The notes beneath the pieces were generated by a model. The model made no database searches. It was not told the origin of the DNA and saw only the letters and a program-made list of their open reading frames with translations. 64,000 bases of DNA from an uncultured Gammaproteobacteria bacterium (lineage in GTDB: Bacteria; Pseudomonadota; Gammaproteobacteria; JAADHQ01). The translations under genes were made by a program, and so were the position numbers. How positions within the stretch are numbered: position 1 is the stretch's first letter; every line of letters begins with the position of its first letter. The stretch covers positions 63,146-127,145 of the forward strand of contig CAWECS010000005.1 of NCBI GenBank assembly GCA_963807455.1, in the 5' to 3' direction. This document shows, piece after piece, positions 1-64,000 of this stretch.

Positions 1-1014
1 TCGGCTGGTAAAGACCTGCGCCCAATGGTGAAATTGGTGGATGAAGAGGGTAATGATGTCTTCATTCCCGGTACTGAAATTCCGGCACAGTATGCATTGC
101 CAGCCGGCGCGATTGTCAGCGTGGATGACAACACAGCGGTAAAAGTGGGCGATGTGCTGGCACGTATCCCGCAGGAATCATCGAAAACACGTGATATCAC
201 CGGTGGTTTACCACGCGTTGCCGACCTGTTCGAAGCGCGTAAGCCAAAAGACCCCTGTATCATGGCTGAACATTCCGGTACTGTCAGTTTTGGTAAAGAA
301 ACCAAAGGTAAACAAAGGTTTGTCATCACTGATGAAAATGGCGATCAACATGAGGAGCTGATTCACAAATGGCGACATGTCACCATATTTGAAGGTGAGC
401 ATGTAGAGCGTGGGGAAATAGTGGTTGAAGGCGAGCCTGATCCACACGATATCCTCAGGCTTCTGGGTATCACTACGCTGGCTGACTACCTGGTCAAGGA
501 AATCCAGGATGTATACCGCTTGCAGGGTGTAAAAATCAATGACAAGCATATCGAAGTCATATCTCGTCAGATGATGAAGAAGGTCGAGATCAAGCATCCC
601 GGCGATTCCAATTATCTGAAGGGTGAGCAACTCGAGCGATTTGGCGTTCTCGAGGTCAACGAAAAGTTGATCAAGGAAGGCAAGCAGCCGGCCCTGGTTG
701 AGCCATTATTGTTAGGTATTACCAAGGCATCACTGGCCACCGAGTCATTTATCTCAGCCGCTTCATTCCAGGAAACAACCCGTGTCCTGACCGATGCAGC
801 CGTACGTGGTTTGAGCGATGATCTCCGTGGTCTGAAGGAAAATGTCATCGTTGGTCGACTGATTCCATCAGGAACTGGCCTGGCCTATCATGAAGAACGC
901 CGTCGTCGACGTGCCAAGGTAGAGCAGCCTGAGGCAATGATTGATACCGCGGAACTGATGCCGGCAAGTGGTGATATCGCTGATGATGTCGCGACCATAG
1001 ACTCTGAAAGCTAG
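1..1014 (+). CDS. rpoC: DNA-directed RNA polymerase subunit beta' (C-terminal part; 5' end lies outside the window)
   Basis: Frame-1 ORF is open from nt 1. Translation (..[53 protein letters not shown]..) matches the conserved beta' C-terminus. It lies just upstream of rpsL, as in the canonical rpoBC-str arrangement. Confidence 0.9.
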
Positions 1015-1043
1015 CAAGCCGGAGGGTGTCTGTGGCCATAAAT

Positions 1044-1080
1044 CAGCCCTGAATTGACATAATTCAGGGCTTTTTTTATT
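1044..1080 (+). terminator. Rho-independent terminator after rpoC
   Basis: Stem AGCCCTGAATT (1045-1055) pairs with AATTCAGGGCT (1061-1071) around a 5-nt loop. A T7 run follows at 1071-1077. Confidence 0.7.
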
Positions 1081-1148
1081 GCGCCGGGTCTAGGTTGGTG
1101 GTTTTTAAGGCAAGACGGCAAAAATAATAAAAAATAGCGAATATCCCC

Positions 1149-1177
1149 TTGACATAGGCATCCCTAAACTCTAATAT
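1149..1177 (+). promoter_or_regulatory. sigma70-type promoter of the str operon (rpsL)
   Basis: TTGACA (1149-1154), a 17-nt spacer and TAATAT (1172-1177), about 85 nt upstream of the rpsL ATG. It is embedded in AT-rich sequence (UP-element-like A tracts 1115-1140). Confidence 0.6.
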
Positions 1178-1260
1178 TCCTCGGCTCTGGCAGGTCAGAT
1201 TAGTCTCTGGTCTGTCTTTTGTTTTTTTAGCAACAATTTTGAAGTCGGAGCACGGTTTTA

Positions 1261-1635
1261 ATGGCTACAATCAATCAGTTGGTGCGCAAGCCACGTTCGC
1301 GTAAAATAGAGAAGAGTAAGGTTCCAGCGCTGGAAAGTTGCCCACAAAAGCGCGGTGTATGCACACGTGTATACACAACCACACCGAAAAAGCCTAACTC
1401 GGCCATGCGTAAAGTAGCTCGCGTTCGCCTGACTAACGGCTTTGAAGTGACCAGTTATATAGGTGGTGAAGGCCACAACCTGCAAGAGCACTCGGTGGTG
1501 TTGTTGCGAGGTGGTCGTGTCAAGGATTTGCCAGGTGTGCGTTATCACATCGTTCGAGGCAGTCTGGATACTTCCGGTGTTGATGCGAGAAGGCGTGGTC
1601 GTTCTAAATACGGCGCCAAACGTCCTAAGAGTTAA
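1261..1635 (+). CDS. rpsL: 30S ribosomal protein S12
   Basis: 124 aa, [23 protein letters not shown] motif. First gene of the str operon. Confidence 0.97.
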
Positions 1636-1668
1636 TGAATCAAGATTCATAGAGAGATTTGAGAGACC

Positions 1669-2139
1669 ATGTCCAGAAGAAGAGAAAGCGGAAAACGAAG
1701 CATTCTTCCTGATCCAAAATTTGGCAGCCTGATGCTGGCCAAGTTTGTTAATATGATCATGGTTGATGGCAAAAAATCAACAGCAGAAAAGATTGTTTAT
1801 ACTGCGCTGGAATCCATTGCTGAAAAGAGCAAGGCTGATTCGGTTGAAGTTTTCCAGAAAGCACTGGACAACATTAGTCCTCATGTTGAAGTTAAGTCAC
1901 GCAGGGTAGGTGGTGCTACTTATCAGGTGCCTATCGAAGTCAGGGCTGAGCGACGTCAGGCGCTGGCTATGCGTTGGATGATCGAAGCATCACGTAAGCG
2001 TGGAGAAAAGTCCATGGCGCGGCGCCTGGCTGGTGAAGTGGTTGATGCTGCGGAAAGTCGTGGTTCTGCTGTCAAGAAGAGAGAAGACACGCATCGCATG
2101 GCTGAAGCAAACAAAGCTTTTGCTCACTACCGTTGGTAA
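1669..2139 (+). CDS. rpsG: 30S ribosomal protein S7
   Basis: 156 aa, [13 protein letters not shown]..; canonical S7; follows rpsL. Confidence 0.97.
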
Positions 2140-2166
2140 GCTTGCAGGGCTACAGGTTTTGATGAG

Positions 2167-4263
2167 GTGGCACGTACAACTTCCATAGATCGATACCGTA
2201 ATATAGGTATCATGGCGCACATTGATGCCGGGAAGACAACGACGACAGAGCGAGTCCTTTTTTATACAGGAGTCTCGCACAAGATTGGAGAGGTTCATGA
2301 TGGCGCAGCCACTATGGACTGGATGGAACAGGAGCAAGAGCGCGGAATAACGATTACTTCTGCAGCCACGACCTGTTTCTGGAAAGGCATGGATCAGCAG
2401 TTCAAGGAACATCGTATTAATATTATTGATACGCCTGGACATGTTGATTTCACCATTGAAGTAGAACGATCCTTGCGGGTGCTCGATGGCGCCTGCGCTG
2501 TTTTTTGCGCGGTAGGCGGTGTTGAGCCGCAGTCAGAAACAGTCTGGCGTCAGGCAGCTCGCTACGAAGTACCGAGAATGGCCTTCGTCAACAAGATGGA
2601 TCGATCAGGCGCAAATTTTTTGCGCGTGGTAGAACAGATAAAAGATCGCCTCGGAAGCACTCCGGTGCCAATGCAAATGAATATTGGCACTGAAGAAGCA
2701 TTTGAGGGTGTAGTTGACCTGGTGAGAATGCGGGCCATCTACTGGAACGAAGAAGATCGGGGTGTGACTTATGAAGCCCGCGATATTCCGGAAGCCTTGC
2801 TTGACCAGTGTCGCGAACTACGTGAGCAGATGGTCGAAGCGGCTGCCGAAGCAACTGAAGAGTTGATGGATAAATACCTTGAGCAGGGTGAGCTCTCGGA
2901 AGACGAAATTCGTGAAGGTATTCGTCTGCGTACATTGAGTAATGAAGTGGTGCCATGTTTCTGTGGCTCTGCATTCAAAAACAAAGGTGTGCAGGCTATG
3001 TTGGATGCAGTAATTGACTACATGCCTTCACCGCTGGATGTTCCAGCCATTAAGGGTGTCCTTGATGACAAGGATGAAACGGAAGGCGAGCGCCATTCAT
3101 CAGATGATGAGCCGTTTGCAGCACTGGCCTTCAAGATAGCAACGGATCCATTTGTTGGAACCTTGACTTTCTTCCGGGTCTATTCTGGCGTGATTAGTTC
3201 CGGCGACTCGGTTTATAACCCGGTCAAGGGTAAAAAAGAGCGCATTGGGCGTATTGTGCAGATGCATGCCAATAGCCGTGAAGAGATTAAAGAAGTACGC
3301 GCTGGTGATATAGCAGCGGCGGTTGGTTTAAAAGACGTGACTACAGGTGAGACATTATGTGACCTGAATAATATTATCACGTTGGAGCGCATGGAATTTC
3401 CGGATCCGGTTATTTCGATTGCCATTGAACCAAGAACCAAGAGTGACCAGGAAAAGATGGGGGTCGCTCTGTCCAAGTTGGCACAGGAAGATCCGTCTTT
3501 TCGAGTGCATACGGATGAAGAATCCGGGCAAACCATCATTTCCGGGATGGGCGAGCTACACCTGGAAATTATTGTCGACCGGATGAAGCGTGAATTTAGT
3601 GTTGAAGCGAATGTAGGTAAGCCGCAAGTAGCATACCGGGAAACGATTCGTTCAACCGTAGAACAGGAAGGCAAGTTCATCAGGCAGTCAGGTGGACGAG
3701 GTCAATACGGCCACGTTTGGTTGAAGATAGAGCCGCAGGAGCCGGGAAGCGGTTACGAATTTGTTAATGGCATTGTCGGCGGGGTCGTACCTCGTGAGTA
3801 TGTGCCAGCAGTAGATAAAGGTATTCAAGAACAGATGCAGAGTGGTGTTCTAGCGGGATACCCGGTTGTTGATGTAAAAGTCACTCTGTATGACGGTTCT
3901 TATCATGATGTGGACTCGAACGAAATGGCATTTAAAATTGCCGGATCCATGGGTTTCAGAGACGGGGTTACACAAGCAAGCCCTGTTTTACTTGAGCCGA
4001 TCATGAGCGTTGAAGTGGTGACACCTGAAGATTATATGGGTGATGTCATGGGAGACCTGAATCGACGACGAGGTCTTGTGCAGGGGATGGATGATAGTCC
4101 GGCTGGCAAGATTATTCGTGCCGAGATTCCATTGTCTGAAATGTTTGGTTATGCCACTGACTTGCGATCAGCAACCCAGGGCCGAGCCACTTATTCGATG
4201 GAATTTGAAAAGTATAGTGAGGCTCCTGCCAGTGTGGTAGCAGCTGTGACGAAATCGTTTTAA
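2167..4263 (+). CDS. fusA: Elongation factor G
   Basis: 698 aa from a GTG start. G1 motif [20 protein letters not shown] and the whole EF-G domain set. Confidence 0.97.
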
Positions 4264-4300
4264 TAGTACTAACTTTATAGAACATAAGAGGTAGCGCGCC

Positions 4301-5491
4301 GTGTCTAAGGAAAAATTTGAACGTAACAAGCCACACGTTAACGTGGGAACGATTGGTCACGTAGACCATGGAAAGACGACGTTAACAGCCGCGATTACCA
4401 AGGTAATGGCAGAGGCCTCAGGCGGAGAAGTTAAAGCCTTTGACGAAATCGATAACGCGCCTGAAGAAAGAGAGCGCGGCATTACGATTGCAACCTCACA
4501 CGTTGAATATGAATCTGCGAACCGCCACTACGCGCACGTAGACTGCCCGGGCCATGCTGACTACGTCAAGAACATGATCACCGGAGCGGCACAGATGGAT
4601 GGCGCGATCCTGGTGGTGAGCGCAGCCGATGGCCCGATGCCACAAACACGTGAGCACATTCTGCTGTCACGCCAGGTAGGCGTACCTTATATACTGGTCT
4701 TCATGAACAAGGCCGACATGGTGGACGACGCTGAGCTGCTGGAACTGGTTGAAATGGAAATTCGTGAGCTGCTCGACAGCTATGACTTCCCGGGTGACGA
4801 CACCCCGATCATCATCGGTTCCGCGCTGAAAGCGCTGGAAGGTGATACATCCGATATTGGCGCACCCGCGATCATGAAGCTGGTAGCAGCGATGGATGAT
4901 TACATCCCTGAGCCCGAGCGTGCCGTGGATGGTGACTTCCTGATGCCGGTAGAAGATGTTTTCTCTATTTCCGGTCGTGGTACTGTAGTGACCGGTCGTA
5001 TCGAGCGTGGCATCGTCCACGTCGGTGATGAAATTGAGATTGTCGGTGTCAAGGATACCGCCAAATCCACTTGTACCGGAGTAGAGATGTTCCGCAAACT
5101 GCTGGACGAAGGTCGCGCAGGGGACAACGTTGGCGTACTACTGCGTGGCACCAAGCGTGAAGAAGTGGAGCGTGGTCAGGTACTGGCGAAGCCTGGATCG
5201 ATCACCCCGCACACCAAGTTTGAGTGTGAAGTATACGTACTGGGTAAAGAAGAAGGCGGTCGTCATACCCCGTTCTTCAATGGTTATCGTCCACAGTTTT
5301 ACTTCCGTACCACGGACGTGACCGGTGCCTGTGATTTACCGGAAGGTATCGAGATGGTCATGCCGGGTGATAACGTGCAGATGGTGGTGACACTGATTGC
5401 GCCGATTGCGATGGAAGATGGTCTGCGGTTTGCGATTCGTGAAGGCGGTCGTACTGTAGGCGCCGGTGTTGTAGCTAAAATAATCGAGTAA
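4301..5491 (+). CDS. tuf: Elongation factor Tu
   Basis: 396 aa, GTG start. [26 protein letters not shown] motifs. Confidence 0.97.
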
Positions 5492-5497
5492 ACGACT

Positions 5498-5809
5498 ATG
5501 TCCAAGCAAAGAATACGTATCCGACTGAAGGCTTTTGATCATCGACTGATTGACAAGTCTGCTGTAGAAATAGCAGAGACTGCCAAGCGCACAGGTGCTC
5601 AGGTTCGTGGTCCTATCCCACTGCCGACGAAGAAGGAGCGTTTTACAATCCTGATTTCGCCGCATGTCAACAAGGATGCGCGCGACCAGTATGAACTGCG
5701 TACGCACAAGCGTCTGATGGACATTGTTGATCCAACAGACAAGACGGTTGATGCGCTGATGAAGCTGGATCTGGCCGCTGGCGTAGATGTACAGATTAAA
5801 CTGAATTGA
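5498..5809 (+). CDS. rpsJ: 30S ribosomal protein S10
   Basis: 103 aa, [19 protein letters not shown].. Starts 6 nt after the tuf stop, so there is no separate S10 leader. Confidence 0.96.
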
Positions 5810-5837
5810 TTGCGAAAGAAGCAACTGGGGTTTGGTA

Positions 5838-6476
5838 ATGACTATTAGTGTAGTAGGTCGAAAAGCAGGTATGACACGCGTCTTCACAGAAGCGGGTGAG
5901 TCTATCCCTGTGACAGTGATTGAGGTTGAGCCTAACCGGGTGACACAACTGAAGGCGGATGAGACTGATGGTTATCGTTCGATTCAAGTGACTGTAGGTC
6001 AGCGCAAGGCATCACGTGTCAATAAAGCGGCTGCCGGACACTTTGCCAAGGCAGGTGTTGAAGCAGGACGTGGACTCTGGGAGTCGCGTCTGGACGATGG
6101 CGAAGGCGAAGGCATTGAAGTGGGTTCAGAGATCAAGGTTGATGTCTTTGAAGAAGGTCAGATTGTTGATGTGACTGGGACCTCGATTGGTAAGGGTTTT
6201 GCTGGTGGTGTTAAGCGTCATCATTTCCACATGCAGGATGCGACTCATGGTAACTCATTGTCACATCGTGCATCGGGTTCTATTGGTCAAAACCAGACGC
6301 CTGGACGTGTATTTAAGGGTAAGAAAATGGCTGGTCACCTGGGTAATGTGCGCCGCACCATCCAGAACCTTGAAGTTGTCCGTGTTGATGCCGAGCGTAA
6401 CCTGTTATTAATTAAAGGTGCAGTGCCTGGTTCCAAAGGTGGCGATGTAATTATTCGCCCCGCTGTAAAAGCTTGA
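5838..6476 (+). CDS. rplC: 50S ribosomal protein L3
   Basis: L3 sequence (..[13 protein letters not shown]..). The ORF track starts at a TTG at 5832, but the ATG at 5838 (MTISVVGRK) aligns better with L3 N-termini. Confidence 0.93.
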
Positions 6477-6485
6477 TAGGAATAG

Positions 6486-7106
6486 ATGATGGATCTACAA
6501 ATGCAAAATGCCAAAGGTAACGCGAAACTAACAGTTTCTGATGCTGCATTTGGCCGTGAGTTTAATGAAGGCCTGGTTCATCAAGCAGTAGTGGGTTATC
6601 TCGCTACGGCAAGAGCAGGAACACGTGGCCATAAGAGTCGTTCTACGGCTAGCGGTGGCGGAATAAAACCTTGGCGACAAAAGGGGACAGGACGCGCGCG
6701 TTCTGGTACAATTCGCAGCCCAATCTGGAAAGGCGGCGGTAAAACCTTTGCAATCAGTGGTGGCCAGGATCATTCGGTCAAGCTGAACAAGAAAATGTAC
6801 CGCGCAGCAATGCAGTCCATCCTTTCTGAGTTGGTCAGGCAAGAACGCCTGGTAGTAATTGAAGATTTAACGTTGGATACACCAAAGACCAAGGACCTGC
6901 TGGCAAAAATGTCTGTTTTAGGCGTAGGTGAAAAGGCTTTGATTGTGACAGAGTCAGATAACCTGAATCTGTTTTTAGCAGCACGAAACTTGCCCTATGT
7001 GGAAGTTGAAGATGTGGCCGGGTTAAATCCTGTCAATCTTGTCGGCGCCGAGCAAGTTATCATGACAGAAGCTGCGATCAAGCGTGTAGAGGAGTTACTG
7101 GGATGA
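6486..7106 (+). CDS. rplD: 50S ribosomal protein L4
   Basis: 206 aa, ..[37 protein letters not shown].. Confidence 0.95.
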
Positions 7107-7405
7107 GCCAGGAAAGACTGATGAAAGTATTGTTAGCACCGCACGTTTCTGAAAAGACAACGCGGGTTGCTGATCAGGCTAACCAGGTTGTATTCAAGGT
7201 TTTGCCGGATGCTACTAAGATTGAAATTAAAAAAGCAGTCGAATTGCTTTTTGAAGTGCAAGTATCTTCAGTGCAAGTGTCCAATATGAAGGGCAAACTA
7301 AAACGTTTTGGCCAAAGCATCGGACGTAGAAAAAGCTGGAAAAAAGCCTACGTTACTTTAGCAGAAGGTCAGGATATAGATTTTATTGGCGGCGATACTG
7401 CTTAA
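7103..7405 (+). CDS. rplW: 50S ribosomal protein L23
   Basis: 100 aa; a 4-nt overlap with rplD (ATGA) is typical; L23 sequence. Confidence 0.95.
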
Positions 7406-7444
7406 TAAACTGGATTAAATGAATCGAATTTTGGTTGTAAGATC

Positions 7445-8272
7445 ATGGCGATAGTAAAAGTTAAACCGACATCACCTGGCCGACGTGGCTTGGTAAAAAT
7501 TGTCTCCCCGCATTTGCATAAGGGTGAGCCGCATGAGCCATTGCTTGAGAAAAAGAGCAAAAATGGCGGTCGTAATAATTACGGCAGAATCACGGTTCGT
7601 CATCATGGTGGTGGGCACAAGCAGCGTTATCGCATAATCGATTTCAAACGCGACAAGACAGGTATTCCTGCGGTCGTTGAAACGATAGAGTATGACCCGA
7701 ACAGAACAGCACATATCGCGCTTGTACTGTATGCCGATGGTGAGCGTCGATATATTATCGCTCCCAAAGGTTTGCGTTCCGGCGATCAAATTATGTCTGG
7801 CGTTGATGCGGCAATTAAAGCGGGTAATGCCTTACCTATGCGTAATATTCCTGTTGGAACAACCGTGCATAATATTGAAATGAAGCCTGGCAAAGGCGGC
7901 CAGATTGCACGAAGTGCAGGCACCTCGGCGCAAATCGTAGCCAGAGAAGGAGCGTATGTCACACTCAGACTGCGTTCAACTGAAATGAGAAAAGTATTAT
8001 CAGACTGTATGGCCACTATTGGTGAAGTCAGTAATGACGAGCACAGTTTGCGCAAGTTGGGTAAGGCTGGTGCATCACGCTGGCGTGGTATCAAGCCGAC
8101 AGTTCGTGGTGTTGCCATGAACCCGGTTGATCATCCGCATGGTGGTGGTGAAGGCCGTACCTCTGGTGGGCGTCATCCCGTATCTCCATGGGGAACGCCA
8201 ACAAAAGGTTATAAAACTCGTAAGAACAAGCGTACTAGTCGCTTGATCGTACGCCGTCGGACTAAAAAGTAA
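7445..8272 (+). CDS. rplB: 50S ribosomal protein L2
   Basis: 275 aa, ..[22 protein letters not shown].. and a C-terminal GGGEGR.. Confidence 0.97.
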
Positions 8273-8289
8273 GGACTGAGGTGTAAACT

Positions 8290-8562
8290 GTGCCACGTTC
8301 AGTAAGAAAAGGTCCATTTGTTGATCTGCATTTAATCAAAAAGGTAGATGAGGCAAAGGCCACAAATAGCAAAAAACCGATCAAGACATGGTCAAGAAGA
8401 TCCATGGTATTGCCTGATATGGTGGGTTTAACCATCGCTGTACATAATGGCCGTCAACACGTGCCAGTGCTGATTTCAGACAACATGGTTGGCCACAAAC
8501 TCGGCGAATTCTCGGCAACCCGGACTTTTAAGGGTCATGCCGGTGATCGTAAAGCCAGGTAA
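8290..8562 (+). CDS. rpsS: 30S ribosomal protein S19
   Basis: 90 aa, GTG start, [15 protein letters not shown].. Confidence 0.95.
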
Positions 8563-8574
8563 CGGAGTGTTGAA

Positions 8575-8904
8575 ATGACATCAGCAAAGCTAACAAATGC
8601 AAAAATTTCGGCACAAAAAGTCCGCCTCGTGGCTGATCAGGTGCGAACCATGCCGGTAGAGCGCGCGCTGGATTTACTGACTTTCAGTAATAAAAAAGCT
8701 GCAGCCCTGGTAAAGAAAGTGCTGGAATCTGCCATCGCCAATGCCGAGCATAATGACGGTGCTGATATTGACGAGCTGAAAGTTAAAACAATTTATGTGG
8801 ACGAAGGTCCTACCCAGAAGCGCTGGAGAGCCAGAGCCAAGGGTCGTGGTAACAGAATTCTGAAACGCACCAGTCACATTACCGTGACTGTGGCTGACTC
8901 GTAA
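8575..8904 (+). CDS. rplV: 50S ribosomal protein L22
   Basis: 109 aa, L22 sequence. Confidence 0.95.
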
Positions 8905-8919
8905 TAGGAGCAGACCGTA

Positions 8920-9591
8920 ATGGGTCAAAAAGTACATCCAACTGGTATTCGACTAGGTATATCAAAAGACTGGACAGCACGCTGGTACGCTGGATCAGAT
9001 ACATTTGCAGATACCCTGGAACAAGACCTGAGAGTTCGCGAGTATCTTAAAAAGAGGCTGTCACAGGCTTCAGTGAGTCGTATTCAAATTGAACGACCAG
9101 CTCGTAGTGCACGTGTCACTATCTTTACTGCCAGACCAGGAATGGTTATTGGTAAGAAAGGTGAAGATATTGAGAAACTGCGTAACGAATTGATCAAGAT
9201 GATGGAAGTACCTGTTACGGTCAATATTGAAGAAATACGCAAGCCTGAGCTCGATGCACTGTTGGTGGCTGAGAGCGTTGCGCAGCAACTGGAACGTAGA
9301 ATCATGTTTCGACGTGCCATGAAGCGAGCCGTTCAAAATGCGATGAGACTGGGTGCCCTGGGTATCAAGATCAATGTCTCTGGTCGTCTGAATGGTGCAG
9401 AAATCGCACGTGCCGAGTGGTACCGCGAAGGTCGAGTACCACTGCATACACTGCGTGCTGATATTGATTATGGTACGGCCGAGGCGAACACAACCTACGG
9501 TATAATTGGAATCAAGGTTTGGATCTTTAAAGGTGAAGTATTTGAAGATGCCGAAGCAGAAGCTGACAGTCAAGCAGCAACAGCCAGCTAA
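8920..9591 (+). CDS. rpsC: 30S ribosomal protein S3
   Basis: 223 aa, [14 protein letters not shown].. with a KH domain. Confidence 0.97.
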
Positions 9592-9605
9592 CGGAGTTCT
9601 GGATA

Positions 9606-10019
9606 ATGTTACAACCAAAGAGAACAAAGTTTCGTAAACAAATGAAAGGTCGCAATCGTGGCCTGGCCCAGGCTGGCAACAAAGTCAGTTTTGGTGAGTA
9701 CGGACTTAAAGCGGCCGAGCGTGGACGTATCACTGCTCGCCAGATTGAGGCTGCACGTCGTGCACTAACACGTCACATTAAACGTGGCGGTAAAGTATGG
9801 ATTCGTTTGTTTCCAGACAAGCCCATCACCAAAAAGCCTCTTGAAGTACGTCAAGGTAAGGGTAAGGGTAACGTAGAATACTGGGTGTCATTAGTGCAGC
9901 CGGGTTCGATGTTGTATGAGATGGAAGGTGTTTCAGAGGAAATTGCACGTGAAGCATTTCGTCTGGCGAGTGCGAAGCTGCCCATCAAGACTATTTTTGT
10001 AAGTCGGACGGTGATGTAA
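9606..10019 (+). CDS. rplP: 50S ribosomal protein L16
   Basis: 137 aa, [19 protein letters not shown].. Confidence 0.97.
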
Positions 10020-10213
10020 TGAAAGCGAACGATCTTCGTCAGAAAAATGAACAGGATTTATCCAAAGAACTGGATGGCTTGTTGCGCGAGCAGTTTAACC
10101 TGAGAATGCAGCAGGGTACCGGACAGTTGACAAGACCTGATCAAATGAAAAAAGTGCGCCGTAATATTGCCCGCATTAAAACTGTATTAAATGAAAAAGT
10201 CCCGTACAGGTGA
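10019..10213 (+). CDS. rpmC: 50S ribosomal protein L29
   Basis: 64 aa, [14 protein letters not shown].. Confidence 0.93.
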
Positions 10214-10219
10214 CGCGTC

Positions 10220-10480
10220 ATGAGTGAAGCTGCCCAGGTAGAAAAAAATGCACGTACCATTTCCGGTCGCGTCGTGAGTACTAAAATGGACAAGACGATT
10301 ACTGTCCTGGTTGAGCGTAAGGTAAAACATCCTATTTATGGAAAGTTTATCCGGCGTTCTACCAAGATCCATGCGCATGATGAAAATAATGTGTGTAATG
10401 AAGGCGATAACGTTGTTATTGAGCAGTGTCGTCCTGTATCAAAATCCAAAAGCTGGAATTTGGTAAAAGTAGTCAATTAA
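10220..10480 (+). CDS. rpsQ: 30S ribosomal protein S17
   Basis: 86 aa, ..[17 protein letters not shown].. Confidence 0.95.
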
Positions 10481-10493
10481 CAAACAACAGGTT

Positions 10494-10530
10494 GTCGCTC
10501 ACTGACGGTGAGTAACAGCGAATTTTTAAT
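10494..10530 (+). terminator. Hairpin plus T-rich tract between the S10 and spc blocks (possible attenuator or partial terminator)
   Basis: TCGCTCAC (10495-10502), loop TGACG, then GTGAG(TAACA)GCGA as an imperfect stem. The sequence ATTTTTAATTT follows. Confidence 0.35.
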
Positions 10531-10551
10531 TTAAGTATTTGGAAGTTAGCC

Positions 10552-10920
10552 ATGATACAGATGCAAACAGTGCTTGATGCGGCGGATAATAGTGGTGCTC
10601 GCCGTGTACAGTGCATTAAGGTACTGGGAGGCTCGCACAGACGCTATGCCGGGATTGGTGACATTATTAAGGTCAGTATCAAGGAAGCTATTCCGCGTGG
10701 TAAAGTCAAAAAGGGTGAGGTTTATAACGCCATAGTCGTACGTACGCGTAAAGGCGTGCGTCGTGCAGATGGTTCACTGATCCGTTTTGATGGAAATGCA
10801 GCTGTTTTACTTAATGCGAACCTGCAGCCTATTGGCACTCGTATCTTTGGCCCTGTAACACGTGAGTTGCGTGGTGAGAAATTTATGAAAATAATCTCAC
10901 TGGCACCTGAAGTGCTTTAA
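10552..10920 (+). CDS. rplN: 50S ribosomal protein L14
   Basis: 122 aa, [17 protein letters not shown].. Confidence 0.97.
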
Positions 10921-10934
10921 TCGGAGACTGGATT

Positions 10935-11252
10935 ATGCGCAAAATTAAAAAGGGTGATGAGGTAGTAGTAACTACTGGTAAAGACAAAGGTCGACGTGGC
11001 ACTGTTAGTAGTGTGCTGGCTGACGGTCGAGTGATCGTTGAGAATGTTAATGTTGTCAAAAAACACGTGAAAGCCAATCCCAATGCCGGGGTTGCTGGTG
11101 GAATTGTTGACAAAGTGATGCCTATCAATGGTTCCAATGTCATGCTGTATAATCCAGCCATTGATAAAGGCGACAAAGTTGGCTTCAAGTTCCTAGAAGA
11201 TGGCAGAAAAGTTCGTTATTTCAAGTCGAATGACGAAGTGATTGATGCGTAA
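10935..11252 (+). CDS. rplX: 50S ribosomal protein L24
   Basis: 105 aa, [19 protein letters not shown].. Confidence 0.95.
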
Positions 11253-11266
11253 GGGTTGATGTAACG

Positions 11267-11806
11267 ATGGCTAGATTGCAAGAATTATATAAAACAACTT
11301 TAGTTGACCAGTTAAAAGATGAGCTGGGCCTGAAGAATGTAATGGAAGTGCCCAAGATCACCAAGATCACTATTAATATGGGTGTGGGTGAGGCTCTGGC
11401 TGACAAGAAAGTACTTGAGCATGCTGTTAGTGACATGGAAAAAATTTCCGCCCAAAAGGCAGTCATTACCAAAGCACGTAAATCCATTGCGGGTTTTAAG
11501 TTACGTGAAGACTGGCCAGTGGGTTGCAAGGTAACGCTGAGACGGGAACGCATGTATGAGTTTCTGGATAGATTAATCAGCATCGCCATACCACGAATTC
11601 GAGATTTTCGTGGTTTGAATCCAAAGAGCTTCGATAGCAATGGCAATTTCAGCATGGGAACCGATGAACAGATCATTTTCCCGGAAATTGACTATGACAA
11701 AATTGACACGTTAAGAGGGTTGGATATTACTATCACAACCACTGCACGTAACGCGGATGAAGGAAGAGCCTTGTTAAAGGCGTTTAACTTCCCTTTTAAA
11801 GGCTGA
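11267..11806 (+). CDS. rplE: 50S ribosomal protein L5
   Basis: 179 aa, [16 protein letters not shown].. Confidence 0.96.
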
Positions 11807-11816
11807 GGATATTTGA

Positions 11817-12122
11817 ATGGCTAAGACAAGTATGATCAATCGCGAAAACAAGCGAACTCAAACTGTTAAAAAATATGCAGCCAAGAGAGAAGCGTTGAGA
11901 GCGATTATTAAAAGTGCGGCATCCAGCTACGAAGAAATAACAGCGGCTGTCAATAAATTACAGGCATTGCCAAGAGATGCCAGTCCATGCAGAGGGCGTA
12001 ATCGCTGCAGACTGACAGGCAGACCACATGGTTTTTACCGTAAGTTTGGTTTGTCACGTAACAAACTTAGAGAAGCGGCAATGCGCGGAGATGTACCCGG
12101 CCTGCGCAAGGCTAGTTGGTAG
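11817..12122 (+). CDS. rpsN: 30S ribosomal protein S14
   Basis: 101 aa long-form S14 (no zinc ribbon). Confidence 0.95.
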
Positions 12123-12157
12123 GAATTTAACAGGATCTTATTTAGGAAGTATCTGAT

Positions 12158-12553
12158 ATGAGTATGACTGATCCCATTGCAGATTTGCTGACCCGTGTAA
12201 GAAATGGGCAAACTGCTAGTAAGGCAGAGGTTTCCATGCCTTCTTCCAAGGTTAAGGTTGAAATTGCAAAAGTATTGAAGGACGAAGGTTACGTCGATAG
12301 TTATGCAGTTAATGACGTAGAAGGTAAAGCAAACCTGGTTATCCAGTTGCGCTATTACCAGGGCAAGCCTGTAATTGACAAGATCAAACGCGTCAGCAGG
12401 CCTGGATTACGTATCTTTAAAGGTAAAGGTGAGTTACCCAAGGTTAATGGTGGATTGGGTATTGCTATTATTTCTACCTCTAAGGGTGTTATGACAGATC
12501 AGGCAGCACGCACCGCCGGCGAGGGTGGTGAAGTACTCTGCACGGTTTCGTAA
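12158..12553 (+). CDS. rpsH: 30S ribosomal protein S8
   Basis: 131 aa, [17 protein letters not shown].. Confidence 0.96.
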
Positions 12554-12574
12554 GCGGGTGAATGGTAAATAAAG

Positions 12575-13108
12575 ATGTCCAGAATTGCGAAGAATCCAAT
12601 TAGTGTACCGAAGGGAGTTGAAATAAAACTCTCAGGTAAATCCGTAAACGTCAAAGGACCGAAAGGTCAGATGAATATGGAGTTGCACGGTAATGTTGAA
12701 ATGTCCCATGAAGGTAGCGAACTGATTTTCAAGCCTAGTGGAGATCATAAATCTGGCTGGGCCATGTCCGGCACCATGCGTTCCCTGGTGAGTAACATGG
12801 TCACCGGCGTCAGTGAAGGTTTTGAGAAAAAACTGCAACTGGTAGGTGTTGGATATCGTGCACAGGCCAAAGGTAAGGTGCTGAATCTTGCGTTAGGTTT
12901 TTCACATCCTGTCGATTACGAAGTACCGGAAGGTATTACCATCGATACGCCAAGCCAGACTGAAGTCGTGGTAAGCGGATGTGATAAGCAGAAAGTAGGA
13001 CAGGTTTCAGCAGAAATTCGTGCTTTCAGGCCACCTGAGCCTTACAAAGGCAAAGGTGTTAAATATGCGGATGAAACTATCATTCGTAAAGAAGCTAAGA
13101 AGAAGTAA
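12575..13108 (+). CDS. rplF: 50S ribosomal protein L6
   Basis: 177 aa, [16 protein letters not shown].. Confidence 0.96.
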
Positions 13109-13124
13109 GGTAAGGGTGTAAGTG

Positions 13125-13478
13125 ATGGACAAGAAATCTGCACGAATCAGACGCTCACGCAAGTCCCGCAGCAAAATCAGGGAACTGGGTGCGGTACGTC
13201 TTTGTGTATATCGTACGCCACGCCATATCTATGCGCAGGTGATCTCGTCAACAGGTAGTGAAGTGCTCGCAAGCGCATCAACACTGGACAAGACCGTTCG
13301 CGCTGATGTTAAAAGCACAGGTAATGCAGATGCGGCGACGCAGGTAGGCAAGGCAATTGCTGAACGAGCAAAAGCAGCAGGCGTTACCAAAGTTGCATTC
13401 GATCGTTCCGGTTTTAAATATCATGGTCGAATTAAGGCCTTGGCAGATGCAGCGCGTGAAAACGGGCTAGAGTTTTAA
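13125..13478 (+). CDS. rplR: 50S ribosomal protein L18
   Basis: L18 ([10 protein letters not shown]..). The ORF track starts one codon earlier (13122, MM..); the second ATG matches E. coli MDKKSAR. Confidence 0.94.
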
Positions 13479-13489
13479 GGGTAAATTGT

Positions 13490-13996
13490 ATGTCAGTAGC
13501 TGAAAATACAAGTTCAGGTGATGGATTATTAGAGAAACTGGTTGCCGTTAATCGTGTAGCAAAAGTTGTCAAGGGTGGTCGTATATTCGGCTTTACTGCC
13601 CTGACAGTGGTTGGCGATGGAAACGGTAAGATTGGCTTTGGCTACGGAAAGGCACGTGAAGTTCCTGTGGCTATCCAGAAGGCGATGGAAAAGGCACGTA
13701 AGAATATGAGGCAGGTCGCATTGAATAGCGGCACGCTGCAATATGATATTACATCCCGGCACGGCGCCAGTAAGGTCTTTATGAAGCCGGCCTCTGAAGG
13801 TACCGGTATTATCGCAGGTGGCGCGATGCGTGCTGTTTTTGAGGTGGTAGGTGTGCATAACGTACTTGCCAAATGTATTGGATCACGTAATCCGAATAAC
13901 GTTGTGCGTGCAACTATTCGTGGATTGACCGAAATGGCCTCTCCAGAAAGTGTTGCTGCTAAACGCGGTAAAAGTGTTAAAGATATCGTGAGTTAA
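13490..13996 (+). CDS. rpsE: 30S ribosomal protein S5
   Basis: 168 aa, ..[43 protein letters not shown].. Confidence 0.97.
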
Positions 13997-13999
13997 ACC

Positions 14000-14185
14000 A
14001 TGGCTGAGCAAAAAATAAAAGTAACATTGGTTAAAAGCATGCATGGGCGCATCAAAAGCCACCAGGCTTGTGTCAGAGGTCTTGGTCTACGGAAAATTCG
14101 TCAGTCTGTAATGGTTGATGGAACACCTGAGAATCGAGGCATGATTAACAAAGCCTACTATATGCTTAAGGTGGAGGAAGCCTGA
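14000..14185 (+). CDS. rpmD: 50S ribosomal protein L30
   Basis: 61 aa, [17 protein letters not shown].. Confidence 0.93.
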
Positions 14186-14186
14186 T

Positions 14187-14621
14187 ATGCGTCTTAATAC
14201 ACTCAAGCCTGCTGAAGGCAGTAAAACTGATGCAAAACGCGTGGGCCGTGGAATGGGTTCAGGACTGGGTAAGACCTGTGGTCGTGGACACAAGGGTCAG
14301 AAGTCTCGATCCGGCGGTTTCTCCAAAGTCGGTTTTGAAGGCGGCCAGATGCCATTGCAAAGACGTTTACCTAAAATAGGTTTTCGTTCACGCAAAGCAA
14401 AACGTACAGACGAGATTCGCCTGTCTGAGTTACACCTGGTTGAAGGTGGTGTCATTGACATGTTGTCACTGACAAAAGCGAAACTGATTACAGATCGTAT
14501 TGTTCGAGTCAAAATTATAGATTCTGGCAAGTTAGAACAGGCGGTTACGGTTAAAGGTGTGGCTGTCACTAAAGGTGCTCGAGCTGCGATAGAGGCTGCT
14601 GGCGGCAAGGTAGAAGATTAA
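14187..14621 (+). CDS. rplO: 50S ribosomal protein L15
   Basis: 144 aa, [26 protein letters not shown].. Confidence 0.96.
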
Positions 14622-14622
14622 G

Positions 14623-15966
14623 TTGGCTAAAGCAGGCGCTAATTTGCCAGGTGGACTTGGCGGTGCAACACAGGTAAAAGAACTGCGTAAGCGTTTGTTA
14701 TTTGTATTGGGCGCATTGTTTGTATTTCGTGCCGGTACGTTTATAACCGTACCTGGCCTGAACCCGGTTGAGCTGGCCCAGCTGTTTGAGTCACAGCGAA
14801 ATACCATTTTGGGAATGTTTAACATGTTCTCAGGTGGAGCGCTGGAGCGCTTGTCTATATTCGCGCTGGGTATTATGCCTTATATATCTGCATCCATTAT
14901 TATGCAGTTATTGACGGTGGTGATTCCTTCTTTGGAAGCGATGAAAAAAGAAGGTGAAGCCGGTCGTAGAAAGATTACGCAATACACACGCTATGGCACG
15001 GTGGTGTTGGCTACTTTTCAGGCACTCGGCGTTGCTGTTGGCCTCAGTAGGCAGCCAGGGCTGGTCACTATAGATCCAGGTAGTTTTTACTTTACTACCG
15101 TTATTATTCTGGTGACAGGTACCATGTTCCTGATGTGGTTGGGAGAGCAGATTACCGAGCGTGGTATCGGCAATGGTATATCCATGCTGATTTTTGCCGG
15201 GATAATTGCCGGCCTGCCAAGCGCAATAGGTACAACGCTGGAACTGGCCAATACCGGCGAAATGAGTATTTTTATGGTGCTGATAATATTCATGCTAACC
15301 ATAGCAGTCACGGCATTTGTAATTTTTGTCGAACGAGGTCAGCGCAGAATAACGGTTAATTACGCAAAGCGCATGCAGGGCCGTAAAATGTATGCGGCAC
15401 AAAGCAGTCATTTGCCATTGAAGTTGAATATGTCAGGTGTTATTCCACCGATATTTGCTTCCAGTCTGATTTTGTTCCCTGCCACCATGGGTAAATGGGT
15501 GGGTGATAGCTCGGAAGGTATGCAGTGGTTAGGTGATTTCGCCCAGTTACTGTCACCTGGTCAGCCATTATATGTGCTTGTTTATGCCATGCTGATTATA
15601 TTTTTCTGCTTTTTTTATACTGCGCTGGTATTTAATTCGCGTGAAACGGCAGAAAACCTCAAGAAATCTGGTGCATTTATACCGGGTATTCGTCCAGGTG
15701 AGCAGACAGCCAGGTATATTGATGGTGTTTTGTCCAAGCTGACTATGGCAGGTGCAATTTACATAACATCGGTGTGTTTATTGCCGGAGTTTTTGATTCT
15801 TTACTGGGATGTGCCATTTTACTTTGGTGGTACATCTTTGTTGATTATTGTTGTTGTCGTGATGGATTTCATGGCGCAAATGCAGGCCCATATGATGTCG
15901 CAGCAATACGAAGGGCTAATGAAAAAGGCCAATCTGAAGGGTTATGGTCGGTCAGGCCTGCAATAG
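14623..15966 (+). CDS. secY: Preprotein translocase subunit SecY
   Basis: 447 aa with a TTG start directly after the rplO stop. Aligns along its full length with E. coli SecY ([19 protein letters not shown].., ..[21 protein letters not shown]..). Confidence 0.95.
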
Positions 15967-16027
15967 ATTAATTTTTAAAATCAAAGCGTTACCTGTGTTT
16001 CGCGGTTATTTTTAGTGGAGTAGGCAA

Positions 16028-16141
16028 ATGAAAGTTCGCGCATCAGTCAAAAAAATGTGTCGTAACTGCAAGATTGTTCGTCGTAATGGTGTCGTGCGGG
16101 TAATCTGTAAAGAACCTCGCCATAAACAGCGCCAGGGTTAG
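16028..16141 (+). CDS. rpmJ: 50S ribosomal protein L36 (zinc-ribbon form)
   Basis: A 37-aa ORF ([37 protein letters not shown]) that is too short for the ORF track. It has the C-x2-C..C-x4-H zinc motif and lies between secY and rpsM as expected. Confidence 0.92.
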
Positions 16142-16236
16142 ACGAAGATTATTTATTTTTAGACAGTTTTAGGATATCATGTCGCGTTTGCCGGATTCGG
16201 ATCCGGTTATTGCGTTTGTGCAAGAGGAAGATTTGA

Positions 16237-16593
16237 ATGGCTCGTATATCAGGAATTAATATTCCAGACCATAAGCATGCAGTGATCTCACTGACATCAA
16301 TCTACGGGATTGGCAGTACACGTGCCAAGGCTATTTGTGAGGCAACCGGTATCGGTACGTCGACAAAAATTGCTCAGCTGGATGAAGCTGATCTGGAAAA
16401 ACTGCGTACTGAAATCGGCAAATACGTTGTTGAAGGTGATTTGCGTCGTGAAGTCACCATGAACATCAAACGATTGATGGATCTGGGTTGCTATCGAGGA
16501 ATACGTCATCGTCGTGGATTGCCATTGCGTGGTCAGCGTACCAAGACCAATGCCCGTACACGGAAAGGGCCACGTAAGCCCATCAAGCGCTAG
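16237..16593 (+). CDS. rpsM: 30S ribosomal protein S13
   Basis: 118 aa, [14 protein letters not shown].. Confidence 0.97.
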
Positions 16594-16634
16594 TCGTTTT
16601 ATTTAGAATTTAAGTTTATTTAGGTAATTAGGAT

Positions 16635-17015
16635 ATGGCAAAGCCAGCAGCACGTAAAAAGAAGATTAATGTATCCGATGGGGTCGCCCATATACATGCT
16701 TCTTTTAACAATACTATAGTTACTATCACAGATCGTCAGGGTAATACGTTGTCCTGGGCGACCGCCGGTGGTTCTGGATTCCGAGGTTCTCGCAAGAGCA
16801 CGCCGTTTGCAGCGCAGGTTGCTGCTGAGCGCGCCGGCAAGGTTGCTCAGGAATATGGAATGAAAAATGTCGAGGTGATGGTCAAGGGTCCGGGTCCCGG
16901 GCGTGAATCTGCAGTCAGAGCACTTAATGCGCTGGGCTTCAAAATCACTAACATTACCGATGTTACCCCCATTCCACATAATGGTTGTCGCCCACCTAAA
17001 CGGCGCAGAGTTTAA
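16635..17015 (+). CDS. rpsK: 30S ribosomal protein S11
   Basis: 126 aa, ..[22 protein letters not shown].. Confidence 0.96.
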
Positions 17016-17030
17016 TTCTGGAGGTTATCA

Positions 17031-17657
17031 GTGGCTAGATATATTGGTCCAAAGTGCCGTTTGTGTCGTAGAGAAGGTACCAAACTGTTCTTGAAAGGAG
17101 AGAAATGTTTCTCCTCGAAATGTGCTATAGAAAATCGTCCTACTCCTCCTGGAGTACACGGTGCCCGGCGTACACGTCTGTCTGATTACGCGGTACAGTT
17201 GCGTGAGAAGCAGAAGTTACGTCGTACCTATGGTGTTCTGGAACGCAAATTCCGAACTTACTATAAGGAAGCCGCACGTTTGAAAGGTTCGACCGGTGAA
17301 AACCTGTTGCAACTGCTTGAAAGCCGTCTGGATAATGTCGTCTATCGTATGGGTTTCGCTGCATCCAGAGATGAAGCAAGACAGCTGGTTCGCCATAAAA
17401 GCATCGAAGTCAATGGCAGAAAAGTGAATGTACCTTCCTATCAGTTGCAAGGTGACGATGTTGTCTCTGTGACTGAAAATGGCCGTAAGCAAGGTCGAAT
17501 TCAAGGTGCACTGGATATGTCCCAGCAGCGCGGTATTTCTGGCTGGATTGATGTTGATGCGAAGAAGATGACAGGGGTGTTTAAATCAGCACCAGAAAGA
17601 AGTGATCTTCCTTCAGATATCAATGAACATTTAGTTGTTGAACTTTACTCAAAATAA
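17031..17657 (+). CDS. rpsD: 30S ribosomal protein S4 (cysteine-containing zinc-ribbon-type N-terminus)
   Basis: 208 aa with a GTG start and a GGAGG Shine-Dalgarno at 17020-17024. S4 sequence; N-terminus [31 protein letters not shown] carries a C-x2-C ... C-x4-C motif. Confidence 0.95.
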
Positions 17658-17676
17658 GTAATAGAGAGGGTAATCC

Positions 17677-18681
17677 ATGCAGGGTTTCGTTACAGATTTG
17701 CTTAAGCCACGTGTGGTGGATGTACAGGTTACCGACGAGCGCAGAGCCAAGGTCACGTTGGAGCCTTTGGAACGCGGTTTTGGTCATACTTTAGGTAATG
17801 CCTTGCGCAGGATCCTGTTATCTTCTCTCCCTGGTTGTGCTGTTGTAGAGGCACAAATTGAGGGGGTCTTGCATGAGTACACGGCGATTGAAGGTGTACA
17901 GGAAGATGTCATTGAAATCCTGTTGAACCTGAAAGGTCTTGCCATTGTCATGCATGCACGTGATGAAGCTACACTGACTTTGCGAAAAAAAGGTCAGGGA
18001 CCCGTTCTTGCCAGTGATATTACTCTGGACCATGATGTCGAAATCATCAACCCGGATCATATTCTTGCTAACCTGACTCAGGAAGGCGAGCTGAACATGA
18101 CGCTGAAGATTGAGCGTGGTCGTGGTTACGTTCCTGCTAACATCAGAGCCAAGACACTTGAAAGTCGACCTATAGGCCAGCTGTTACTGGATGCTACTTT
18201 CAGCCCTGTCTATCGTATAACCTATAATGTCGAAAGTGCTCGTGTTGAACAGCGTACTGACCTGGACAAACTTATTATCGGTATCGAAACCAATGGTACT
18301 GTTGATCCAGAAGAAGCCATTCGACAAGCTGCCGGCATATTACAATCACAGTTGGCCGTATTTGTTGACTTGACAGGTAATGACGTTGAGCAGCCGGAAG
18401 AGAGAGAATCAGAAATTGATCCTATTCTTCTGCGTCCAGTGGATGATCTGGAATTGACTGTTCGCTCAGCCAATTGCCTGAAGGCAGAGAGCATTTATTA
18501 CATTGGTGACCTCATACAGCGTACAGAAGTTGAATTGCTGAAAACCCCTAATCTGGGTAAGAAGTCACTGACCGAGATTAAAGACGTGCTTGCCTCGCAT
18601 GGTCTGTCTCTGGGAATGCGTCTCGAAAACTGGCCACCAGCCAGCTTGCGAGAAAAAGAAAATGAGACTGCTATCGTATAA
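17677..18681 (+). CDS. rpoA: DNA-directed RNA polymerase subunit alpha
   Basis: 334 aa, [12 protein letters not shown].. with N-terminal dimerisation and C-terminal alpha-CTD regions. Confidence 0.97.
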
Positions 18682-18728
18682 TAGCGGTTAAGTAGATTTA
18701 CTAATTAATAGAATTCAGGGTTTTAGTC

Positions 18729-19112
18729 ATGCGTCATCATAATTCAGGCCGACAGTTAAATCGGAATAGCAGCCACAGAACGGCTATGTTTCGAAATATG
18801 TCTTCATCCTTATTTCGTCATGAAATCATTCGTACCACGCTGGCCAAGGCAAAAGAATTGCGTCGTGTGGCTGAGCCAATGATCACCACGGCTAAAACAG
18901 ACAGTGTTGCTAATCGTCGTCTGGTTTTTTCGAGATTGCGTGATAAGGAAATGGTTGGCAAGTTGTTTGCAGAGCTAGGTCCTCGATATGAGTCACGTCC
19001 AGGTGGCTATATCCGCATACTTAAATGTGGTCATCGTCCTGGTGATGCAGCGCCCATGGCTTATGTGGAGCTGGTTGATCGACCCATTACTGAAGACTCG
19101 GATGACGAGTAA
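18729..19112 (+). CDS. rplQ: 50S ribosomal protein L17
   Basis: 127 aa, [17 protein letters not shown].. Confidence 0.96.
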
Positions 19113-19130
19113 CTGAAAACATTCTAATCA

Positions 19131-19156
19131 AGCCGGGTTTCCCCGGCTTTTTTTAT
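19131..19156 (+). terminator. Rho-independent terminator of the alpha operon
   Basis: AGCCGGG (19131-19137), a short loop, CCCCGGCT (19141-19148), then a T8 run. Confidence 0.75.
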
Positions 19157-19279
19157 GTCTTTAAATTGAGTGTATTGGTGTTTCATGCAGTGACCAGATA
19201 GTTAAGTCGTTATATCAGCAAAAGCTATCCACTGAGTTCTGCTGTACATCAGTATCCCGCAGGTCTATATTTCAAGCCT

Positions 19280-20017
19280 ATGAATGAAACGACAATGATT
19301 GTGCTGTTTACTGATTTTGGTATTCAGGATCCCTATGTGGGGCAGCTCAAGTCTGTACTCACACAGAATGCTCCGCAAATACCCGTCATTGATCTGTTGC
19401 ATCAGGTGCCGGATTACGATATTCGTGCTGCATCCTATTTGCTGCCTGCCTATGTCGAGGAATTTCCGCTGAATAGTATTTTTGTTTGTGTCGTCGACCC
19501 AGGTGTCGGTGGTCCACGTCAGGCCTGTGTAGCACAAATAGATGGTCGTTGGTTTGTGGGGCCAGATAATGGTTTGCTTTCTGTATTACAGCGACGATCA
19601 AGTCAGGTGAGATGGTGGAAAATAGCTGCTCCAGTTGATCCGATCTCAGCAAGTTTTCATGGTCGGGATATATTTGCACCTGTGGCTGCTAAACTGAGTC
19701 AGGGTGATTTATCAGGGCTGCAAGCAGTGAAGCCGCCGCGACCACAGAGTGAATGGCCTGATGACCTGTGCGAGATTGTGTATATCGATCATTACGGAAA
19801 TCTGATTAGTGGCTTCCGGTTTTCGCAGTTGCCCGGAGGCTGCAGGCTGCAGTTTAAAGGTGATAGTTTGCCTGCCGCACGCACATTTTCTGATGTTGAT
19901 GAAGGCAAAGCCTTTTACTATCAGAATGCAAATGGTTTGCTTGAGATAGCGGTAAACAAGGGCAATGCCAAATCTATGTTTAGCGCCATACCCGGGGATA
20001 GCTTTACTCTATCATGA
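19280..20017 (+). CDS. SAM hydrolase / SAM-dependent halogenase family protein (S-adenosyl-L-methionine hydroxide adenosyltransferase-like, DUF62)
   Basis: 245 aa. The N-terminal LFTDFGIQDPYVGQLKSVL and ..VCVVDPGVGG.. match the conserved DUF62 / fluorinase-like family signature. Confidence 0.7.
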   Translation: MNETTMIVLFTDFGIQDPYVGQLKSVLTQNAPQIPVIDLLHQVPDYDIRAASYLLPAYVEEFPLNSIFVCVVDPGVGGPRQACVAQIDGRWFVGPDNGLLSVLQRRSSQVRWWKIAAPVDPISASFHGRDIFAPVAAKLSQGDLSGLQAVKPPRPQSEWPDDLCEIVYIDHYGNLISGFRFSQLPGGCRLQFKGDSLPAARTFSDVDEGKAFYYQNANGLLEIAVNKGNAKSMFSAIPGDSFTLS

Positions 20018-20156
20018 CTTGTATTTGTAAAATTCGCCTTCGCAAATTTTCGCGAACAGCCAGCATGGAATAGTCGTTCGATGGCAATAAAACGACTTGG
20101 ATTGAGTGTTTATGCTAAATGAGAAAACTTATTTGTATGGGATATACTTTACGTAG

Positions 20157-20792
20157 TTAACGTGTGCCAAAGACTACCATGGTTTTACCACTGACAGAGA
20201 TCAAACCTTGTTCTTCAAGGTTTTTCAGCACGCGCCCTACCATTTCACGAGAACAGCCGACGATCCGGCCTATTTCCTGTCTGGTGATTCTGATTTGCAT
20301 GCCATCAGGATGGGTCATGGCATCGGGCTCCTTGCATAGATCGAGCAAAGTTCTGGCGATCCGGCCGGTAACGTCAAGGAAGGCAAGGTCACTGACTTTG
20401 CGGCTAGTCTTTCTTAGTCGCATTGCCATTTGTGAGGCCAATTCAAATAAGATTTCCGGGTCTTCGTTGGCGAGCTGGCGATATCTTTCGTAACTGATTT
20501 CAGCGAGTTCACAGCTAACCTTGGTCTTGATCCAGGCACTACGCGTCTGATCCTGAAATAGGCCCATTTCGCCGAAAAAATCCCCTTTATTAAGGTATGC
20601 CAACACAATTTCACGGCCATCAGAGTCCTCGATAAGTACACTGACCGAACCTTCAATGATGTAATAGAGCACATCAGGCTTATCACCAGCATGGATAATC
20701 ACGCTTTTTGCGGCATATTTACGGGTATGGCAATGCGACAGAAAGCGTTCAATGACCGGATTTGGGCTTTTTGGTATCGGTAATTTAGCCAT
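20157..20792 (-). CDS. crp: cAMP receptor protein (CRP/FNR family transcriptional regulator)
   Basis: Near-identical to E. coli CRP over the cNMP-binding domain and the HTH ([20 protein letters not shown]). Start set at the internal ATG 20792 (MAKLPIPK.., GGA Shine-Dalgarno upstream), which gives 211 aa against 210 aa in E. coli. The ORF track extends to 20846. Confidence 0.93.
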
Positions 20793-21037
20793 GTGTTCAG
20801 ATAATTCCTTTTTTATGCTGCTGCTGTTTATATGCCTGGCGTACATAGTTTGGCAATGTCATGCTGCTTTAGTTCATCTAAAACACACGAATTTCTCGGT
20901 AGTTAACCATGCTGTTCTTGTAAACCTGCCGTATAATACTACGTTAACGGTTGTTTTTGCCAAGACTTGAGGCCAAAAAAGGCCTGCTGGTATATACAAT
21001 CTGATAAATGGTAGTTTGTCGGGGAGACAGATATTCA

Positions 21038-21460
21038 ATGAAAGCAAGGATCAAATGGGTAGAAGAGGTAAAATTTCTTGGTGAAACCGCCAGCGGCCAC
21101 GCTTTGTTGATGGATGGTCCGGTTGAAAGTGGTGGCCAGAACCTGGGTCCCAGACCGATGGAGATGCTATTGCTGGGTATGGGTGGTTGCACTGCTTTTG
21201 ATGTGGTCACCATGCTGAAAAAATCGCGTCAACAAGTGCATGACTGTGTAGTAGAATTATCTGCTGAACGGGCAGACGAGGTGCCTAAAGTATTTACTCG
21301 CATACATGCTCATTTTATTGTTTCCGGTAAAGGTCTCAAGGAAAGCCATATTGAGCGAGCCATCTCCCTTTCAGCGGAAAAATATTGTTCGGCATCTATT
21401 ATGCTGGGGCAGATGGCTGAAATTAGTCATGATTATGAAGTCATTGAAACTGAAGCCTAG
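21038..21460 (+). CDS. OsmC/Ohr family protein (peroxiredoxin-like)
   Basis: OsmC-family motifs (..GPRPMEMLLLGMGGCTAFDV..). Start taken at the ATG at 21038, which has a GGAGA Shine-Dalgarno. The ORF track begins at 21008. Confidence 0.7.
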   Translation: MKARIKWVEEVKFLGETASGHALLMDGPVESGGQNLGPRPMEMLLLGMGGCTAFDVVTMLKKSRQQVHDCVVELSAERADEVPKVFTRIHAHFIVSGKGLKESHIERAISLSAEKYCSASIMLGQMAEISHDYEVIETEA

Positions 21461-21500
21461 TGCCCAGAGTTAAGTAGTAGAAAAGCTAGAAGGAAACAGA

Positions 21501-21893
21501 GTGAAACAACCCGAACCCACCACAGGAATGCGCCATCTTGCATTGACGGTGCAAGATCTCGAAGCGGCTGAAAAATTTTACGTCGGACTGATGGGTATGT
21601 CGGTGGAATGGCGTCCCGATGTAGATAATGTTTATTTAACTTCCGGTAATGACAACCTGGCGCTGCATCGAGGCAAGCCAGGCTTTAATCCACATGGCGA
21701 TCAGTCCCTGGATCACCTTGGATTCATCCTTAAGCGAGCGGATGATGTCGATGACTGGTATCAGTTTTTACTGTCCGCAGGCGTAGAGATGTTGACACAG
21801 GCTAAAACGCATCGCGATGGCGCGCGCAGTTTTTACTGTAAGGACCCTGCTGGCAATACCGTTCAGATAATCTATCATCCTCCATTAGCCTAA
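21501..21893 (+). CDS. VOC family protein (glyoxalase / bleomycin resistance / dioxygenase fold)
   Basis: 130 aa, ..[24 protein letters not shown].. is a typical VOC N-terminus. The GTG start is uncertain; an alternative ATG lies at 21528. Confidence 0.65.
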
Positions 21894-21910
21894 TCGTCAG
21901 GAGAATCTCA

Positions 21911-22717
21911 TTGGCAAGATCAAAGAAACTGAAACTGCATGGTTTCAATAATCTGACGAAAACTCTAAGTTTTAATATCTATGATATTTGTTATGCCGAA
22001 AATGCCAAGCATAAACAGGAATACATTGAGTATATTGATGAGGAGTATAATGCCGACAGGTTAACTAAGATACTCATGGATGTATCCAATATAATCGGTG
22101 CCAATATACTGAATATTGCACATCAGGATTATGATCCACAGGGCGCCAGTGTGACCATGTTAATATCCGAAGAGCCGGTGACTTCGCAGGAGTTATCCAA
22201 TACGGAATCCCCGGGGCCATTACCCGAGGCGGTGGTCTCTCATCTGGATAAGAGCCATATCACCGTACATACCTATCCGGAAAGTCATCCCGACCATGGT
22301 ATTAGTACCTTTCGTGCAGATATTGATGTCTCTACCTGTGGGCGAGTCTCACCCCTGAAGGCATTGAACTATCTTATCCATAGTCTGGAGTCAGATATTG
22401 TGATTATGGATTATCGTGTGCGTGGTTTTACGCGTGATACCCGCGGTAAAAAACATTTCATTGATCATAATATTAATTCCATTCAGAACTTCCTGCCACG
22501 GGATATCCTGCAAATGTATTCCATGATGGATGTTAATGTTTATCAGGAATATATTTTTCATACAAAAATGATGCTAAAGGAATTTGATATCAATCGTTAC
22601 CTGTTTGGTTCCGGCGTGGATGATTTTAGCGATAAGGAAAAGAAACGTATATCAGGTCTATTGCAGCATGAAATGGCAGAAATATTTTATGGCATGAATA
22701 TGGCGAAGGGCAGGTAA
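21911..22717 (+). CDS. speD: S-adenosylmethionine decarboxylase proenzyme
   Basis: 268 aa. Aligns with E. coli SpeD over its whole length ([44 protein letters not shown]..). TTG start. Confidence 0.92.
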
Positions 22718-22755
22718 AAGAGCAAAGATACAAGGGTAAAGAAAAAGTTCTGGCG

Positions 22756-23400
22756 CTATATTCGGTAGGCAATCGTGGTCATGATTTTAGAAGTCAGGCC
22801 CATTATTTTCTTGATGGGTGAGGGCAACTCGGCACCACCTGCGTTGAGAGCAGTCATGCGATGTTGTTCTTCATCGGTTTTCATTTGCTTCAAAATTGCC
22901 TGACTACGTAAATCCTGTTCAGGTAATTGTTTTAAGTGTCCGTCCAGGTGGCTGACTACCTGTCTTTCGGTCTCTGCAACAAAACCCAGGCTCCATTTGT
23001 CACCAATTAACCCTGCGGTTGCACCGATTGCAAATGAGCCCGCATACCAGAGAGGGTTCAAATAACTGCTGTGACTACCCAGTTCTTGCAGTCGGGCGTC
23101 ACACCAGTTCAGGTGATCATTTTCTTCCATTGCGGCCCGCTCCATATTGTCACGTACCTTGGGTAATTTTGCCGTCAAGGCTTGCCCCTGATACAGGGCC
23201 TGCGCACAAACCTCGCCAGTATGGTTGACTCTCATCAAGCCGGCGATATGAGGTACATCACTTTCCTGAAGTGGCGATTCTTCAATGTTTTCTGCCGGAT
23301 TAGGACGATCGGTACTTTCAGGTTTGCCGAAAAGGGTGCGCACGGCCTTGTCCAGGTTGATCAATAGCTGGTCAGCAGGGCTGTAATGTCTTTGAGTCAT
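22756..23400 (-). CDS. coq7: Demethoxyubiquinone hydroxylase (Coq7 family di-iron enzyme)
   Basis: Coq7 signatures (..RVNHTGEVCAQALYQGQ.., the ExxH di-iron ligands). Start taken at MTQRHYS (ATG 23400). The ORF track extends to 23436. Confidence 0.85.
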   Translation of the reverse strand: MTQRHYSPADQLLINLDKAVRTLFGKPESTDRPNPAENIEESPLQESDVPHIAGLMRVNHTGEVCAQALYQGQALTAKLPKVRDNMERAAMEENDHLNWCDARLQELGSHSSYLNPLWYAGSFAIGATAGLIGDKWSLGFVAETERQVVSHLDGHLKQLPEQDLRSQAILKQMKTDEEQHRMTALNAGGAELPSPIKKIMGLTSKIMTTIAYRI

Positions 23401-23540
23401 GAGATCAAAGATACAAGAATAAAAAAGCAGATACAAGATAAAAAAATGACAAAGAAAATCAAGCCTCCATCACTGTAAACGACCTATTCTATTTTATCTT
23501 TAAACTTGTATCTTGTATCTTGTTTCAGTATCTTTGTTCT

Positions 23541-23849
23541 ATGTCCTATTACAAATACCATGTTTTTTTCTGTACTAATCAACGCGATGACGGCCGGGCC
23601 TGTTGTCAGGATTTTGATGCGCTTGATATGCGCCAGTATCTAAAAACAGCGGTCAAAGAATCTGGTTTGTCAGGCCCTGGCGGAGTTCGGGTTAATACTG
23701 CCGGATGCCTGGATCGATGTGAGCTGGGCCCAGTCATCGTCGTCTACCCCGATGATATCTGGTATACCTATGTGGATAAGCAGGACCTTGATGAGATTCT
23801 TTCAGAGCATCTAAAAAAGGATCATGTGGTGGAGAGGTTGTTGATTTAA
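23541..23849 (+). CDS. Thioredoxin-like [2Fe-2S] ferredoxin family protein
   Basis: ..YKYHVFFCTNQR..GRACC..TAGCLDRCELGPVIVVYPD.. is the Cys pattern of thioredoxin-like 2Fe-2S ferredoxins. ATG at 23541; the ORF track begins at a TTG at 23520. Confidence 0.75.
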   Translation: MSYYKYHVFFCTNQRDDGRACCQDFDALDMRQYLKTAVKESGLSGPGGVRVNTAGCLDRCELGPVIVVYPDDIWYTYVDKQDLDEILSEHLKKDHVVERLLI

Positions 23850-23924
23850 CTATAAGGGACGAGGTGCTAGAAAAGTCAAAAGATTCTCTTGACAAGTTAT
23901 TCAGGGTAGAGGATCATCCTGGCA

Positions 23925-24008
23925 TAGTCCCTAGTCCCTAGTCCCTAGTCCCTAGTCCCTAGTCCCTAGTCCCTAGTCCCTAGTCCCTAGTCCCTAGTCC
24001 CTAGTCCC
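23925..24008. repeat. Perfect heptanucleotide microsatellite (TAGTCCC)x12, which reads (GGGACTA)x12 on the minus strand
   Basis: Twelve uninterrupted 7-nt units lie between the ferredoxin stop (23849) and the anti-sigma stop (24008). The anti-sigma TAG stop sits inside the first unit on the minus strand. Confidence 0.95.
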
Positions 24009-24745
24009 TATATCTTAATATACGACCAACCTTCCTGTTGTTTTTTCATGACCTCGCCCAGTGCTGAGGGTACGGTGACCGTTTCAGGTAACATAATGAC
24101 CTTCTTGCCGGTTTGTCGCTGAACGCGTTTAATTGCATTTTGACAAGCCATGAACGTCAGATTTTGATAGCGTTGCTGGAGCACTTTAATTCTTTCACCA
24201 AAAGGGGTGTGTTTTGCCTGTAGTAGTTTGAGCCCTTTACCATTAGTGAGAATATCCAGTTTTACTTTCTTACCCATGTTTTCATATTGACTGAGAAAAT
24301 TTTCAGTTTCATCCAGAACAGTTTGCAGTTTGGATTGATTGTCAGTGGTGACATGCAGCATGAGTTTTATTTCATCGGCATGGCTTGTTGTTGCCGATTT
24401 TATTTGCATGGCTTCTGCAATATCAAGCAGGCTGTTTGCTTGCTGACTGTGTAAATGCAGGCTCCAGCCAAGCGCCACACCAAGAGACAAAATAATACTG
24501 GCGGCAAAGGCCATTCTGGATTTTTTTGCAAATACAGATCGGCCTAGTTGGCTTCCTTCAGGCGGGAGTTTTTCATGATAAGCATAGCGCACCATCTCAC
24601 GTATTTTTTGCAAGTCAGTTATACGACTATCCAGCTCAGGATTGTAGCGTAGTTCATCAAGCAATCGACCTGTCTCTTTCTTATCGAGTTCGCCGTCGAT
24701 GTAGGCATTCAGGTATTCATCTGAATAGTGATCATTATTGTTCAT
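24008..24745 (-). CDS. Anti-sigma factor (single-pass membrane protein, RseA/ChrR-like N-terminal anti-sigma domain)
   Basis: 245 aa. The N-terminal ..SDEYLNAYIDGELD.. motif is typical of anti-sigma N-domains. It has one TM helix (AFAASIILSLGVALGW). The start overlaps the stop of the ECF sigma gene by 4 nt. Confidence 0.75.
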   Translation of the reverse strand: MNNNDHYSDEYLNAYIDGELDKKETGRLLDELRYNPELDSRITDLQKIREMVRYAYHEKLPPEGSQLGRSVFAKKSRMAFAASIILSLGVALGWSLHLHSQQANSLLDIAEAMQIKSATTSHADEIKLMLHVTTDNQSKLQTVLDETENFLSQYENMGKKVKLDILTNGKGLKLLQAKHTPFGERIKVLQQRYQNLTFMACQNAIKRVQRQTGKKVIMLPETVTVPSALGEVMKKQQEGWSYIKI

Positions 24746-25296
24746 TTCACTCTCCTGAGAAATGGTATTTGATCATCCATGGTCTGGGTTTTCAGGTTTA
24801 AAAGTTGTTGGGTTAAAGATTTGCGGGCACGACAGAGTCGGCTCATGACAGTACCTATCGGTGTTTGTAAAATTTCTGCGACTTCAGCGTAACTGAAACC
24901 TTCCAGGTCAACCAATGTTAGCGTCTGTCGTTGTCCTATCGGCAGTCCAGCGACAGCATTCAGTATCGAGTCGGTAATATATTGACGGTGGTATTGTGAC
25001 TCTGGAGTTTCATCAACAGTAAACACACAGTCTTCAATATCTTCATGTTCGCGATTGCGACGAAAATGATCGCGCCAGCAATTGGCGAGAATGCCATACA
25101 GCCAGCAATTCAATGCTTCAGGATTTTTCAGGCTGGAATATTTTTTTAATGCCTTGGTCATGGTTTCCTGGGTTAAGTCATCACTCAGCGCTTCATCGTG
25201 GCACCAGGAGTAAGCAATACGGTATAGCCTGTTTCTCTGTGCAGCAATTCTGCCTTTCATTTCCCGGTCTTTACAAAAATGCGTTAATGGGTTCAT
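24742..25296 (-). CDS. ECF (RpoE-like) RNA polymerase sigma-70 factor
   Basis: 184 aa with sigma-70 region 2 (..LSDDLTQETMTKALKK..) and region 4 (..LTLVDLEGFSYAEVAEILQTPIGTVMSRLCRAR..). It is translationally coupled to the anti-sigma gene. Confidence 0.85.
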   Translation of the reverse strand: MNPLTHFCKDREMKGRIAAQRNRLYRIAYSWCHDEALSDDLTQETMTKALKKYSSLKNPEALNCWLYGILANCWRDHFRRNREHEDIEDCVFTVDETPESQYHRQYITDSILNAVAGLPIGQRQTLTLVDLEGFSYAEVAEILQTPIGTVMSRLCRARKSLTQQLLNLKTQTMDDQIPFLRRVK

Positions 25297-25345
25297 ATGG
25301 TTGCCTGTTTATTATTATGCGCTGTGATATTAATACACATGATAC

Positions 25346-25374
25346 TAGGACGTTGTAGCGATGGGAAATATTCC
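25346..25374 (-). promoter_or_regulatory. Candidate ECF-type promoter (GGAATA-N17-GTCCTA) for the sigma/anti-sigma operon
   Basis: On the minus strand, GGAATA (complement of 25369-25374), a 17-nt spacer and GTCCTA (complement of 25346-25351). The -10 lies about 50 nt upstream of the sigma start and resembles RpoE-type GGAAC-N16/17-GTCTAA promoters. Confidence 0.45.
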
Positions 25375-25442
25375 ATAATAATAAAACATAAGAAGGTTAT
25401 AAATTAATAAAAATCTAATATGTAATTTATTTGCAATTAGCT

Positions 25443-25470
25443 GGAATAAATTGCATCTTACCTACGTCTA
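25443..25470 (+). promoter_or_regulatory. Candidate ECF-type promoter (GGAATA-N17-GTCTA) reading toward the DsrE-like gene
   Basis: GGAATA 25443-25448, a 17-nt spacer and GTCTA 25466-25470. It has the same architecture as the divergent element at 25346-25374 and sits about 100 nt upstream of the 25568 ATG. Confidence 0.4.
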
Positions 25471-25567
25471 GAATGTTATGACATGCTCATAGTATTCAGG
25501 TTCCATAGACCAGTATTAGAGAATGATTCATAAAAAAACTGTATAACAAGACCCAGGAGTCAGCACT

Positions 25568-26011
25568 ATGAAAAAACCAATGCTGAAGTTGGCCGCCATA
25601 CTGGTAGCAGCTTCTCTTTCCATGGGAGCGTTTGTTGCCCAGGCAGCCAAACCTTTCGCAAAATATAAAGTCGTATTGCAAATCAGTGATCCCAATCCCT
25701 TCAAGCAAACGCTGGTACTGAATGTTGCCAGTAATCTTGTCAAGCATTATGGTGAAGATGATGTGGATGTTGAGATCGTAGCCTTTGGACCAGGCCTGCG
25801 TTTGTTGATGGACGGTAACGCCAATGCAGGACGTATCGATGGATTGGCAGAAAAAGGTGTTAGATTCAGCGCCTGTTCCAATACTATTCGTAATTTCGGT
25901 AAAAAACTCGGCGCACCACCCAAGCTGGATAAACATGCTACAAAAGTCAGTGCCGGTGTAGTTCAGATTATTGATCTGGTGAAACAGGGTTTTATCCTGG
26001 TCAAACCATAA
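25568..26011 (+). CDS. Secreted DsrE/DsrF-like family protein
   Basis: 147 aa with a signal peptide (MKKPMLKLAAILVAASLSMGAFVAQA). The mature part has the DsrE-like fold pattern (..KVVLQISDPNP..VEIVAFGPGL..FSACSNTIRN..). AGGAG Shine-Dalgarno. Confidence 0.55.
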   Translation: MKKPMLKLAAILVAASLSMGAFVAQAAKPFAKYKVVLQISDPNPFKQTLVLNVASNLVKHYGEDDVDVEIVAFGPGLRLLMDGNANAGRIDGLAEKGVRFSACSNTIRNFGKKLGAPPKLDKHATKVSAGVVQIIDLVKQGFILVKP

Positions 26012-26070
26012 AAAATAATTCATAGATTTAAATACCAAGCATAAAATTTCTTATGTCTGAGGAGATAATA

Positions 26071-27445
26071 ATGAGAGCAATTTTCAAGAAAACGATGCTG
26101 GCTGCATCGTGTGCTGCTGCAATTGGCGGCATCAATACTACAGTACAGGCTGCCGACTGGTTATCAATACAGGGCACCGAGGCTCATGGTACAGCGGGTC
26201 GCGCCAAGGTATGGGGGTTTATCCAGGCGCAGTATCAGAGTGATAACAGTGCAGCCAAATGGCGCTGGCACATATGTGCCACCCAAGTTGATTGGACCTG
26301 ATCTTGACTCGCAGGATGCATTTAATGTTAACCGTGCACGTATTGGCGTGCGTGGAACTGGTATGCCAATCGATCCTAACGTGAACTATTTCTTCCTGGT
26401 TGAGTTTGGTAATAATGCCATTACCAATCCAGGTAGCGGATTTGCCAAGGTGACCGATGCCAGTATTACCTTGAACCATTTGAAAGAATATGCGCGTGTT
26501 CGTGCAGGTCAGTTCAAGATCCCGATGGCTGAAGAGGTCTATCAGGGTATTGCCTTGATTGACTATGTAAACTTTACTGCATGGTGTTAACCAGATGTTG
26601 CTGGAGCGTGTTCCTAACAGAGCATACACTGGTAACGTTGCTCCGCAGCCAATAGCATCTACAACTTCATTAAATGCCTTTAACCAGTCAATTGATGCTG
26701 CACGTGATGTCGGTGTGCAGGTGTTTAATACCTTCAAAGTAGCGCCAAGCTGGGAAGCCAGTTACTCATTTATGGTTGGTAATGGTAACGGTATCAACAG
26801 TTCGGACAATGATAACGCAAAAGATTATCATCTGTATTTTTCTACCGCCAAAGTGTTTAAAGGTACAGGTCCAAGACGCCAGGACTGGAAAACTTTTGCC
26901 TGGTATACCAAAGGTGATCGTCATCTTGATGGTAACAATGATGGTGTAACTGAAGAATATGACCGTAAACGCTATGGTGTCGGTACCCGTTACCTCAAAC
27001 TACCTTTCCGCGTAGCGGTTGAGTGGATCAAGGCCAAAGGCGTTATTTTCCAGGGTCCGGATAAACCAAGCTTTGGGTTGTTGCCGTCCTTCCATAGGTA
27101 ATCCTACAACATCCTGCTAATGGATTGAATGATAATGCGGAAGCCAGTCAGTGGTCATATTGATGTTGGATATTATATTCCCAATACAAAATGGGAGCTG
27201 GATCTGCGCTATGCTGATTACACCCGTATGGAAGACTCTAATTGGTGCGTTCGTCAATTTGCACCTGAAGAGAATTCACGGTACTTGGGTGTTCAGTATC
27301 ACTTCAACAAGAAAACACGTTTGACTGTCAACGTCACTGACCGTGAGGTCGAAGCTCACTGCATTCGCTGCAGGTGCAGGTGCCAAATGGAAATCTGGAT
27401 GGTATTGATAAGCGTTATGCAGTACAGCTGACGCATATCTTCTAA
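26071..27445 (+). pseudogene. Outer-membrane porin (phosphate-selective OprO/OprP-like) disrupted by 6 or more frameshifts and in-frame stops
   Basis: A signal peptide (MRAIFKKTMLAASCAAAIGGINTTVQA) begins at 26071 after a GAGGAG Shine-Dalgarno. Porin-like segments continue in frame 2 (26300-26590: ..NRARIGVRGTG..QFKIPMAEE..), frame 3 (26595-27101) and other frames. A C-terminal ..YAVQLTHIF* ends at 27445 with the terminal Phe typical of OMP beta-barrels. No single frame is open. Confidence 0.5.
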
Positions 27446-27484
27446 GTGATCTCTTAGCAAGATTGTGACATGTAATGGTAGTAC

Positions 27485-27517
27485 AAACCCCGGCTTGTCC
27501 GGGGTTTGTTTTTTCAA
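27485..27517 (+). terminator. Rho-independent terminator after the porin pseudogene
   Basis: ACAAACCCCGG pairs with CCGGGGTTTGT around the loop CTTGT, followed by TTTTTTC. Confidence 0.7.
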
Positions 27518-27548
27518 AGAAGAAAATTATTGAGGTTGGAAATGAAGC

Positions 27549-28054
27549 ATGAAAAACTGTCTAACTGCTAGCATGCTTGCTATATTGCAAGCCTGTCGGG
27601 TCTTCCAATGTTAAGGATAGCAAGCCGCAAATGTAACATCTGATCCAGCTGGCGCAAGCGTTTATGCGAATGGGGCCAAGTTGGGAGTGACGCCATTACG
27701 GGCATAATTTGTTCAAGGCATTTCCTGCGGGATGGAATAACTGGGTGCTGAGTGCGCAAGGAGTACTGATGGTCAAGAAATCAGGCTGCGAGGATTTCAT
27801 GCTCAAAGTCAATGACGCCATTATTAGCCAGCCAATTCATGCGAAGTTGAATTGTGACAAAGCAGCCGCCACTGCCAAGCAAGAAGCGGATACCCAGGTT
27901 ACAGCCAGCTGCCAGCACGGCAGTCAGCCCTGCATCGCCCAAAGCCAGCCAGACTGAGGAACGTTTGAGTGAATTAAAGGAGCTGTATGAAAAAGGCGTG
28001 ATCACAAAGCAGGAATATGCCGCCACCCGGAAAAGGATACTGAATGAGCTGTAA
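27549..28054 (+). pseudogene. Lipoprotein with PEGA-like and C-terminal SHOCT domains, disrupted by several frameshifts
   Basis: A lipoprotein signal with lipobox (MKNCLTASMLAILQAC) runs into a stop after 21 codons. A PEGA-like segment (SDPAGASVYANGAKLGVTPL) and ..KKSGCEDFMLKVND.. lie in other frames. The last 66 codons (27854-28054) are an intact SHOCT motif (LSELKELYEKGVITKQEYAATRKRIL). Confidence 0.4.
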
Positions 28055-28094
28055 CGAGTTTACATACTGATATTGAAGTTCACCTAGTTTAATC

Positions 28095-28120
28095 AGGCCG
28101 ACATCGTCGGCCTTTTTTTG
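28095..28120 (+). terminator. Rho-independent terminator
   Basis: AGGCCGAC, loop ATC, GTCGGCCT, then T7. Confidence 0.75.
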
Positions 28121-28386
28121 TGTACAAAGATTGCCCCCATTAGCCCCCATTATATTAAGCAAGATGCTAATCTTGGCTTCAGCTTACAGTCAGGAATGGT
28201 TTAGATAAGCATGTTGGATATCAATAACATTAATATAAAAGGGGTTAATGTTTCTATCATTGATTAAACTTTTTCGATTTCAGGGTTGACAGCAACGCAA
28301 GAATATTAGAAAATTATTACATACTGATTCATCTGATTTATAAATCATGTGAATCTGACTCCTCCATCCTCCTTTGGTGGATATTT

Positions 28387-28420
28387 AAGCACAGCTCCTA
28401 CCTTTGCTGTGCTTTTTTTT
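28387..28420 (+). terminator. Terminator-like hairpin in the rplM upstream region (end of a candidate small RNA or leader)
   Basis: AAGCACAGC, a 10-nt loop, GCTGTGCTT, then T8, about 140 nt upstream of rplM. Confidence 0.5.
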
Positions 28421-28557
28421 GCCTGAAATTGATGATGTCTGTCTGCGGGCATGATTTATCCTGAAATTCGAACAATAATGCTTGAATAACAGACCTTTCT
28501 TATGTAACATTTCCGGCTCGCTAGACCATTGGTTTATATTTTTCGGAGCAGGATTCA

Positions 28558-28986
28558 ATGAGAACCTTTAGTGCAAAACCGGCCGAAGTGACACGTGACT
28601 GGTATATTATCGATGCCGAGGGCAAGACCCTGGGTCGTATGGCTACAGAAATCGCGCGTCGTTTACGCGGTAAACATAAAGCGGAATATACCCCGCACGT
28701 CGATACGGGCGACTATATCGTTGTCATCAATGCTGAAAAGATCCATGTCAGTGGTAATAAAATGAAGCAAAAGCTTTATCAGCATCATACAGGGTATATT
28801 GGTAACCTGAAAACCATCAGCCTGGAAAAATTACTGGTAAAATCACCTACTGCGGCTGTTGAAAAAGCCGTTAAGGGTATGTTGCCTAAAAATCCATTGG
28901 GCAGGGCGATGTTCAGGAAGCTTAAAGTCTTTGCTGGTGGAGAGCATACACATGCCGCTCAGCAGCCCAAGCAGCTTGAAATCTAG
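28558..28986 (+). CDS. rplM: 50S ribosomal protein L13
   Basis: 142 aa, [27 protein letters not shown].. Confidence 0.96.
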
Positions 28987-29028
28987 CATCAGAACCAATT
29001 ATTTAATGGCATAAATCTGGAATAAATT

Positions 29029-29424
29029 ATGGCAGCAACAGAACAATATACCGCCACCGGGCGACGCAAGACCTCAACAGCACGTGTATATCTCCGTCCT
29101 GGGAAGGGTGACATCAAGATTAACAAACTCAGTCTCGAGCAGTATTTCGGTCGTGAAACAGCACGCATGCTGGTTCGTCAGCCGCTGGAACTGGTTGAGG
29201 CAACGGACAAGTTTGATGTTTATGTCAATGTATCTGGTGGTGGAAACAGTGGCCAGGCCGGCGCTATTCGCCATGGCATCACGCGTGCACTGATGGAATA
29301 TGATGAAACCCTGCGGCCTGCGTTACGCAAAGCTGGTTTCGTAACACGTGATGCCCGTAAGGTTGAGCGTAAGAAGGTTGGCCTGCACAAAGCACGTAAA
29401 GCTCCTCAGTACTCGAAACGATAA
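29029..29424 (+). CDS. rpsI: 30S ribosomal protein S9
   Basis: 131 aa ending ..KAPQYSKR. Confidence 0.96.
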
Positions 29425-29489
29425 AAGTATTTCGAGTAGTAGCTGGTAGCGAGGGGCTAGTGGCTAGGTTAAATTAAGGAGGAAAGCGC

Positions 29490-29872
29490 ATGGATGCATT
29501 AGAGAATCTGGAAGTTTGGAAAAGAGCATGTAGACTTTCGGTGAGCATTTATCAAGTTTTTGCAGATAGTAAACAGTATGCTTTTAAGGATCAGATTACA
29601 CGTTCTGCTTTTTCAATTCCGTCGAATATCGCTGAAGGGTATGAAAGGGGTAGGTCATTACAGAATCCAGTTTTTAAATAATTGCTAAAGGTTCCTGCGG
29701 CGAACTTTGGACTCAATTAATGATCGGTAGAGCAGCAGGCTTGATTGATGCTGAAACGAGTAAAGAGCTGGAAAATGAAGCCAGGGAAATTTCAAAAATG
29801 CTTTATGGCTTAATGAAGTATTATAATGAAATTCAAGAAAAACTGGTTCCTAGCAAAAACCTAGTCTACTAG
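29490..29872 (+). pseudogene. Four-helix-bundle protein (23S rRNA intervening-sequence protein family, TIGR02436-like) with two +1 frameshifts
   Basis: Frame A reads [43 protein letters not shown], then stops. The family consensus continues as ..QFL.. in the +1 frame and as IIAKGSCGELWTQLMIGRAAGLIDAETSKELENEAREISKMLYGLMKY.. in the +2 frame, ending at 29872. AAGGAGG Shine-Dalgarno upstream. Confidence 0.6.
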
Positions 29873-29902
29873 TCCCTCGGTCACCTCGCTACTGTTATTT
29901 AT

Positions 29903-29976
29903 TGGGGAATCGTCTAACGGCAGGACAGAGGACTCTGACTCCTCTAATCAAGGTTCGAATCCTTGTTCCCCAGCCA
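29903..29976 (+). tRNA. tRNA-Gln (anticodon CUG)
   Basis: 74 nt. 7-bp acceptor stem TGGGGAA/TTCCCCA, D-arm GTCT..GGAC, anticodon stem GAGGA/TCCTC with loop CTCTGAC (anticodon CTG), T-arm CAAGG-TTCGAAT-CCTTG, discriminator G and an encoded CCA. Very similar to E. coli tRNA-Gln. Confidence 0.9.
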
Positions 29977-29987
29977 AAAAATAATAA

Positions 29988-30010
29988 CCCGCTTAGGCGG
30001 GTTTTATTTT
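29988..30010 (+). terminator. Terminator after tRNA-Gln
   Basis: CCCGC, loop TTAG, GCGGG, then TTTTATTTT. Confidence 0.7.
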
Positions 30011-30030
30011 GCTGGCGAACAGCGGAGCTT

Positions 30031-30066
30031 GCGGTTGCTCCTGCGCATCCATGCGCCCGCAACCGA
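30031..30066. repeat. REP-like palindromic element, copy A (inverted relative to copies B and C)
   Basis: GCGGTTGCTCCTGCGCATCCATGCGCCCGCAACCGA. Its reverse complement shares the core GCGGGCGCA(T/C)GGATGCGCAGGAGC with copies at 32803 and 32896. It is internally palindromic (GCGCAT..ATGCGC). Confidence 0.7.
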
Positions 30067-30412
30067 AGTGCCATTCCTTAGAGAAAGTTATAAACGGCAA
30101 TAAGCGCTTCCGAGTGCCCCTTATCAAAATACCGCTTAACGATAGTTAAATATCAACGATGAATGAAAATGGTAATGCAGGTGCGCTGGGCGCTGGGTGT
30201 ACCCATAATTGTTTATATTATTCTTCCAGACTGGGTGTTTAATAGTATTCAAGATCGTCTAGTAATTCATTCCCATATAGTCTGATACTTAGCAAGGCGC
30301 CATTTTATTAGCATTAGAATGTGGCGCAACATTCTGATTTTAATGCCATATTATATAATGTTGTAAATATGATACAGCTATTATAGGTGTGTCGTTTTTT
30401 TGAATAAAAATG

Positions 30413-30440
30413 TTGCATTTTTCTTTTTTGTTGCTATAGT
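30413..30440 (+). promoter_or_regulatory. sigma70-type promoter of porin copy 1 (TTGCAT-N16-TATAGT)
   Basis: TTGCAT 30413-30418 and TATAGT 30435-30440, about 50 nt upstream of the ATG. The same architecture occurs upstream of copy 2. Confidence 0.55.
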
Positions 30441-30489
30441 TCATGGCGTGTTTACAAATATAACTAAATTATTTAGAGGAATTCCTTAG

Positions 30490-31473
30490 ATGAATAAAAA
30501 ATTACTTGCTATTGCGGTGGGTGCAGCATTCAGTGCCGCTCCTATGTTTGCTTCTGCTGAAGTGACTGTTTATGGTCATGCTCAGGTTGAAGTGGGAACT
30601 GTTGATAATGGTACAACTGATACAAACAGTCGTTGAAGATAACGCTCGTGGACGTATTGGTTTCAAGGCTTCTGAAAAGCTGGGTAATGGTATGACAGCT
30701 ATCGCCAAGTACGAATTCCGTACTGATACTGCTGATAACGTTCGTACAGCAGATGGTGGTCCACTGACTGCACGTGAAGCCTTTGTTGGTTTGAAAGGTG
30801 GTTTCGGTACTGTTCAACTGGGTAACTTGAAGTCAGCTTATAAATACAACGGTGGTGTTAAGTATGACCCCTTCGTTGCTACATTGATTGAAGCTCGTGG
30901 CGCTAACGGTATGTCTAAAGGTGACTGGTAGGTGCATTTGGTCACAATGGTTTCCTCGCTAACAGTATTGGTTACATGTCGCCGAAGATCGGTGGTGGTT
31001 TCACTGGTTGGGCTACTTTCAGCCCTGATGAAGCTGGAGCAGGATAATGGTGCCGATGGCGACTATAGCTTTGGTCTGAAGTTTGCTCAAAAAGCCTGGG
31101 AAGTATTTGTTGCTGGTGTTAACAATGATGACGCTGCAAGTTACGAATGCAATCAAATTTGGTGGTATGTACAAATTTGGTAACTTCAAGGTTACTGGTC
31201 AGTACGAAATGGTGAGCTTCAATACTGGCTGCTACGCAGATACTGATGTTTATTTCATCGGTGGACAGGCCAAGTTTGGTAATAATGTATTGGTTGCGCA
31301 GTTCGGTAATTCAAGGATACAGACGGACGGCTGCTGATCTTGATTACTTCACTATCGGTGTCATTCATAATCTGTCCAAGAAAACACGTCTGACAGCTGG
31401 TTTCCGTAGCTACGATACTAGTGCTACAGCTGAAACTGATACATTTGCTGTTGGCATGCGTATGAAGTTCTAA
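30490..31473 (+). pseudogene. Outer-membrane general porin (Gram-negative/Neisseria-type porin family), tandem copy 1, disrupted by 5 or more frameshifts
   Basis: Starts MNKKLLAIAVGAAFSAAPMFASAEVTVYGHAQVEVGTVDNG (signal peptide) and ends ..AVGMRMKF*. Paralogous to 31748-32727 along its full length, but the reading frame changes near 30630, 30930, 31050, 31140 and 31320. Confidence 0.7.
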
Positions 31474-31499
31474 TAAAAACTATTAAAGTTGTATAGTTT

Positions 31500-31528
31500 G
31501 AACGGGGCCTTATGGACCCCGTTTTTTA
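31500..31528 (+). terminator. Rho-independent terminator after porin copy 1
   Basis: AACGGGGCC, loop TTATG, GACCCCGTT, then TTTTATT. Confidence 0.75.
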
Positions 31529-31677
31529 TTGTCGTAAATTTGATAATACTTAGCACTTGTTAATGAATACTTGCTTATTTTTGACGATAAGCCAGATACG
31601 AAAACCTAACAATAATCTATATTTAATAAACATTTACATGTGTGGATAATATCATTGTTGTTTTATTACAAAGATTG

Positions 31678-31705
31678 TTGCAATAAAACAGAATGTTGCT
31701 ATAGT
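31678..31705 (+). promoter_or_regulatory. sigma70-type promoter of porin copy 2 (TTGCAA-N16-TATAGT)
   Basis: TTGCAA 31678-31683 and TATAGT 31700-31705. The motif ...TGTTGCTATAGT.AT is shared with copy 1. Confidence 0.55.
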
Positions 31706-31747
31706 CATCCATGTTAATGGATATCTATTACTTGAGGAATCAATCAA

Positions 31748-32727
31748 ATGAATAAAAAATTACTTGCACTTGCCGTGGGCACAGCTTTCACGGCAGTACC
31801 AATGTTCGCAACTGCTGACGTGACTGTTTATGGCCATGCACAGGTTGAAGTGGGAACAGTTGATACAGGCGCAACTGATCAAACAGTTGTAGAGGATAAC
31901 GCACGCGGTCGTATTGGTATCAAGGCATCTGAGAAACTGTCTAATGGTATGACGGCTATCGCCAAGTACGAATTCCGTACTGATACTGCTGATAACGTTC
32001 GTACAGCAGATGGTGGCCCACTGACTGCTCGTGAAGCCTTTGTTGGTTTGAAAGGTGGTTTCGGTACTGTCAATTGGGTAACTTGAAGTCAGCTTATAAA
32101 TACACCGGTGGTGTTAAGTATGATCCCTTCGTCGCTACATTGATTGAAGCACGTGGTGCCAATGGTATGTCCGGTGGTGAACTGGGCAATGGTCAATATG
32201 GCCATAACAGCTTCCTGGGTAACGCAATTGGCTATATGTCACCCAAAATCGGCGGTGGTTTCACTGGCTGGGCGACATTCAGCCCTGATGAAGGTGCTGG
32301 TTCAGGCGGTGATTACAGCTTTGGTTTGCAGTTTGCTCAAAAAGCCTGGGAAGTATTTGTTGCCGGTGTTAGAAATGACGAAACTGTAGGTGCTGGTGGT
32401 GATGCAATCAAGTTTGGTGGTATGTACAAATTTGGTAACTTCAAGGTTGTTGGCCAGTACGAAACACTGAGTTTTGAAACAGCAGGTACGCCTGACACTG
32501 ATATCTATTTCGTCGGTGGTCAGGCCAAGTTTGGTAACAATGTATTGGTTGCCCAGTTCGGTAACAAGGATCCAGGCGGTGCTGCTTCTGATCTTGATTA
32601 CTTCACCATTGGTTTGATTCATAACCTGTCCAAGAAGACACGTCTGACAGCTGGTTTCCGTAGCTATGATACAAGTGCTACTACAGAAACTGAAACATTT
32701 GCTGTTGGCATGCGTATGAAGTTCTAA
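31748..32727 (+). pseudogene. Outer-membrane general porin (Neisseria-type porin family), tandem copy 2, interrupted by a single 1-nt deletion
   Basis: MNKKLLALAVGTAFTAVPMFATADVTVYGHAQVEVG.. has a signal peptide and aromatic girdle and ends ..FAVGMRMKF. One frame change lies near 32060-32075: ACTGTCAATTGGG here against ACTGTTCAACTGGG in copy 1. Otherwise about 326 aa are open. It could be functional if the indel is a sequencing error. Confidence 0.7.
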
Positions 32728-32755
32728 TAAAAACTAATAAAGTTTTATATATTTG

Positions 32756-32786
32756 AACGGGGCCTTCGGGCCCCGTTTTTTTTTGG
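32756..32786 (+). terminator. Rho-independent terminator after porin copy 2
   Basis: AACGGGGCC, loop TTCG, GGCCCCGTT, then T9. Confidence 0.8.
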
Positions 32787-32802
32787 CCATGGATGGCCTT
32801 AT

Positions 32803-32837
32803 GCCGCGGGCGCACGGATGCGCAGGAGCGGCGTCTC
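32803..32837. repeat. REP-like palindromic element, copy B
   Basis: GCCGCGGGCGCACGGATGCGCAGGAGCGGCGTCTC. Confidence 0.7.
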
Positions 32838-32895
32838 AAAGTAAATATCATACTTAAATCGAAGTAGAGGAAAAAAGCTATTTCCCTCCAGATGC

Positions 32896-32926
32896 TCGCG
32901 GGCGCACGGATGCGCGGGAGCGGCGT
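32896..32926. repeat. REP-like palindromic element, copy C
   Basis: CTCGCGGGCGCACGGATGCGCGGGAGCGGCG, in the same orientation as copy B and 93 nt downstream of it. Confidence 0.7.
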
Positions 32927-33113
32927 TTCACATCGTTTGCATGTTTTCAAATGTAGAATGCAATTTTTATGTTTGCAGATTAATAAAAAAATAGTGGATA
33001 GTGAGGTTAATTGAATATTTTTTTTCACGATTAGCCGTGATTTGACGTTTATCACCCGGCCTCATTCCTGTATGGAGTAATCAACGGGTTATCTTTTGGG
33101 TTATCATTGAGAC

Positions 33114-33533
33114 ATGGATGATTACTCTTTACCCGGTCTGTTTATCAGTGCTTTTATTTCTTCTACCCTGTTTCCAGGTGGTTCTGAAGCGATATTTATT
33201 TACATGGTGACTCAGGGTGATGAGTCCTTGATGCAGCTCTGGTGGGTGGCCAGTTTAGGTAACACCCTGGGTGGAATGACTTCCTGGTTAATTGGGTATT
33301 ACCTGAGTAGACGTTATCCGGCGCAGGCGCTGGTCAAGCCTGAGCATAAGCGAGCATTGGATTGGGTGCAACGCTGGGGTAGTCCCGTGTTATTGATGTC
33401 ATGGTTGCCTGTAGTGGGTGATCCTCTCTGCGTTGTAGCGGGCTGGTTGCGAATGCACTGGTTCATCTGCTTATTAATGATTCTGATGGGTAAGGCTGTG
33501 CGCTATGCGGTTTTGTTGTCACTATTTGCATAG
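33114..33533 (+). CDS. yqaA: YqaA family inner-membrane protein (DedA-related)
   Basis: 139 aa. Aligns with E. coli YqaA (..SAFISSTLFPGGSEA..GNTLGGMTSWLIGYY..SWLPVVGDPLCVVAGWLRMHW..). Confidence 0.85.
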   Translation: MDDYSLPGLFISAFISSTLFPGGSEAIFIYMVTQGDESLMQLWWVASLGNTLGGMTSWLIGYYLSRRYPAQALVKPEHKRALDWVQRWGSPVLLMSWLPVVGDPLCVVAGWLRMHWFICLLMILMGKAVRYAVLLSLFA

Positions 33534-33657
33534 TTAAAGCCTCACCTGAAATAGCCACACCTTGTTTGCTGTGATACCTGCTCTATTCTCAGCGATTTAA
33601 ATTAATCAGCGTTTCCCTTCTTATCCTTTCTTTAATGTATGCTAATATAGATTCACT

Positions 33658-36600
33658 ATGACCACGACCCGAATACGCGAAATCCCTTATAACTATACGT
33701 CTTTCTCTGACCGCGAGATTGTTATCCGCTTTCTGGGTGAGGAGATGTGGGAGATTATTAATGCATTACGTGGCGCGCGCCAGACTGGCCAGTCAGCTAG
33801 AATGTTGTTCGAGGTGTTGGGTGACATGTGGGTGGTGGTGCGTAACCCGTTTCTGCAGGATGATCTGCTGGAGAATCCAAAACGTCTGGCTTCACTAACG
33901 CATGCCTTGCAGCATCGTCTGGATCAGATTGTTGCCAGGGCCGCCGGAAACGAAAAAGTACTGCAACTGGCCAGTGCTGCACACACTGCGGTTGAACAAT
34001 TTCAGCAATGTTTTCCGCAACAAAAAAGTCTGCGTCAGAAAACACTCAAGCGTTTATTAAAAGTCACCCGTAAGGACAATATCGATTTCGGGGGGTTGGC
34101 GCGTGTGTCTCATGTTACTGATGCGTCTGACTGGCGAGTCGCTTATCCCTTTGTGGTAATTAGCCCTGACACAGAAGAAGAAATGGCAGCAGTTGTTACG
34201 GCCTGTTTTGATCTGGAATTGCCGGTGATACCTCGCGGTGGTGGTACCGGCTATACCGGTGGTGCGATTCCCTTACAGGAAAATACCGCGATTATTAATA
34301 CCGAAAAACTTGAAGCACTGAGTGCGGTTGAGATGCGTACGCTAACAGGGCTGGATAAACCCGTGGCCTGTGTACGTGCTGAAGCAGGGGTGGTGACGCG
34401 CAGAGTTTCCGAGTTGGCAGAAAGTAATGGATTGATGTTTGCAGTTGATCCGACTTCACAAGATGCCTGTACCATTGGTGGTAATGTTGCTATGAATGCG
34501 GGCGGCAAGAAAGCGGTGATGTGGGGTACCACGCTGGATAATCTGGTGTCGTGGAGAATGGTCACTCCGGATGCTAAATGGCTTGAAGTTGAACGCATTA
34601 ATCATAACCTGGGCAAAATTCATTGTCAGGAGAAGGTAGAGTTTCGGATTACCCGCTATCAGGCTGATGGCAAAACCCAGGAGGGTGAACCCGAGTTACT
34701 ACAAATTCCAGGCAAACAACTGCGCAAGCAGGGTCTGGGTAAGGATGTGACGGATAAATTTCTGGCAGGTCTGCCCGGCGTGCAGAAAGAAGGCTGTGAT
34801 GGCTTGATCACCTCGGCGGTTTTTATTTTGCATCGCATGGCTAATTTTACTCGTACTGTCTGTTTGGAATTTTTTGGCTCAGATATGAGTCGCGCCGTAC
34901 CTGCTATTGTAGAAACCAAGGACTACCTGGACCAACATAGTGGTATTGAACTAACCGGGCTCGAACATCTGGATGAACGCTACGTGCGTGCCGTGAATTA
35001 CAGTACCAAAGCCTCGCGTCGCCAGTTACCAAAAATGGTGTTGCTGGTCGATATATCCGGTGATGATGAAGAATCAGTGGCTCAGGCGGCGTCTAAAGTC
35101 GTACAGATGGCGAACGGGCGTGATGCTGAAGGCTTTATTGCCGTTAGCCCCGAAGCGCGAAAACGTTTCTGGCTGGACCGTTCGCGTACAGCTGCTATTG
35201 CTGCACATACCAATGCGTTCAAGATCAATGAAGACGTGGTGATTCCACTGGATCGACTGGGCGACTATTCAGAGGGCATTGAGCGCATCAATATTGTTCA
35301 ATCGATTCGCAACAAACTGTCCATGATTGATGCGGTACAGGAATATCTGCAATCTGATATGCGAGAACTTCATTTACATGAAGAGTTTCTCGACAGCGAA
35401 GAAAATAATGCCATCATCGAAACAAAAAAACAGGCTGCCTTGCAGCAATTACAGTCAGTCAGAACACTTTGGCAGGCCACACTGGATAAACTCGACGAAG
35501 CAGTGAGTCAGTGCCCGTCATTATTGACGGATGTGGATGATAATCATATCCATGCTGATGACACTATATTGAATTTGTTATTGCGTCGGGATTTACGCAT
35601 TTCCTATCGACAGGCCATAGAAAAGCCGCTGAAGGCTATTTTTTCCGGTCGTGAGCACGAAGGCGTGCGCGAAAAGCTGGATGATATTCATAAGAAAGTG
35701 CGCTCAAGTCGTTTGTTTGTCGCCACTCATATGCATGCGGGTGATGGTAATGTACATACCAATATTCCGGTCAACTCCAATGACTATGCGATGTTGCAGG
35801 AAGCCGAGCGGGTAGTCGACCAGGTGATGGCGCTGGCGATATCACTGGATGGTGTTATTTCCGGTGAACATGGTATTGGCATGACCAAAATCCAGTATCT
35901 ATCAGATGAATACCTGGAAACATTCGCTGCATACAAACAGCAGGTAGATCCGAAGAACCGTTTTAATCCGGGTAAGCTGGTGAAGGGTGCCGGACTTGAG
36001 AATGCCTACACGCCCTCATTGCGGTTGCTGCAACAAGAAGCGTTGATACTGGAAGCCAGCGAATTGGGCAAGCTCAATGATGATATACGTCACTGCCTGC
36101 GCTGCGGTAAATGCAAACCAGTGTGTAATACACATATCCCGCGTGCAAATCTGTTCTATTCACCACGCAACAAGATTCTCGCTACAGGCCTGATCATTGA
36201 AGCCTTTCTGTACGAAGAGCAAACCCGTAGAGGTATCTCCATCAGGCATTTCGATGAGATGAATGATGTGGCTGACCACTGTACTGTCTGCCATAAATGT
36301 CTGGCACCTTGTCCTGTGGATATTGATTTTGGTGATGTGTCGGTGCGTATGCGTAATATTCTCATGTCGCAGGGTAAAAAGCGTATTAACCTGGCAACGC
36401 GAGCCTCGATGTTATTTTTGTTTATCAAGGACCCGCTAGCAGTAGGGTTAATGCGAAAAGCCCTGGTGCAATGGGGTTATGGTTTGCAGCGCCTGGGATA
36501 CAAGTTTGTACGCCCTTTACTGGGTAAGCGTAAGGCATTGCCTCCGGCAACCACCGGCAAACCCAAAGTCATGAGCCAGATTGTACATCTGGTGGATAAA

Positions 36601-37500
36601 CCCATGCCAAGCAAAATTCCATCCAAGCCAATGCGGGCCATTCTTGATCTTGAAGACAGCAAGACAGTACCCATTATCCGTGACCCGAAAAAATCGCATG
36701 AGGATTCGGATGCCGTCTTTTATTTTCCCGGTTGTGGTTCCGAGCGCCTGTTCAGCCAGATTGGTCTGGCGACCATGGCCATGCTCTATGAGTCAGGAGC
36801 ACAGACTGTTTTGCCGCCTGGCTACCTGTGTTGTGGTTACCCACAAACAGCGGGCGGTGATGAGACCCGTGGCCATAAAATCACCACGGAAAACAGAGTG
36901 CTGTTCCATCGAATCGCCAATACCCTGAACTACCTGGACATCAAGACCGTTATCGTTTCCTGTGGCACCTGTATGGATCAGTTGTTGCAGTATGAATTTG
37001 GAAAAATTTTCCCCGGCTGTCGCTTGCTGGATATCCACGAATACCTGATGGAAAAAGATATGAAAATAGAACAAGCCAATGGCACTCAATATCTTTATCA
37101 CGATCCTTGTCATACACCGATGAAGACTTACGCACCCATTAAAGTAGCCTCCAGTTTGATGGGTCAGGAAGTTAAATTATCGGATCGCTGTTGCGGTGAG
37201 GCCGGTACGCTGGCGGTATCCCGGCCGGACATTTCCACGCAACTGCGCTTCCGCAAACAGGAAGAGCTGGAAAAGGGTATAGCATCTTTTACTGGGCAAA
37301 CTAAAGTCACCTCGAATGAAGTCAAGTTGCTGACTTCATGCCCGGCCTGTCAACAAGGTCTGGCCCGTTATGCGGATGACACCGGTCTTGAAACAGAATA
37401 CATCGTAGTGGAAATGATCAGCAAGCTGTCAGGTTCTGATTGGCAAGAAGCATTCGTATCAAAAGTTAGTCAGGGTGGTATAGAGCGAGTGTTGTTGTAG
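33658..37500 (+). CDS. FAD-linked oxidase fused to an Fe-S / CCG-domain oxidoreductase (YdiJ-like GlcD-GlcF fusion; putative D-2-hydroxyacid dehydrogenase)
   Basis: 1280 aa. FAD-binding PCMH region (..[16 protein letters not shown]..), FAD-oxidase C-terminal region (..[11 protein letters not shown]..), two 4Fe-4S ferredoxin motifs ([12 protein letters not shown]; [12 protein letters not shown]) and two CCG-type cysteine-rich domains. It resembles E. coli YdiJ (1018 aa) with an N-terminal extension of about 140 aa. Confidence 0.8.
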
Positions 37501-37561
37501 TGCATTGAAGTTCGATCGAATGCAGTTAATGTTTAGCCAGTCTATCTGTTTTTCCAGACGA

Positions 37562-38317
37562 TCATGCCCGTTCCAGAATAAATGTCCCTTTGCTTTGCTG
37601 AAATCGTAGAGTCAGAAAACGTACACCAATAGAGAAGGCGCTGGACCCAAATTCATGGGTGCTTTGACAGCTGGTTACTTCAGCTACGGCATGCAGCAGG
37701 TCGCTGGCAATTTTTATTATTTTTGTTTTGGCAACAGCTTCGGTGGTGATAAATGACAGTCCATTGGGTGACATGTCCTGGAGCCTGACGGGTTTGCGTG
37801 TTTGTGGCCATGCGGTGTAAATACCGATGACTTCGTCTTTGCTGATGCGCATGATGGCACGACGGCAGGATTGCTCCAGTTCCATAGGGCTTGCCTCTGA
37901 TAAAGGACTGTCACAGCGGGCGCATGTTGCTTCGAGTTGTTGGGGGGGGAGATGCTTATGGGGCGTTTTACAGAACACGCAATGTGAATTGACTTTATTG
38001 CGGTTTTTTTTAATTTTTGGTTCGGTTTGATGTTCTTTTTCTGCTGTAGTTTGATCTGTCCGCTGGTGAAATTGCTTGCCACCGAGAGAAGATTTCGAAT
38101 GGCGTTGCATTAATTCATTGTCGTAATTAGCCCGCTTTTCCTGGTTAGTGAGTACGGAATAAGCTTCGTTGATGATAGTGGCCTTTGCATGATCTCCACC
38201 CAGATCTGGGTGTTGCTTCATTTTTTGCATGATAGCGCGATAGCTCGAGCGTATAACAGGTGTCGGGGCATCTGGTTGTACGTGCAGGATGCGATAATAA
38301 TTTCTGCGATTACTCAT
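37562..38317 (-). CDS. J-domain (DnaJ-like) protein with a central zinc ribbon and a C-terminal PilZ (c-di-GMP-binding) domain
   Basis: J-domain NYYRILHVQPDAPTPVIRSSYRAIMQKMKQHPDLGG..EAYSVLTNQEKRANYD (the HPD motif is present). Zinc ribbon C-x2-C-x17-C-x2-C (CVFCKTPH..CARCDSP). PilZ signatures RRAIMR (RxxxR) and DMSPNGLSF (DxSxxG) lie 19 residues apart. Start taken at the ATG at 38317 (MSNRRNYYRIL); the ORF track extends to 38347. Confidence 0.7.
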   Translation of the reverse strand: MSNRRNYYRILHVQPDAPTPVIRSSYRAIMQKMKQHPDLGGDHAKATIINEAYSVLTNQEKRANYDNELMQRHSKSSLGGKQFHQRTDQTTAEKEHQTEPKIKKNRNKVNSHCVFCKTPHKHLPPQQLEATCARCDSPLSEASPMELEQSCRRAIMRISKDEVIGIYTAWPQTRKPVRLQDMSPNGLSFITTEAVAKTKIIKIASDLLHAVAEVTSCQSTHEFGSSAFSIGVRFLTLRFQQSKGTFILERA

Positions 38318-38731
38318 GGGTAAATTAAGCCTGTTGTTTTCGACCATTCACTGACTAAAAAGCACTTGGTTACATAAGGGTTATCGTCATTTGGTCAACA
38401 ATTCTTTAAACGGATGATGTTTATTCCCTGCCAATTTTATTTTTTATTGAATGTGATAATGTATGTCATTGATATTGATTTATATTTAGCAGGGTATTTG
38501 TTTTTAGTCACAGGTAATTAATCTATGCGATTGATAGCAAGTTTAGGCTTTCCTGGCCTACTTTTTGCTATAGAGACCCGCTATTTATTAATGTTATTTA
38601 GCCACAAGGCGAGTTTTTAGTCCTGTTTGCAGCGTGAAGATTTTCCCTGTGAGGCCGATATATAAATGGTGAATAATGGTGTCGGACCCGGTAAACATTA
38701 TACAAAATGTTATTTCTCCAGATTTAAGCTT

Positions 38732-40067
38732 ATGCAAAAAACAAAAATATTCTCCCCGCTTTTCAGTTTTGGTATCCGCCAGAAGCTGTTGCTGATCCTG
38801 TTGATTGTGCTGTTAACCGCCTTGACGCTGAGCGGCTGGATGGCATTACAGCAGGAAAAAGTAAATACTCTGGAAGAGATTAATCAGCGCGGTTCGGATA
38901 TCAGTCGTTTTGTTGCCAAGTCGCTCAGTTATAGTGTGGTTGGTTATGATTACCATACCATTCAATTATTGCTGGATGAGATTACGTCATCAGAAGATGT
39001 TGGTTATGCCCGGGTCACCAATCAGCAGGGCAATGTCATGGGCGAGGCCGGTGAAAGGGAACCCGGATTGTTCTCGACGATGGTGATGTTTACCCAGGAT
39101 ATCAAACTTGAGGACAGCCTCATCGGAAATCTGGAATTAGGGTTGAGCACAGCTAAAACGATCGAGACTCTTGAAGAAAAAAAATATAGTATCATTCAGC
39201 GTGAAGTTATTATCGTCCTGCTGATTGCGTTAGGAGAGTTTATTGCGCTTTCGATTTTTATTATTCGACCCGTGCGATTAATGTCAAAGACACTTGTTTC
39301 CAGTGTTGATGAAAATGGTCATATTATAGAAAAAATACCGGTTGTGTCTCGTGATGAGTTCGGACAATTGGCTGAAAGTTTTAATACTCTGAGTGAGCGT
39401 CTAAATGTTGCTAATCAGCAACTACAGTCAAAAATAGAGCTGGCTGACAAGCAGTTAGCTGGAGACAAACAGACAGTTGCGGATTCAGTCAGAAGAGTTG
39501 AAAATCATTAATGAGAAATTTAAAAGAATGTCAATTACTGACTCATTAACCGGTTTATATAATCGCAGGCATTTTGAGCAGTTACTAAATACTGAATTTA
39601 AGACGGCCAGACGGCATGGCGAAGTAAATAGCTTGATTATTATTGATATTGATCATTTCAAACGAATTAATGACAATTTCGGACATCCAGCAGGAGACCT
39701 TGTGCTGCGGGATGTTGCCAGGTTACTGAAGAAGCGTCTACGTAGCACAGACTATCTTTGTCGTCTTGGTGGGGAAGAATTTGTAGTGTTATGCAAGCGG
39801 GCTGACAAGCAATCCGCGCTCAATATTGCTGAGGAAATGCGTAAAATAGTAGAACAAGCCCAATTTGATTTGGGAGGTGAGGTAACTCAGGTGACTATTA
39901 GTCTTGGTGTGTCGACACTGAGTCAGAATGAGGAATTAGAAGAGGCTGATCTGGCCTACCGTCAGGCTGACAAGGCGGTCTATTACAGTAAGCAAAATGG
40001 TCGCAATAAAACTGCTCATTATGATGACATCAAGGAACATGAGCTGGTCGATGAGTTTAGTCAGTAA
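38732..40067 (+). pseudogene. Membrane-bound diguanylate cyclase (periplasmic sensor-TM-HAMP-GGDEF) with one frameshift at the HAMP/GGDEF junction
   Basis: ORF 38666/38732-39511 encodes TM1, a periplasmic region of about 130 aa, TM2, HAMP and a coiled coil (..QQLQSKIELADKQLA..) and then stops. The GGDEF domain continues in the -1 frame from about 39459 (..LETNRQLRIQSEELKIINEKFKRMSITDSLTGLYNRR..RLGGEEFVV..). A single indel lies near 39455-39475. Confidence 0.7.
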
Positions 40068-40188
40068 AGCCTGTGTAGACTGCTTTATCCGGTGTTGAGA
40101 AATATTCTATTATTGATAATATATCGATAGCCAGTACAGCCGTGTTTAAGTGGTCAGTCAGGTAAAGATAATTAATATGCCAGTCATG

Positions 40189-40217
40189 AAAAAGGCCGAC
40201 TATAGTCGGCCTTTTTC
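40189..40217. terminator. Bidirectional rho-independent terminator between the convergent GGDEF and rpiA genes
   Basis: AAAAAGGCCGAC, loop TATA, GTCGGCCTTTTT. T and A runs on both sides make it symmetric. Confidence 0.75.
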
Positions 40218-40371
40218 ATGTGTCTGCGGGGGTTAAAGAGCCTCTGATCAATTCATGGATTGGCTTCTGGAGGCTAAAATATTCCTGGCTTTGTGTTGGA
40301 GATCTAGCTAATAGCCTGCTATTAACTGCGATCTCCATCCAATCCAGAATTAATCAGAGGCTCCTTAAGGA

Positions 40372-41031
40372 TTACCTTTCCAGTTTTTTAATCCCACCCT
40401 GTGTGCCTAACAGCAATACATCTGCCGGTTTGATCGCAAACAAGCCATTGGTTACCACGCCGGTTATGTTGTTCAACTGGTTTTCCAGGCCACGCGGATC
40501 AACGATGGACATATCATGGATGTCCAGTATTACATTGCCATTGTCAGTGACAAAGCCATCGCGATAAACCGGACGTCCACCCAGTTTGACCAGCTCACGT
40601 GCGACGAAGCTTCTGGCCATTGGGATCACTTCAACGGGTAACGGGAATTCACCCAGGACATCAACCAGCTTGGAGTCGTCTGCGATGCAAACAAATTTCT
40701 TGCTGCAGGCGGCGACAATTTTCTCGCGTGTGAGTGCGCCGCCACCACCTTTGATCAGGTGTAAGTGCTGATCACTTTCATCGGCTCCATCGATATACAC
40801 AGAAATTTCATTCACTGAATTCAGATCGAAAACCTGTATGCCATGTCCGCGTAGGCGCTCAGCGCTGGCTTCGGAGCTGGCAACCGTGCCATCAATTTTG
40901 TGTTTAATCTCTGCCAGGGCATCAATAAAGAAATTGGCTGTAGAACCAGTGCCAATGCCGATGATGGTGTCAGGTTCCACATATTCGATAGCCGCCTGTG
41001 CGACCATTTTTTTTAGCTCATCCTGTGTCAT
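40372..41031 (-). CDS. rpiA: Ribose-5-phosphate isomerase A
   Basis: Aligns with E. coli RpiA from MTQDELKK onward (..[24 protein letters not shown]..). Start at the ATG at 41031; the ORF track lists a TTG at 41043. Confidence 0.93.
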
Positions 41032-41285
41032 TTCAGGCTCCAAAGTTAATTAATTGGCAAAATGATACGCCTGAGCGCATGAATTGTCATGTTTTTTGAG
41101 TCTATGGCGTCTGGATTGGCATAGGCTGAATATTCAAGACGGAAGGTGGGCTACTTCAAGGAAAAATCAGAAATGAGGGCTGTTGAAAATGACGATGTGA
41201 ATACAGCCTGAGCGATGCTTTTCAAGCTGACGATGCTTGCTAAAGCGGGCTAGGAAATTGGCTCCTAAACTGTTACTTTTACGCC

Positions 41286-42800
41286 ATGACCGAAAAATAC
41301 GTCGATAAAATCATCAAAGCACGCGTTTATGACGTGGCGAAAGAAAGCGCTCTGGATCGGGCCAATCTACTCAGTCGCAGAATGGGCTGTGATATTTACC
41401 TCAAGCGCGAAGATCTACAACAGGTGTTTTCATTTAAGTTAAGAGGTGCCTATAACAAAATCGTGCAGTTACCCGAAGCGGCACTCAAATGTGGAGTCAT
41501 TGCTGCATCAGCCGGCAATCATGCCCAGGGAGTAGCGCTGGCAGCAGCGAAATTAGGTATATCTGCCACCATTGTAATGCCAGTAACCACACCTAGTATA
41601 AAGGTCGAATCAGTACGCAATCATGGAGCAAAAATAATCTTGCATGGTGATGCTTATGACGACGCTTATGCTCATGCTCTGATACTGGCTGAAAAGCAAA
41701 AACTGACCTTTATTCATCCCTTCGATGACCCGGATGTTATTGCCGGGCAGGGTACTGTGGCGATGGAAATATTGCATCAATTCACTGACGATATTCATGC
41801 GATATTCGTTCCTGTCGGTGGTGGCGGACTGATTGCCGGGATGTCTGCCTATATCAAGCATGTGCGTCCGGAGATTAAAGTGATTGGTGTTGAACCGGAG
41901 GATGCACCTACCATGCAGCAGTCACTTTTGAACGATGAGCGTGTACTGCTTGATCAGGTGGGTATTTTTGCTGATGGTGTCGCTGTTCGCCAGGTCGGTC
42001 AGGAAAATTTTCGCATCGCGCGCACCTGTGTTGATGACATGGTGCTGGTGACAACGGATGAAATTTGTGCGGCCATCAAGGATATTTTCGATGATACCCG
42101 TTCGGTAATGGAGCCTGCCGGCGCATTGGCCGTAGCTGGAATGAAGAAATATATCAAGCAGCATGCTTTGGCTGATAAGAATCTGATTGCCGTCAATACG
42201 GGGGCCAATTTGAACTTTGATCGTTTAAGACATGTTGCCGAGAGGGCTGAGCTGGGCGAGCAAAGGGAGGCATTGCTGGCGGTGACCATACCTGAAAAAG
42301 CCGGAAGTTTTCGTCAGTTTTGTCAGGCCATCGCTCATCGCGGTATTACCGAGTTCAATTATCGCTATGCCGACGACAAGGATGCGCATATTTTCGCAGG
42401 TATTCAGTTACGGCATGGAATTGAGGAAAAACAGGAGTTACTGCTGCAATTGCATGAGATGGGCTACCCTGTTCTGGATATGACTGACAATGAAATGGCA
42501 AAAATACATATCCGCTATATGGTCGGTGGTCATGCAAAAAGCGTCACCAATGAACTGGTGTACCGATTTCAGTTTCCGGAACGTCCGGGCGCCTTGTTAG
42601 CTTTTTTGACCAATATGGGTGCAGACTGGAATATTAGTATGTTTCATTACCGCAACCATGGTGCAGATTACGGTCGAGTATTGGTAGGTATTCAGGTACC
42701 TGAAGATGAGCGTGATCGTTTCGATCAATTTCTATTGCAGCTCGGTTATGAGTACTGGCAAGAGCAGAATAACCTGGCTTATTCCTTGTTCCTGGGTTGA
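41286..42800 (+). CDS. ilvA: Threonine dehydratase, biosynthetic
   Basis: 504 aa with PLP-fold motifs (..SFKLRGAYNK..) and two C-terminal ACT-like regulatory domains. Confidence 0.92.
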   Translation: MTEKYVDKIIKARVYDVAKESALDRANLLSRRMGCDIYLKREDLQQVFSFKLRGAYNKIVQLPEAALKCGVIAASAGNHAQGVALAAAKLGISATIVMPVTTPSIKVESVRNHGAKIILHGDAYDDAYAHALILAEKQKLTFIHPFDDPDVIAGQGTVAMEILHQFTDDIHAIFVPVGGGGLIAGMSAYIKHVRPEIKVIGVEPEDAPTMQQSLLNDERVLLDQVGIFADGVAVRQVGQENFRIARTCVDDMVLVTTDEICAAIKDIFDDTRSVMEPAGALAVAGMKKYIKQHALADKNLIAVNTGANLNFDRLRHVAERAELGEQREALLAVTIPEKAGSFRQFCQAIAHRGITEFNYRYADDKDAHIFAGIQLRHGIEEKQELLLQLHEMGYPVLDMTDNEMAKIHIRYMVGGHAKSVTNELVYRFQFPERPGALLAFLTNMGADWNISMFHYRNHGADYGRVLVGIQVPEDERDRFDQFLLQLGYEYWQEQNNLAYSLFLG

Positions 42801-43044
42801 GCATTCTGCCAATTGAAATACATTCTGGCTATTCTTTTAAAACCGCCGAATGAGGCTAGACTAATTAACCCTCAATAGCATATTGAAGTGGGTCATCTTG
42901 ATTCGGAATAGTGATTGCATGCGATCGGCTCATGTTTGCATCAACAACTTTACGGGTGTTTCTTAAAGCCGGATTCAACGCGGGTTAGCTTGTTCACTAA
43001 GGCCTTATCTGATCATCAATTTCTTTACTAATTTATTGATATAC

Positions 43045-43073
43045 AAAGAAAAGGCCCGCATAGCGGGCCTTTA
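43045..43073 (-). terminator. Rho-independent terminator downstream of the histone-like gene
   Basis: AAGGCCCGC, loop ATA, GCGGGCCTT. On the minus strand it is followed by a T-rich run. Confidence 0.7.
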
Positions 43074-43093
43074 ATGTTTGAAGAGAATTAATA

Positions 43094-43486
43094 CTAGCGT
43101 CTTCTCTTCTTGGCAGCAGCTCTTTTCTTCTTAGCTGGAGCCTTTTTCTTCTTCTTGGCAGCAGCTTTTTTCTTTTTAGCTGGAGCCCTTTTCTTCTTCT
43201 TGGCAGCAGCTTTTTTCTTTTTAGCTGGAGCCCTTTTCTTCTTCTTGGCAGCAGCTTTTTTCTTTTTCTTAGCTGGAGCCTTTTTCTTCTTCTTGGCAGC
43301 AGCTTTTTTCTTCTTAGCTGGAGCCTTTTTCTTCTTCTTAGCTGCAGCTTTTTTCTTTTTAGCTGGAGCTTTTTTCTTCTTAGCTGTTGCCTTCTTCTTC
43401 TTGGCTACAGACTTTTTCTTTTTAGCCACTGCCTTTTTCTTCTTGGCAGGAGCCCTCTTTTTTACTGCTTTCTTTTTAGTTGCCAT
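43094..43486 (-). CDS. Lys/Ala-rich histone H1-like nucleoid protein (AlgP/Hc-like), composed of KKKK-A-P/A-AKKKK repeats
   Basis: 130 aa from the ATG at 43486, which has GGAGG 7 nt upstream: MATKKKAVKKRAPAKKKKAVAKKKK.. followed by about 16 repeats of A(A/P)AKKKK(K). The DNA is a perfect 42-48-nt tandem repeat. The ORF track lists a TTG at 43501. Confidence 0.75.
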   Translation of the reverse strand: MATKKKAVKKRAPAKKKKAVAKKKKSVAKKKKATAKKKKAPAKKKKAAAKKKKKAPAKKKKAAAKKKKKAPAKKKKKAAAKKKKRAPAKKKKAAAKKKKRAPAKKKKAAAKKKKKAPAKKKRAAAKKRRR

Positions 43487-44698
43487 GTTAATGACCTCCA
43501 ATAATAAATAATATAAGTATCGTTTGCTCGCGATTGAGTATATACCAGTAGAAAGAAAATTCCAGTAAAATCAAAAAATAATTTGACTTTTTTAATTTTA
43601 GTTATACTTGAATGTTAAAAAAACATTGTTGCTGGAAATATCTTTTATTGCTGCATTCTGACTTTTGTGTCGGCAAACGATATGAAAACTTAAACTTTAG
43701 GTAACAGAATCGGATAAAAAACGAATATTTTAAAAAAAAATTAGTATATGTAGCCATTTTTGATAATTAATTCGGATTATTTTTAAAAATTTAAAGATGA
43801 AAACTTGTTTTTAGTGTTTCTTGAGTAAGAAATAATTACTTTTTCATTCGCTGAACGAAATTTGAATGCATCAACAGAGATTTTTTAGTTAAATTTATAA
43901 AAATCGTAAAAAAAATGCCTTCGTAATAGTTGGTTTTTCTAAAAAATGCTTTTTTATGTTTATTTTTTCTTTTTTAATTCTATTTTTGTCTTAAATTATC
44001 CTGCTGAACGTGAAAAATGACGCGCAATGTAAAAAAGTGTCGTAATTTTTTACATTTTTTATTGATTGATCACTGACAAATGCGCTGTTTTGACCTGGTT
44101 GTTGTCGTTTGGCCGCTATTTTTCAAAAAATTAATAGAGCCGACTGATAATTTAAGCCGATTTTGTTTTTTTAAAAGAATATTTTTGTCTTTTTGACTCA
44201 CTCAGAGGGTACTAATCGCTGTTCTTGGTTGTTGAAGGGCTTTTATATTGGATGAATGCTCGTACAAGCGGTTTTTTTCAATTGTTTTTGTTGTTCTGAT
44301 AATTTTTATCTTATTTTTTTTGTAAAGTGTAAAAAATTGTAACCAATGGTCATTTTATCTCATGCTGGCTTTTATGCAGAATAATGTTGCCATGCATTCC
44401 CGTTTCTATTCCGGTTGCATGATTTCAATGCATCTATGTTTATTCATACTCTCTTTTGGCTGAATAATTAATCGCTGCCATGAAGATGCAATTTATTATT
44501 TAGACAATTTGAGCAGCATTGATAACGAAGCGTCGATAAAAAGCTTTATGCATTGCAAGATGCAATGAAATGCCGAATGTTTTACCTTAGGCGACTCTGT
44601 TTCAATGAGCAGGTGCGAATGAAACCAGTTTTTTTTCAGCCAGATCGTAAAAACTCTTTTTTGTATTCTACGGCCGCATTATCAAAGGTGGTAAAAAT

Positions 44699-45295
44699 CT
44701 ACTGTTTTGAGGAATAGAGTTTATTTTCAGTGATAACTAATTGCAGCGGTACATCCCAGGTTTGCGGATGGATGTTCGGGACTTTTTGAAACTCATAGGC
44801 AATGCCAATCATTCTGGGTTTGTCCCAATGTTGCCTGAAACGCAAAAAGTTAAAGCTACGGTCATAGTATCCTCCTCCCATACCGATTCGGTGGCATTGC
44901 TGATCAAAGGCCACTAGCGGCGTTATGACCAGATCAAGATGAGTAGCAGGAATTAAATCACGACCATGGTATACCGGCTCGGGAATTCCATAGCGATTGA
45001 TTTGCATTTTGCTGTCGGCATGCCAGCGCGTAAACCAGAGCCGGTTAGTTAAGAAAGGCATCAATACGGGCAGGTAAATTGATTTACCTAACTGACGGGC
45101 CAGATCAACTAATGGTAATGGACTCATTTCACCTTGCATGGGCAGATAAACAGCAAGATTCTGGCTGTTGAGAAAGAACTTATGTTTTTTTAGTCTTGCA
45201 TGCATCATCCAGGCATATTGTTGACGGCTGATGTTATCCAGCTGCTGTCGTTGCCGCTTGATGCGGGATCTGATAGTGGCTATTTCAGTTTTCAT
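44699..45295 (-). CDS. fau: 5-formyltetrahydrofolate cyclo-ligase
   Basis: 198 aa, MTHFS family (..GMGGGYYDRS..). It lies directly downstream of the 6S RNA region, as E. coli ygfA/fau does. Confidence 0.85.
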   Translation of the reverse strand: MKTEIATIRSRIKRQRQQLDNISRQQYAWMMHARLKKHKFFLNSQNLAVYLPMQGEMSPLPLVDLARQLGKSIYLPVLMPFLTNRLWFTRWHADSKMQINRYGIPEPVYHGRDLIPATHLDLVITPLVAFDQQCHRIGMGGGYYDRSFNFLRFRQHWDKPRMIGIAYEFQKVPNIHPQTWDVPLQLVITENKLYSSKQ

Positions 45296-45429
45296 TCTCT
45301 ATCTCTATTTTAATGTCAGTGCCTTGAAGCATGATATTTTGCCATGAGAAATAGCTCTGGAAGCGTTATTAGCCAGTGAGGAAACGATCGTGTTGATGGA
45401 TAAAGTAAAAGGATCATCGCTTAAGATTA

Positions 45430-45613
45430 AAGGGTCCCGCGTGTGCCGTCGCAGCTTTCGCCCTTGAACCTGAGGTTCAGGTGGGAATAGCGTGGATTCA
45501 TCAGGCTTTCCGCTTCAAGGCGGACTTGCACAACAGTATCTGAACACTAAACCCGGGTATAATAACATGGCTCAAGAATTTACCCGGCTGCTAACGAACA
45601 CCGCAGGAGATCA
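45430..45613 (-). ncRNA. ssrS: 6S RNA (SsrS); end coordinates approximate
   Basis: The minus-strand sequence AUGAUCUCCUGCGGUGUUCGUUAGCAGCCGGG..CUUGAGCC..UAUACC ... CACCUGAACCUCAGGUUCAAGGGCGAAAGCUGCGACGGCACACGCGGGACCC aligns segment by segment with E. coli 6S RNA (..UGUUCGCAAGCGGGCC..CUGAGCC..CAUACC ... CACCUUGAACCAAGGGUUCAAGGG..CUGCGGCGGCAU..). It has the conserved zapA-ssrS-fau synteny. Confidence 0.65.
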
Positions 45614-45615
45614 TA

Positions 45616-45930
45616 TTATAGTTCCATTTGCTTGCCGTTATGCAAGGCTGATTCAATTTTTTCCTGAATATTTCGCACGCGGCTACTGATCGACTGGTTT
45701 ATGTCGTCTTTCTGATTTTTATTGGTCAGTAGATCGTGGGTGATGTTCAGTGCTGCCATGACTGCAATACGATCAAGACCAACGACTTTGCCACTATCAC
45801 GGATTTCGCGCATTTTTTTGTCAAGATACTGTGCACTGGATCTAAGGCTGATTTCCTCATCCTCTGGGCAGGCGATTAGAAATTCCTTGTCAAGTATATG
45901 GACATTAAGGCGTTTATTTTCCTTGCTCAT
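45616..45930 (-). CDS. zapA: Cell division protein ZapA
   Basis: 104 aa, ..LNVHILDKEFLIACPEDEE..LRSSAQYLDKKMREI.. in the conserved position upstream of ssrS. Confidence 0.85.
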   Translation of the reverse strand: MSKENKRLNVHILDKEFLIACPEDEEISLRSSAQYLDKKMREIRDSGKVVGLDRIAVMAALNITHDLLTNKNQKDDINQSISSRVRNIQEKIESALHNGKQMEL

Positions 45931-46160
45931 GGGTGTTTCTCCATTGACTTGAGGCGCGTAATCATGGCCTCGACACGGGTCTTGACCTGCTCATTTTTTT
46001 GCATCAACTGGTTCCTGTCGTTCTTGAGTGTAGCCTGCTGGTTTCGTAGAGATCGGTTTTCTTCAGTCAGGCGATTGCAGATGTGAATGAGTTCATCAAC
46101 CCTGTGTTCGAGCTTTTTGAGTTCTATATCTACTGTTTGTGTGGGTTTTTCTGTTGTCAT
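45927..46160 (-). CDS. Small coiled-coil protein (ZapB-like / TIGR02449 family) co-transcribed with zapA
   Basis: 77 aa with heptad-rich sequence (..LKKLEHRVDELIHICNRLTEENRSLRNQQATLKND..). It has a 4-nt overlap with the zapA start. Confidence 0.6.
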   Translation of the reverse strand: MTTEKPTQTVDIELKKLEHRVDELIHICNRLTEENRSLRNQQATLKNDRNQLMQKNEQVKTRVEAMITRLKSMEKHP

Positions 46161-46345
46161 GCAATGAATATAGAGCGGCAGCTACGCCCGGTCAATGCCA
46201 GACTGCCGCAGAACGGCAAAATTTTCCGATGAATAGGCGGAAAAATCCCGTCTTGTGATCGGTTTTATAGTTTTTTTCATTCACAATATGGGTTTTTCCC
46301 AGACCATGCTAGCATATTAACTATTTCATATAAGGAACACGGCAG

Positions 46346-46909
46346 ATGTCCTATTCAGTCGATTTTGATGATCTTTCACATATATTGATGAAAATGAATA
46401 CAGCTGCAGAAGCGGCAGAGGCTCAAGGCCTGTTGTGTGGCATCTTGTGTGCGCTTGGGCGAGTAGATAAACAGTCATGGATACAACAAGTGATAGGTGA
46501 GGCTGTTGATCCGGGTGATTTATTGATCAAGGAGCTTAAGGATCATCTGGAGTCGCTTTATCAGCAGACGCTGGAGTCAATGTATGATGATGAATTTGGT
46601 TTCCGGCTGTTTTTACCCGATGATGAGGTATCGCTTGAAGAAAGAATCCATACCATCAGTGAATGGTGTCAAGGTTTTCTGTTAGGTTTCAGTATGCGTT
46701 CACTGGACTCCATAGAGAGTGAAGCCAGAGAGGAAATCGAAGGGCTATTGGAAGATTTTATTGAGGTCACGCGAATCGATGCGGAATCGGGTGAGGATGA
46801 TAGCGATGATGAGGATTCATTTGTCGAAATAGAGGAATATATTCGCATGGGTGTGATCTATATTTTTTCCAGTCTAAATCCGGTTGCTACCAGCCATAGG
46901 CTACAATAG
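46346..46909 (+). CDS. ygfB: UPF0149 family protein YgfB
   Basis: 187 aa with an acidic C-terminus. It sits upstream of pepP as in the E. coli ygfB-pepP-ubiH-ubiI locus. Confidence 0.75.
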   Translation: MSYSVDFDDLSHILMKMNTAAEAAEAQGLLCGILCALGRVDKQSWIQQVIGEAVDPGDLLIKELKDHLESLYQQTLESMYDDEFGFRLFLPDDEVSLEERIHTISEWCQGFLLGFSMRSLDSIESEAREEIEGLLEDFIEVTRIDAESGEDDSDDEDSFVEIEEYIRMGVIYIFSSLNPVATSHRLQ

Positions 46910-46922
46910 GAACACACCCGTG

Positions 46923-48227
46923 ATGAATATGAAGGAATTTGCAAGAAGAAGAAAACAGCTCATGCGCATGATGGGCGAAGGTTCTGTGGCGATACTGCCC
47001 GCAGCGCCTATGACTATTCGTAACCGCGATGTTGATTATCCCTATCGTCAGGACAGTGACTTTCATTACCTGTCTGGATTCCCTGAGCCGGAATCAGTGA
47101 TTGTTTTGATTCCCGGTAGAAAACAGGCTGAATATATATTGTTCTGTCGTGAACGTGATATGGAAATGGAAACCTGGAACGGAAAACGTGCCGGGCAGGC
47201 AGGTGCTTGTGAAATCTATGCTGCGGATGATTCATTCCCGATCAATGATATCGACGATATCCTGCCAGGTATGTTGGAAGGCTGTGAGCGCGTGTATTAT
47301 ACCATGGGCGCGCACCCGGAATTTGATCAGCATGTGTTGCAATGGGTGAATACTATTCGCTCCATGAATCGCACGGGTTCAAGAGCGCCTGGAGAGTTCG
47401 TCTCCCTGGAACATTTGCTGCATGATATGCGGCTTTATAAAAGCCGTGCAGAAGTAGCTTTGCACAGGAAGGCGATGCATGTGTCTGCAGAAGCGCATAA
47501 GCAGGCCATGAGGGTCGCCAGGCCCGGGCTAATGGAATACGAGGTCGAGGCCGAAATCCTTTATCACTTCCAGCGTAATGGCATGCAGACCGCTTATTCA
47601 TCCATCGTCGGCTCTGGTGAGAATGGATGTATTTTGCATTACACTGAGAATTCAGCAAAGCTTGAAGACGGTGACTTGTTACTGATCGATGCCGGTGCAG
47701 AAATGCAATGTTATGCGGCCGATATCACCCGTACCTTTCCGGTCAGTGGTGTATTCTCCAAGGCGCAAAAAGCCCTTTATCAAGTGGTGCTCGATGCACA
47801 ACTGGCAGCGATCGATAAAGTTCGTCCCGGTCATCACTGGAATGAAGCACATATTGCTGCAGTCGAAGTATTGACTGAAGGGCTGGTTGAATTGGGAATA
47901 TTAAAAGGCAAGGTCAAGAAGTTAATCAAGGACGAATCATACCGCCGTTTTTATATGCATCGAACCGGACATTGGCTGGGAATGGACGTGCATGATGTCG
48001 GCGACTATAAGGTCGATGGCGAATGGCGTGAGCTTGAGCCGGGGATGATGTTAACCGTTGAGCCGGGCTTGTACATACCGAAAGGATCCAAAGGCGTGGC
48101 TAAAAAATGGTGGAACACCGGCATTCGTATTGAAGACGATGTCTTGGTAACAAAGGATGAACCAAAAGTCATGACCGCAGCAGCACCTAAAACCATCGAT
48201 GAAATACAAGAGTGGATGGCGCCTTAG
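46923..48227 (+). CDS. pepP: Xaa-Pro aminopeptidase
   Basis: Aligns with E. coli PepP (..YPYRQDSDFHYLSGFPEPE..HYTEN..DGDLLLIDAG..HGTGHWLGMDVHD..EPGLY..IRIEDD..). Start at the ATG at 46923 (MNMKEFARRRK); the ORF track begins at 46884. Confidence 0.92.
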   Translation: MNMKEFARRRKQLMRMMGEGSVAILPAAPMTIRNRDVDYPYRQDSDFHYLSGFPEPESVIVLIPGRKQAEYILFCRERDMEMETWNGKRAGQAGACEIYAADDSFPINDIDDILPGMLEGCERVYYTMGAHPEFDQHVLQWVNTIRSMNRTGSRAPGEFVSLEHLLHDMRLYKSRAEVALHRKAMHVSAEAHKQAMRVARPGLMEYEVEAEILYHFQRNGMQTAYSSIVGSGENGCILHYTENSAKLEDGDLLLIDAGAEMQCYAADITRTFPVSGVFSKAQKALYQVVLDAQLAAIDKVRPGHHWNEAHIAAVEVLTEGLVELGILKGKVKKLIKDESYRRFYMHRTGHWLGMDVHDVGDYKVDGEWRELEPGMMLTVEPGLYIPKGSKGVAKKWWNTGIRIEDDVLVTKDEPKVMTAAAPKTIDEIQEWMAP

Positions 48228-48233
48228 TCAGCA

Positions 48234-49499
48234 ATGGATAGCAGCGACTCAATCAGACCTGATTATGACATACTGATTGTCGGCGGAGGCATGATAGGCG
48301 CCAGCCTGGCCTGTGCGCTGGCACCGTTATCCTTGAAAATTGGCATCATCGAGCGTTATCCATTGCGTTCATCATCGCAGGCGAGTTTTGATGATCGTAG
48401 TACCGCATTAGCCTATGGCACGAGAAAAATTTTCCAGAGCATGGGGATTTGGCCCTTACTGGAACCTGTTGCCATGCCTATTACCGGCATCCATATATCT
48501 GATCGTGGCCATTTTGGCGCTACCCGACTCAATAGTCAGCAATGCGGCGTCGAGGCACTCGGCTATGTGATAGAAAATCGGGAATTGGGCGCAGTGTTGC
48601 AGTCCACGCTTGAACAAAATCAACAGCTGGAATTGATTTGCCCGGCTGATGTCGAAGAGGTGAATATCAATGAGCATTATGCTGAAGTGTCTGTGAATGA
48701 AAACGGTCAAACCCGTCACCTCACAGCCGCATTGATAGTAGCTGCTGATGGCAGTCAGTCCTTGATTCGGCAACAGCTTGGTATGCCATCAAAAATATGG
48801 ACGTACGGGCAGACTGCCCTGATCAGCAACGTCAGTAGCAGCGCTCCGCATCAGCAACTTGCCTATGAACGCTTTACCGAAACAGGTCCACTGGCTTTGT
48901 TGCCAATGAGGCCATTAACGGAGCAGGGGCAAATGGTGTCACGATATTCTCTGGTGTGGACCGTGAGGGATGAACAGCTTGAAGAGTATCTTGGTTTAAA
49001 TGATGAAGCATTCCTGCAACGGCTGCAACAGTGTTTTGGGCGCCGCCTGGGAGAGTTCGTTCGCGTGGGTACTCGTCACAGCTATCCATTGCAACTCGTC
49101 AGAGTGCCTACACAGGTGCAGTCACGGGTTGCATTGATTGGTAATGCCGCGCATACACTGCATCCTGTTGCAGGCCAGGGCTATAATCTTGGCATGCGTG
49201 ATGTTGCAGTTTTGACTGAAGTGCTGGCGAATGCATTAAGCGCTGCAGCCGATATTGGCGACCTGCAAGTACTGAAACAATATGCCGAATGGCGACGCCG
49301 GGACCATGATAGTGTCACAGCGTTTACCGACGGTCTGGTGCGGATTTTTACCAACCCGCTTTTGCCGGTAAAAATCGCCAGAAGTATGGCATTAACGACA
49401 CTCGATTTTGTTCCTCCCTTGAAGAGAATGCTGAGTAAGCACACGATGGGCTTGTCCGGCAGGATTCCAGCCATGGCCAAAGGCCAGCCAATCAAATAG
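48234..49499 (+). CDS. ubiH: 2-octaprenyl-6-methoxyphenol hydroxylase (FAD-dependent)
   Basis: 421 aa; GxGxxG (ILIVGGGMIGAS); UbiH/UbiF/UbiI family; downstream of pepP. Confidence 0.85.
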   Translation: MDSSDSIRPDYDILIVGGGMIGASLACALAPLSLKIGIIERYPLRSSSQASFDDRSTALAYGTRKIFQSMGIWPLLEPVAMPITGIHISDRGHFGATRLNSQQCGVEALGYVIENRELGAVLQSTLEQNQQLELICPADVEEVNINEHYAEVSVNENGQTRHLTAALIVAADGSQSLIRQQLGMPSKIWTYGQTALISNVSSSAPHQQLAYERFTETGPLALLPMRPLTEQGQMVSRYSLVWTVRDEQLEEYLGLNDEAFLQRLQQCFGRRLGEFVRVGTRHSYPLQLVRVPTQVQSRVALIGNAAHTLHPVAGQGYNLGMRDVAVLTEVLANALSAAADIGDLQVLKQYAEWRRRDHDSVTAFTDGLVRIFTNPLLPVKIARSMALTTLDFVPPLKRMLSKHTMGLSGRIPAMAKGQPIK

Positions 49500-49717
49500 C
49501 CTGATGGCGGCACTATTATATCGAGGCTGTAGAACCGTTGATATTTAACTGTTTTTTCAGTGGCATAGCATCAAAAAGAATTCCCAGGTGACAGCTAAAT
49601 TTATCGATTGGCTGGCCGATGTATAAATAAGCATGTAGGTGCTGACATTCAACGTCTGGACGAGAAAACCGTTTGACGTCCCGTAATAGTAAATGGATAT
49701 TAATCAGGGTATTCAGT

Positions 49718-50221
49718 ATGAATAAACGTAAGCATAAAGTGATTCTGAAAGGTTTTGAACAGCATTTTATACTGCTCTCTTTTATGACAGTGATTACGGC
49801 CTTGATCCTGATGATTTCATTAGTCATAGGGGCAATGTGGCTGATAGATCCAGCGCTACTGGGTGGAGCCAGTCTTGAGGATACCTTATACGTCGGTGCG
49901 ATTGGTTTTATTTTACTGGCAGCTACCTATTATTACACTTTACGCATTGATCATCGTGTTTCTGGTCCAATTTTCGTATTAATGAGAAATTTAGAACGTA
50001 TCGGTGATGGTGACCTCACCACCGAAATGAGATTGAGGCAACAGGACCATTTGCAGGAAATTTCGGCTGCATTCAACCGCAATGTCGCCACATTACGAGA
50101 TCAGCTACAGGACCTAAAACTAACGGCTGAGGCCATTCATTCAGCGAACAGTGATGCGGAAATCAAACCCCTGATGAATAAGTTAATCACCGACCTCGCC
50201 AAAATCAAGACTGCCATGTAG
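49718..50221 (+). CDS. Hypothetical membrane protein with a HAMP-like segment, conserved between ubiH and ubiI
   Basis: About 167 aa from MNKRKHK. It has two TM helices, then ..VSGPIFVLMRNLERIGDGDLTTEM..ISAAFNRNVATLRDQLQDL.. which is HAMP-like. It occupies the same position as the hypothetical gene between ubiH and visC in Pseudomonas. Confidence 0.5.
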   Translation: MNKRKHKVILKGFEQHFILLSFMTVITALILMISLVIGAMWLIDPALLGGASLEDTLYVGAIGFILLAATYYYTLRIDHRVSGPIFVLMRNLERIGDGDLTTEMRLRQQDHLQEISAAFNRNVATLRDQLQDLKLTAEAIHSANSDAEIKPLMNKLITDLAKIKTAM

Positions 50222-50366
50222 GCACAACGCAAAAACCGCTCCCTTGCGCGCTTACTTTATTAAATAATACGGCTGATGTGGCTCGCCATAGGCTGGCAAC
50301 GTAGAAAGATACCCGATTCATTGGTTTTTAATTGCTATCTGCACCCGGGTGGTGCAAAATTTTTCC

Positions 50367-51590
50367 ATGAGAGAAAAATATCAGGTCGTGATTGTGGGTG
50401 GCGGTATGGTAGGTGCATCGATGGCAGCCGCTCTGGCTGATGCTCCGCTGGAGGTATTATTGCTGGATGCCGCGGAGCATATTCCGGATATAATAACAGC
50501 GGATTATGACATTCGCGTCTCTGCAATTACCACGGCTTCACTGCGTTTTTTCCAATCGCTGGGTATCTGGGATGACTTGCAAGCCAGTCGCATCACCGCA
50601 TTCGATCAGATGCATGTCTGGGAAAAGCAAAGTGGTGCGGAAATTCATTTTGATGGTGCTGAAGTAGGTGAAGCTGCGCTGGGCTATATCATTGAAAATC
50701 GGCTGATCCAGCATTTTTTGCTCAATAAGGTGCAGCAATCCGATAATATCGATTTTATTGACAAGGTCAGACTGGAATCTTTTCAAACTATTGATAATGA
50801 GCAGATCGAATTGCAGCTGGACAATGGACACAGCTATCGTTGTGATTTGTTAATCGGTGCAGATGGTAGTCATTCCAAAGTCAGATCACTGGCCGGTATT
50901 GAGACTAAAGGCTGGCAGTATGATCAGTCCGCGATTGTCGCGAATGTGCACACTGAATTACCTCACCAACACACTGCCTGGCAGTGTTTTCTCGAAGATG
51001 GGCCGTTGGCATTTTTGCCATTGAATGACCAGCATTGCTCTATTGTCTGGTCATGCCAGAGTGAGCATGCTGAAGCCTTAATGCAATTGCCTGAGCAGGC
51101 GTTTGAGCAACAATTGGCGCAGGCATTTGATCATCGTCTGGGGGAAGTTAAATTGAACAGTGCCCGCGGTATCTTTCCCTTGCAGTTGCAATACATTAAT
51201 CAATACGTCAAGCCAGGTGTCGCCCTGATTGGCGATGCAGCACACAGCATCCATCCATTAGCCGGGCAGGGCGTCAATCTGGGTTTGCTGGATGCCGCCT
51301 GTCTGGTGGATGTCATACTGGAAGGAATAGCAGCGCATCATGCCCCCGGCTCATATAAACAGCTGAGACGCTACGAGCGCTGGCGTAAGGGTGATAATCT
51401 CGGCATGATGTTTGTCATGGACGCTTTCAAAAAATTATTTACTACGCGTTCAGCACCCTTGCAATTTATACGCAATAGCGGCATCAAAATGACCAATTCG
51501 ATTAACCCATTGAAAAAGGCCATCATGCAATCAGCCGCAGGCATGCGTGGAGAACTTCCTTCGATGATTCGGGATGTAAAGCATCTGTAG
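50367..51590 (+). CDS. ubiI: 2-octaprenylphenol hydroxylase (FAD-dependent; UbiI/VisC)
   Basis: MREKYQVVIVGGGMVGAS.. and the UbiH-paralog family. ATG at 50367; the ORF track begins at a GTG at 50349. Confidence 0.85.
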   Translation: MREKYQVVIVGGGMVGASMAAALADAPLEVLLLDAAEHIPDIITADYDIRVSAITTASLRFFQSLGIWDDLQASRITAFDQMHVWEKQSGAEIHFDGAEVGEAALGYIIENRLIQHFLLNKVQQSDNIDFIDKVRLESFQTIDNEQIELQLDNGHSYRCDLLIGADGSHSKVRSLAGIETKGWQYDQSAIVANVHTELPHQHTAWQCFLEDGPLAFLPLNDQHCSIVWSCQSEHAEALMQLPEQAFEQQLAQAFDHRLGEVKLNSARGIFPLQLQYINQYVKPGVALIGDAAHSIHPLAGQGVNLGLLDAACLVDVILEGIAAHHAPGSYKQLRRYERWRKGDNLGMMFVMDAFKKLFTTRSAPLQFIRNSGIKMTNSINPLKKAIMQSAAGMRGELPSMIRDVKHL

Positions 51591-51706
51591 AAAATTTCTA
51601 TACTCTACGCATGGCGTTTGCCCTTATTTAATTTGCTCTTGGTCTCTATGGTAGGCACAAGCTTCAGGGTAAATTGTATGATAGATAATAAAAAGGTTTG
51701 CACAAC

Positions 51707-52930
51707 ATGACACTCAGCCAACTTCTCGCTACTCTGATTTCAATCGCGGCAGTTTTCAGTTATATCAACTACCGTTTTCTGCATCTGCCCAGCACTATCG
51801 GCTTGATGTTATTGGGGCTGTGTTTGTCTTTACTGATTCTGTTGCTGGACCAGTTTGGTTTAGGTGTCCATGCCGTAGCGGAGAGTATTATTCACAGCAT
51901 TGCATTTGATGATACCTTGTTGCATGGCATGCTCAGTTTCCTGTTATTTGCAGGCGCCTTGCATGTCAACCTGGCTGATCTTGCCAGACAGAAATGGGTC
52001 ATACTAACCTTGGCAACCCTGGGTATCATGATTTCCACTACCTTGATCGGTTTCGCAGCCTGGTGGTTACTGGCCTGGCTGGGTTTTGAAATTTCATTTC
52101 TCTATTGTCTGTTATTGGGCTCGCTGATTTCGCCTACCGATCCTATTGCAGTACTGGGGATACTAAAAAAAGTGGGTGTGGCCAAAACACTGGAGACAAA
52201 AATCACCGGCGAGTCACTGTTCAATGATGGTGTTGGTGTGGTTATTTTCCTGGTCATCCTCGGCCTGATCACCGGCGAAGGACAGCTCGAAATCTCGGCA
52301 GTATTGATGTTGTTTGTTGTCGAGGCCATAGGCGGCATCTTGTTTGGCTTACTCATCGGCGCCATCGCATTTTATATGCTGCGCTCAGTGGACCAGTATC
52401 AGGTGGAAATTCTGACCACCCTGGGTCTGGTGATGGGAGGTTATGCGCTGGCGGAGTATATTCATGTATCCGCGCCTATTGCGATTGTGGTGGCCGGGTT
52501 AATGATTGGTAATCATGGTCGATTACTGGCGATGTCAGATAAAACCCGCGAACACGTGGATACTTTCTGGGAGCTGGCTGATGAAATACTTAATGCAGTC
52601 CTGTTTGTCATGATAGGCCTTGAAATACTGGTGGTGAGTCTGGGGGCGGATTACCTGATCGCCGGCTTGATGATGATTCCGATTGTACTGCTGGCGCGTT
52701 TCCTCTCAGTCGGTATTCCGATTACTTTCATGAGCCGATTCAGGGAGTTCAGTCCGCGGGTAGTGATCATACTGACCTGGGGAGGTTTGCGCGGCGGCAT
52801 CTCGGTAGCCCTGGCTCTTTCATTGCCCAAGGGTGATGAGAGAGATCTGATATTGACTATCACTTATTGTATTGTGATTTTTTCTATCATGGTGCAAGGG
52901 CTGAGTATCGGAAAGCTGGTGAGTAAGTAG
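51707..52930 (+). CDS. Na+/H+ antiporter (CPA1 / NhaP-type sodium:proton exchanger)
   Basis: About 407 aa with 10-12 TM helices and CPA1 motifs (..SLISPTDPIAVLGILK..ESLFNDGVGVV..). ATG at 51707; the ORF track lists a TTG at 51698. Confidence 0.8.
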   Translation: MTLSQLLATLISIAAVFSYINYRFLHLPSTIGLMLLGLCLSLLILLLDQFGLGVHAVAESIIHSIAFDDTLLHGMLSFLLFAGALHVNLADLARQKWVILTLATLGIMISTTLIGFAAWWLLAWLGFEISFLYCLLLGSLISPTDPIAVLGILKKVGVAKTLETKITGESLFNDGVGVVIFLVILGLITGEGQLEISAVLMLFVVEAIGGILFGLLIGAIAFYMLRSVDQYQVEILTTLGLVMGGYALAEYIHVSAPIAIVVAGLMIGNHGRLLAMSDKTREHVDTFWELADEILNAVLFVMIGLEILVVSLGADYLIAGLMMIPIVLLARFLSVGIPITFMSRFREFSPRVVIILTWGGLRGGISVALALSLPKGDERDLILTITYCIVIFSIMVQGLSIGKLVSK

Positions 52931-53065
52931 GGGAAATATATGCTTGTTTGCCATCTGAAATGTGAGTAATCAATATTTCTAGCGATTGTATTCTACATAT
53001 TCTGGTATTAGATGCCGATTTTGGCAGATTTAAGCAATAACTAATCAATAACTTAAAAATCCACT

Positions 53066-53093
53066 TGGATTCCATGCAGGCTACAGGTATATT
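53066..53093 (+). promoter_or_regulatory. Candidate sigma70 promoter for the gcv leader (TTGGAT-N16-TATATT)
   Basis: TTGGAT 53066-53071 and TATATT 53088-53093, which places the transcription start about 10 nt before the first riboswitch aptamer. Confidence 0.4.
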
Positions 53094-53106
53094 TGCACTT
53101 CAATTA

Positions 53107-53337
53107 CAGACCCGATGGGAGATACCCGAACACTTGTTCGGGAGCCGAAGGCGCAACACATCGCTCGGAAACGCTCAGGCAAACGGACTATCGGGTTATA
53201 TTGACTCTGGAGAGTGATTACATAGGGTGATCCACCGACGGGGCAGAGAATAGGCCATTATGCTGTCATTCTCAATCTCTCAGGTTAAGGGACAGAGGGG
53301 CGGTAACAGGTCTTGGCCTGTTGCCGTCTTTTTTTTG
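53107..53337 (+). promoter_or_regulatory. Glycine riboswitch (tandem aptamers) with terminator expression platform, leader of the gcvT operon
   Basis: Aptamer 1 has P1 CCCGAT..ATCGGG (53111-53195) with GGGAGA, GCCGAAGGCGCAA and CUCAGGCAAACGGAC. Aptamer 2 has P1 CTCTG..CAGAG (53206-53297) with GGAGAG, CACCGACGGGGCA and CUCUCAGGUUAAGGGACAGAG. Then an intrinsic terminator: a 10-bp stem CGGTAACAGG/CCTGTTGCCG plus T8 (53301-53336). This is a classic ON-switch arrangement. Confidence 0.85.
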
Positions 53338-53357
53338 CACATTGTCCGGGAAACATC

Positions 53358-54455
53358 ATGGGAAAAAGAACACCTTTATATGACCTGCATGTCTCTATGG
53401 GAGGCAAGATCGTTGATTTTGCGGGTTGGGATATGCCCATCCACTATGGCTCGCAAATAGAAGAACATCACCAGGTGAGAAATGATGCAGGCATGTTTGA
53501 CGTCTCACATATGACCGTCATTGATCTCAGCGGACCGTCGGTGACAGCCTTCCTGCGCTATTTGCTCGCGAATGATGTTGACCGACTCAAACAAGCAGGC
53601 AAAGCGCTATATAGCTGCTTGCTCAATCCGGCCGGTGGTGTTATCGACGACCTGATCGTGTATTACATGCGTTCTGACTGGTACCGACTGGTGGTTAATT
53701 CTTCCACGCGTGATAAGGACCTCGCCTGGATCATGCAGCAGGCAGAAGCCTTCGACGTCCAGGTGATTGAACGCCCTGAAACCGCTATGATTGCTGTGCA
53801 GGGTCCTAACGCCAGCAGTAAGCTAAAACAGGTTCTGGGTGCTGAGGCGGCGAGCATTCTCGATGGACTGGGGGTGTTTTTCGCCACAGAAATCGGTGAC
53901 TTTTTTATTGGGCGTACAGGCTATACTGGCGAGGATGGCTTTGAAGTGATTTTGCCGCAGCAGCAGGCTGCTCGATTCTGGCAAGATCTTTATGATGTGG
54001 GCGTTAAGCCAATTGGTCTGGGTGCGCGCGATACGCTACGACTTGAAGCTGGCATGAACCTCTATGGTACAGATATGGATGAAGAGATTTCTCCACTGGA
54101 GGCAGGGCTCGGCTGGACTATCGCCTGGGAGCCGGCTGACAGGGACTTTATTGGTCGCAAACCACTTCAACAACTGCGTGCGAACAAGGCAGAAAAAAAA
54201 CTGGTGGGTCTGGTATTGCAGGGCAAAGGGGTATTACGTAATCATCAAAAAATCGTTGTTGCCGGCATTGGTGAGGGCGAGATTACCAGTGGCAGCTTTT
54301 CGCCTACACTGGGTAAAGCCATTGCCTTTGCCAGAGTGCCCGCAGCAACAAAATTTGATTGCAGCGTGGATATGCGTGGTCGGCTGATACCCGCGCGTGT
54401 CGTCAAGCTGCCCTTTGTTCGCCATGGCAAGTCCTGTTTGCCAGAGGATAGTTAG
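53358..54455 (+). CDS. gcvT: Glycine cleavage system aminomethyltransferase T
   Basis: MGKRTPLYDLHVSMGGKIVDFAGWDMPIHYGS.. is a canonical GcvT N-terminus. ATG at 53358, 21 nt after the riboswitch terminator. The ORF track begins at 53313 inside the leader. Confidence 0.92.
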   Translation: MGKRTPLYDLHVSMGGKIVDFAGWDMPIHYGSQIEEHHQVRNDAGMFDVSHMTVIDLSGPSVTAFLRYLLANDVDRLKQAGKALYSCLLNPAGGVIDDLIVYYMRSDWYRLVVNSSTRDKDLAWIMQQAEAFDVQVIERPETAMIAVQGPNASSKLKQVLGAEAASILDGLGVFFATEIGDFFIGRTGYTGEDGFEVILPQQQAARFWQDLYDVGVKPIGLGARDTLRLEAGMNLYGTDMDEEISPLEAGLGWTIAWEPADRDFIGRKPLQQLRANKAEKKLVGLVLQGKGVLRNHQKIVVAGIGEGEITSGSFSPTLGKAIAFARVPAATKFDCSVDMRGRLIPARVVKLPFVRHGKSCLPEDS

Positions 54456-54563
54456 CATTAGGCATACTGCAGCTGGTAAAATGCATCCATGTAGCCTGTG
54501 AGCATTCAGGGCATTTTCCGAGAAGCAAGTAAAAATACACAGTTATCATTTAGAGAGGTCGTT

Positions 54564-54959
54564 ATGAGCGAAATACCAGCAGATCTGAAATACACCAAGA
54601 GCCATGAGTGGGTAAAACCTGAAGAGGATGGCACTGTCCTGATGGGAATCACAGATCATGCCCAGGACTTGCTGGGCGATATGGTTTATGTAGAACCGCC
54701 GGAAGTGGGCAATGAAGTGGAAGCGGAAGATGTTTGTGCTGTAGTGGAGTCAGTTAAAGCCGCATCGGATGTCTATAGTCCTATCAGCGGAGAAATTATC
54801 GCAGCGAATGACACTTTGTCCGATACTCCCGAGTTGGTCAATAACGACCCTTATGGAGAGGGTTGGATCATGCGCCTTAAACCGGCCGACGATCTTGAGA
54901 TTGAGCAACTAATGGATGCAGACGCCTACACAGCACATGTCGCATCCGAAGAACATTAA
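54564..54959 (+). CDS. gcvH: Glycine cleavage system H protein
   Basis: [18 protein letters not shown].. with the lipoyl-lysine motif [11 protein letters not shown] at 54564 with a GAGAGG Shine-Dalgarno; the ORF track begins at 54498. Confidence 0.92.
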
Positions 54960-54982
54960 AGCCTGGCAGGAGTAGGAAGTAC

Positions 54983-56338
54983 ATGCCCTTTATTCCACAT
55001 ACCGATGAAGATATTCAGCAAATGCTCGACACCATTGGCGTGTCATCCATCGATGATTTGTTCGATGAAATACCGGCATCATTGCGTAATGACAGTTTGA
55101 AAATTGTGCCTGCACAGGCGACCGAAATGGAAGTGTCACGCTTGATGCATGCTCGAGCCGCACAGGATGGCCAGCCATTATGCTTTATGGGCGCGGGTGC
55201 CTATGATCATCATATACCGTCAGCGGTATGGGAATTGACCACACGTGGTGAGTTTTATACGGCCTATACCCCGTATCAGGCAGAAGCCAGTCAGGGTACA
55301 TTGCAGCTGCTATACGAATACCAGACCATGATGGCCAGCCTGAATGGTCTGGATGTATCCAATGCTTCTTTATATGATGGTGCCTCTGCACTGGCTGAAG
55401 CGGTATTAATGGCTGTACGTGCCAATCGAAAATCAAAATCAAAACGTATTCTGATGCCACGCACGGTGCATCCAAATTATCGTAAGACAGTCACTACCAT
55501 TGTCGCCAAGCAGGGTATTACCCTGGAACTGATCGATTATGATCGTAACAGTGGTGCTGTGGATGCCGCTGCGTTACCCGGGAATCCTGGTGATTTTGCT
55601 GCACTCGTTATCCCGCAACCCAATTTCTTTGGTGTGCTTGAGGACGTTGATGCACTCACCGACTGGGCTCATCAGCATAAGGCGCTGGTGATTGGCGTTG
55701 TCAATCCGGTTGCGCTGGCGGTATTAAAGCCACCCGGTGAATGGGGAACTGATGGCGCTGACATTGCCTGTGGTGAAGGCCAGCCGCTGGGTATTCCAAT
55801 GTCTTCGGGCGGTCCCTACTATGGCTTTATGTGTTGTAAACAGGACTATGTCAGACAAATGCCCGGGCGTATTATTGGTCGTACTGTCGACATGGAAGGC
55901 AAGCCCGGTTTCACATTAACTTTACAAGCACGTGAACAGCATATTAGACGATCCAAGGCGACTTCCAATATTTGTACTAATCAGGGATTGATGATTACTG
56001 CCACCACCATCCATATGTCTTTACTCGGTGCGCAGGGCCTTGAGAACGTGGCGTTGAACTGCCATGCCAACACACAAAAACTGGTGCAGAAACTTAGTGA
56101 GCTACAGGGTGTGGATGTGGTATTTAAAAATCCGGTGTTCCACGAAGCAGTGCTGAGAATTTCAGCGCCGTTAGAGGAAGTCATGCGTGCCTTGCATGTT
56201 CAGAACCTGTTGCCAGGCTATGCCTTGCAGGATGACTATCCTGAGCTGGAAAATTGTCTGTTGGTGTGTGCGACTGAAACACGCACAGATGAAGATATAG
56301 ATACTTATGTAAATCACATGCAAAGGATTCTTGGTTAG
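54983..56338 (+). CDS. gcvPA: Glycine dehydrogenase (decarboxylating) subunit 1
   Basis: 451 aa. N-terminal half of the split P-protein (..[23 protein letters not shown]..). Confidence 0.92.
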
Positions 56339-56464
56339 CATGAGTCGGTTAAATGTCCGGTCCAGCCGAAATGGTAATGACAGTGCAGGCATCATTACCA
56401 GTGGAATGAGAATAGATGTTCAGACAAGTAGAAAACTTAACAGCAGCATTGACAGGAGAGACAA

Positions 56465-56965
56465 ATGGCTAAAATAACTTTACATGGTAATGCGTTTAAT
56501 ACGAATGGTGATTTACCGGGTATAGGCAGCGATGCACCGGATTTTAAACTGGTGGATGCTGAATTAAATGACCGTAACTTGTCTGATTATTCAGGAAAGA
56601 AAAAGTTACTCAACATCGTTCCCAGTCTGGACACACCTGTGTGCGCGACTTCCACCAAGCATTTTAATGATGCCGCCAAAGGCCGTGAAGATGTCGTGAT
56701 GTTAATAATTTCTGCTGATCTGCCTTTTGCTTCCGGTCGATTCTGTACGGGTGAAGATCTTAAAAATGTAGTGCCACTGAGCATGATGCGATCAAAGAAT
56801 TTTGCCAAAGATTACGGCATTCTGATTAACGACGGGCCTTTGGCAGGTATCACCGGTCGAGCAGTGGTGGTGCTGGATGAAAATAATAAAGTGGTTTACA
56901 CCGAACTGGTACCTGAAATCGCACAGGAGCCGGATTACGATAAGGCGATAGCAGCACTCGCTTAA
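56465..56965 (+). CDS. tpx: Thiol peroxidase (lipid hydroperoxide peroxidase, atypical 2-Cys peroxiredoxin)
   Basis: 166 aa, ..APDFKLVDAELNDRNLSDYSGKKKLLNIVPSLDTPVCATS.. Tpx family. Inserted between gcvPA and gcvPB. Confidence 0.88.
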   Translation: MAKITLHGNAFNTNGDLPGIGSDAPDFKLVDAELNDRNLSDYSGKKKLLNIVPSLDTPVCATSTKHFNDAAKGREDVVMLIISADLPFASGRFCTGEDLKNVVPLSMMRSKNFAKDYGILINDGPLAGITGRAVVVLDENNKVVYTELVPEIAQEPDYDKAIAALA

Positions 56966-57068
56966 GTAGCAATAAAATTGGCTGGAGATTTATATCAGCT
57001 TGCAATAATCGCCTGGCGTGACGAGTGCACGTCAGGCACTTAATATAGTTTAATTCAGTGGTAGTATT

Positions 57069-58520
57069 ATGTTGATTTTTGAAAAGTCGAAAAAGGGAAG
57101 AAACAATCCATCGCAGGCGCCACATTCACGTCCGCCAATGTCAGATATCCCTCAATCCTTGCAGCGCAGTCAACGCGCCTTGTTGCCAGAGACCTCAGAG
57201 ATGCAGACAGTGCGCCACTATACGCAGTTATCACAAAAGAATTTTGCTATTGATACCCATTTCTATCCACTCGGTAGTTGCACCATGAAATATAACCCGC
57301 GCGCTTCAAACAGCTTGAGTATGCTGCCTGGTTTTCTGGCGCGGCATCCGCTGGCACCTGAAACGATGGGTCAAGGTTTTATGGCCTGCATGTATGATTT
57401 ACAGGAAATATTGAAAGATGTTACCGGTATGAAAGCAGTCTCACTGACGCCGGCAGCCGGTGCGCAAGGAGAGCTGGCTGGAATGGCAATGATACACGCC
57501 TATCACGAAGCGCGCGAAGATCATCAACGTACCGAAGTACTGGTGCCGGATGCCGCGCATGGCACTAATCCAGCCTCTGCCGTGATGTGTGGTTACAAGG
57601 TTCGCGAAATCCCGACCGATGAGCATGGGGATGTCGATCTGGCCGCACTCAAGGAGGCCGTTGGGCCACAAACTGCGGGCCTGATGCTAACTAATCCTTC
57701 AACGCTGGGCGTATTCGAGCGCCGTATAGAAGAGATTGCAAAAGTGGTTCATACGGCGGGAGGGCTGCTTTATTATGATGGCGCCAACCTCAATGCGATT
57801 CTCGGCAAGGTTCGTCCGGGGGACATGGGTTTTGATGTTATTCATATGAATCTTCATAAAACCTTCTCCACGCCACATGGCGGTGGCGGACCGGGAGCCG
57901 GTCCGGTCGGTGTAAGTCAACGACTGGAACCGTTTTTGCCGATACCTATTGTTGCCTATGATGGTGACAGCTATTCATGGATGACTGAAAAACAAAAACC
58001 GCAGAGCATTGGCAGGTTATCGACCTTCATGGGTAATGCCGGTGTTCTCATGCGCGCCTATATCTATGCACGTTTGCTGGGTCGCGAAGGCATGGTGAGG
58101 GTATCAGAATTTTCAACCCTGAATGCGAATTATATGATGGTGCTATGTGAGAAAAAAGGATTTGATCTGGCTTTCCCTGATCGCCGCGCCACGCATGAAT
58201 TTATTGTTACGCTCAAACGTCAGGCCAAAGAACTGGGCGTGAATACTATGGACTTTGCCAAGCGCTTGCTGGATTACGGCTTTCATGCGCCGACGACCTA
58301 TTTTCCGTTGTTGGTACCTGAGTGCCTGTTGATTGAGCCGACTGAAACCGAAGACAAGGATACCCTGGATGCTTTCTGTGATGTACTGGAAAAAATAGCG
58401 GTCGAGGCGAAGGAAAATCCGGATTACGTTAAAGGCGCACCATATACACAACCCGTACGCCGCCTGGACGATGTGCGCGCTGCGCGTGAGCTTGATCTAG
58501 TCTGGAGCCAGGATAAATAA
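57069..58520 (+). CDS. gcvPB: Glycine dehydrogenase (decarboxylating) subunit 2
   Basis: 483 aa, PLP-binding half of the split P-protein (..[25 protein letters not shown]..). Confidence 0.92.
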
Positions 58521-58538
58521 CAAAACGGAAACTAGGCT

Positions 58539-58913
58539 ATGAAACCAGGGCGTACCGGAATTTCGCGTATCGCATATGCATTTATTTATTCCATGCAGGG
58601 CTTTCGCGCAGCGATAAAGCATGAGGCTGCCTTTCGTCAGGAATTAATGCTGACGGTTGTTTTGGTGCCCGTTGCATTCTGGCTGAGCACTGATCCCGTG
58701 CATTTAATGGCCATGCTGGGTAGTTTGCTGCTGGTGCTGATCGTTGAGATACTTAACTCGGCGATTGAGGCAGTTGTTGACCGTACCGGCGAAGAGCCGC
58801 ATAAACTTTCAGGCCGGGCCAAGGACATGGGTTCAGCTGCCGTTTTTCTCGCATTGATGAATGTCGTTGTCATGTGGGGTTTGGTATTGTATCAACTTTT
58901 TGTTAAAACTTGA
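58539..58913 (+). CDS. dgkA: Diacylglycerol kinase
   Basis: 124 aa with three TM helices; DgkA family (..AFRQELMLTVVLVP..EILNSAIEAVVDR..). Confidence 0.85.
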   Translation: MKPGRTGISRIAYAFIYSMQGFRAAIKHEAAFRQELMLTVVLVPVAFWLSTDPVHLMAMLGSLLLVLIVEILNSAIEAVVDRTGEEPHKLSGRAKDMGSAAVFLALMNVVVMWGLVLYQLFVKT

Positions 58914-58926
58914 GTAGGAAAAAATT

Positions 58927-59859
58927 ATGTCTGCACTGATATGTGGTTCCTTTGCCTATGACACCATCATGGTTTTTCACGATCATTTTAAAAATCATAT
59001 TCTGCCGGACAAGGTGCACATGTTGAATGTGTCATTCATGGTGCCGGATATGCGCCGTGAATTTGGTGGATGTGCCGGTAATATCGCCTATGGCTTGCAT
59101 TTGCTGGGTGGTAAAGCCAAACCTATGGGTGCTGTTGGTAAAGACTTCGCGCCTTATGCTGACTGGATGGATAGCTTCGGCATCAACCGTGCCCACATCA
59201 AGGTGATCGATGAAAGCTACACTGCCCAGGCCTATATCACTACCGATATGGATGATAACCAGATAACCGCATTTCATCCCGGGGCGATGGGATTTTCACA
59301 TGAAAACAGGGTTGAAGATGCCAGTGATGTCACCATCGGTATTGTATCGCCGGACGGTCGTGAAGGCATGATTGAACACGCCCTGCAGTTTGCTGAAGCA
59401 GATATTCCTTTTATTTTTGATCCGGGGCAGGGTATGCCGATGTTTGACGGTGATGATTTGCTGACATTTGTTGATCAGGCTACCTGGGTGACCGTCAACG
59501 ACTATGAGTCACAACTGTTACAGGAAAGAACCGGATTGTCGCCACATGAAATTGCCGAACGTGTCGATGCCTTGATTATTACTCGTGGAGCACAAGGTTC
59601 CTACATTTACACACAGGAAAAACGTCTGGAGATTCCCGCTGCCAAAGCCTCGTCACTGGTTGATCCTACTGGTTGTGGTGATGCCTATCGTGGCGGTTTA
59701 CTGTTTGGTCTGATGAATGATATGGATTGGGATGTTACCGCAAGGCTGGCAGGCTTGATGGGTGCTATCAAGATACAACAGCATGGCACGCAAAATTATA
59801 AATTCACCATGGATGAATTTGCCGACCTCTTTAAGGAAGCTTATGGATTTAGTCTTTAA
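58927..59859 (+). CDS. PfkB-family carbohydrate/nucleoside kinase (adenosine-kinase-like)
   Basis: 310 aa; ribokinase fold with the C-terminal DPTGCGDAYRGGLLFG anion-hole motif. Confidence 0.75.
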   Translation: MSALICGSFAYDTIMVFHDHFKNHILPDKVHMLNVSFMVPDMRREFGGCAGNIAYGLHLLGGKAKPMGAVGKDFAPYADWMDSFGINRAHIKVIDESYTAQAYITTDMDDNQITAFHPGAMGFSHENRVEDASDVTIGIVSPDGREGMIEHALQFAEADIPFIFDPGQGMPMFDGDDLLTFVDQATWVTVNDYESQLLQERTGLSPHEIAERVDALIITRGAQGSYIYTQEKRLEIPAAKASSLVDPTGCGDAYRGGLLFGLMNDMDWDVTARLAGLMGAIKIQQHGTQNYKFTMDEFADLFKEAYGFSL

Positions 59860-60012
59860 GGATTAATGCCCGCGATTAGCCTGAAAAAGAATTGTCATTG
59901 CGAGCGGAAGGTGCCCTACTTTATTAAAATAACCAGACGCTTGATGCGATATGCATACTGGAATATTGCATTGTACACAACGCGGCAATCTGTTTGATGT
60001 AGTGAGATTCAA

Positions 60013-62094
60013 TTACTCAAACTTCAGGCTGGCGCTAGCCTCCGTGTTAGCGAGTTCGATTTCAAGTGCTGCCAATGTGGTTACCGGTGCCTGACAGCTT
60101 GTGCCACTACAGATGTAGGCGATCATGCCTTTAGTGGTGTTTTTTCGTTCACCCAATAATCCGGGTAGATCGCTGGCGGTATCAGGAATAGCCAGGCTGA
60201 TTCTGCGAGGAGCATAGGGTTGTGCGCAACGCTGCTGCCATTGTGTTAAAGCTTCCCCTGTTCCCCGCAGGACAATAATTTGCGGCGGATAAAGGCTCTC
60301 TTCCAATGCCAGCAGCATACTGTTATGGGCGTATGGAATCTGGCGGATGGCGGGCCAGGCACTTTTTAATGCCCGCTCGGCGGCCTGGCTGTATTCCATG
60401 TTACCTGTGATATGTCCAAGGCGTAGTAGCGCATGAGCCGCAATGCCATTGCCGGAGGGAATGGCTTCATCACCATAAGGTTTTGGGCGTTCGATTAATT
60501 GCTCGTGATCATTCGAGGTAAAGAAAAATCCGCCTTGTTGCTTATCTTCAAATTGTTCCAGCACAGTGTCAGCTAAAGCCAGCGCGAACGACATATCACC
60601 ATCACGCCAGCGCGCTTGCATTAATTCCAGTATGGCATCAAGCAGAAATACATAATCATCAAGATAAGCATTCAGATGCGCGCGCCCGTCTTTATAGGTG
60701 GCCAGCAAGCGCTGGTCTTTCCACAGGGTATTTTTTATAAAGTCGAGGGATCGAAACGCAGAATCTATTAAATCCTCACGACCCAGGTGGCGTCCGGCCG
60801 CGGCCATGCCCTTGATCATCAAGGCGTTCCATGAGCATAATATTTTTTCATCACGACCCGGACGAATACGCGCCTCTCTTGCCAGGAACAGTTTTCGGCG
60901 TGCACTGTTGACCCAATTTTTTATTTGTTCAGCACTATGCTCACTTTGTTCAAGGATCGCTTCCCATTGCATGAATACATGTGGGTAGTATTGACCTTCA
61001 AAATTCGCTTTTCTGTTAATGCCATAACGTAAGGAGAAATAATGGAATTCATCGGTATCCAGTTGTGCTTTAATGTCCTCGACCCGCCATGAATAAAACT
61101 TGCCTTCAACACCTTCCGAGTCTGCATCGAGACTGGAATAGTAGCCACCCTCAGGCGATTGCATCTCGCGTTGCACCCACGATGAAGTGGTTTCAATCAC
61201 TTCAAGAAACAAGGGCTCAGCGGTGGCACTCCAGGCTTCACTATAGAGCGTTAATAGCGGGCCATTATCGTAGAGCATTTTTTCGAAGTGCGGGATCATC
61301 CAGTAATCATCAACCGAGTAGCGGCAGAAGCCGCCACCGAGTTGATCATTGATGCCACCATGGGCCATTTGTATCAGGTTATGACAGGCCATTTGCAAGG
61401 CGCGAGTATCCTCGCGGCTACCTGCCCAGTGGCGTAACAGGCGTTCTATGTTGGTAGGGTGAGGGAACTTGGGGGCATTGCCAAAACCGCCATTTTTGTT
61501 ATCCATATGATCCTCGAGCTGACGGCGCGACATGTCAAGAGGAGCAGGTGTCAGGCTCAGCTTGTCATCATTACTTTCGATTTGTAATGATTGCATGGCT
61601 TGCATCAGTGCCTGATTTTGTTGCTGTAATTGATCGAGGTGGTGTTGATAAAAATCAGCAATTCGATTCAGCAGGTCTGAGAATGCAGGTAGTTGATGGC
61701 GTTGTTCTTTGGGGAAATAGGTGCCGGCAAAAAACGGCATATGGTCATCCGGCATCAAAAAAACGGTCAGAGGCCAACCACCGGGGCGTTGAGTCATTAA
61801 TTGGTGAGCGCGCTGATATATTTTATCCAGATCAGGGCGTTCTTCTCGATCCACCTTGATGTTGACAAACAGGCGGTTCATGATTTTTGCAGTGTCTTCA
61901 TCTTCAAAGGATTCATGTGCCATCACATGACACCAGTGACAGGCCGAATAGCCTATTGACAGTAAAATAGGCCGATTTTCTTCGCGCGCTTTCGTCAGGG
62001 CCTCTTCACCCCAGGGAAACCAGTCAACAGGATTATCGGCATGTTGTTGCAGGTAAGGGCTGGTTTCGTGTATCAACCGGTTTGTGCTGCTCAT
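60013..62094 (-). CDS. Thioredoxin-domain-containing protein, YyaL / DUF255 family (N-terminal thioredoxin-like plus six-hairpin glycosidase-like domain)
   Basis: About 693 aa from the ATG at 62094 ([51 protein letters not shown]..). The ORF track extends to 62124. Confidence 0.8.
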
Positions 62095-62318
62095 GGGAGT
62101 GATGTAAGCCTTTGAAAAACTCAACTATACAACAAAAGACGCCATTCTTGTAGCTTGAGAGGCTTGATATAAGCTATTGAATTAAATAATGAATATATTT
62201 ACATCATGGTTATTGAAATAGTCCTTAATTTTCTATGTTTTTGGTCGATACCCGATAATAATTCACTAAGTTTGTGCCTGTGGCACAATGAGGCTGGCTA
62301 AAAATGAAAGAGGTATCT

Positions 62319-62621
62319 ATGAATGAAATTCCTAAATGGGATGTTGCCCTGGAAGCTATTGCCAAAGAAAAATACCAACAACTGGGAAGGCCAATGGATC
62401 TGGCTGATTTCAAACAATTAGGTCATGAATACAAGGTACGCTTCGATGATTTGATGCACAGCCTTTGCCAATTGGTTAAATATGAAGCCTGGAGCCAGCA
62501 AGGCTTTGATGAGCAAGGCAATGTGCTCAGCGACGACAAGCTGGAATCATTGTTTGTCTACAATCGCCTGGATGAAAAAATTGCCGAGCAATATGCAGTG
62601 AAATGGCAGCCTGTTGACTGA
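62319..62621 (+). CDS. Hypothetical protein
   Basis: About 100 aa, open from 62304. No recognisable motif. It lies upstream of and in the same orientation as lgt. Confidence 0.4.
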   Translation: MNEIPKWDVALEAIAKEKYQQLGRPMDLADFKQLGHEYKVRFDDLMHSLCQLVKYEAWSQQGFDEQGNVLSDDKLESLFVYNRLDEKIAEQYAVKWQPVD

Positions 62622-62768
62622 ATTCAAGGTTTGCAGGAACCCTCTTTATCTATCTGTTTATAATCTATAACAAGCAGGGCTGATATCTACCATCATGCTT
62701 TCATGGGGTGCTGAACCCGTGATAAGATTGAATGCATAATTATTATGATAATTGAGCGTTCAGTACCC

Positions 62769-63563
62769 ATGATTGCCTATCCTGATTTTGATCCTGTTAT
62801 TTTTTCTATTGGTCCACTGAATCTACGTTGGTATGGCCTGATGTATATCATCGGCTTTGCATTGGCCTGGTGGCTGGCAAAAAGACGCGCACAACGGGCC
62901 GATATTAACTGGAGCAATGATCAGGTTGACGACGTTATATTCTATGGTGCCCTGGGTGTTATTCTCGGTGGTCGTCTTGGCTATATCCTGTTTTACAAGT
63001 TCGAGGATTTTCTCAATCAACCAGCGATTCTGTATCGGGTTTGGGAAGGAGGGATGTCATTTCATGGAGGCTTGATTGGTGTCATTCTGGCATTGTGGCT
63101 TTTTTCACGACGTTATAAAAAATCGTTATTTGCTGTAACGGATTTTATCGCCCCGATGATACCGCTGGGACTGGGTTTTGGTCGCGTGGGTAATTTTATT
63201 AATAATGAATTATGGGGTAAACCGACAGAGTTGCCCTGGGGGGTGATACCGATCAATGGCCAACTGGCGTTGCATCCTTCGCAATTGTATGAGGCTTTTC
63301 TTGAGGGTCTGGTGCTATTCGTGATCTTGTGGGTGTATTCATCCAGGCCCAGGCCAGTGATGTCTATTTCCGGGCTGTTTTTGCTTTGCTATGGCCTGTT
63401 TCGTTTCATGGTCGAATTTGTCCGCGTACCCGATATTGATATTGGTTACCTTGCATTCGACTGGCTGACCATGGGGCAGGTCCTGTCCCTTCCCATGATT
63501 TTTATCGGAGGTATAATGATTCTCATAGCAGATAAAAAATTCACAGGGAGAGTCACATCATGA
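62769..63563 (+). CDS. lgt: Phosphatidylglycerol:prolipoprotein diacylglyceryl transferase
   Basis: Aligns with E. coli Lgt from ..[27 protein letters not shown].. ATG at 62769; the ORF track begins at 62745. Confidence 0.92.
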
Positions 63564-64000
63564 AGCAGTATCTAGAACTCATGCGCCATGTCCGCGATCA
63601 CGGGGTTCGCAAGGAAGACCGTACCGGTACCGGTACACTGAGTGTATTTGGTTATCAGATGCGCTTTGATTTGTCAGCCGGTTTTCCGCTGGTCACTACC
63701 AAAAAATGCCACCTCAGATCTATCATTCATGAATTACTCTGGTTCCTGAAAGGTGAGACCAATGTTCAATATCTCAAGGATAACGGTGTTTCCATTTGGG
63801 ACGAGTGGGCTGATGAGCAGGGTAACCTGGGTCCAATCTATGGCTATCAATGGCGTTCATGGCCTGCTGCGGATGGCCATCATGTTGACCAGATCAGTCA
63901 GGTGATTGAGCAACTGAAAAATAATCCAGATTCCCGGCGTATCATTGTCAGTGCATGGAATGTCGGCGAAATTAAGAATATGGCCTTACCACCTTGCCAT
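63560..64000 (+). CDS. thyA: Thymidylate synthase (N-terminal part; continues beyond the window)
   Basis: [38 protein letters not shown].. is a canonical ThyA N-terminus. It overlaps the lgt stop, as in the E. coli lgt-thyA operon. Confidence 0.93.

Follow-up and report, generated by a model that had tools for sequence, protein, structure and literature searches.

A putative autoregulated ECF sigma/anti-sigma switch with a DsrE-like periplasmic domain and its probable kinship to sulfite-responsive RpoE4 and SigE

Organization of the locus

The module described here lies in a 64-kb stretch of DNA from an uncultured gammaproteobacterium, the whole of which we refer to as the window. On the minus strand, a gene for an ECF sigma factor of 184 amino acids (24742..25296) encodes sigma-2 and sigma-4 domains only (Pfam Sigma70_r2, 7.5e-13; Sigma70_r4_2, 2.7e-16), and the TIGR02937 sigma70-ECF model scores 82.1 bits on the product against a cut-off of 42.9. 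By its domain content, its size and the anti-sigma gene directly downstream, it is an ECF (group IV) sigma-70 factor. The anti-sigma gene (24008..24745, minus strand) encodes a predicted single-pass protein of 245 amino acids and is found directly 3' of the sigma gene in all 37 related loci. In the window its ATG shares 4 nt with the sigma stop codon (ATGA), and the first-pass annotation of this DNA had both the positions and the translational coupling of the two genes right.

The anti-sigma factor begins with a putative cytoplasmic domain (residues 1-57; 24575..24745, minus strand) of three predicted helices, placed at residues 9-16, 22-32 and 36-57 in an AF2 model in which residues 11-50 reach block-mean pLDDT values of 78-85. 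S8, D9, D17, G18 and L20 are invariant in this domain among 14 aligned anti-sigma sequences. RseA_N matches the protein weakly and below its cut-off (E 0.008), and the zinc-binding Cys/His motif of the ZAS subtype (H-x3-C-x2-C) is absent from the N-terminal domain, since the sole cysteine of the protein, C201, sits in the periplasmic domain. A paralogous module in one related locus (L023) does carry zf-HC2 (3.5e-11). The putative transmembrane segment, read from the sequence at about residues 78-97 (MAFAASIILSLGVALGWSL; 24455..24514, minus strand), is immediately preceded by KKSR; G89, G93 and W94 are nearly invariant within it, and AF2 confidence is low there.

Divergently from the sigma gene, the plus strand carries a gene for a secreted DsrE-like protein of 147 amino acids (25568..26011) with a Sec-type signal peptide (MKKPMLKLAAILVAASLSMGAFVAQA/AKP), followed by an OprO/OprP-family porin gene (26071..27445, plus strand). 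The porin gene is broken by eight single-base (+1) insertions, at 26251, 26580, 27087, 27107, 27158, 27240, 27357 and 27381, which bears out its earlier annotation as a pseudogene; its orthologues in relatives are intact, at 450-479 amino acids. Porin_O_P (PF07396) scores 24.2 bits on the window fragment and 35-42 bits on the intact orthologues, and the window copy is thus left without an intact barrel-length open reading frame although the family match holds. The gene after the porin is likewise frameshifted in the window and unbroken in relatives. A terminator-like hairpin with an 11-bp stem (7 G-C pairs) and a T run behind it (27483..27519, plus strand) would close the DsrE-like/porin transcription unit. 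The pair recurs within a gammaproteobacterial clade, and the porin is missing from most loci of the family.

A DsrE-like domain in the anti-sigma factor and its secreted paralogue

The C-terminal part of the anti-sigma factor (residues 122-245; 24011..24382, minus strand) is a putative periplasmic sensor domain with the DsrE fold of the MTH1491 (COG1416) branch. It matches MTH1491 (1l1s) by phmmer (E 4.6e-6), its AF2 model has block-mean pLDDT values of 81-94 over residues 131-245, and the top Foldseek match of that model is again 1l1s (E 3e-8, TM 0.88, rmsd 1.9), with further matches to 2pd2, 2qs7 and 2hy5_A, the DsrE of DsrEFH. The Pfam DsrE model (PF02635) gives 19.6 bits on the window protein, under the gathering cut-off of 22.7, and between 21.7 and 48.4 bits on its relatives. 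The fusion of an anti-sigma factor to a DsrE-like domain is widespread, comprising at least 474 clusters at 50% identity.

The secreted protein likewise matches 1l1s (phmmer, E 8e-9), and a profile of its family does so with the cysteine aligned (E 2.8e-27); a Pfam search with the protein gave no match at E 0.01. When the two families are compared by hhalign, sensor domain and secreted protein align over their full length with a probability of 99.7% (E 1e-25), and the cysteines of the sensor domain, the secreted protein and MTH1491 fall upon one another. Direct BLASTP between the anti-sigma factor and the secreted protein yielded no meaningful match (E 3.6), and the homology came to light only through PDB searches and profile-profile comparison. 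By these comparisons the anti-sigma sensor domain and the secreted protein, the apparent target of the switch, are paralogues, a relationship which is new here and which the first-pass annotation had overlooked.

Each paralogue has a single cysteine. In the anti-sigma factor it is Cys201 (codon 24143-24145), invariant in 14 anti-sigma sequences, and in the secreted protein Cys103 (codon 25874-25876), which together with N105 and T106 is invariant in 20 secreted sequences. The AF2 model and the 1l1s profile alignment place this conserved cysteine at the end of a strand, directly before a helix, and the sulfur-accepting Cys78 of DsrE and TusD occupies the same strand-helix place. DsrEFH, TusBCD, DsrE3A, MTH1491 (1l1s) and ST0148 (2pd2) share both fold and cysteine position with the window domains. 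The known sulfur-relay proteins are cytoplasmic and soluble, whereas here one copy appears to be secreted and the other fused to a transmembrane anti-sigma factor. Our literature search brought up no paper on the function of MTH1491 or COG1416 proteins, and with no function known for the MTH1491 type, any sulfur chemistry at its cysteine is argued from the DsrE, TusD and DsrE3 relatives.

A putative bipartite promoter motif and its conservation

The two operons are separated by a 271-bp divergent region that holds one predicted ECF promoter for each of them, both of the form GGAATA-N16-CGTC. The copy facing the sigma/anti-sigma operon lies at 25349..25374 on the minus strand (-35 element 25369-25374, -10 element 25349-25352), and the copy facing the DsrE-like/porin operon lies at 25443..25468 on the plus strand, so that the two stand about 70 nt apart on opposite strands. 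Extended by a few bases, the minus copy reads GGAATA-N17-GTCCTA (25346-25374), 49 nt 5' of the sigma ATG, and the plus copy GGAATA-N17-GTCTA (25443-25470), 97 nt 5' of the DsrE-like ATG (25568). The stricter pattern proposed earlier for genome searches, GGAATA-N17-GTCYTA, fits the minus copy and misses the plus copy, which reads GTCTAG instead of GTCYTA. The earlier suggestion to compare the frequency of the motif with chance was followed on the 64-kb window: GGAATA-N16-CGTC has exactly two matches, both in the divergent region, against 0.06 expected from shuffled sequence, and 1 of 100 shuffles reaches two. With one mismatch allowed, there are 7 matches against 2.4 expected; the five additional ones include 27230, inside the porin gene, and 31951, antisense inside a general-porin gene.

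Other signals in the divergent region were sought as well. An Rfam search of it returned no family, and the 5' untranslated region predicted for the DsrE-like gene shows no folding beyond that of shuffled sequence (z = -1.1). A near-CRP site had been noted between the sigma start and its promoter, and the sequence is indeed present at 25323-25338; at the N6 spacing its second half, TACAC, matches TCACA at one of five positions, and four of five are reached only with N7. As the second half-site is weak and the sequence is absent from all five syntenic relatives, we reject a CRP/FNR site at this position.

Comparison with related loci, which were picked by anti-sigma homology and are not statistically independent, argues that the motif is maintained. 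Across six syntenic loci, in which anti-sigma identity falls to 58%, the two copies are the sole invariant islands of the divergent region besides ribosome-binding sites and start codons. Among 41 related loci the motif is the only conserved island 5' of the sigma gene, and it is found there in 30 of 37 loci further removed, gamma- and betaproteobacterial ones that differ widely in G+C content. Seven of the 41 lack the strict -10 element, and inspection of these found GGAATA followed 16 nt on by an altered -10 element in all but one. Sigma-upstream DNA of these loci contains 46 matches in 16.2 kb against 7 in the remaining 861 kb, an enrichment of about 350-fold, and four of those seven stand just 5' of stand-alone secreted DsrE-like genes (L032, L033, L034 and L038).

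The arrangement of the copies follows that of the genes. Wherever the DsrE-like gene is divergent, in 19 loci with the window and L089 counted, a second copy stands on the opposite strand, and this copy is absent where the DsrE-like gene sits downstream in the sigma operon. Depending on the locus, the copies stand anywhere from about 25 to about 135 nt apart, and the motif itself is bipartite, with a spacer fixed at 16 nt in length and unconserved in sequence; it lies 10-80 nt 5' of start codons and points towards the gene every time. The strand pattern suggests that the DsrE-like gene is a target of the sigma factor, as the first-pass annotation had proposed. Its proposal of an autoregulated ECF circuit is likewise favored, as far as sequence comparison can speak to it, by the conservation of the motif, by the strand pattern and by agreement with a consensus known from ECF26 sigma factors.

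Sulfur context and a proposed sensing mechanism

That consensus comes from 5'-RACE mapping for the ECF26 sigma factors RpoE4 and SigE, with GGAAT at -35 and CGTC at -10 (PMC6527743), and the window motif agrees with it. The earlier description of the two promoters as RpoE-type was loose, given that their -10 element, CGTC, is that of ECF26 promoters. In a 3.7-Mb Sinorhizobium meliloti record, the best match of the window sigma factor (36% identity, E 4e-26) lies in a locus ordered sigma factor, anti-sigma factor, sulfite oxidase, cytochrome c and pseudoazurin, which is the gene order of the rpoE4-sorT operon (PMC3511301). This locus has GGAATA-N16-CGTC 5' of the sigma gene and GGAATT-N15-CGTC 5' of the sulfite oxidase gene. 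RpoE4 and the window sigma factor share their top NCBIfam model with about equal, sub-threshold scores, and the 36% identity to RpoE4 is to be read beside an about equal best score of the window protein against mycobacterial SigH. The N-terminal 52 residues of the anti-sigma factor are 31% identical to the N terminus of the RpoE4 anti-sigma factor (E 3e-5). Sigma matches were also found on Microvirga and Paracoccus plasmids, where the neighboring genes are uninformative.

The likeness to RpoE4 and SigE has definite limits, which lie in the partner proteins and targets. RpoE4 and SigE share with the window module a two-domain ECF sigma factor, a co-transcribed membrane anti-sigma factor and, as predicted for the window, a small regulon of periplasmic sulfur-metabolism proteins, and RpoE4 is autoregulated. 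The window anti-sigma factor is not of the COG5662 type over its full length, its C-terminal half being DsrE-like, unlike RpoE4's partner, which has no detectable DsrE domain and only a weak zf-HC2 match. The targets of RpoE4 are the sulfite dehydrogenase SorT, a cytochrome c and a pseudoazurin, whereas those predicted in the window are the DsrE-like protein and the porin; no sulfite-oxidizing enzyme is among the neighbors of the module (DsrE-like gene, porin, SHOCT/PEGA protein), and no sox or sulfite oxidase gene was found in the 64-kb window. The hosts differ as well, being alphaproteobacterial heterotrophs and facultative lithotrophs for RpoE4 and SigE and gamma- and betaproteobacterial sulfur oxidizers here.

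In other lineages the module has sulfur genes as neighbors. It stands directly 5' of cytochrome c, soxB and soxXYZA genes in five loci, and in these a conserved GGAATA-N16-GGTC island, with the spacer itself conserved, lies between the module and the sox genes; in L023 the module is found beside DsrE, soxY and soxA. The relatives belong to sulfur-oxidizing lineages (Chromatiales, Sedimenticola, Acidiferrobacterales and Sulfuritalea), the family occurs in uncultured sulfur oxidizers of sediments and hydrothermal vents, and the window RpoA is 75-78% identical to that of Endothiovibrio, Thiohalobacter and Chromatiales. The window also carries heptamer repeats and 23S-rRNA-IVP genes, which would suggest Beggiatoaceae, an affiliation that the RpoA comparison speaks against. 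The sulfur side of the envelope- or sulfur-stress circuit envisaged earlier thus gains support from the relatedness to RpoE4, the DsrE-like domains and the sox linkage in other lineages. Our literature searches found no relevant paper connecting DsrE with an anti-sigma, ECF or sigma factor, or an ECF factor with sox, and the ECF classification paper (PMC7826278) speaks of neither DsrE nor sulfur in its main text.

It is very unlikely, in our judgment, that the module answers envelope stress in general or monitors porin quality in the manner of sigma-E/RseA, a case in which the DsrE-like domains would be structural and unrelated to sulfur. An outer-membrane porin in the target operon, the RpoE-type likeness of the promoters seen earlier and the weak RseA_N match (E 0.008) would fit such a response, and the E. 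coli sigma-E/RseA/RseB system does resemble the module in its ECF sigma factor, single-pass anti-sigma factor, autoregulation and link to outer-membrane proteins. However, the sigma factor is not an RpoE orthologue, the TIGR02939 RpoE model giving 71 bits against a cut-off of 236; its -10 element is CGTC, from which the E. coli sigma-E consensus differs; rseB and rseC genes are lacking and the periplasmic domain is a different one. Moreover, what recurs among the loci is the DsrE-like partner or the sox genes while the porin is mostly missing, and a single cysteine is invariant in both paralogues. We give similarly little credence to a response to shortage of phosphate or another anion, which would induce the OprO/OprP-type channel and in which the DsrE-like proteins would bind that anion. 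The porin does belong to Porin_O_P, OprO/OprP porins are classically phosphate channels and the DsrE-like and porin genes occur together repeatedly in the gammaproteobacterial clade, but the nearest kin of the sigma factor is an ECF factor that responds to sulfite, sox genes flank the module in other clades and the host lineages are sulfur oxidizers. The porin by itself may still answer to such a shortage.

Most improbable of all is that a dimeric transcription factor binds the two GGAATA...CGTC copies as its operator half-sites and that they are not ECF promoters. Their placement about 70 nt apart on opposite strands in the window could be read in this way, and the conserved spacer in the sox-linked loci could mean an additional bound protein, but the inter-copy distance ranges from about 25 to about 135 nt, and the motif occurs singly where the DsrE-like gene lies downstream. 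The fixed 16-nt spacer of unconserved sequence, the constant orientation towards a gene start 10-80 nt away and the identity of the motif with a mapped ECF promoter consensus (PMC6527743) all point to promoters.

We consider it likely that the locus works as an ECF sigma/anti-sigma switch that activates its own transcription and is kin to RpoE4 and SigE, ECF26 factors which respond to sulfite. From the sequence we infer that the anti-sigma factor spans the membrane and binds the sigma factor, and that transcription from the motif sites is regulated in this way. Through its N-terminal helical domain the anti-sigma factor would sequester the sigma factor in the cytoplasm, and the signal would be a periplasmic reactive sulfur anion (such as sulfite, thiosulfate, polysulfide or persulfide sulfur) that chemically alters the sensor's cysteine site or binds there. 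Such a change might lead to inactivation or proteolysis of the anti-sigma factor, and the released sigma factor would direct RNA polymerase to the two divergent GGAATA-N16-CGTC promoters. The minus-strand promoter would drive the sigma/anti-sigma operon, amounting to positive autoregulation, and the plus-strand promoter would drive the secreted paralogue of the sensor and, in relatives with an intact gene, the OprO/OprP-type anion porin as well.

RpoE4 and SigE are the only sulfur-responsive ECF factors known to have been studied, and the authors of that work state that the sensing mechanism of the anti-sigma factors concerned is not understood (PMC6527743). Precedents for a sensing anti-sigma factor come from elsewhere and do not involve the DsrE fold. 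RsiV, which binds lysozyme, and NrsF, with its periplasmic cysteines, are anti-sigma factors whose extracytoplasmic domain binds the signal; the module resembles them in its predicted single-pass anti-sigma factor with an outer receptor domain and in a regulon that would handle the sensed compound, and differs in the fold of the receptor. To our knowledge, the receptor is not a paralogue of the regulon product in any of these cases. It is tempting to speculate that the secreted protein and its DsrE-like paralogue in the anti-sigma factor are in direct communication, although we regard this as rather unlikely. The soluble paralogue could hand sulfane sulfur to the sensor cysteine, much as in the cytoplasmic TusA-DsrE-DsrC relays, or alternatively the two could form mixed oligomers or a cysteine-linked bridge; MTH1491, the solved relative, is a trimer. 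If such communication took place, a product of the regulon would act back on the sigma switch that controls it, and a periplasmic sulfur relay would end on a transcription switch that could be a general sox regulator in many sulfur oxidizers.

The MTH1491/COG1416 branch of the DsrE superfamily, functionally an orphan, gains a first biological context from this module, and its sigma factor, anti-sigma factor and promoter (the 26-bp motif) could be used in synthetic circuits as an orthogonal part that responds to sulfur. Because the module stands directly before soxB and soxXYZA in some lineages, it may be a main regulator by which thiosulfate oxidation is controlled in them. Little is understood of how bacteria detect extracytoplasmic sulfite, thiosulfate and similar compounds, and the family described here offers a concrete candidate sensor with a sulfur-carrier fold, pointing to a hitherto undescribed way in which sulfur oxidizers may perceive sulfur compounds outside the cytoplasm.

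The sigma/anti-sigma locus and its neighbors

The ECF sigma gene (24742-25296, minus strand) encodes a 184-aa protein with sigma-2 and sigma-4 domains only (Pfam Sigma70_r2, 7.5e-13; Sigma70_r4_2, 2.7e-16), which lies above the cut-off of the generic ECF model TIGR02937 (82 bits versus 42.9); no equivalog cut-off was reached in the NCBIfam model search. The start of the anti-sigma gene (24008-24745, minus strand; 245 aa) overlaps the sigma stop codon as ATGA. On the other side, a 271-bp divergent region separates the sigma gene from the ORF of a 147-aa DsrE-like protein (25568-26011, plus strand) that carries a typical Sec signal peptide; the ORF is preceded by a good Shine-Dalgarno sequence. 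An OprO/OprP-like porin gene recognized by Pfam (26071-27445, plus strand) starts 60 nt after this ORF, followed by a strong terminator-like hairpin (27483-27519) and a SHOCT/PEGA-domain gene (27545-28054). No sox genes were found within the 64-kb window. The host is an uncultured gammaproteobacterium whose RpoA is 75-78% identical to those of Endothiovibrio, Thiohalobacter, and Chromatiales.

The porin gene had been called a pseudogene in the first-pass annotation, and it is indeed frameshifted, with eight single-base insertions relative to an 87% relative, none of them in homopolymer runs, and no deletions, while translated identity outside the insertions is 80-97%. The SHOCT/PEGA gene is likewise frameshifted, and two tandem general-porin genes (30572-31473 and 31748-32727; about 84% identical) are both split over several frames. 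The other long ORFs of the window, ribosomal genes included, are intact. The same holds for both predicted promoters and for the genes of the sigma factor, the anti-sigma factor, and the DsrE-like protein. An insertion-only, non-homopolymer pattern at high identity is unusual for a decaying pseudogene. Broken outer-membrane protein genes thus recur in this window, and either these genes are truly decaying or the metagenome assembly carries consensus errors in genes that vary between strains.

Several smaller features were also observed. A perfect tandem heptamer, TAGTCCC (23925-24010; 12.3 copies), adjoins the anti-sigma gene and provides its stop codon. In L082, the closest relative, the same array occupies the equivalent place with variant units and a second array lies at positions 1571-1633, and more distant relatives have a hairpin in place of the array. 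Just upstream of rplM, the Rfam family RF02278 (Betaproteobacteria toxic sRNA) is matched over the full model length but below threshold (28356-28420, plus strand; 42.9 bits versus a gathering threshold of 50, E 2.4e-6), and this element may serve the L13-S9 operon as a leader. A 135-aa ORF (43094-43501, minus strand) contains imperfect tandem repeats (43105-43456), whose periods are 21, 24, 45, and 138 nt.

A putative DsrE-like sensor domain and its secreted paralogue

The most important extension of the first reading is the putative DsrE-like sensor domain of the anti-sigma factor. Residues 127-244 match MTH1491 (1l1s), a DsrE-like protein of solved structure (E 4.6e-6), and ST0148 (E about 1e-3), and the Pfam DsrE model scores just under its cut-off. 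An AlphaFold model based on 14 members of the family has three N-terminal helices (residues 9-57), then a linker and membrane segment of poor model quality, and a confident alpha/beta domain (block-mean pLDDT 81-94 over residues 131-245), for which Foldseek returned 1l1s (TM 0.88, rmsd 1.9), then 2pd2, and lower down DsrE of DsrEFH. The secreted 147-aa protein also matches 1l1s (E 8e-9; 2.8e-27 for its family profile), and profile-profile comparison aligned anti-sigma residues 122-245 with its residues 28-146 (probability 99.7%, E 1e-25). Each of the two proteins has one cysteine, invariant in its family, and this comparison aligned Cys201 of the anti-sigma factor with Cys103 of the secreted protein. 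Because the hydrophobic segment of the anti-sigma factor (about residues 78-97) comes after KKSR, and because the sigma factor that the N-terminal domain has to reach is cytoplasmic, the DsrE-like domain is probably periplasmic and would thus share this compartment with its secreted paralogue.

The family is large, as an exhaustive search of 1.84 billion representative proteins with its profile gave at least 474 clusters at E <=1e-30, and nearly all of the best 150 of these match over their full length (230-260 aa). In the source annotations, these homologues are called 'DsrE/DsrF family' or 'zinc-finger domain' and never anti-sigma factor.

A conserved, oriented motif at predicted promoters

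The matching divergent promoters of the first-pass annotation, GGAATA-N17-GTC(C/T)TA, are the motif GGAATA-N16-CGTC shifted by one base, and each copy faces its operon. The copy toward the sigma operon (25349-25374, minus strand) lies 49 nt from the sigma ATG and the copy toward the DsrE-like operon (25443-25468, plus strand) lies 97 nt from the ATG at 25568, in agreement with the coordinates and distances first reported. These two are the only matches in 64 kb, where shuffles give an expectation of 0.06.

Five syntenic loci reached via anti-sigma homologues (87, 72, 70, 62, and 58% identity) all share one layout, with sigma/anti-sigma divergent from the DsrE-like gene, an intact porin gene (450-479 aa), and the SHOCT gene, all lying between rplM-rpsI and coq7/speD. 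When the six divergent regions are aligned, the only invariant islands, besides two ribosome-binding sites and the start codons, are those of the motif, TGGAATAAA...CGTCTA toward the DsrE-like gene and GGAATA.TT...CGTC.T toward the sigma gene. A CRP-like sequence proposed earlier (25323-25338) has a poor second half-site and is not conserved in this alignment.

A scan at one genome per species brought in roughly 30 more loci with a full-length anti-sigma gene, from Gammaproteobacteria (Chromatiales, Sedimenticola, Acidiferrobacterales, Thiotrichales, Granulosicoccaceae, and Piscirickettsiaceae) and Betaproteobacteria (Sulfuritalea, Rhodocyclales, and Burkholderiales). The sigma gene is directly upstream of the anti-sigma gene in 37 loci, and 30 of these have GGAATA-N15/16-CGTC in the 450 bp that precede the sigma gene, as do three of four loci added later. 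Sigma-upstream DNA holds 46 matches in 16.2 kb, compared with 7 in the other 861 kb of all loci, an enrichment of about 350-fold. Spacer sequences are unrelated, with compositions anywhere between A+T-rich and very G+C-rich; therefore, the conserved parts are the two boxes and their spacing. Seven loci have no strict match, and in six of them inspection by eye shows GGAATA followed 16 nt on by an altered -10 (e.g., CATC or AGTC).

The second copy follows gene order. It is present on the opposite strand in all 19 loci with a divergent secreted DsrE-like gene (the window and the related locus L089 counted), and the nine loci in which the DsrE-like gene comes after the anti-sigma gene in one operon have the sigma-proximal copy only. 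Of the seven matches outside sigma-upstream DNA, four lie shortly before secreted DsrE-like genes that stand alone, in genomes of Chromatiaceae and others. One such gene in a complete Chromatiaceae genome (L033 5885-6396), situated between an amidase gene and mutL, is closer to the anti-sigma sensor domain than the window's secreted protein is; since GGAATA-N15-CGTC precedes it, it is likely an unlinked regulon member. The conservation of the oriented motif at predicted promoters is comparative evidence in favor of the autoregulated ECF circuit with a DsrE-like target that had been proposed for this locus.

Sulfur context and a possible circuit

RpoE4 (Sinorhizobium meliloti) and SigE (Starkeya novella), two sigma factors of the ECF26 group, respond to sulfite and sulfite-generating compounds (PMC6527743, PMC3511301) and drive sulfite dehydrogenase genes, with a 5'-RACE-mapped consensus of -35 GGAAT and -10 CGTC (PMC6527743); both switches have been reconstructed in E. 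coli (PMC6527743). Comparison of the window sigma factor with plasmid-collection records (E limit 1e-15) gave a single match in a 3.7-Mb S. meliloti record, to the sigma gene of a sigma/anti-sigma/sulfite oxidase/cytochrome c/pseudoazurin locus whose gene order is that of the rpoE4-sorT operon (PMC3511301). The two sigma factors are 36% identical over 152 residues (E 4e-26) and the anti-sigma N termini 31% over 52 residues (E 3e-5). Just two motif matches occur in 7.4 kb of the S. meliloti locus: GGAATA-N16-CGTC, as in the window, precedes its sigma gene by 75 nt, and GGAATT-N15-CGTC lies ahead of the sulfite oxidase gene. RpoE4, the window sigma factor, and two family members have the same top NCBIfam model (NF009164; 100-117 bits, all below cut-off). 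The window sigma factor is best described as ECF26-like rather than as an ECF26 member. It scores in a similar range against mycobacterial SigH as against RpoE4.

Gene neighborhoods vary across the family. The window's clade and several other gammaproteobacterial MAGs retain the DsrE-like/porin pair, and Sedimenticola-like loci read sigma, anti-sigma, DsrE-like. In four Piscirickettsiaceae-type loci (L014, L015, L017, and L020), tblastn places soxY 4-5 kb downstream of the anti-sigma gene, and likewise soxA in all of these except L017. The order in L014 is sigma, anti-sigma, a cysteine-less DsrE-like ORF, cytochrome c, a SoxB-like ORF, a lipoprotein, and putative SoxX and SoxY ORFs. The DsrE-like ORF (L014 ~6770-7180, plus strand) has FLLGMDSV versus xxACxNT in other members, where the cysteine is otherwise invariant, and its product may be a non-catalytic partner. 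After the DsrE-like ORF, a conserved GGAATA-N16-GGTC island is found in these four loci and in L028, whose sequence stops before any sox match; L027 has the gene order of L014 through soxZ and soxA (Pfam), with only a degenerate island. A further locus, L023, contains a second, paralogous sigma/anti-sigma module divergent from DsrE, soxY, soxA, and cytochrome c genes (3551-4873, plus strand, and 2475-3543, minus strand), in which the anti-sigma factor combines zf-HC2 with a C-terminal DsrE domain and GGAATA-N16-GATA occurs on both strands of a 90-nt spacer. In Methylobacterium and Xanthobacteraceae, soxY and soxA also occur close to DsrE-like genes that stand alone. In Chromatiaceae, some sigma/anti-sigma/DsrE-like loci have a second ECF sigma gene directly after (L013 7371-8665, L019 7371-8671, and L049 ~7430-8690), accompanied by an anti-sigma-like cysteine-rich ORF (e.g., CATCAPFA in L013), which suggests a two-sigma cascade.

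ECF sigma/anti-sigma pairs, their autoregulation, and this promoter consensus are already known. Our literature search found no paper on an anti-sigma factor with a DsrE-like periplasmic sensor and a secreted paralogue under the same promoter, nor on the predicted control of sox genes by such a module, and an unremarked entry may exist in the supplementary tables of the ECF classification.

That the motif copies are a repressor operator and not promoters is very improbable, as the distance between the two copies varies, operon-type loci have a single copy, and the motif matches a mapped promoter consensus. With the copies read as promoters, the circuit could serve a generic envelope-stress response or a response to anion limitation, both of which we regard as unlikely, and to the same degree. 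We favor a sulfur signal because the nearest studied sigma factors respond to sulfite, because DsrE, TusD, and DsrE3 proteins have a known sulfur-accepting cysteine, and because the module is linked to sox genes in other lineages; these points support the sulfur reading in the first-pass annotation.

Taking as established the anatomy, the homologies, the conserved and oriented bipartite motif, its identity with the mapped ECF consensus, and the sulfur-oxidation context, we infer that the anti-sigma factor keeps the sigma factor at the membrane until a sulfur species in the periplasm acts at the cysteine site of the DsrE-like domain. Release of the sigma factor would follow, for which proteolysis or a conformational change are both conceivable, and the free sigma factor would transcribe its own operon and the DsrE-like/porin operon.

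Follow-up and report, generated by a model that had tools for sequence, protein, structure and literature searches.

A perfect run of heptamers lies between two convergent genes in a 64,000-nucleotide stretch of DNA from an uncultured Gammaproteobacteria bacterium (hereafter, the window; positions are counted from its first letter). Is this tract real, what generates it, and does it serve the genes that end against it? By direct reading, twelve perfect TAGTCCC units occupy positions 23925-24008 and are followed by "TA", a partial 13th unit. TRF called the same array through to 24010 (period 7, 12.3 copies, 100% matches, score 172). A preliminary description of this DNA had reported twelve uninterrupted, non-random heptamers at 23925-24008; the units and their non-randomness hold on direct reading, in TRF and against shuffles, and only the end of the array moves, to 24010. 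Across the window, TAGTCCC occurs 14 times against ~3.6 copies expected by chance, a count reached in 0 of 100 shuffles of the 64-kb sequence. Twelve of these copies form the array, which is the sole perfect tandem of at least three copies with a unit of 4-12 nt in the window, and two are isolated: one at 29870, previously taken for the only further occurrence, and another at 33380. Read from the minus strand, the tract is (GGGACTA)12, as described earlier, with a tract of at least three G in each 7-nt unit over at least four consecutive units, which fits the G3-N4 pattern. The features of the locus are collected in Table 1.

Table 1. The heptamer array, its palindromic element, the flanking genes and a second, degenerate palindrome in the window
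Feature	Position	Strand	Basis or remark
Thioredoxin-like [2Fe-2S] ferredoxin gene, convergent with the operon	23541-23849	plus	Pfam; ortholog in L121
Short degenerate G-rich arm, AGGGACGAGGTGCTAG	23855-23870	plus	13/16 (81%) complementary to array units
Conserved core, AAGTCAAAAGATTCTCTTGAC	23873-23893	minus	hairpin GTCAAGAGAATCTTTTGAC, then TTTT (terminator-like pattern)
Spacer ending in conserved (G/C)ATCATCCTG (23913-23921), directly before the array	23894-23924		comparison of element copies
Heptamer array, (TAGTCCC)12.3	23925-24010	plus-strand reading; (GGGACTA)n on minus, the coding strand of the anti-sigma-like gene	direct reading, TRF
TAG stop of the 245-aa gene	24008-24010	minus	made up of the final C of unit 12 and the partial 13th unit; on the coding strand, the array's first TAG
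245-aa putative anti-sigma factor, DsrE-like C-terminal domain	24008-24745	minus	sub-threshold Pfam
ECF-type sigma-70 family gene, first of a two-gene operon	24742-25296	minus	Pfam Sigma70_r2, Sigma70_r4_2
Second, degenerate palindrome	29437-29892		G-like arm 29437-29470, C-like arm 29857-29892

The position of the array relative to its neighbours was correctly recognised from the start: it sits between convergent genes, and the TAG stop of the 245-aa gene is common to that gene and to the first unit of the array. The ECF sigma assignment of the gene upstream, which overlaps the 245-aa gene by 4 nt, is solid by sequence. The anti-sigma label of the 245-aa product is putative and rests on operon position and on Pfam matches that are all sub-threshold (RseA_N, E = 0.008; zf-HC2, E = 0.054; DsrE, E = 0.0011). 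Homologs of this protein are almost all 241-247 aa long, and its close orthologs, of 245-246 aa, share a C-terminus that ends in ...GWSYIKI at the stop. The ferredoxin ORF on the far side of the array ends in a TAA (23847-23849), and its true start is likely the ATG at 23541, which gives a protein of 102 aa, equal to the ortholog in L121. Because every unit contains CTAG, each of the three frames of either strand has a TAG. As the array also lies past both stops, neither protein could be changed by a change in copy number. RpoA is at most 75-78% identical to that of named organisms (Thiohalobacter, Endothiovibrio and "Chromatiales") and 95-98% identical to metagenomic proteins, which points to an uncultured gammaproteobacterium as the host.

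At the sequence level, the array is the expanded long arm of an imperfect palindrome of ~155 bp that fills the convergent gap between the ferredoxin and anti-sigma genes. Read on the plus strand, the order is the ferredoxin stop, a short degenerate G-arm, an AT-rich core hairpin, a spacer of ~30 nt ending in ATCATCCTG, (TAGTCCC)n and the anti-sigma stop on the opposite strand. The G-arm begins 6 nt past the ferredoxin stop and is better kept in related loci (L121, L124, L142 and L146) than in the window. The core hairpin, GTCAAGAGAATCTTTTGAC followed by TTTT, was found by a pattern scan of the minus strand; its AU-rich stem is weak, with a predicted energy of -7.4 kcal/mol in the window and -3.6 to -5.3 kcal/mol in other element copies, and in one element copy the fold was no better than that of shuffles. 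The conserved core between the arms, AAGTCAAAAGATTNNCTTGAC, has a single occurrence in the window, and TCTTGTATC is no dispersed motif here, its exact copies within the 64 kb being confined to 23410-23519. A promoter-like match, TTGACA-17-GATCAT (score 10/12), lies on the plus strand at 23889-23917, with TTGACA at 23889-23894. An Rfam search of 23300-24150 returned nothing meaningful, and the fold of the whole intergenic region was not significantly better than that of shuffles (z = -1.8 and -1.5). The preliminary description had left out that the array is an arm of a dispersed palindromic element and a member of a described repeat class.

We compared five orthologous loci (L121-L125) from the two closest related uncultured gammaproteobacterial lineages. 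Both lineages carry the array at the matching stop codon (...AAG ATC TAG GGACTAG...). Their copies of the 245-aa gene are 87% and 79% identical to that of the window in protein and 83% and 75% in DNA, and the gene order is kept (porin, 147-aa gene, sigma, anti-sigma, convergent ferredoxin, COQ7, speD, glyoxalase and OsmC). L121 and L122 are identical in 3734 of 3734 upstream bases, yet they hold 12 units (three of them GGGACTT) and 19 units, respectively. The gene-proximal unit pattern, AAAAtAtt, is common to both, so that the order of the variant GGGACTT units is kept at this end, and the pure distal run has 4 versus 11 units. Similarly, L124 and L125 are identical in 2366 of 2371 bases (5 differences) and hold 14 versus at least 18 units; the L125 contig ends inside the array, as does that of L123, whose locus is incomplete. 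Length change on identical flanks indicates that array length evolves much faster than base substitution, as slippage predicts, and from this polymorphism we infer that slippage generates the array. These differences in unit number bear out the slipped-strand hypermutability proposed in the preliminary description, and the comparison of related genomes that it had suggested as a check yields length polymorphism at the orthologous site. The tract is an example, from natural populations, of a change in length against a background of otherwise identical DNA.

Orthologs at ≤72% identity lack the array and have GC-rich palindromes or arrays of other heptamers in this spacer instead. In L133, for instance, (AGATGAA)5 comes right after the stop in the orthologous spacer, and (AGATGAA)5, (AGATACA)22 and (CCTAGTT)14 are found in the same or neighbouring spacers of other lineages. 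The array is dispensable, since distant orthologs manage with ordinary GC-rich hairpins at this site.

These comparisons also bear on whether the array could have been produced by assembly or sequencing error. The porin, SHOCT and four-helix-bundle genes of the window are frameshifted relative to intact orthologs, so small indel errors are possible in the source assembly, and two short-read contigs (L123 and L125) break within the array. Against an artefact, a matching array at a matching stop codon is present in five independently assembled contigs (JGI, ENA and Logan); these assemblies cover two related lineages, and several of the arrays are bounded on both sides by unique sequence. Corroborated in this way by independent assemblies, the array is genuine, and we give the artefact reading virtually no credence.

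Both relatives contain a second copy of the whole arrangement (locus B, as distinct from locus A at the anti-sigma stop), after a SHOCT-domain gene and before the rplM promoter, with 9 units in L146 and 16 in L142. The heads of loci A and B can be aligned in the relatives over the G-arm, AAAGTCAAAAGATTNNCTTGAC and ATCATCCTG, which gives a conserved head of ~75 nt. Across the two loci, the array has been retained through about 20% protein divergence. The relatives have two array loci within contig stretches of 4.6 kb and 6.6 kb; the window has one array in 64 kb and, at locus B, an ordinary hairpin with a T-run terminator and no array. The comparison of filled (L146) and empty (window) locus B gave no clear element boundaries or target duplications, the spacers being otherwise unalignable. 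With the conserved head (core hairpin plus ATCATCCTG) attached to it, the array behaves as part of a dispersed element, and a ~75-nt head that travels with the repeat offers a handle for testing mobility and function. Besides its single full element copy, the window holds a degenerate relative (29437-29892), with an alignment score of 38 against a shuffle maximum of 29. This second palindrome brackets a four-helix-bundle ORF, and the lone TAGTCCC at 29870-29876 lies inside its C-like arm; as a bare heptamer count, this copy is not significant. At the matching spot, L146 has CTAGGGACGAGGAACTAGGGACTAG.

To place the heptamer in a wider context, we scanned one genome per species for TAGTCCC arrays of at least three copies and obtained at least 120 loci (887 kb). 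The source genome of the window is not among the matches listed, and none of those listed has flanks in common with the window. They include many Acidobacteriaceae, heterocystous cyanobacteria (Nostoc, Scytonema and Calothrix), several Gammaproteobacteria and Geomonas. Perfect arrays of at least three copies in the listed loci have period 7 in 207 cases, versus 3-14 for each of the other periods (4-9). With the array oriented by its C-rich strand, 33 of 109 cases among the matches listed have an inverted G-rich partner no more than 200 nt away on the 5' side, and 2 of 109 have one on the 3' side, with ~3% in control windows; for other heptamers within the listed loci, the inverted arm is 5' in 21 cases and 3' in 1. 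Polarities of 33:2 and 21:1 imply that the palindromes read G-arm first on either strand.

Position relative to genes follows a rule as well. Where the 3' end of a gene faces the G-sense side, no more than 25 nt separate its stop from the array in 46 of 59 matches listed, versus 8 of 48 on the other side; these counts rest on simple ORF calls rather than a gene finder, with ten cases checked against Pfam. Many of the stop-adjacent ORFs among the matches listed end in array-encoded ...GTRD or ...GLGTRD. The ten such ORFs that were checked were all real genes (T2SS ATPase, MreB, an amino-acid-kinase-family protein, an enoyl-ACP-reductase-type SDR, Rpe, FabH, a 5'-3' exonuclease, an ABC ATPase, a glycosyltransferase and a DAO-type oxidoreductase), and in 8 of the 10 the Pfam match reaches to within three positions of the profile end. 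In other phyla, the GGGACTA repeat adjoins the housekeeping genes fabH, fabI, pyrH, mreB and rpe. For this heptamer, both rules (G-arm first, array beginning at the stop codon) apply across Acidobacteriota, Cyanobacteria, Proteobacteria, Planctomycetota and other groups, which suggests a common cause worth an experiment. In a baseline of viral contigs, the target heptamer gave 5 loci, composition-matched scrambles 3 and 35, GGGAATC 3 and the cyanobacterial STRR1 unit 4, counts that are too small and uneven to tell whether the heptamer is special.

We then modelled the structure of the G-rich strand. With the gquad model of ViennaRNA, four units are predicted to fold at -8.4 kcal/mol with a G-quadruplex versus -4.4 kcal/mol without (a gain of 4.0), and the array alone at -28.2 versus -25.6 kcal/mol (a gain of 2.6), so that the gain in the energy model is small. 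Without a G-quadruplex, the array shows weak self-pairing via CUAG palindromes and no other. Support for the predicted G-quadruplex potential of the GGGACTA array is of two kinds, in silico and by analogy.

The analogy is with a class of repeats whose G-rich heptamer units begin at the stop codon of a gene (Rehm et al. 2015, PMC4692102), and the window tract fits into this class. This class comprises Xanthomonas repeats of the unit GGGAATC and Nostoc repeats of GGGGA(C/T)T, non-coding and of 2-26 units, with four units, the G-quadruplex minimum, preferred. Each Xanthomonas genome has 70-75 "convergent" inverted pairs; most of the repeats are transcribed, and 83% occupy conserved positions in two Xanthomonas species, where they differ in length (PMC4692102). 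K+-dependent G-quadruplexes were measured for (GGGAATC)3GGG (T1/2 of 50.4 °C in 100 mM KCl) and (GGGACTG)3GGG (T1/2 above 74 °C); phase variation was judged unlikely, no regulatory effect was found and function was left open (PMC4692102). The window tract shares the 7-nt unit with one run of three or four G, the non-coding location, the intergenic position kept in related genomes with differing lengths, and the lack of a tie to surface genes. It also shares the start at the stop codon (24008-24010 belongs to the first unit) and the convergent, G-first inverted partner, here the degenerate G-arm at 23855-23870. GGGACTA is one base per unit away from the G-quadruplex-tested GGGACTG, the rotated Nostoc unit, its own G-quadruplex being a prediction. 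The published consensus is GGGNATC or GGGGA(C/T)T, whereas the unit here is GGGACTA, so we treat it as a sequence variant within the class rather than as the same repeat. Unlike the Rehm class, the repeat itself supplies TAG stops, owing to the CTAG inside its unit. The Xanthomonas and Nostoc genomes carry ~180 to hundreds of arrays each, compared with one in the 64 kb here and two loci in the relatives, and the attachment to a conserved head seen here was not reported by Rehm et al. (PMC4692102). The GGGACTA unit, the host lineage and the conserved-head attachment are new details of a described class, which gains a unit sequence and a host lineage with this tract.

Other classes of bacterial repeats resemble the array in part. 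Heptamers dominate bacterial long simple sequence repeats (LSSRs), according to the summary in PMC4679880 of Mrazek, Guo & Shah (2007), and the window tract resembles these in being a perfect tandem beyond chance with a heptamer unit, in its sporadic phylogeny and in the slippage proposed to produce it. Both LSSR properties, a chance-exceeding perfect repeat of 5-11 nt and length variation between relatives, are found here. LSSR is a descriptive class without a positional or strand rule, and the stop-codon adjacency and palindromic partner of the window array are additional to it. TAACTGA direct repeats of 2-43 units, described in marine Beggiatoaceae, cyanobacteria and Bacteroidetes (MacGregor 2015, PMC4679880), are likewise intergenic, stop-codon-containing heptamers that are patchy across phyla; they have no G-run and lie mostly a few nt upstream of start codons, whereas the window array lies at a 3' end. 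A closer analogue of the TAACTGA system in the window is a (CTTGTAT)4 tract, ending 7 nt before the ferredoxin ATG. STRR heptamers of cyanobacteria, reportedly described by Mazel and colleagues in 1990, include STRR1 (CCCCAGT), the same unit as Rehm's GGGGACT. They too form tandem heptamer arrays between genes, and STRR1 and the window's unit differ by a single substitution; STRR1 is cyanobacterial, and the window comes from an uncultured gammaproteobacterium. REP/BIME, BOX and MITE-like elements share with the window element an imperfect palindrome at gene ends, more than one copy per genome and a common core. Inside pneumococcal BOX elements, boxB units vary in number, so that a variable number of internal repeat units is a further likeness; the element here differs in having been seen at two loci and in having arms of tandem heptamers rather than a single stem.

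Taking the whole as one explanation, we lean, at slightly better than even confidence, toward a G-run heptamer repeat that forms the expanded arm of a palindrome, is driven by slippage and acts as a structural module at gene 3' ends. Replication slippage would add and remove units, mostly in the pure gene-distal run and far faster than point substitution. Going by the anatomy, the sigma/anti-sigma mRNA would carry the array as (GGGACUA)12 in its 3'UTR, ahead of the hairpin and U-run. The G-rich RNA or the non-template DNA could then fold into G-quadruplexes or pair with the opposite arm, and the element might help to stop both convergent transcripts, or to insulate them, and protect the 3' end of the mRNA. 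This arrangement makes an effect on termination or 3'-end stability plausible; that the element in fact acts as a structural 3'-end module we consider quite possible, though somewhat short of an even chance. If about four or more units suffice, the unit number beyond that would be free to drift.

Ranking nearly as likely as a 3'-end module is a functionless by-product, which we hold to be a serious but lesser possibility: a REP- or MITE-like palindrome with heptamer arms, one of which was inflated by polymerase slippage, may simply be tolerated. Lying between two gene ends, the array would do no harm and would persist for that reason alone, and its stop-codon position would arise because selection on the ORF halts its spread there. 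Such an origin fits the finding that slippage favours heptamers in a wide range of bacteria (Mrazek 2007, summarised in PMC4679880) and the failure to find a regulatory role for the sister repeats (PMC4692102). The wide drift in copy number (9 to at least 19), the other heptamers in the same or neighbouring spacers, the distant orthologs without the array and the plain terminator that the window holds at locus B instead all point the same way. It fits less well with the preference for four units, the G-quadruplex minimum (Rehm et al., PMC4692102), or with the persistence of the array at two loci while the proteins diverged. Pure slippage is also strand-symmetric and does not easily explain the G-first polarity, which recurs, together with stop adjacency, across phyla and heptamer classes in the matches listed.

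Slippage-driven length polymorphism is shared with phase-variable contingency loci, such as the tetramers of Haemophilus and Neisseria and the AGAT repeat in the 5'UTR of Moraxella uspA2. The preliminary description had read the tract as a locus of this kind. Gain and loss of units would then switch or tune the sigma/anti-sigma operon or the ferredoxin gene; a unit length that is no multiple of 3, high purity and length polymorphism on identical flanks agree with that reading. It was not borne out, however, as the array lies in no ORF, promoter spacer or 5'UTR and can shift no frame. Both flanking genes end at it, TAG in all frames of both strands leaves the C-terminus invariant, and both promoter-like hexamers lie upstream of the array, so their spacing is independent of copy number. 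Furthermore, phase variation was judged unlikely for the class (Rehm 2015, PMC4692102), the same repeat adjoins housekeeping genes in other phyla, and the neighbours here are an ECF sigma factor, an anti-sigma-like protein and a ferredoxin rather than surface or host-interaction genes. Largely refuted by the anatomy, a contingency locus is in our view very improbable. A signal on the C-rich strand, either a Rho-utilisation (rut) site or an antisense promoter, is also quite unlikely. C-rich, G-poor and weakly paired RNA is a general feature of rut sites, and the (UAGUCCC)12 RNA of the plus strand has these properties (84 nt, 43% C, 14% G and weak CUAG self-pairing); a Rho site here would keep ferredoxin transcripts from continuing, in antisense, into the operon. 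At locus B, however, no gene requires protection from that side. TTGACA-17-GATCAT, as a promoter, would launch a C-rich repeat RNA antisense to the anti-sigma gene, but we do not take it for a real one. It matches at 10 of 12 positions and its TTGAC is conserved in all element copies, but this conservation is explained by TTGAC also being half of the core hairpin, the -10-like hexamer and its distance vary from one element copy to another, and this one promoter-like match compares with 1.6 expected from shuffles.

The structural 3'-end module can also be read more broadly, in that G-first, heptamer-armed palindromes flush with stop codons would form a functional cross-phylum class of gene 3' ends, with a mobile cassette in this lineage; we regard this as speculative and rather unlikely. 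If true, both convergent polymerases would first meet a G-quadruplex or R-loop roadblock, or the element would be a stop for 3' exonucleases, and the lineage would possess a cassette (core hairpin, ATCATCCTG and expandable array) able to replace ordinary terminators. Annotators should be aware that short-read contigs break at arrays of this kind and that predicted proteins can acquire GTRD-type tails from them.

Related lineages carry further heptamer arrays. On the related-lineage contig L133, the anti-sigma ortholog ends in TAA and is followed, a few nucleotides on, by five AGATGAA units, and a 61%-identity contig (L139) carries, elsewhere on the contig, (CCTAGTT)14, whose unit differs from that of the window by one base. 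The codons G-W-S-Y-I-K-I* also terminate many other ORFs of ~235-245 aa on contigs of the same metagenome set; these are followed by a canonical hairpin and T-run terminator or directly by a convergent gene, and no heptamer arrays were found after them.

In many genomes, ORFs extend a few codons into a TAGTCCC array, so that the predicted protein C-terminus is the array-encoded GTRD* or GLGTRD*. For example, a 5'-3' exonuclease-family gene on chromosome I of Aliivibrio fischeri ES114 ends in ...IRYEKGTRD*. Pseudomaricurvus sp. HS19, a cultured gammaproteobacterium, has a very long TAGTCCC array of about 670 bp, in which 83 units and 12 units are separated by 2 nt, and this array could serve as an experimental model. 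Among viral contigs, the composition-matched control heptamer was found as (CTGACTC)3 in 35 (L190-L224), several of them with multiple sites; 3-5 were obtained for each of four other heptamers, namely the target, a further control and the two published ones.

The divergent COQ7-ferredoxin spacer of the window holds a second heptamer system, an inverted repeat that includes (CTTGTAT)4.4. Start codons lie 1-7 nt beyond the end of each pyrimidine-rich arm, and no Shine-Dalgarno sequence was seen at these start codons. The arrangement is reminiscent of the TAACTGA repeats of marine Beggiatoaceae (MacGregor 2015, PMC4679880). The equivalent spacer of a 69%-identity lineage (L131) contains (AGATACA)22, and that of another sample (L132) contains an AGATACA array of at least 10 units.

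The four-helix-bundle ORF, located between rpsI and tRNA-Gln, is flanked on both sides by a degenerate heptamer inverted repeat, and the isolated TAGTCCC pointed out in the preliminary description falls inside this repeat. The small gene thus seems to form the loop region of a palindrome with heptamer arms. This ORF, a porin gene and a SHOCT-domain gene are disrupted in the window. The close relative L146 has intact porin and SHOCT-domain orthologs, and its four-helix-bundle ortholog keeps the reading frame up to where L146 ends. The three disrupted genes are either real pseudogenes or the product of indel errors in the source assembly.

Apart from the heptamers, the window contains two structured RNAs and an imperfect tandem repeat that is probably a repetitive coding region, because every one of its periods is a multiple of 3.

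Locations of the features described in the window and in other contigs and genomes
Feature	Location	Strand	Details
Inverted repeat, COQ7-ferredoxin spacer	window 23402-23443 and 23499-23540		42 nt; units AAGATACAAG / CTTGTATCTT
(CTTGTAT)4.4	window 23505-23534
Porin gene	window 26111-27431		broken into three ORFs
SHOCT-domain gene	window 27709-28053		truncated
Inverted repeat, four-helix-bundle ORF	window 29437-29470 and 29857-29892; L146 6255-6281		~36 nt; degenerate GGGCTAG- and CTAGTCC-like units
Four-helix-bundle ORF	window 29491-29850		frameshifted
Imperfect tandem repeat	window 43105-43456		TTCTTCTTAGCTGCAGC-like units; periods 21, 24, 45, 93 and 138
6S RNA	window 45430-45612	-	91.8 bits
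Tandem glycine riboswitch	window 53106-53305	+	upstream of ORF at 53313
AGATACA arrays	L131 4137-4290; L132 4137-4206
(AGATGAA)5	L133 1953-1987
(CCTAGTT)14	L139 5361-5458
TAGTCCC array, Pseudomaricurvus sp. HS19	NZ_WVVW01000018.1; L082 4409-5076
TAGTCCC array, A. fischeri ES114	L084 3911-3939
ORFs ending G-W-S-Y-I-K-I*	L135, L141, L156, L163-L166, L169-L171, L175, L180 and others

Follow-up and report, generated by a model that had tools for sequence, protein, structure and literature searches.

Six outer-membrane and signalling genes of the window, the whole stretch of 64,000 nucleotides analysed here, carry at least 21 frame-disrupting indels while the genes around them are intact. Judged from the sequence, these frameshifts probably (about 70%) arose in a metagenome-derived assembly, by consensus collapse of variants from strains or paralogues, rather than as mutations in a living genome. 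The frame changes were called by tblastn using the proteins of the syntenic relatives L086, L081, L087 and L084 as queries, and the lesions were placed in multiple DNA alignments with relatives, in which gap placement is partly arbitrary. Each of the six genes was split across frames by the relatives' proteins, and 12 syntenic relatives, which represent approximately eight species, carry intact, single-frame versions of all six. The initial annotation had reported five broken envelope or accessory genes between 26 and 33 kb and a broken GGDEF cyclase gene; the frame changes in tblastn and the indels found only in the window, compared to these 12 relatives, confirm that this observation is real.

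The OprO/P-like porin gene (26071..27445, + strand; orthologues of 450-470 aa) contains seven single-base insertions, at positions 26252, 26580, 27087, 27107, 27158, 27356 and 27381, the extra bases being present only in the window in a 7-sequence DNA alignment, and its tblastn matches run through frames 1>2>3>2. The Pfam profile Porin_O_P (PF07396) matches the fragment 26111-26590 and the orthologues, unlike the full-length corrected porin, which fell below the E=0.01 cut-off with this profile. The PEGA-SHOCT lipoprotein gene (27549..28054, + strand; orthologues of 166-168 aa; frames 3>1>2) has at least four frame-disrupting indels, which were aligned as -1 at 27596, +1 near 27601 and +1 at 27700, the linker at 27870-27945 adding a net +1; the linker lesion resists exact placement and the gene was thus left without full frame correction. 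SHOCT matches the window at 27854-28054, and both PEGA and SHOCT match the L086 orthologue. The gene of the 23S-rRNA-intervening-sequence-protein (IVP) family, a four-helix bundle (29490..29872, + strand; orthologues of 117-124 aa; frames 3>1>2), is matched by 23S_rRNA_IVP (PF05635) at 29490-29681 and is interrupted at 29646, where 2 nt are deleted, and at 29679, where 1 nt is inserted.

Both tandem porin genes are matched by Porin_4 (PF13609). Copy 1 (30490..31473, + strand; orthologues of 315-327 aa) shows six frame-disrupting indels in a 10-sequence alignment (+1 at 30622, -4 at 30931, +1 at 31044, +1 at 31146, +2 at 31310-31311 and -1 at 31327) and frames 1>2>1>2>3>1. Copy 2 (31748..32727, + strand; frames 2>1) has one single-base deletion, at 32070, corresponding to the pair GTCAATTGGG and GTTCAACTGGG that had been singled out earlier as an example; its C-terminal 214-aa fragment is annotated as protein P0022 on a public contig of 229,157 nt. 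The HAMP-GGDEF diguanylate cyclase gene (38732..40067, + strand; orthologues of 443-444 aa; frames 2>3) carries one single-base insertion, at 39457, where a TTG/TTA leucine codon is written as TTAG, and both HAMP and GGDEF match its corrected 444-aa product. The frame changes counted in the initial annotation (6 or more in the OprO/P-like porin, 3 or more in the lipoprotein, 2 in the four-helix-bundle gene, 5 or more in Porin_4 copy 1 and one each in copy 2 and the cyclase) were thus recovered or slightly exceeded, but the separate in-frame stops ascribed to the first porin were not, as its stops follow from the shifts.

Several intact genes lie amid or beside the broken ones. The genes rplM (L13; 28558..28986, + strand) and rpsI (S9; 29029..29424, + strand) are each read in one frame over 142/142 and 131/131 aa, with 96% and 95% identity to L086, respectively, and the tRNA-Gln (CTG) at 29903..29976 (+ strand) was recognised by ARAGORN and by the Rfam tRNA model with 59.8 bits and keeps the same position in seven relatives. 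Upstream, the anti-sigma gene (24008-24745, - strand), the ECF sigma-70 gene (24742-25296, - strand) and the gene of a 147-aa secreted protein (25568-26011, + strand) gave full-length single-frame alignments. Altogether, approximately 65 to 70 other genes were checked, somewhat more than the 55 or so core genes first described as intact, and all were full length in one frame or covered a full Pfam profile. At the lesion density of the broken genes (~3.8 per kb), the remaining ~50 kb of coding sequence would be expected to hold ~189 lesions, and none was seen. A neighbouring 1280-aa gene alone would be expected to carry 14.6 lesions and has none (P of zero = 5e-7), and rplM, rpsI and tRNA-Gln together would carry 3.4 and have none (P=0.03).

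The spectrum of the lesions is skewed towards gain, with 15 small insertions against 5 deletions, which differs from the 300 insertions and 396 deletions published for curated bacterial pseudogenes (PMC6054270; P=0.004). Only 2 of the 13 single-base insertions extend a run (null 0.44, P=0.03), and the only simple-sequence tract that a tandem-repeat scan placed at a lesion was a TGCAGG unit of 2.5 copies adjoining 27381. With the alleles of other species standing in for those of unseen co-occurring strains, the extra base proved to be the relatives' alternative allele at the adjacent column in 10 of these 13 insertions (null ~0.35, P=0.0025), often at a third codon position. Thus CCG/CCT appears as CCGT, GCT/GCC as GCTC, GGT/GGG as GGTG and TTA/TTG as TTAG. 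At several lesions of Porin_4 copy 1 the window reads as an out-of-register hybrid of two allele types; such hybrids include AATTCAAGGAT, from AATTCCGAT and AACAAGGAT, and a junction of TACGAAT with GCAATC.

In five of the six genes, correcting the indels alone, by removal or filling, was enough to give back a full-length open frame. The OprO/P-like porin gene without its seven inserted bases is an open 455-aa ORF, Porin_4 copy 2 with one added T is an open 326-aa ORF, and the corrected ORFs of the IVP gene, Porin_4 copy 1 and the GGDEF gene are likewise open. No independent nonsense codon was found in these five fully frame-corrected genes; stops arise from ~4% of random substitutions. The corrected dN/dS values relative to L086 were 0.058, 0.067 and 0.066 for the OprO/P-like porin, IVP and GGDEF genes, which match the intact neighbours (0.03-0.08), and 0.14 and 0.17 for Porin_4 copies 1 and 2, respectively. 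Amino-acid changes specific for the window and for L086 were compared by three-taxon counts, which gave 13/10, 6/3, 30/26, 10/33 and 7/37 in the broken genes, Porin_4 copy 1 having only 7 window-specific changes in 311 sites. The totals of 66 versus 109 in the broken genes (ratio 0.61) and 51 versus 77 in the intact controls (0.66) indicate no excess of amino-acid change on the window lineage in these counts.

The surroundings of some of the lesions are variable between strains or resemble each other closely. The 4.2-kb block from the sigma genes to the lipoprotein (anti-sigma, ECF sigma-70, 147-aa secreted protein, OprO/P-like porin and lipoprotein) is strain-variable in the relatives, being present in L086 and missing as a whole from L085, a 99.8% identical contig, both contigs coming from the sister population. 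The two Porin_4 copies share 90% identity with near-identical tracts, and the deletion at 32070 in copy 2 falls within such a tract, beside a SNP that distinguishes the copies. Strain variability or a close paralogue was therefore seen for the tandem porins and the porin-lipoprotein block, but not for the IVP or GGDEF genes, and the N-terminal third of the OprO/P-like porin, with 93-97% protein identity to L086, is not obviously hypervariable. The metagenomes of the relatives contain at least six related species.

We infer that a mixed population was assembled by a consensus-based procedure and that its reads would resolve into intact haplotypes. At least two divergent haplotypes may have been merged into one consensus in a population-derived, MAG-like assembly, these haplotypes being co-occurring strain alleles or, for the tandem porins, possibly the two ~90% identical paralogues. 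Nearby variants would shift the read alignment, and the consensus might then keep both alleles in tandem, which adds a base, keep neither, which loses one, or join two allele types out of register. The genes rplM, rpsI and tRNA-Gln would stay clean because strain divergence there is too low to trigger such collapse. This reading is favoured by the intact relatives, the indel-only damage, the lack of relaxed selection and of branch acceleration, and the insertion bias, and further by the allele doubling, the hybrids, the paralogue context, the strain-variable block and published precedent. Against it, insertions of this kind could not arise in a short-read assembly built purely on a de Bruijn graph, strain divergence would have to be concentrated in exactly the six genes to which the errors are so well confined, and the envelope and signalling coherence of the gene set is equally expected from real selective gene loss.

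Such a loss would mean that the three porins, the surface lipoprotein, the four-helix protein and the diguanylate cyclase have truly been lost by very recent pseudogenisation while selection keeps the core genes clean, possibly under relaxed selection in a new, perhaps host-associated niche or through the shedding of phage or predator receptors. The affected genes are dispensable as well as functionally coherent, they carry far more lesions per kb than the genes around them, a sister strain has naturally lost the sigma-to-lipoprotein block, publicly deposited sequence shows the lesions, as the truncated P0022 illustrates, and multi-indel pseudogenes without homopolymer context are known in symbionts (PMC6054270). 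We nevertheless consider genuine decay unlikely, as 21 indels have accrued with neither a nonsense codon in five of the six genes nor a nonsynonymous excess on the window branch. Small indels are roughly ten-fold rarer than base substitutions in bacterial mutation accumulation, and 21 neutral indels would thus imply on the order of 200 accompanying substitutions. The 3:1 ratio of insertions over deletions runs against the usual deletional bias, and no mutational mechanism predicts inserted bases that match the alternative alleles of adjacent polymorphic sites. Compared to what neutral decay would leave, the frames are disrupted relative to intact orthologues, but neither relaxed selection nor an ordinary mutational spectrum was found. 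The host restriction and genome reduction suggested in the initial annotation also find no echo in the relatives, which come from environmental metagenomes and have kept all six genes intact. That annotation had left consensus collapse and ongoing pseudogenisation side by side, and its proposed comparison of the porin loci with close relatives yielded intact orthologues throughout. Of the two, consensus collapse is favoured because most inserted bases equal an alternative allele found at the polymorphic site next to them, insertions prevail, and relaxed selection and nonsense codons are lacking.

Random platform error in an unpolished, local low-coverage patch, unrelated to polymorphism, might take the form of homopolymer miscalls (nanopore, 454 or Ion) or of random PacBio CLR insertions. 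It would agree with every lesion being a small indel, and an insertion excess is typical of CLR reads and fits the one found here; the 229-kb contig would also be consistent with a long-read or hybrid assembly. It appears quite improbable, however, since rplM, rpsI and tRNA-Gln are clean inside the patch and so is the adjacent 3.8-kb gene, the GGDEF lesion lies 6 kb outside it, and the inserted bases are non-random relative to the relatives' alleles. Homopolymer-type error in particular was rejected, in agreement with the first reading of the region, given the scarcity of run-extending insertions and the absence of lesions from core genes and from the ~50 kb of coding DNA outside the six genes. 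Regulated frame switching, by phase variation or programmed ribosomal frameshifting, is hardly credible. Phase variation is classically known from genes for surface porins and lipoproteins, but as many as seven shifts occur in one gene, the lesion sites have no simple-sequence tract other than the TGCAGG unit beside 27381, slippery heptamers were not noticed there, and the orthologues are read in a single frame and need no shift. The number and context of the lesions thus contradict such switching.

The consensus-collapse reading can be set against three documented systems. The pseudogenes of Candidatus Burkholderia leaf-nodule symbionts (PMC6054270), bacteria whose restriction to a host is recent, resemble the window genes in having several independent small indels per gene, mostly outside long homopolymers and flanked by intact genes. 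In those symbionts, however, deletions exceed insertions (396 versus 300), contrary to the window (5 versus 15), and nonsynonymous substitutions build up more rapidly in pseudogenes than in functional genes, a difference on which the dating method of that study relies (PMC6054270), whereas in the corrected window genes dN/dS does not exceed 0.17, the branch is not accelerated and nonsense codons are absent. In long-read MAGs (Sereika et al. 2022, PMC9262707), consensus indels likewise truncate gene calls under microdiversity, but those errors are mainly homopolymeric and genome-wide, while the window lesions tend to lie outside runs and affect six genes only. The third system, Trypanosoma brucei Lister 427 (Cosentino et al. 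2021, PMC8445201), is a diploid eukaryote in which the artefact was proved by phased reads, while the window case is read from sequence only and the part of the 'haplotypes' would be played by bacterial strains or tandem paralogues. In that collapsed assembly, nearby allelic variants led to wrong read alignments and INDEL errors and hence to apparent frameshifts, the indels arising at alleles of unequal length or where such variants displace the aligned reads (PMC8445201). As in the window, ORFs were truncated solely by small indels, and the T. brucei genes became full length after haplotype separation (PMC8445201), as the corrected window genes do after removal of the indels.

The window has a G+C content of about 46% and carries the end of rpoC and the str, S10, spc and alpha ribosomal-protein operons with secY at 1-19 kb, the stretch flagged in the initial annotation lying further downstream. 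Its other features include 6S RNA (45430-45612, minus strand) between zapA and the 5-formyl-THF cyclo-ligase gene, a tandem glycine riboswitch (53106-53305, plus strand) upstream of gcvT-gcvH-gcvP, and a gene at 43094-43501 (minus strand), in a stretch of 31-37% G+C, for a 135-aa Lys/Ala-rich, histone-H1-like protein with 'AKKKK' repeats, which had no Pfam match. About 1.2 kb of AT-rich DNA without a convincing ORF follows this gene (43500-44700). The gene identities proposed for the flagged stretch were borne out by Pfam, with matches to Porin_O_P (a fragment), PEGA, SHOCT, 23S_rRNA_IVP, HAMP-GGDEF and, twice, Porin_4; the PEGA match was obtained on the orthologue.

Many relatives were recovered by a search with the repaired second Porin_4 gene as query, and syntenic reference contigs (L081 to L089 and L090 to L099) were fetched by exact look-ups. 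All syntenic contigs share the gene order ECF sigma, anti-sigma, 147-aa protein, O/P porin (450-470 aa), PEGA-SHOCT lipoprotein (166-168 aa), L13, S9, IVP protein (117-124 aa), tRNA-Gln, two Porin_4 genes, VTT protein and 1280-aa DUF3683/FAD-oxidase protein, with HAMP-GGDEF (443 aa), RpiA and IlvA further on, and each gene occupies a single reading frame in every relative. The closest relative is L086, with core-gene identities of 87-96% for protein and 81-90% for DNA. The best identity was 78% for rplM against genome contigs and 91%, to L086, for the 147-aa neighbour against metagenomes; the SecY search gave 98%, but from L082, a more distant genome. A literature search on the accessions of the related genomes returned no matches. 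Downstream of tRNA-Gln the window has extra segments of 92 nt and 24 nt relative to L086, so that length is variable there too, and L081 (GCA_947258755.1) alone has genes with Calx-beta and Big_9 domains between tRNA-Gln and the first Porin_4 gene (5947-7739). The 147-aa protein encoded at 25568-26011, which is secreted and precedes the O/P porin, is paralogous (24-29% identity) to the weakly DsrE-like C-terminal domain in the adjacent anti-sigma factor (24008-24745, minus strand), which suggests from sequence that the ECF sigma, anti-sigma, 147-aa protein, porin and lipoprotein may form one envelope-signalling module.

Frame breaks were detected by tblastn with the reference proteins and the lesions were placed by multiple DNA alignments, a codon-score frame plot being usable as a coarse map only. 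Exactly six genes of the window were split across frames, and every neighbour was full length. The O/P porin gene (26071-27445) carries seven single-base insertions found only in the window, the lipoprotein gene (27549-28054) -1, +1, +1 and a further net +1, the IVP gene (29490-29872) -2 and +1, Porin_4 copy 1 (30490-31473) +1, -4, +1, +1, +2 and -1, copy 2 (31748-32727) -1, and the HAMP-GGDEF gene (38732-40067) +1. In total, at least 21 frame-disrupting indels lie within about 5.5 kb, whereas the other ~50 kb of coding DNA in the window contain none, against 189 expected at the same density; the genes at 43-64 kb show full Pfam profile coverage. The clustering reported in the initial annotation thus holds far beyond chance, and the seven insertions agree with its count of six or more frame changes in the O/P porin gene. 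The in-frame stops that it listed in addition are products of short out-of-frame segments and not mutations of their own. At least the copy 2 frameshift is present in the deposited record, since a 214-aa database protein encoded on a 229,157-nt public contig matches the C-terminal portion of copy 2 at 100% identity. When related MAGs were checked for like errors, a different kind of lesion was found in L081, where the 1280-aa DUF3683/FAD-oxidase gene, conserved elsewhere, is broken by a 20-bp deletion at about 14185 into ORFs of 688 and 570 aa; a short L6 call in L100, another relative, reflects only the choice of start codon.

When nothing but the indels was deleted or filled, five of the six genes became open over their full length, and independent nonsense mutations were rejected because no nonsense codon was left in those five after correction. 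The frame-corrected dN/dS values against L086 were 0.058 for the O/P porin, 0.067 for IVP, 0.066 for GGDEF, and 0.14 and 0.17 for the two Porin_4 copies, the intact neighbours giving 0.03-0.08. By three-taxon counts, the branch of the window is not accelerated: in the O/P porin, 13 changes are specific to the window and 10 to L086, and porin copy 1, although it carries six frameshifts, shows only 7 changes specific to the window over 311 sites. In bacterial mutation accumulation, small indels are about ten-fold rarer than substitutions, so that 21 neutral indels should be accompanied by several stops and by about 200 substitutions, most of them nonsynonymous. The broken genes show no such accumulation. 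The spectrum comprised 15 small insertions and 5 deletions, which differs from the published ratio for curated bacterial pseudogenes (300 insertions and 396 deletions, PMC6054270; P=0.004).

For 10 of the 13 single-base insertions, the extra base is an alternative allele found in relatives at the adjacent column (null about 0.35, P=0.0025), a test in which the alleles of other species stand in for those of unseen strains and the gaps are placed somewhat arbitrarily. The doubled site is often a synonymous third codon position, as illustrated by Pro CCG/CCT giving CCGT (27087), Ala GCT/GCC giving GCTC (27356), Gly GGT/GGG giving GGTG (27381) and Leu TTA/TTG giving TTAG (39457). Porin copy 1 contains out-of-register hybrids of two allele types found in relatives, such as AATTCAAGGAT, made from AATTCCGAT and AACAAGGAT, and TACGAAT joined to GCAATC. 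The single deletion of copy 2 falls where the two porin genes are nearly the same in sequence, and a SNP by which the paralogues can be told apart is five bases away. Lesions consisting of indels only, unrelaxed selection, an odd spectrum and the retention of both alleles argue together against natural decay.

In a sister population, L085 and L086 are 99.8% identical elsewhere and differ by the presence or absence of a 4.2-kb anti-sigma-to-lipoprotein block, exactly the segment missing from L085. In L086 this block is bracketed by a direct repeat of ~130 bp ending in (TAGTCCC)n (about 2390-2480 and 6570-6620), and at least six related species occur together in the same metagenomes. Judged from these sequences, the anti-sigma-to-lipoprotein locus is plausibly microdiverse. 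The window itself has a perfect (TAGTCCC)x12.3 heptamer array (23925-24010) between a 102-aa ferredoxin-like gene and the anti-sigma gene. Compared with L086, the inter-porin spacer has three single-base insertions (31513, 31574 and 31641), one of them in the terminator hairpin of copy 1, and no deletions; the process behind the indels seems to act on non-coding DNA at the porin locus too. Intergenic regions were also tested against L086 for an insertion excess, and their alignments were too divergent to interpret.

Of the two options left by the initial annotation, the evidence favours consensus collapse at variable or paralogous loci (probability about 0.7), and as biology the frameshift cluster is probably not a real feature. 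Against collapse it counts that confinement to six genes demands very locus-specific strain divergence and that such insertions are impossible from pure de Bruijn-graph assembly. The other option, genuine and very recent pseudogenisation, would fit the dispensability and functional coherence of the affected genes and the natural loss in a sister strain; it leaves the absence of substitutional decay, the insertion bias and the allele doubling unexplained, and we consider it unlikely. If the lesions were real, they would represent an unusually abrupt, targeted loss of outer-membrane proteins. Quite improbable in our view is a real, near-simultaneous inactivation of three porins, a surface lipoprotein, an accessory protein and a diguanylate cyclase in an uncultured marine gammaproteobacterium, insertion-biased, not due to slippage and without a trace of relaxed selection, which might involve homeologous recombination between divergent alleles; it would show envelope remodelling caught at its very beginning, via host restriction or phage escape. 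Plain platform error is very improbable, as the insertions avoid runs and genes inside and beside the patch are clean; homopolymer error in particular was rejected, since runs are extended by only 2 of the 13 single-base insertions, against an expected share of 0.44 if the bases were random (P=0.03). Both how many shifts there are and the context in which they sit contradict phase variation or programmed frameshifting, which was likewise rejected.

The main value of the case lies in caution and method. In a naive pseudogene census the genome would appear to be shedding envelope functions, and early genome reduction or host restriction might be concluded from that. A four-part signature, namely indels only, with ORFs restored on their removal, an unchanged dN/dS, an insertion excess and the presence of both alleles of an adjacent polymorphic site, makes it possible to recognise such artefacts without reads, from the sequence and its relatives.

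Under consensus collapse, the consensus would have been built from mixed haplotypes, either alleles of strains that occur together or the pair of porin paralogues; how a mixed population would have led to consensus errors is our inference. A direct precedent for the proposed mechanism is the collapsed Trypanosoma assembly, in which read alignment shifted by nearby allelic variants produced INDEL errors that truncated ORFs (PMC8445201).

Follow-up and report, generated by a model that had tools for sequence, protein, structure and literature searches.

A conserved tandem porin pair with probably artefactual frame breaks, and a REP-like hairpin element, in an uncultured gammaproteobacterial lineage

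The window analysed here, the whole of a 64,000-nt stretch of DNA from an uncultured gammaproteobacterial lineage, carries two neighbouring porin genes, neither of which has an intact frame in the deposited sequence: the downstream copy (copy 2) is one base short and the upstream copy (copy 1) has six frame-breaking indels. The explanation that we favour, and hold as a whole to be reasonably probable, is that the porin pair is old and its copies undergo gene conversion, that the REP-like palindromes around it did not cause the duplication, and that the frame breaks are most likely artefacts of the consensus sequence. On this view the locus is this lineage's conserved tandem pair of general-diffusion porins, placed between tRNA-Gln(CUG) and a gene of the VTT/DedA family, and, if the breaks are artefactual, both porins probably function in the organism. 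A first-pass annotation had read the same features as a recombination and duplication hotspot bracketed by palindromes, and every feature that it listed was recovered, exactly or to within a few bases (Table 1). The porin locus itself is ordinary, and the more interesting by-product is the REP-like family with its CsrA-like GGA loops.

The tandem porin locus

The two genes are tandem paralogues, as had been annotated, and are 85% identical over their length (mean column identity is 90% with the flanks counted in). Both copies, like all their relatives, start with a signal peptide (MNKKLLALAVGTAF..A) and end in the C-terminal aromatic beta-signal ..FAVGMRMKF. With one base put back at 32070, copy 2 becomes a 326-aa ORF, in agreement with the claim that it lies a single base from intactness, and this product matches Porin_4 (126.4 bits, cut-off 27; E=2.8e-36) and Porin_1 (31.2 bits, cut-off 23.7), while PorB (4AUI) is matched at E=6.6e-10. 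The best foreign porin hit has 86% identity. The AlphaFold model of P0001, a homologue that shares 86% of its residues with repaired copy 2 and stands in for the window protein, is a beta-barrel of about 16-18 strands (pLDDT 85.5) with a short helix at residues 122-125 in loop 3, its best Foldseek matches being Omp32 (TM 0.81) and PorB (TM 0.72-0.74). As judged from this homologue, the predicted fold is the 16-strand Omp32/PorB-type beta-barrel seen in trimeric porins, where loop 3 folds inwards, and the original label of Neisseria-type porins is supported by the profile matches, the 4AUI match and the modelled fold alike.

Table 1. Features of the porin locus and of the damaged genes in the window
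Feature	Coordinates	Strand	Evidence or remarks
Porin_O_P gene	26071-27445	+	seven single-base insertions; dN/dS 0.058 vs L125
SHOCT-domain gene	27545-28054	+	several frame breaks
23S_rRNA_IVP gene, four-helix bundle	29490-29875	+	frame broken by -2, +1, -1
tRNA-Gln (anticodon CTG)	29903-29976	+	ARAGORN; Rfam tRNA 59.8 bits
Terminator-like hairpin, bidirectional, 3' of tRNA-Gln	29986-30003	both	reported on both strands
REP-like partial copy	30033-30074	-	covariance model R1 41.7 bits, E=4.9e-8; exact core; RNA fold z=-3.3
Copy 1 promoter, TTGCAT-N16-TGcTATAGT	30413-30440	+	read directly; conserved in relatives
Upstream porin (copy 1)	30490-31473	+	frame broken by +1, -4, +1, +1, +2, -1
Copy 1 terminator, AACGGGGCC-TTAT-GGACCCCGTT + T-run	31501-31528	+	read directly; conserved in relatives
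Copy 2 promoter, TTGCAA-N16-TGcTATAGT	31678-31705	+	promoter scan; conserved in relatives
Downstream porin (copy 2)	31748-32727	+	1 base missing at 32070, third position of Val codon
Copy 2 terminator	32755-32787	+	10-bp stem, 7 G-C pairs, T-run; fold
REP-like complete 51-nt copy	32783-32833	+	R1 74.4 bits, E=1e-15; proposed structure is the minimum-free-energy fold
REP-like second copy, other first hairpin	32875-32925	+	R1 32.8-34.4 bits
HAMP-GGDEF gene	38666-40067	+	+1 insertion at 39457 splits it into 281 + 196 aa

The two porin genes are separate transcription units: each comes with a sigma-70 extended -10 promoter, a GAGGAA ribosome-binding site and an intrinsic terminator, and encodes a signal peptide. 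The promoter consensus scan by itself gave sites not above chance (6 vs 9.8 expected); the annotated promoter, Shine-Dalgarno and terminator of each copy are taken to be real because they are conserved in 14/14 porin genes of 7 genomes, all of which keep the -35, the extended -10, the Shine-Dalgarno GAGGAA and the terminator AACGGGGCC..GGCCCCGTTT. ARAGORN and Rfam agree on the tRNA-Gln(CUG) reported directly before the pair, and it is placed identically in the relatives L001 and L002. The gene order rplM-rpsI-IVP-tRNA-Gln-porin-porin-VTT-DUF3683 is common to L001, L002, L123, L124/L125, L126/L127 and L128/L129.

Six related lineages have both porins intact (315-327 aa) in this very place, so the duplication is old and predates the split from at least these six. 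Part of the sequence has kept copy-specific signatures common to several genomes: in alignment columns 561-800, the sequences nearest to copy 2 are the L124 (89%) and L123 (86%) downstream copies, and the one nearest to copy 1 is the L124 upstream copy. In columns 121-360, paralogues of the same genome are mutual nearest neighbours in 7/7 genomes, with 81-95% identity within a genome vs about 74% between genomes. Sequence comparison thus indicates continuing gene conversion between the copies in their first third, with the loop-encoding parts copy-specific and variable between lineages. Such a long-lived pair, the conserved part homogenised and the loops diverging, has the pattern expected of a phage- or host-exposed surface protein, and the mutual pairing in all seven genomes bears out the earlier suggestion that the locus encodes a variable surface protein and that its copies recombine. 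The proposed hotspot of REP-bracketed duplication and recombination fares badly: the pair is intact in six lineages, the copy signatures cross genomes and the REP-like copies are positionally conserved.

The REP-like element

The exact REP-like core occurs three times in 64 kb, against 0 expected from 100 shuffles, at 30037-30060 (-), 32806-32829 (+) and 32898-32921 (+), which are the one inverted and two direct flanking copies described before. The first belongs to a partial copy that has the outer stem and the hairpin GCGCA-UGGA-UGCGC and is without the first hairpin; a minus-strand copy lies at the equivalent spot in L001, and a weak one in L123. The complete copy consists of the hairpin GGCCA-UGGA-UGGCC, the linker UUAUG and an outer stem GCCGC/GCGGC around the hairpin GCGCA-CGGA-UGCGC, and both L128 and L126 have its orthologue 3' of their downstream porin. 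Its spacing from the next copy is 92 nt, as it is in L128. On these comparisons the copies at the locus are positionally conserved and old, and not a scar of duplication.

The family as a whole has a 51-nt unit of two hairpins with a (U)AUG linker, often directly 3' of terminators, and covariation supports both hairpins. The exact 24-nt core was found in Oceanospirillales, Steroidobacterales, Acidiferrobacterales, Aeromonadales, Cellvibrionales and further assemblies, a spread of at least five named gammaproteobacterial orders, and one Steroidobacteraceae MAG holds at least 12 loci. Abundant and wide placement of the core had been named beforehand as an outcome that would speak against the hotspot, and across other genomes this is how the core is placed. 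No description of the family was found in Rfam or in the searchable literature.

It is quite possible, if somewhat short of probable, that the palindromes (and these only) are selfish REP/MITE DNA that a RAYT-type (Y1) transposase mobilises and that plays no part for the host. They are short, imperfect, extragenic and multi-copy, occurring as single copies and tandem arrays, some copies sit like insertions inside IS91-like transposase ORFs, and the relative L002 has a Y1_Tnp gene. That gene, however, is not flanked by the element, a RAYT adjoining a copy was not found in 129 loci (about 8 kb each), and tblastn with the L002 protein detected no homologue in the window or among the remaining 128 loci (about 8 kb each). 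The GTAG head is absent, alignments A2 and A3 showing a conserved (T)ATG linker in its place, and an identical 24-nt core in at least five named orders also sits poorly with selfish DNA. Orthologous copies in the window and L128 are about 96% identical while the adjacent spacer has diverged, and in L126 the hairpin is kept through compensatory changes; this identity and these changes together suggest constraint on the element.

In the SELEX consensus for CsrA/RsmA binding, RUACARGGAUGU (PMC4347634), the GGA is presented by the loop of a hairpin, and each 51-nt unit of the element contains two CA-(N)GGA-UG hairpins and one AGGAG. The first hairpin matches the SELEX 12-mer with two mismatches or fewer in 34/142 copies vs 1/142 shuffled, the match being exact in two copies, and tandem arrays stack up to ten GGA loops. 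That the element is an undescribed, Gammaproteobacteria-wide structured module showing CsrA/RsmA-type GGA hairpins behind terminators, its structure kept by selection, nevertheless seems improbable to us. The genes preceding the terminators at which it lies would apparently be highly expressed; at L050, the locus checked, the element has no promoter of its own. If the idea were true, a dispersed and possibly mobile CsrA-binding or 3'-end RNA/DNA element would tie REP-like repeats to global post-transcriptional control. The presence of the 24-nt core in a covarying two-hairpin fold across orders merits a genome-wide survey.

The frame breaks

Copy 1 shows at least five changes of frame, and its description as heavily degraded holds for the reading frame; it fails for the residues, since after repair copy 1 is a normal upstream-type porin in which 0/146 columns invariant in 12 intact relatives are changed (repaired copy 2 has 1). 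No nonsense substitutions were seen. The dN/dS of the porins against their orthologues, 0.11-0.17, equals that of intact-vs-intact pairs, and that of the 23S_rRNA_IVP gene is 0.067; the values for the broken genes (0.06-0.17) match those of intact pairs, and their substitutions give no sign of relaxed selection. The breaks themselves have a peculiar make-up. At one site in copy 1 the relatives have long and short alleles 15 nt apart (MSKGELGNG vs MTGG), and copy 1 retains 11/15 nt of the difference, as expected from a mixed read pile-up; two further breaks read as out-of-register mixes of upstream-type and downstream-type sequence, and the base missing from copy 2 is at a polymorphic third codon position. 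Tandem Repeats Finder reported nothing in either porin gene, and there was no homopolymer at any break context examined in the porins and the other damaged genes.

Four further genes are damaged in the same way, and they are variable or else probably multi-copy. Porin_O_P has 0 single-base deletions against its 7 insertions, none of them in a homopolymer; the 23S_rRNA_IVP gene is intact (117-124 aa) in L001, L002, L123 and L124, and HAMP-GGDEF is one 443-aa gene in L124 and L125. All the damage falls on members of variable families, namely both porin genes and the Porin_O_P, SHOCT, IVP and GGDEF genes, and undamaged in the window are rplM, rpsI, VTT, the ribosomal-protein operons and the DUF3683 gene of 1280 aa. 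Over the damaged genes about 12 single-base insertions stand against about 4 single-base deletions, and the indel sites are strain-variable spots.

From this mutation spectrum we infer that the frame breaks are most likely consensus artefacts, and that the lost porin frames in particular are probably artefactual. The errors would stem from a consensus of heterogeneous reads, whether the mixture came from strains living side by side or from cross-talk of paralogues; blended errors of this kind would be unusual if the assembly is short-read based. The lesson of the porin locus is mainly one of caution: when the assembly of an uncultured organism shows a series of "pseudogenes" among its variable or multi-copy genes, they can be consensus artefacts, for which indels without substitutions, insertion bias and unchanged dN/dS are cheap tests, and to label such loci phase-variable, or the genome decaying, would be wrong.

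The main rival, unlikely but deserving weight, is that the frameshifts are real and reflect a very recent loss of both porins, Porin_O_P, SHOCT, IVP and the GGDEF protein as fresh pseudogenes, for example because the lineage moved into a niche that is protected or associated with a host. Six dispensable genes are disrupted within 64 kb with interleaved essential genes intact, a sparing of essential genes that selection-filtered gene loss also predicts; all relatives have intact copies, and the public assembly has the identical sequence, P0022, P0369 and P0371 being gene fragments from the window's own 229,157-nt contig. Eight or nine frame breaks per gene should, however, be accompanied by many substitutions, and copy 1 has its invariant residues unchanged, dN/dS is not raised and nonsense substitutions are missing among those seen. 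Moreover, three tiny deletions fall in one 18-nt stretch that is indel-polymorphic in relatives, an unnatural pattern for real loss, and the spectrum is insertion-biased and outside homopolymers, the opposite of the deletion bias that bacterial pseudogenes reportedly show.

Largely refuted, and very improbable, is the first-pass model in which the palindromes drive duplication or recombination while porin expression is turned on and off by reversible indels. In its favour, the porin loops differ from lineage to lineage, recombination joins the copies, a single base separates copy 2 from an intact ORF and REP-like copies lie on either side of the pair. Against it, no simple-sequence repeat tract was found at the frame breaks or close to them, some six corrections would have to coincide to restore copy 1, four unrelated window genes are hit alike, the pair and its flanking REP-like copies keep their position across lineages, and no REP-like copy was found between the two window porins.

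Comparison with known systems

Like REP/BIME and REPIN-RAYT of E. coli and Pseudomonas, the element is a short GC-rich imperfect palindrome, extragenic and often 3' of genes or terminators, which is present singly, in pairs or in tandem arrays, with multiple copies per genome. REP and REPIN sequences are restricted to a species or genus, whereas the core of the present element occurs in at least five named orders; it further differs in its two hairpins and (U)AUG linker within a 51-nt unit, in lacking a GTAG head and in its mostly direct, not inverted, arrays. With CsrB/RsmZ-type RNAs it shares the display of GGA in hairpin loops, both of its hairpins having CA-(N)GGA-UG; unlike them, its copies are scattered over the genome and match no Rfam Csr/Rsm family (CsrB, CsrC and RsmX/Y/Z gave none even at E<=10).

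Among models for the broken genes, the neutrally decaying pseudogene agrees with the frame, which is disrupted relative to intact orthologues, but not with the rest: there is no raised dN/dS, next to no replacement at invariant sites (0/146 in copy 1, one in copy 2) and no deletion bias. Phase-variable contingency loci such as Neisseria porA and opa switch at homopolymer or pentamer tracts. The window shares with them a surface-protein gene one indel from intact, and differs in that its break is without a simple-sequence repeat, copy 1 is broken repeatedly and unrelated genes are affected alike.

The porins themselves resemble Omp32 of Delftia/Comamonas acidovorans and Neisseria PorB in profile match, signal peptide, C-terminal ...MRMKF, predicted barrel and loop 3 helix, although they are only about 22-24% identical to solved porins, belong to an uncultured gammaproteobacterial lineage that conserves them as a tandem pair and have both reading frames broken in the deposited sequence. 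For the pair, the parallel is Brucella omp2a/omp2b, two porin genes side by side between which gene conversion carries sequence. In both systems segmental conversion makes mosaics of adjacent paralogues, but the copies in the window are direct tandem genes, each with a conserved promoter and terminator, and their conversion is concentrated in the 5' third.

The porin pair and its history

The two porin genes of the window (coordinates in the table) are 85% identical over the genes, with 96-98% identity at alignment columns 241-360. Their promoters combine TTGCAT or TTGCAA, a 16-nt spacer and TGcTATAGT, and the Shine-Dalgarno sequence is GAGGAA. A consensus promoter scan by itself performed no better than chance; nevertheless, these signals can be accepted as real, since the -35 box, extended -10 box, Shine-Dalgarno sequence and terminator hairpin are kept in all 14 porin genes of the seven genomes compared. 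The description of the pair in the first-pass annotation as tandem paralogues after tRNA-Gln, each with its own signals, was thus borne out, both terminators included. Use of this tRNA as an island integration site was ruled out, the tRNA and porins being syntenic in all relatives.

With its indel corrected in frame, copy 2 encodes 326 aa and matches Pfam Porin_4 (126 bits), and among proteins of solved structure the Neisseria PorB porins (4AUI, E=6.6e-10) are nearest to it in sequence. An AlphaFold model, made not of the window protein but of the database homologue P0001 (86% identical to repaired copy 2), has a pLDDT of 85.5 and forms a beta-barrel in which loop 3 contains a short helix; its top structural matches are Omp32 (TM 0.81), PorB (0.72-0.74) and BpsOmp38. 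Given these matches in sequence and structure, the label "Neisseria-type porin" is fair.

Six related lineages, found via porin homologues, share the order rplM, rpsI, 23S_rRNA_IVP (IVP), tRNA-Gln, porin, porin, VTT/DedA, DUF3683 oxidoreductase, and each of them has two intact porins (315-327 aa). In the loop-rich columns 561-800, copy 2 has its nearest neighbours in the downstream porins of L124 (89%), L123 (86%) and L001 (83%), and copy 1 in the upstream porin of L124. These nearest neighbours by position indicate that the porin duplication predates the related lineages. At columns 121-360, the copies of the same genome are mutual nearest neighbours in 7/7 genomes (81-95% identity vs ~74% between genomes), a likeness that reflects segmental gene conversion. 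The earlier idea of a variable, recombining surface-porin locus therefore stands, but the duplication is neither recent nor REP-driven. In one of these lineages (L001), two extra genes (Calx-beta, Big_9) lie between tRNA-Gln and the first porin (1947-3739), and a 20-nt deletion breaks the DUF3683 gene in two (8125-11950).

Features of the window discussed in the text
Feature	Position	Strand	Remark
Porin_O_P gene	26071-27445		seven single-base insertions
SHOCT gene	27545-28054		several frame breaks
IVP gene	29490-29875		indels -2, +1, -1
tRNA-Gln(CTG)	29903-29976		
Bidirectional terminator-like hairpin	29986-30003		3' of tRNA-Gln
REP-like element	30033-30074	-	without canonical first hairpin; covariance model
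Porin copy 1	30490-31473		direct paralogue of copy 2
Porin copy 2	31748-32727		direct paralogue of copy 1
REP-like element	32783-32833		complete; covariance model
REP-like element	32875-32925		without canonical first hairpin; covariance model
HAMP-GGDEF gene	38666-40067		+1 at 39457
5-formyltetrahydrofolate cyclo-ligase gene	44699-45295	-	follows 6S RNA
6S RNA	45430-45612	-	
Tandem glycine riboswitch	53106-53305	+	ahead of putative gcv operon

The porin locus itself is ordinary, of a known kind. The same holds for the glycine riboswitch, the genes behind which are probably the gcv operon, and for the 6S RNA with its cyclo-ligase gene, the classical ssrS-ygfA arrangement. Elsewhere in the window, a 135-aa ORF on the minus strand (43094-43501) consists almost entirely of A/K/P repeats (..KKKKAPAKKKKAAAKKKK..) and is histone-H1-like; a Pfam search at this position, run on the opposite-strand ORF, gave no match. 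Next to it lies a stretch of ~1.2 kb (43511-44699) without any ORF of at least 60 aa.

Frame breaks in the porins and neighbouring genes

At 32070 a single base is missing from copy 2. Copy 1 follows the frame path 0-1-0-1-2-0, and its frame-breaking indels are +1, -4, +1, +1, +2 and -1. Damage of the same type affects the Porin_O_P, SHOCT, IVP and HAMP-GGDEF genes (see table), in all ~10% of the genes in the window, whereas every housekeeping gene is intact, including rplM, rpsI, the VTT/DedA gene, the 1280-aa DUF3683 gene and the entire ribosomal-protein region. In ~4 kb of damaged genes there are ~20 frame-breaking indels, against none in ~5 kb of adjacent intact genes. As the housekeeping genes are interleaved with the damaged ones yet clean, randomly placed errors are excluded.

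The frame breaks are probably, if by no means securely, the product of a consensus built from heterogeneous reads, which would fail exactly in variable or multi-copy genes; such errors would stem from co-existing strains, or from reads shared between paralogues. Several of the breaks coincide with sites that vary among relatives. Close relatives carry alleles that differ by 15 nt (MSKGELGNG or MTGG), and at this site copy 1 retains 11 of the 15 nt, the rest having gone in three tiny gaps. Two more breaks look like out-of-register mixes of upstream-like and downstream-like sequence, and the base absent from copy 2 belongs to a polymorphic third codon position.

A real, very recent inactivation of the genes in this lineage is a less likely, rather doubtful alternative, and the damage is unlike natural decay in several respects. 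Repaired copy 1 has no change at the 146 residues invariant in 12 intact relatives, and copy 2 has one; dN/dS against orthologues (0.058 for Porin_O_P, 0.067 for IVP, 0.11-0.17 for the porins) falls in the range of pairs of intact genes, and nonsense substitutions are absent. Indels in bacterial pseudogenes are deletion-biased, while here single-base insertions outnumber single-base deletions by ~12:4 overall and by 7:0 in Porin_O_P, all the insertions lying outside homopolymers. Porin, SecY and DUF3683 queries returned no second assembly of the source species among their database matches, the best foreign matches being 86%, 98% and 92% identical, respectively; database fragments that match the window exactly are limited to P0022, P0369 and P0371, all from its own 229,157-nt contig.

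That the indels switch porin expression is very improbable, since no simple-sequence repeat was found in or near the porin genes. The main claim of the first-pass annotation, a REP-bracketed hotspot with indel switching, is consequently not supported, the pair and the REP-like copies both being old and the genes having no repeat tract. Programmed ribosomal frameshifting was ruled out at the break in copy 2, where direct reading revealed no slippery motif. With consensus failure as the favoured reading, the "pseudogenes" at the porin locus are suspect calls.

A widespread REP-like element

The 24-nt core of the REP-like element occurs three times in the window, where no copy is expected, always at the porin locus, and a covariance model search of the window recovered these three copies only. 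It is nonetheless not specific to this locus: in a scan with each species represented by one genome, at least 119 stretches contain an exact match, and the named isolates among the matches listed belong to Oceanospirillales (Marinobacterium), Steroidobacterales, Acidiferrobacterales, Aeromonadales and Cellvibrionales.

Together with its flanks, the core forms a 51-nt unit that comprises a first hairpin (NNNCA-(N)GGA-UGNNN), whose loop is conserved while its stem varies, a (U)AUG linker, and an outer stem around the hairpin GCGCA-YGGA-UGCGC; folding the window copies by minimum free energy yields this structure too. The three outer pairs of the outer stem covary (gcc/ggc, gtc/gac, gct/agc, ccc/ggg). 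A plain alignment by MAFFT shows 96.9% pairing in the outer stem, three pairs of which vary on both sides. When 137 matches from 100 sources were then aligned with the covariance model, a fit that biases the alignment towards the structure, 13 of 15 pairs included compensatory change and 96.9% of cells were paired, vs 12-59% with partners slid.

The element pair 3' of the downstream porin, including its 92-nt spacing, is common to the window and the related lineage L128; L126 has a diverged copy in the same place with compensatory stem changes, and L001 has minus-strand copies upstream of its first porin. When the window is compared with L128, identity is ~96% over the element but only about half over the adjoining spacer. 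Shared position, together with better conservation than the spacer, marks the window copies as old residents rather than duplication scars; they are possibly under constraint.

About one third of the copies with a first hairpin lie directly 3' of a T-run, and the terminator hairpins ahead of the element vary between genomes. Among the comparison loci L003-L121, genes ending just before the element, identified by eye only from their C-termini, appear to include rplI, rplT, dnaK, gap, glnA, efp, ompA-like, lpp-like, yidC and porin genes. The distribution suggests a preference for the terminators of highly expressed genes. Tandem arrays with a period of 51 nt also exist: in Marinobacterium ramblicola (L050, 4508-4754) five units begin 39 nt past the rpoS stop, before convergent fdxA-mutS. 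In Pseudomonas, the rpoS-fdxA spacer houses rsmZ; the array has no Rfam match and is the only one at rpoS-fdxA among the fetched loci.

Inverted copies were also observed inside an apparent IS91-family transposase ORF (L081, 5834-5884 and 6139-6188; L056, 5770-5820 and 6268-6317; likewise L073 and L093), at the same two positions across different assemblies (..QRFGSALNLNI[insert]HMLFLDGVY.. and ..YRDGTTHV[insert]..). This ORF may represent a decayed IS with the copies as inserts. The IS91-like context in a "Klebsiella" MAG had no match in the plasmid collection, and that contig may be mis-binned.

Relation to REP elements and CsrA sites

Rfam searches with gathering thresholds and with E<=10 gave no match to the element, no copy was found in E. 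coli genomes, and we found neither a paper containing the core sequence nor literature on a REP-CsrA link in this sense; a literature search on RAYT/REP in marine gammaproteobacterial genera yielded nothing useful. No RAYT gene was found beside the element copies in the fetched loci (~8 kb per locus). In the related lineage L002, a Y1_Tnp (IS200/RAYT-like) gene directly follows the DUF3683 gene (10231-10941), with no flanking element copy; in the window, this place is taken by a DnaJ-domain gene on the opposite strand.

The element behaves like REP elements but, unlike them, has no GTAG head and is not confined to one species or genus. As far as could be found, the family is new within the REP kind, and it is the part of the locus worth following up. 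There is also a likeness between its loops and RUACARGGAUGU, the CsrA SELEX site, in which GGA is placed in the loop of a hairpin (PMC4347634), the first hairpin being at most two mismatches from this site in 34/142 copies, vs 1/142 after shuffling; the link to CsrA is thus one of sequence resemblance, with a putative function.
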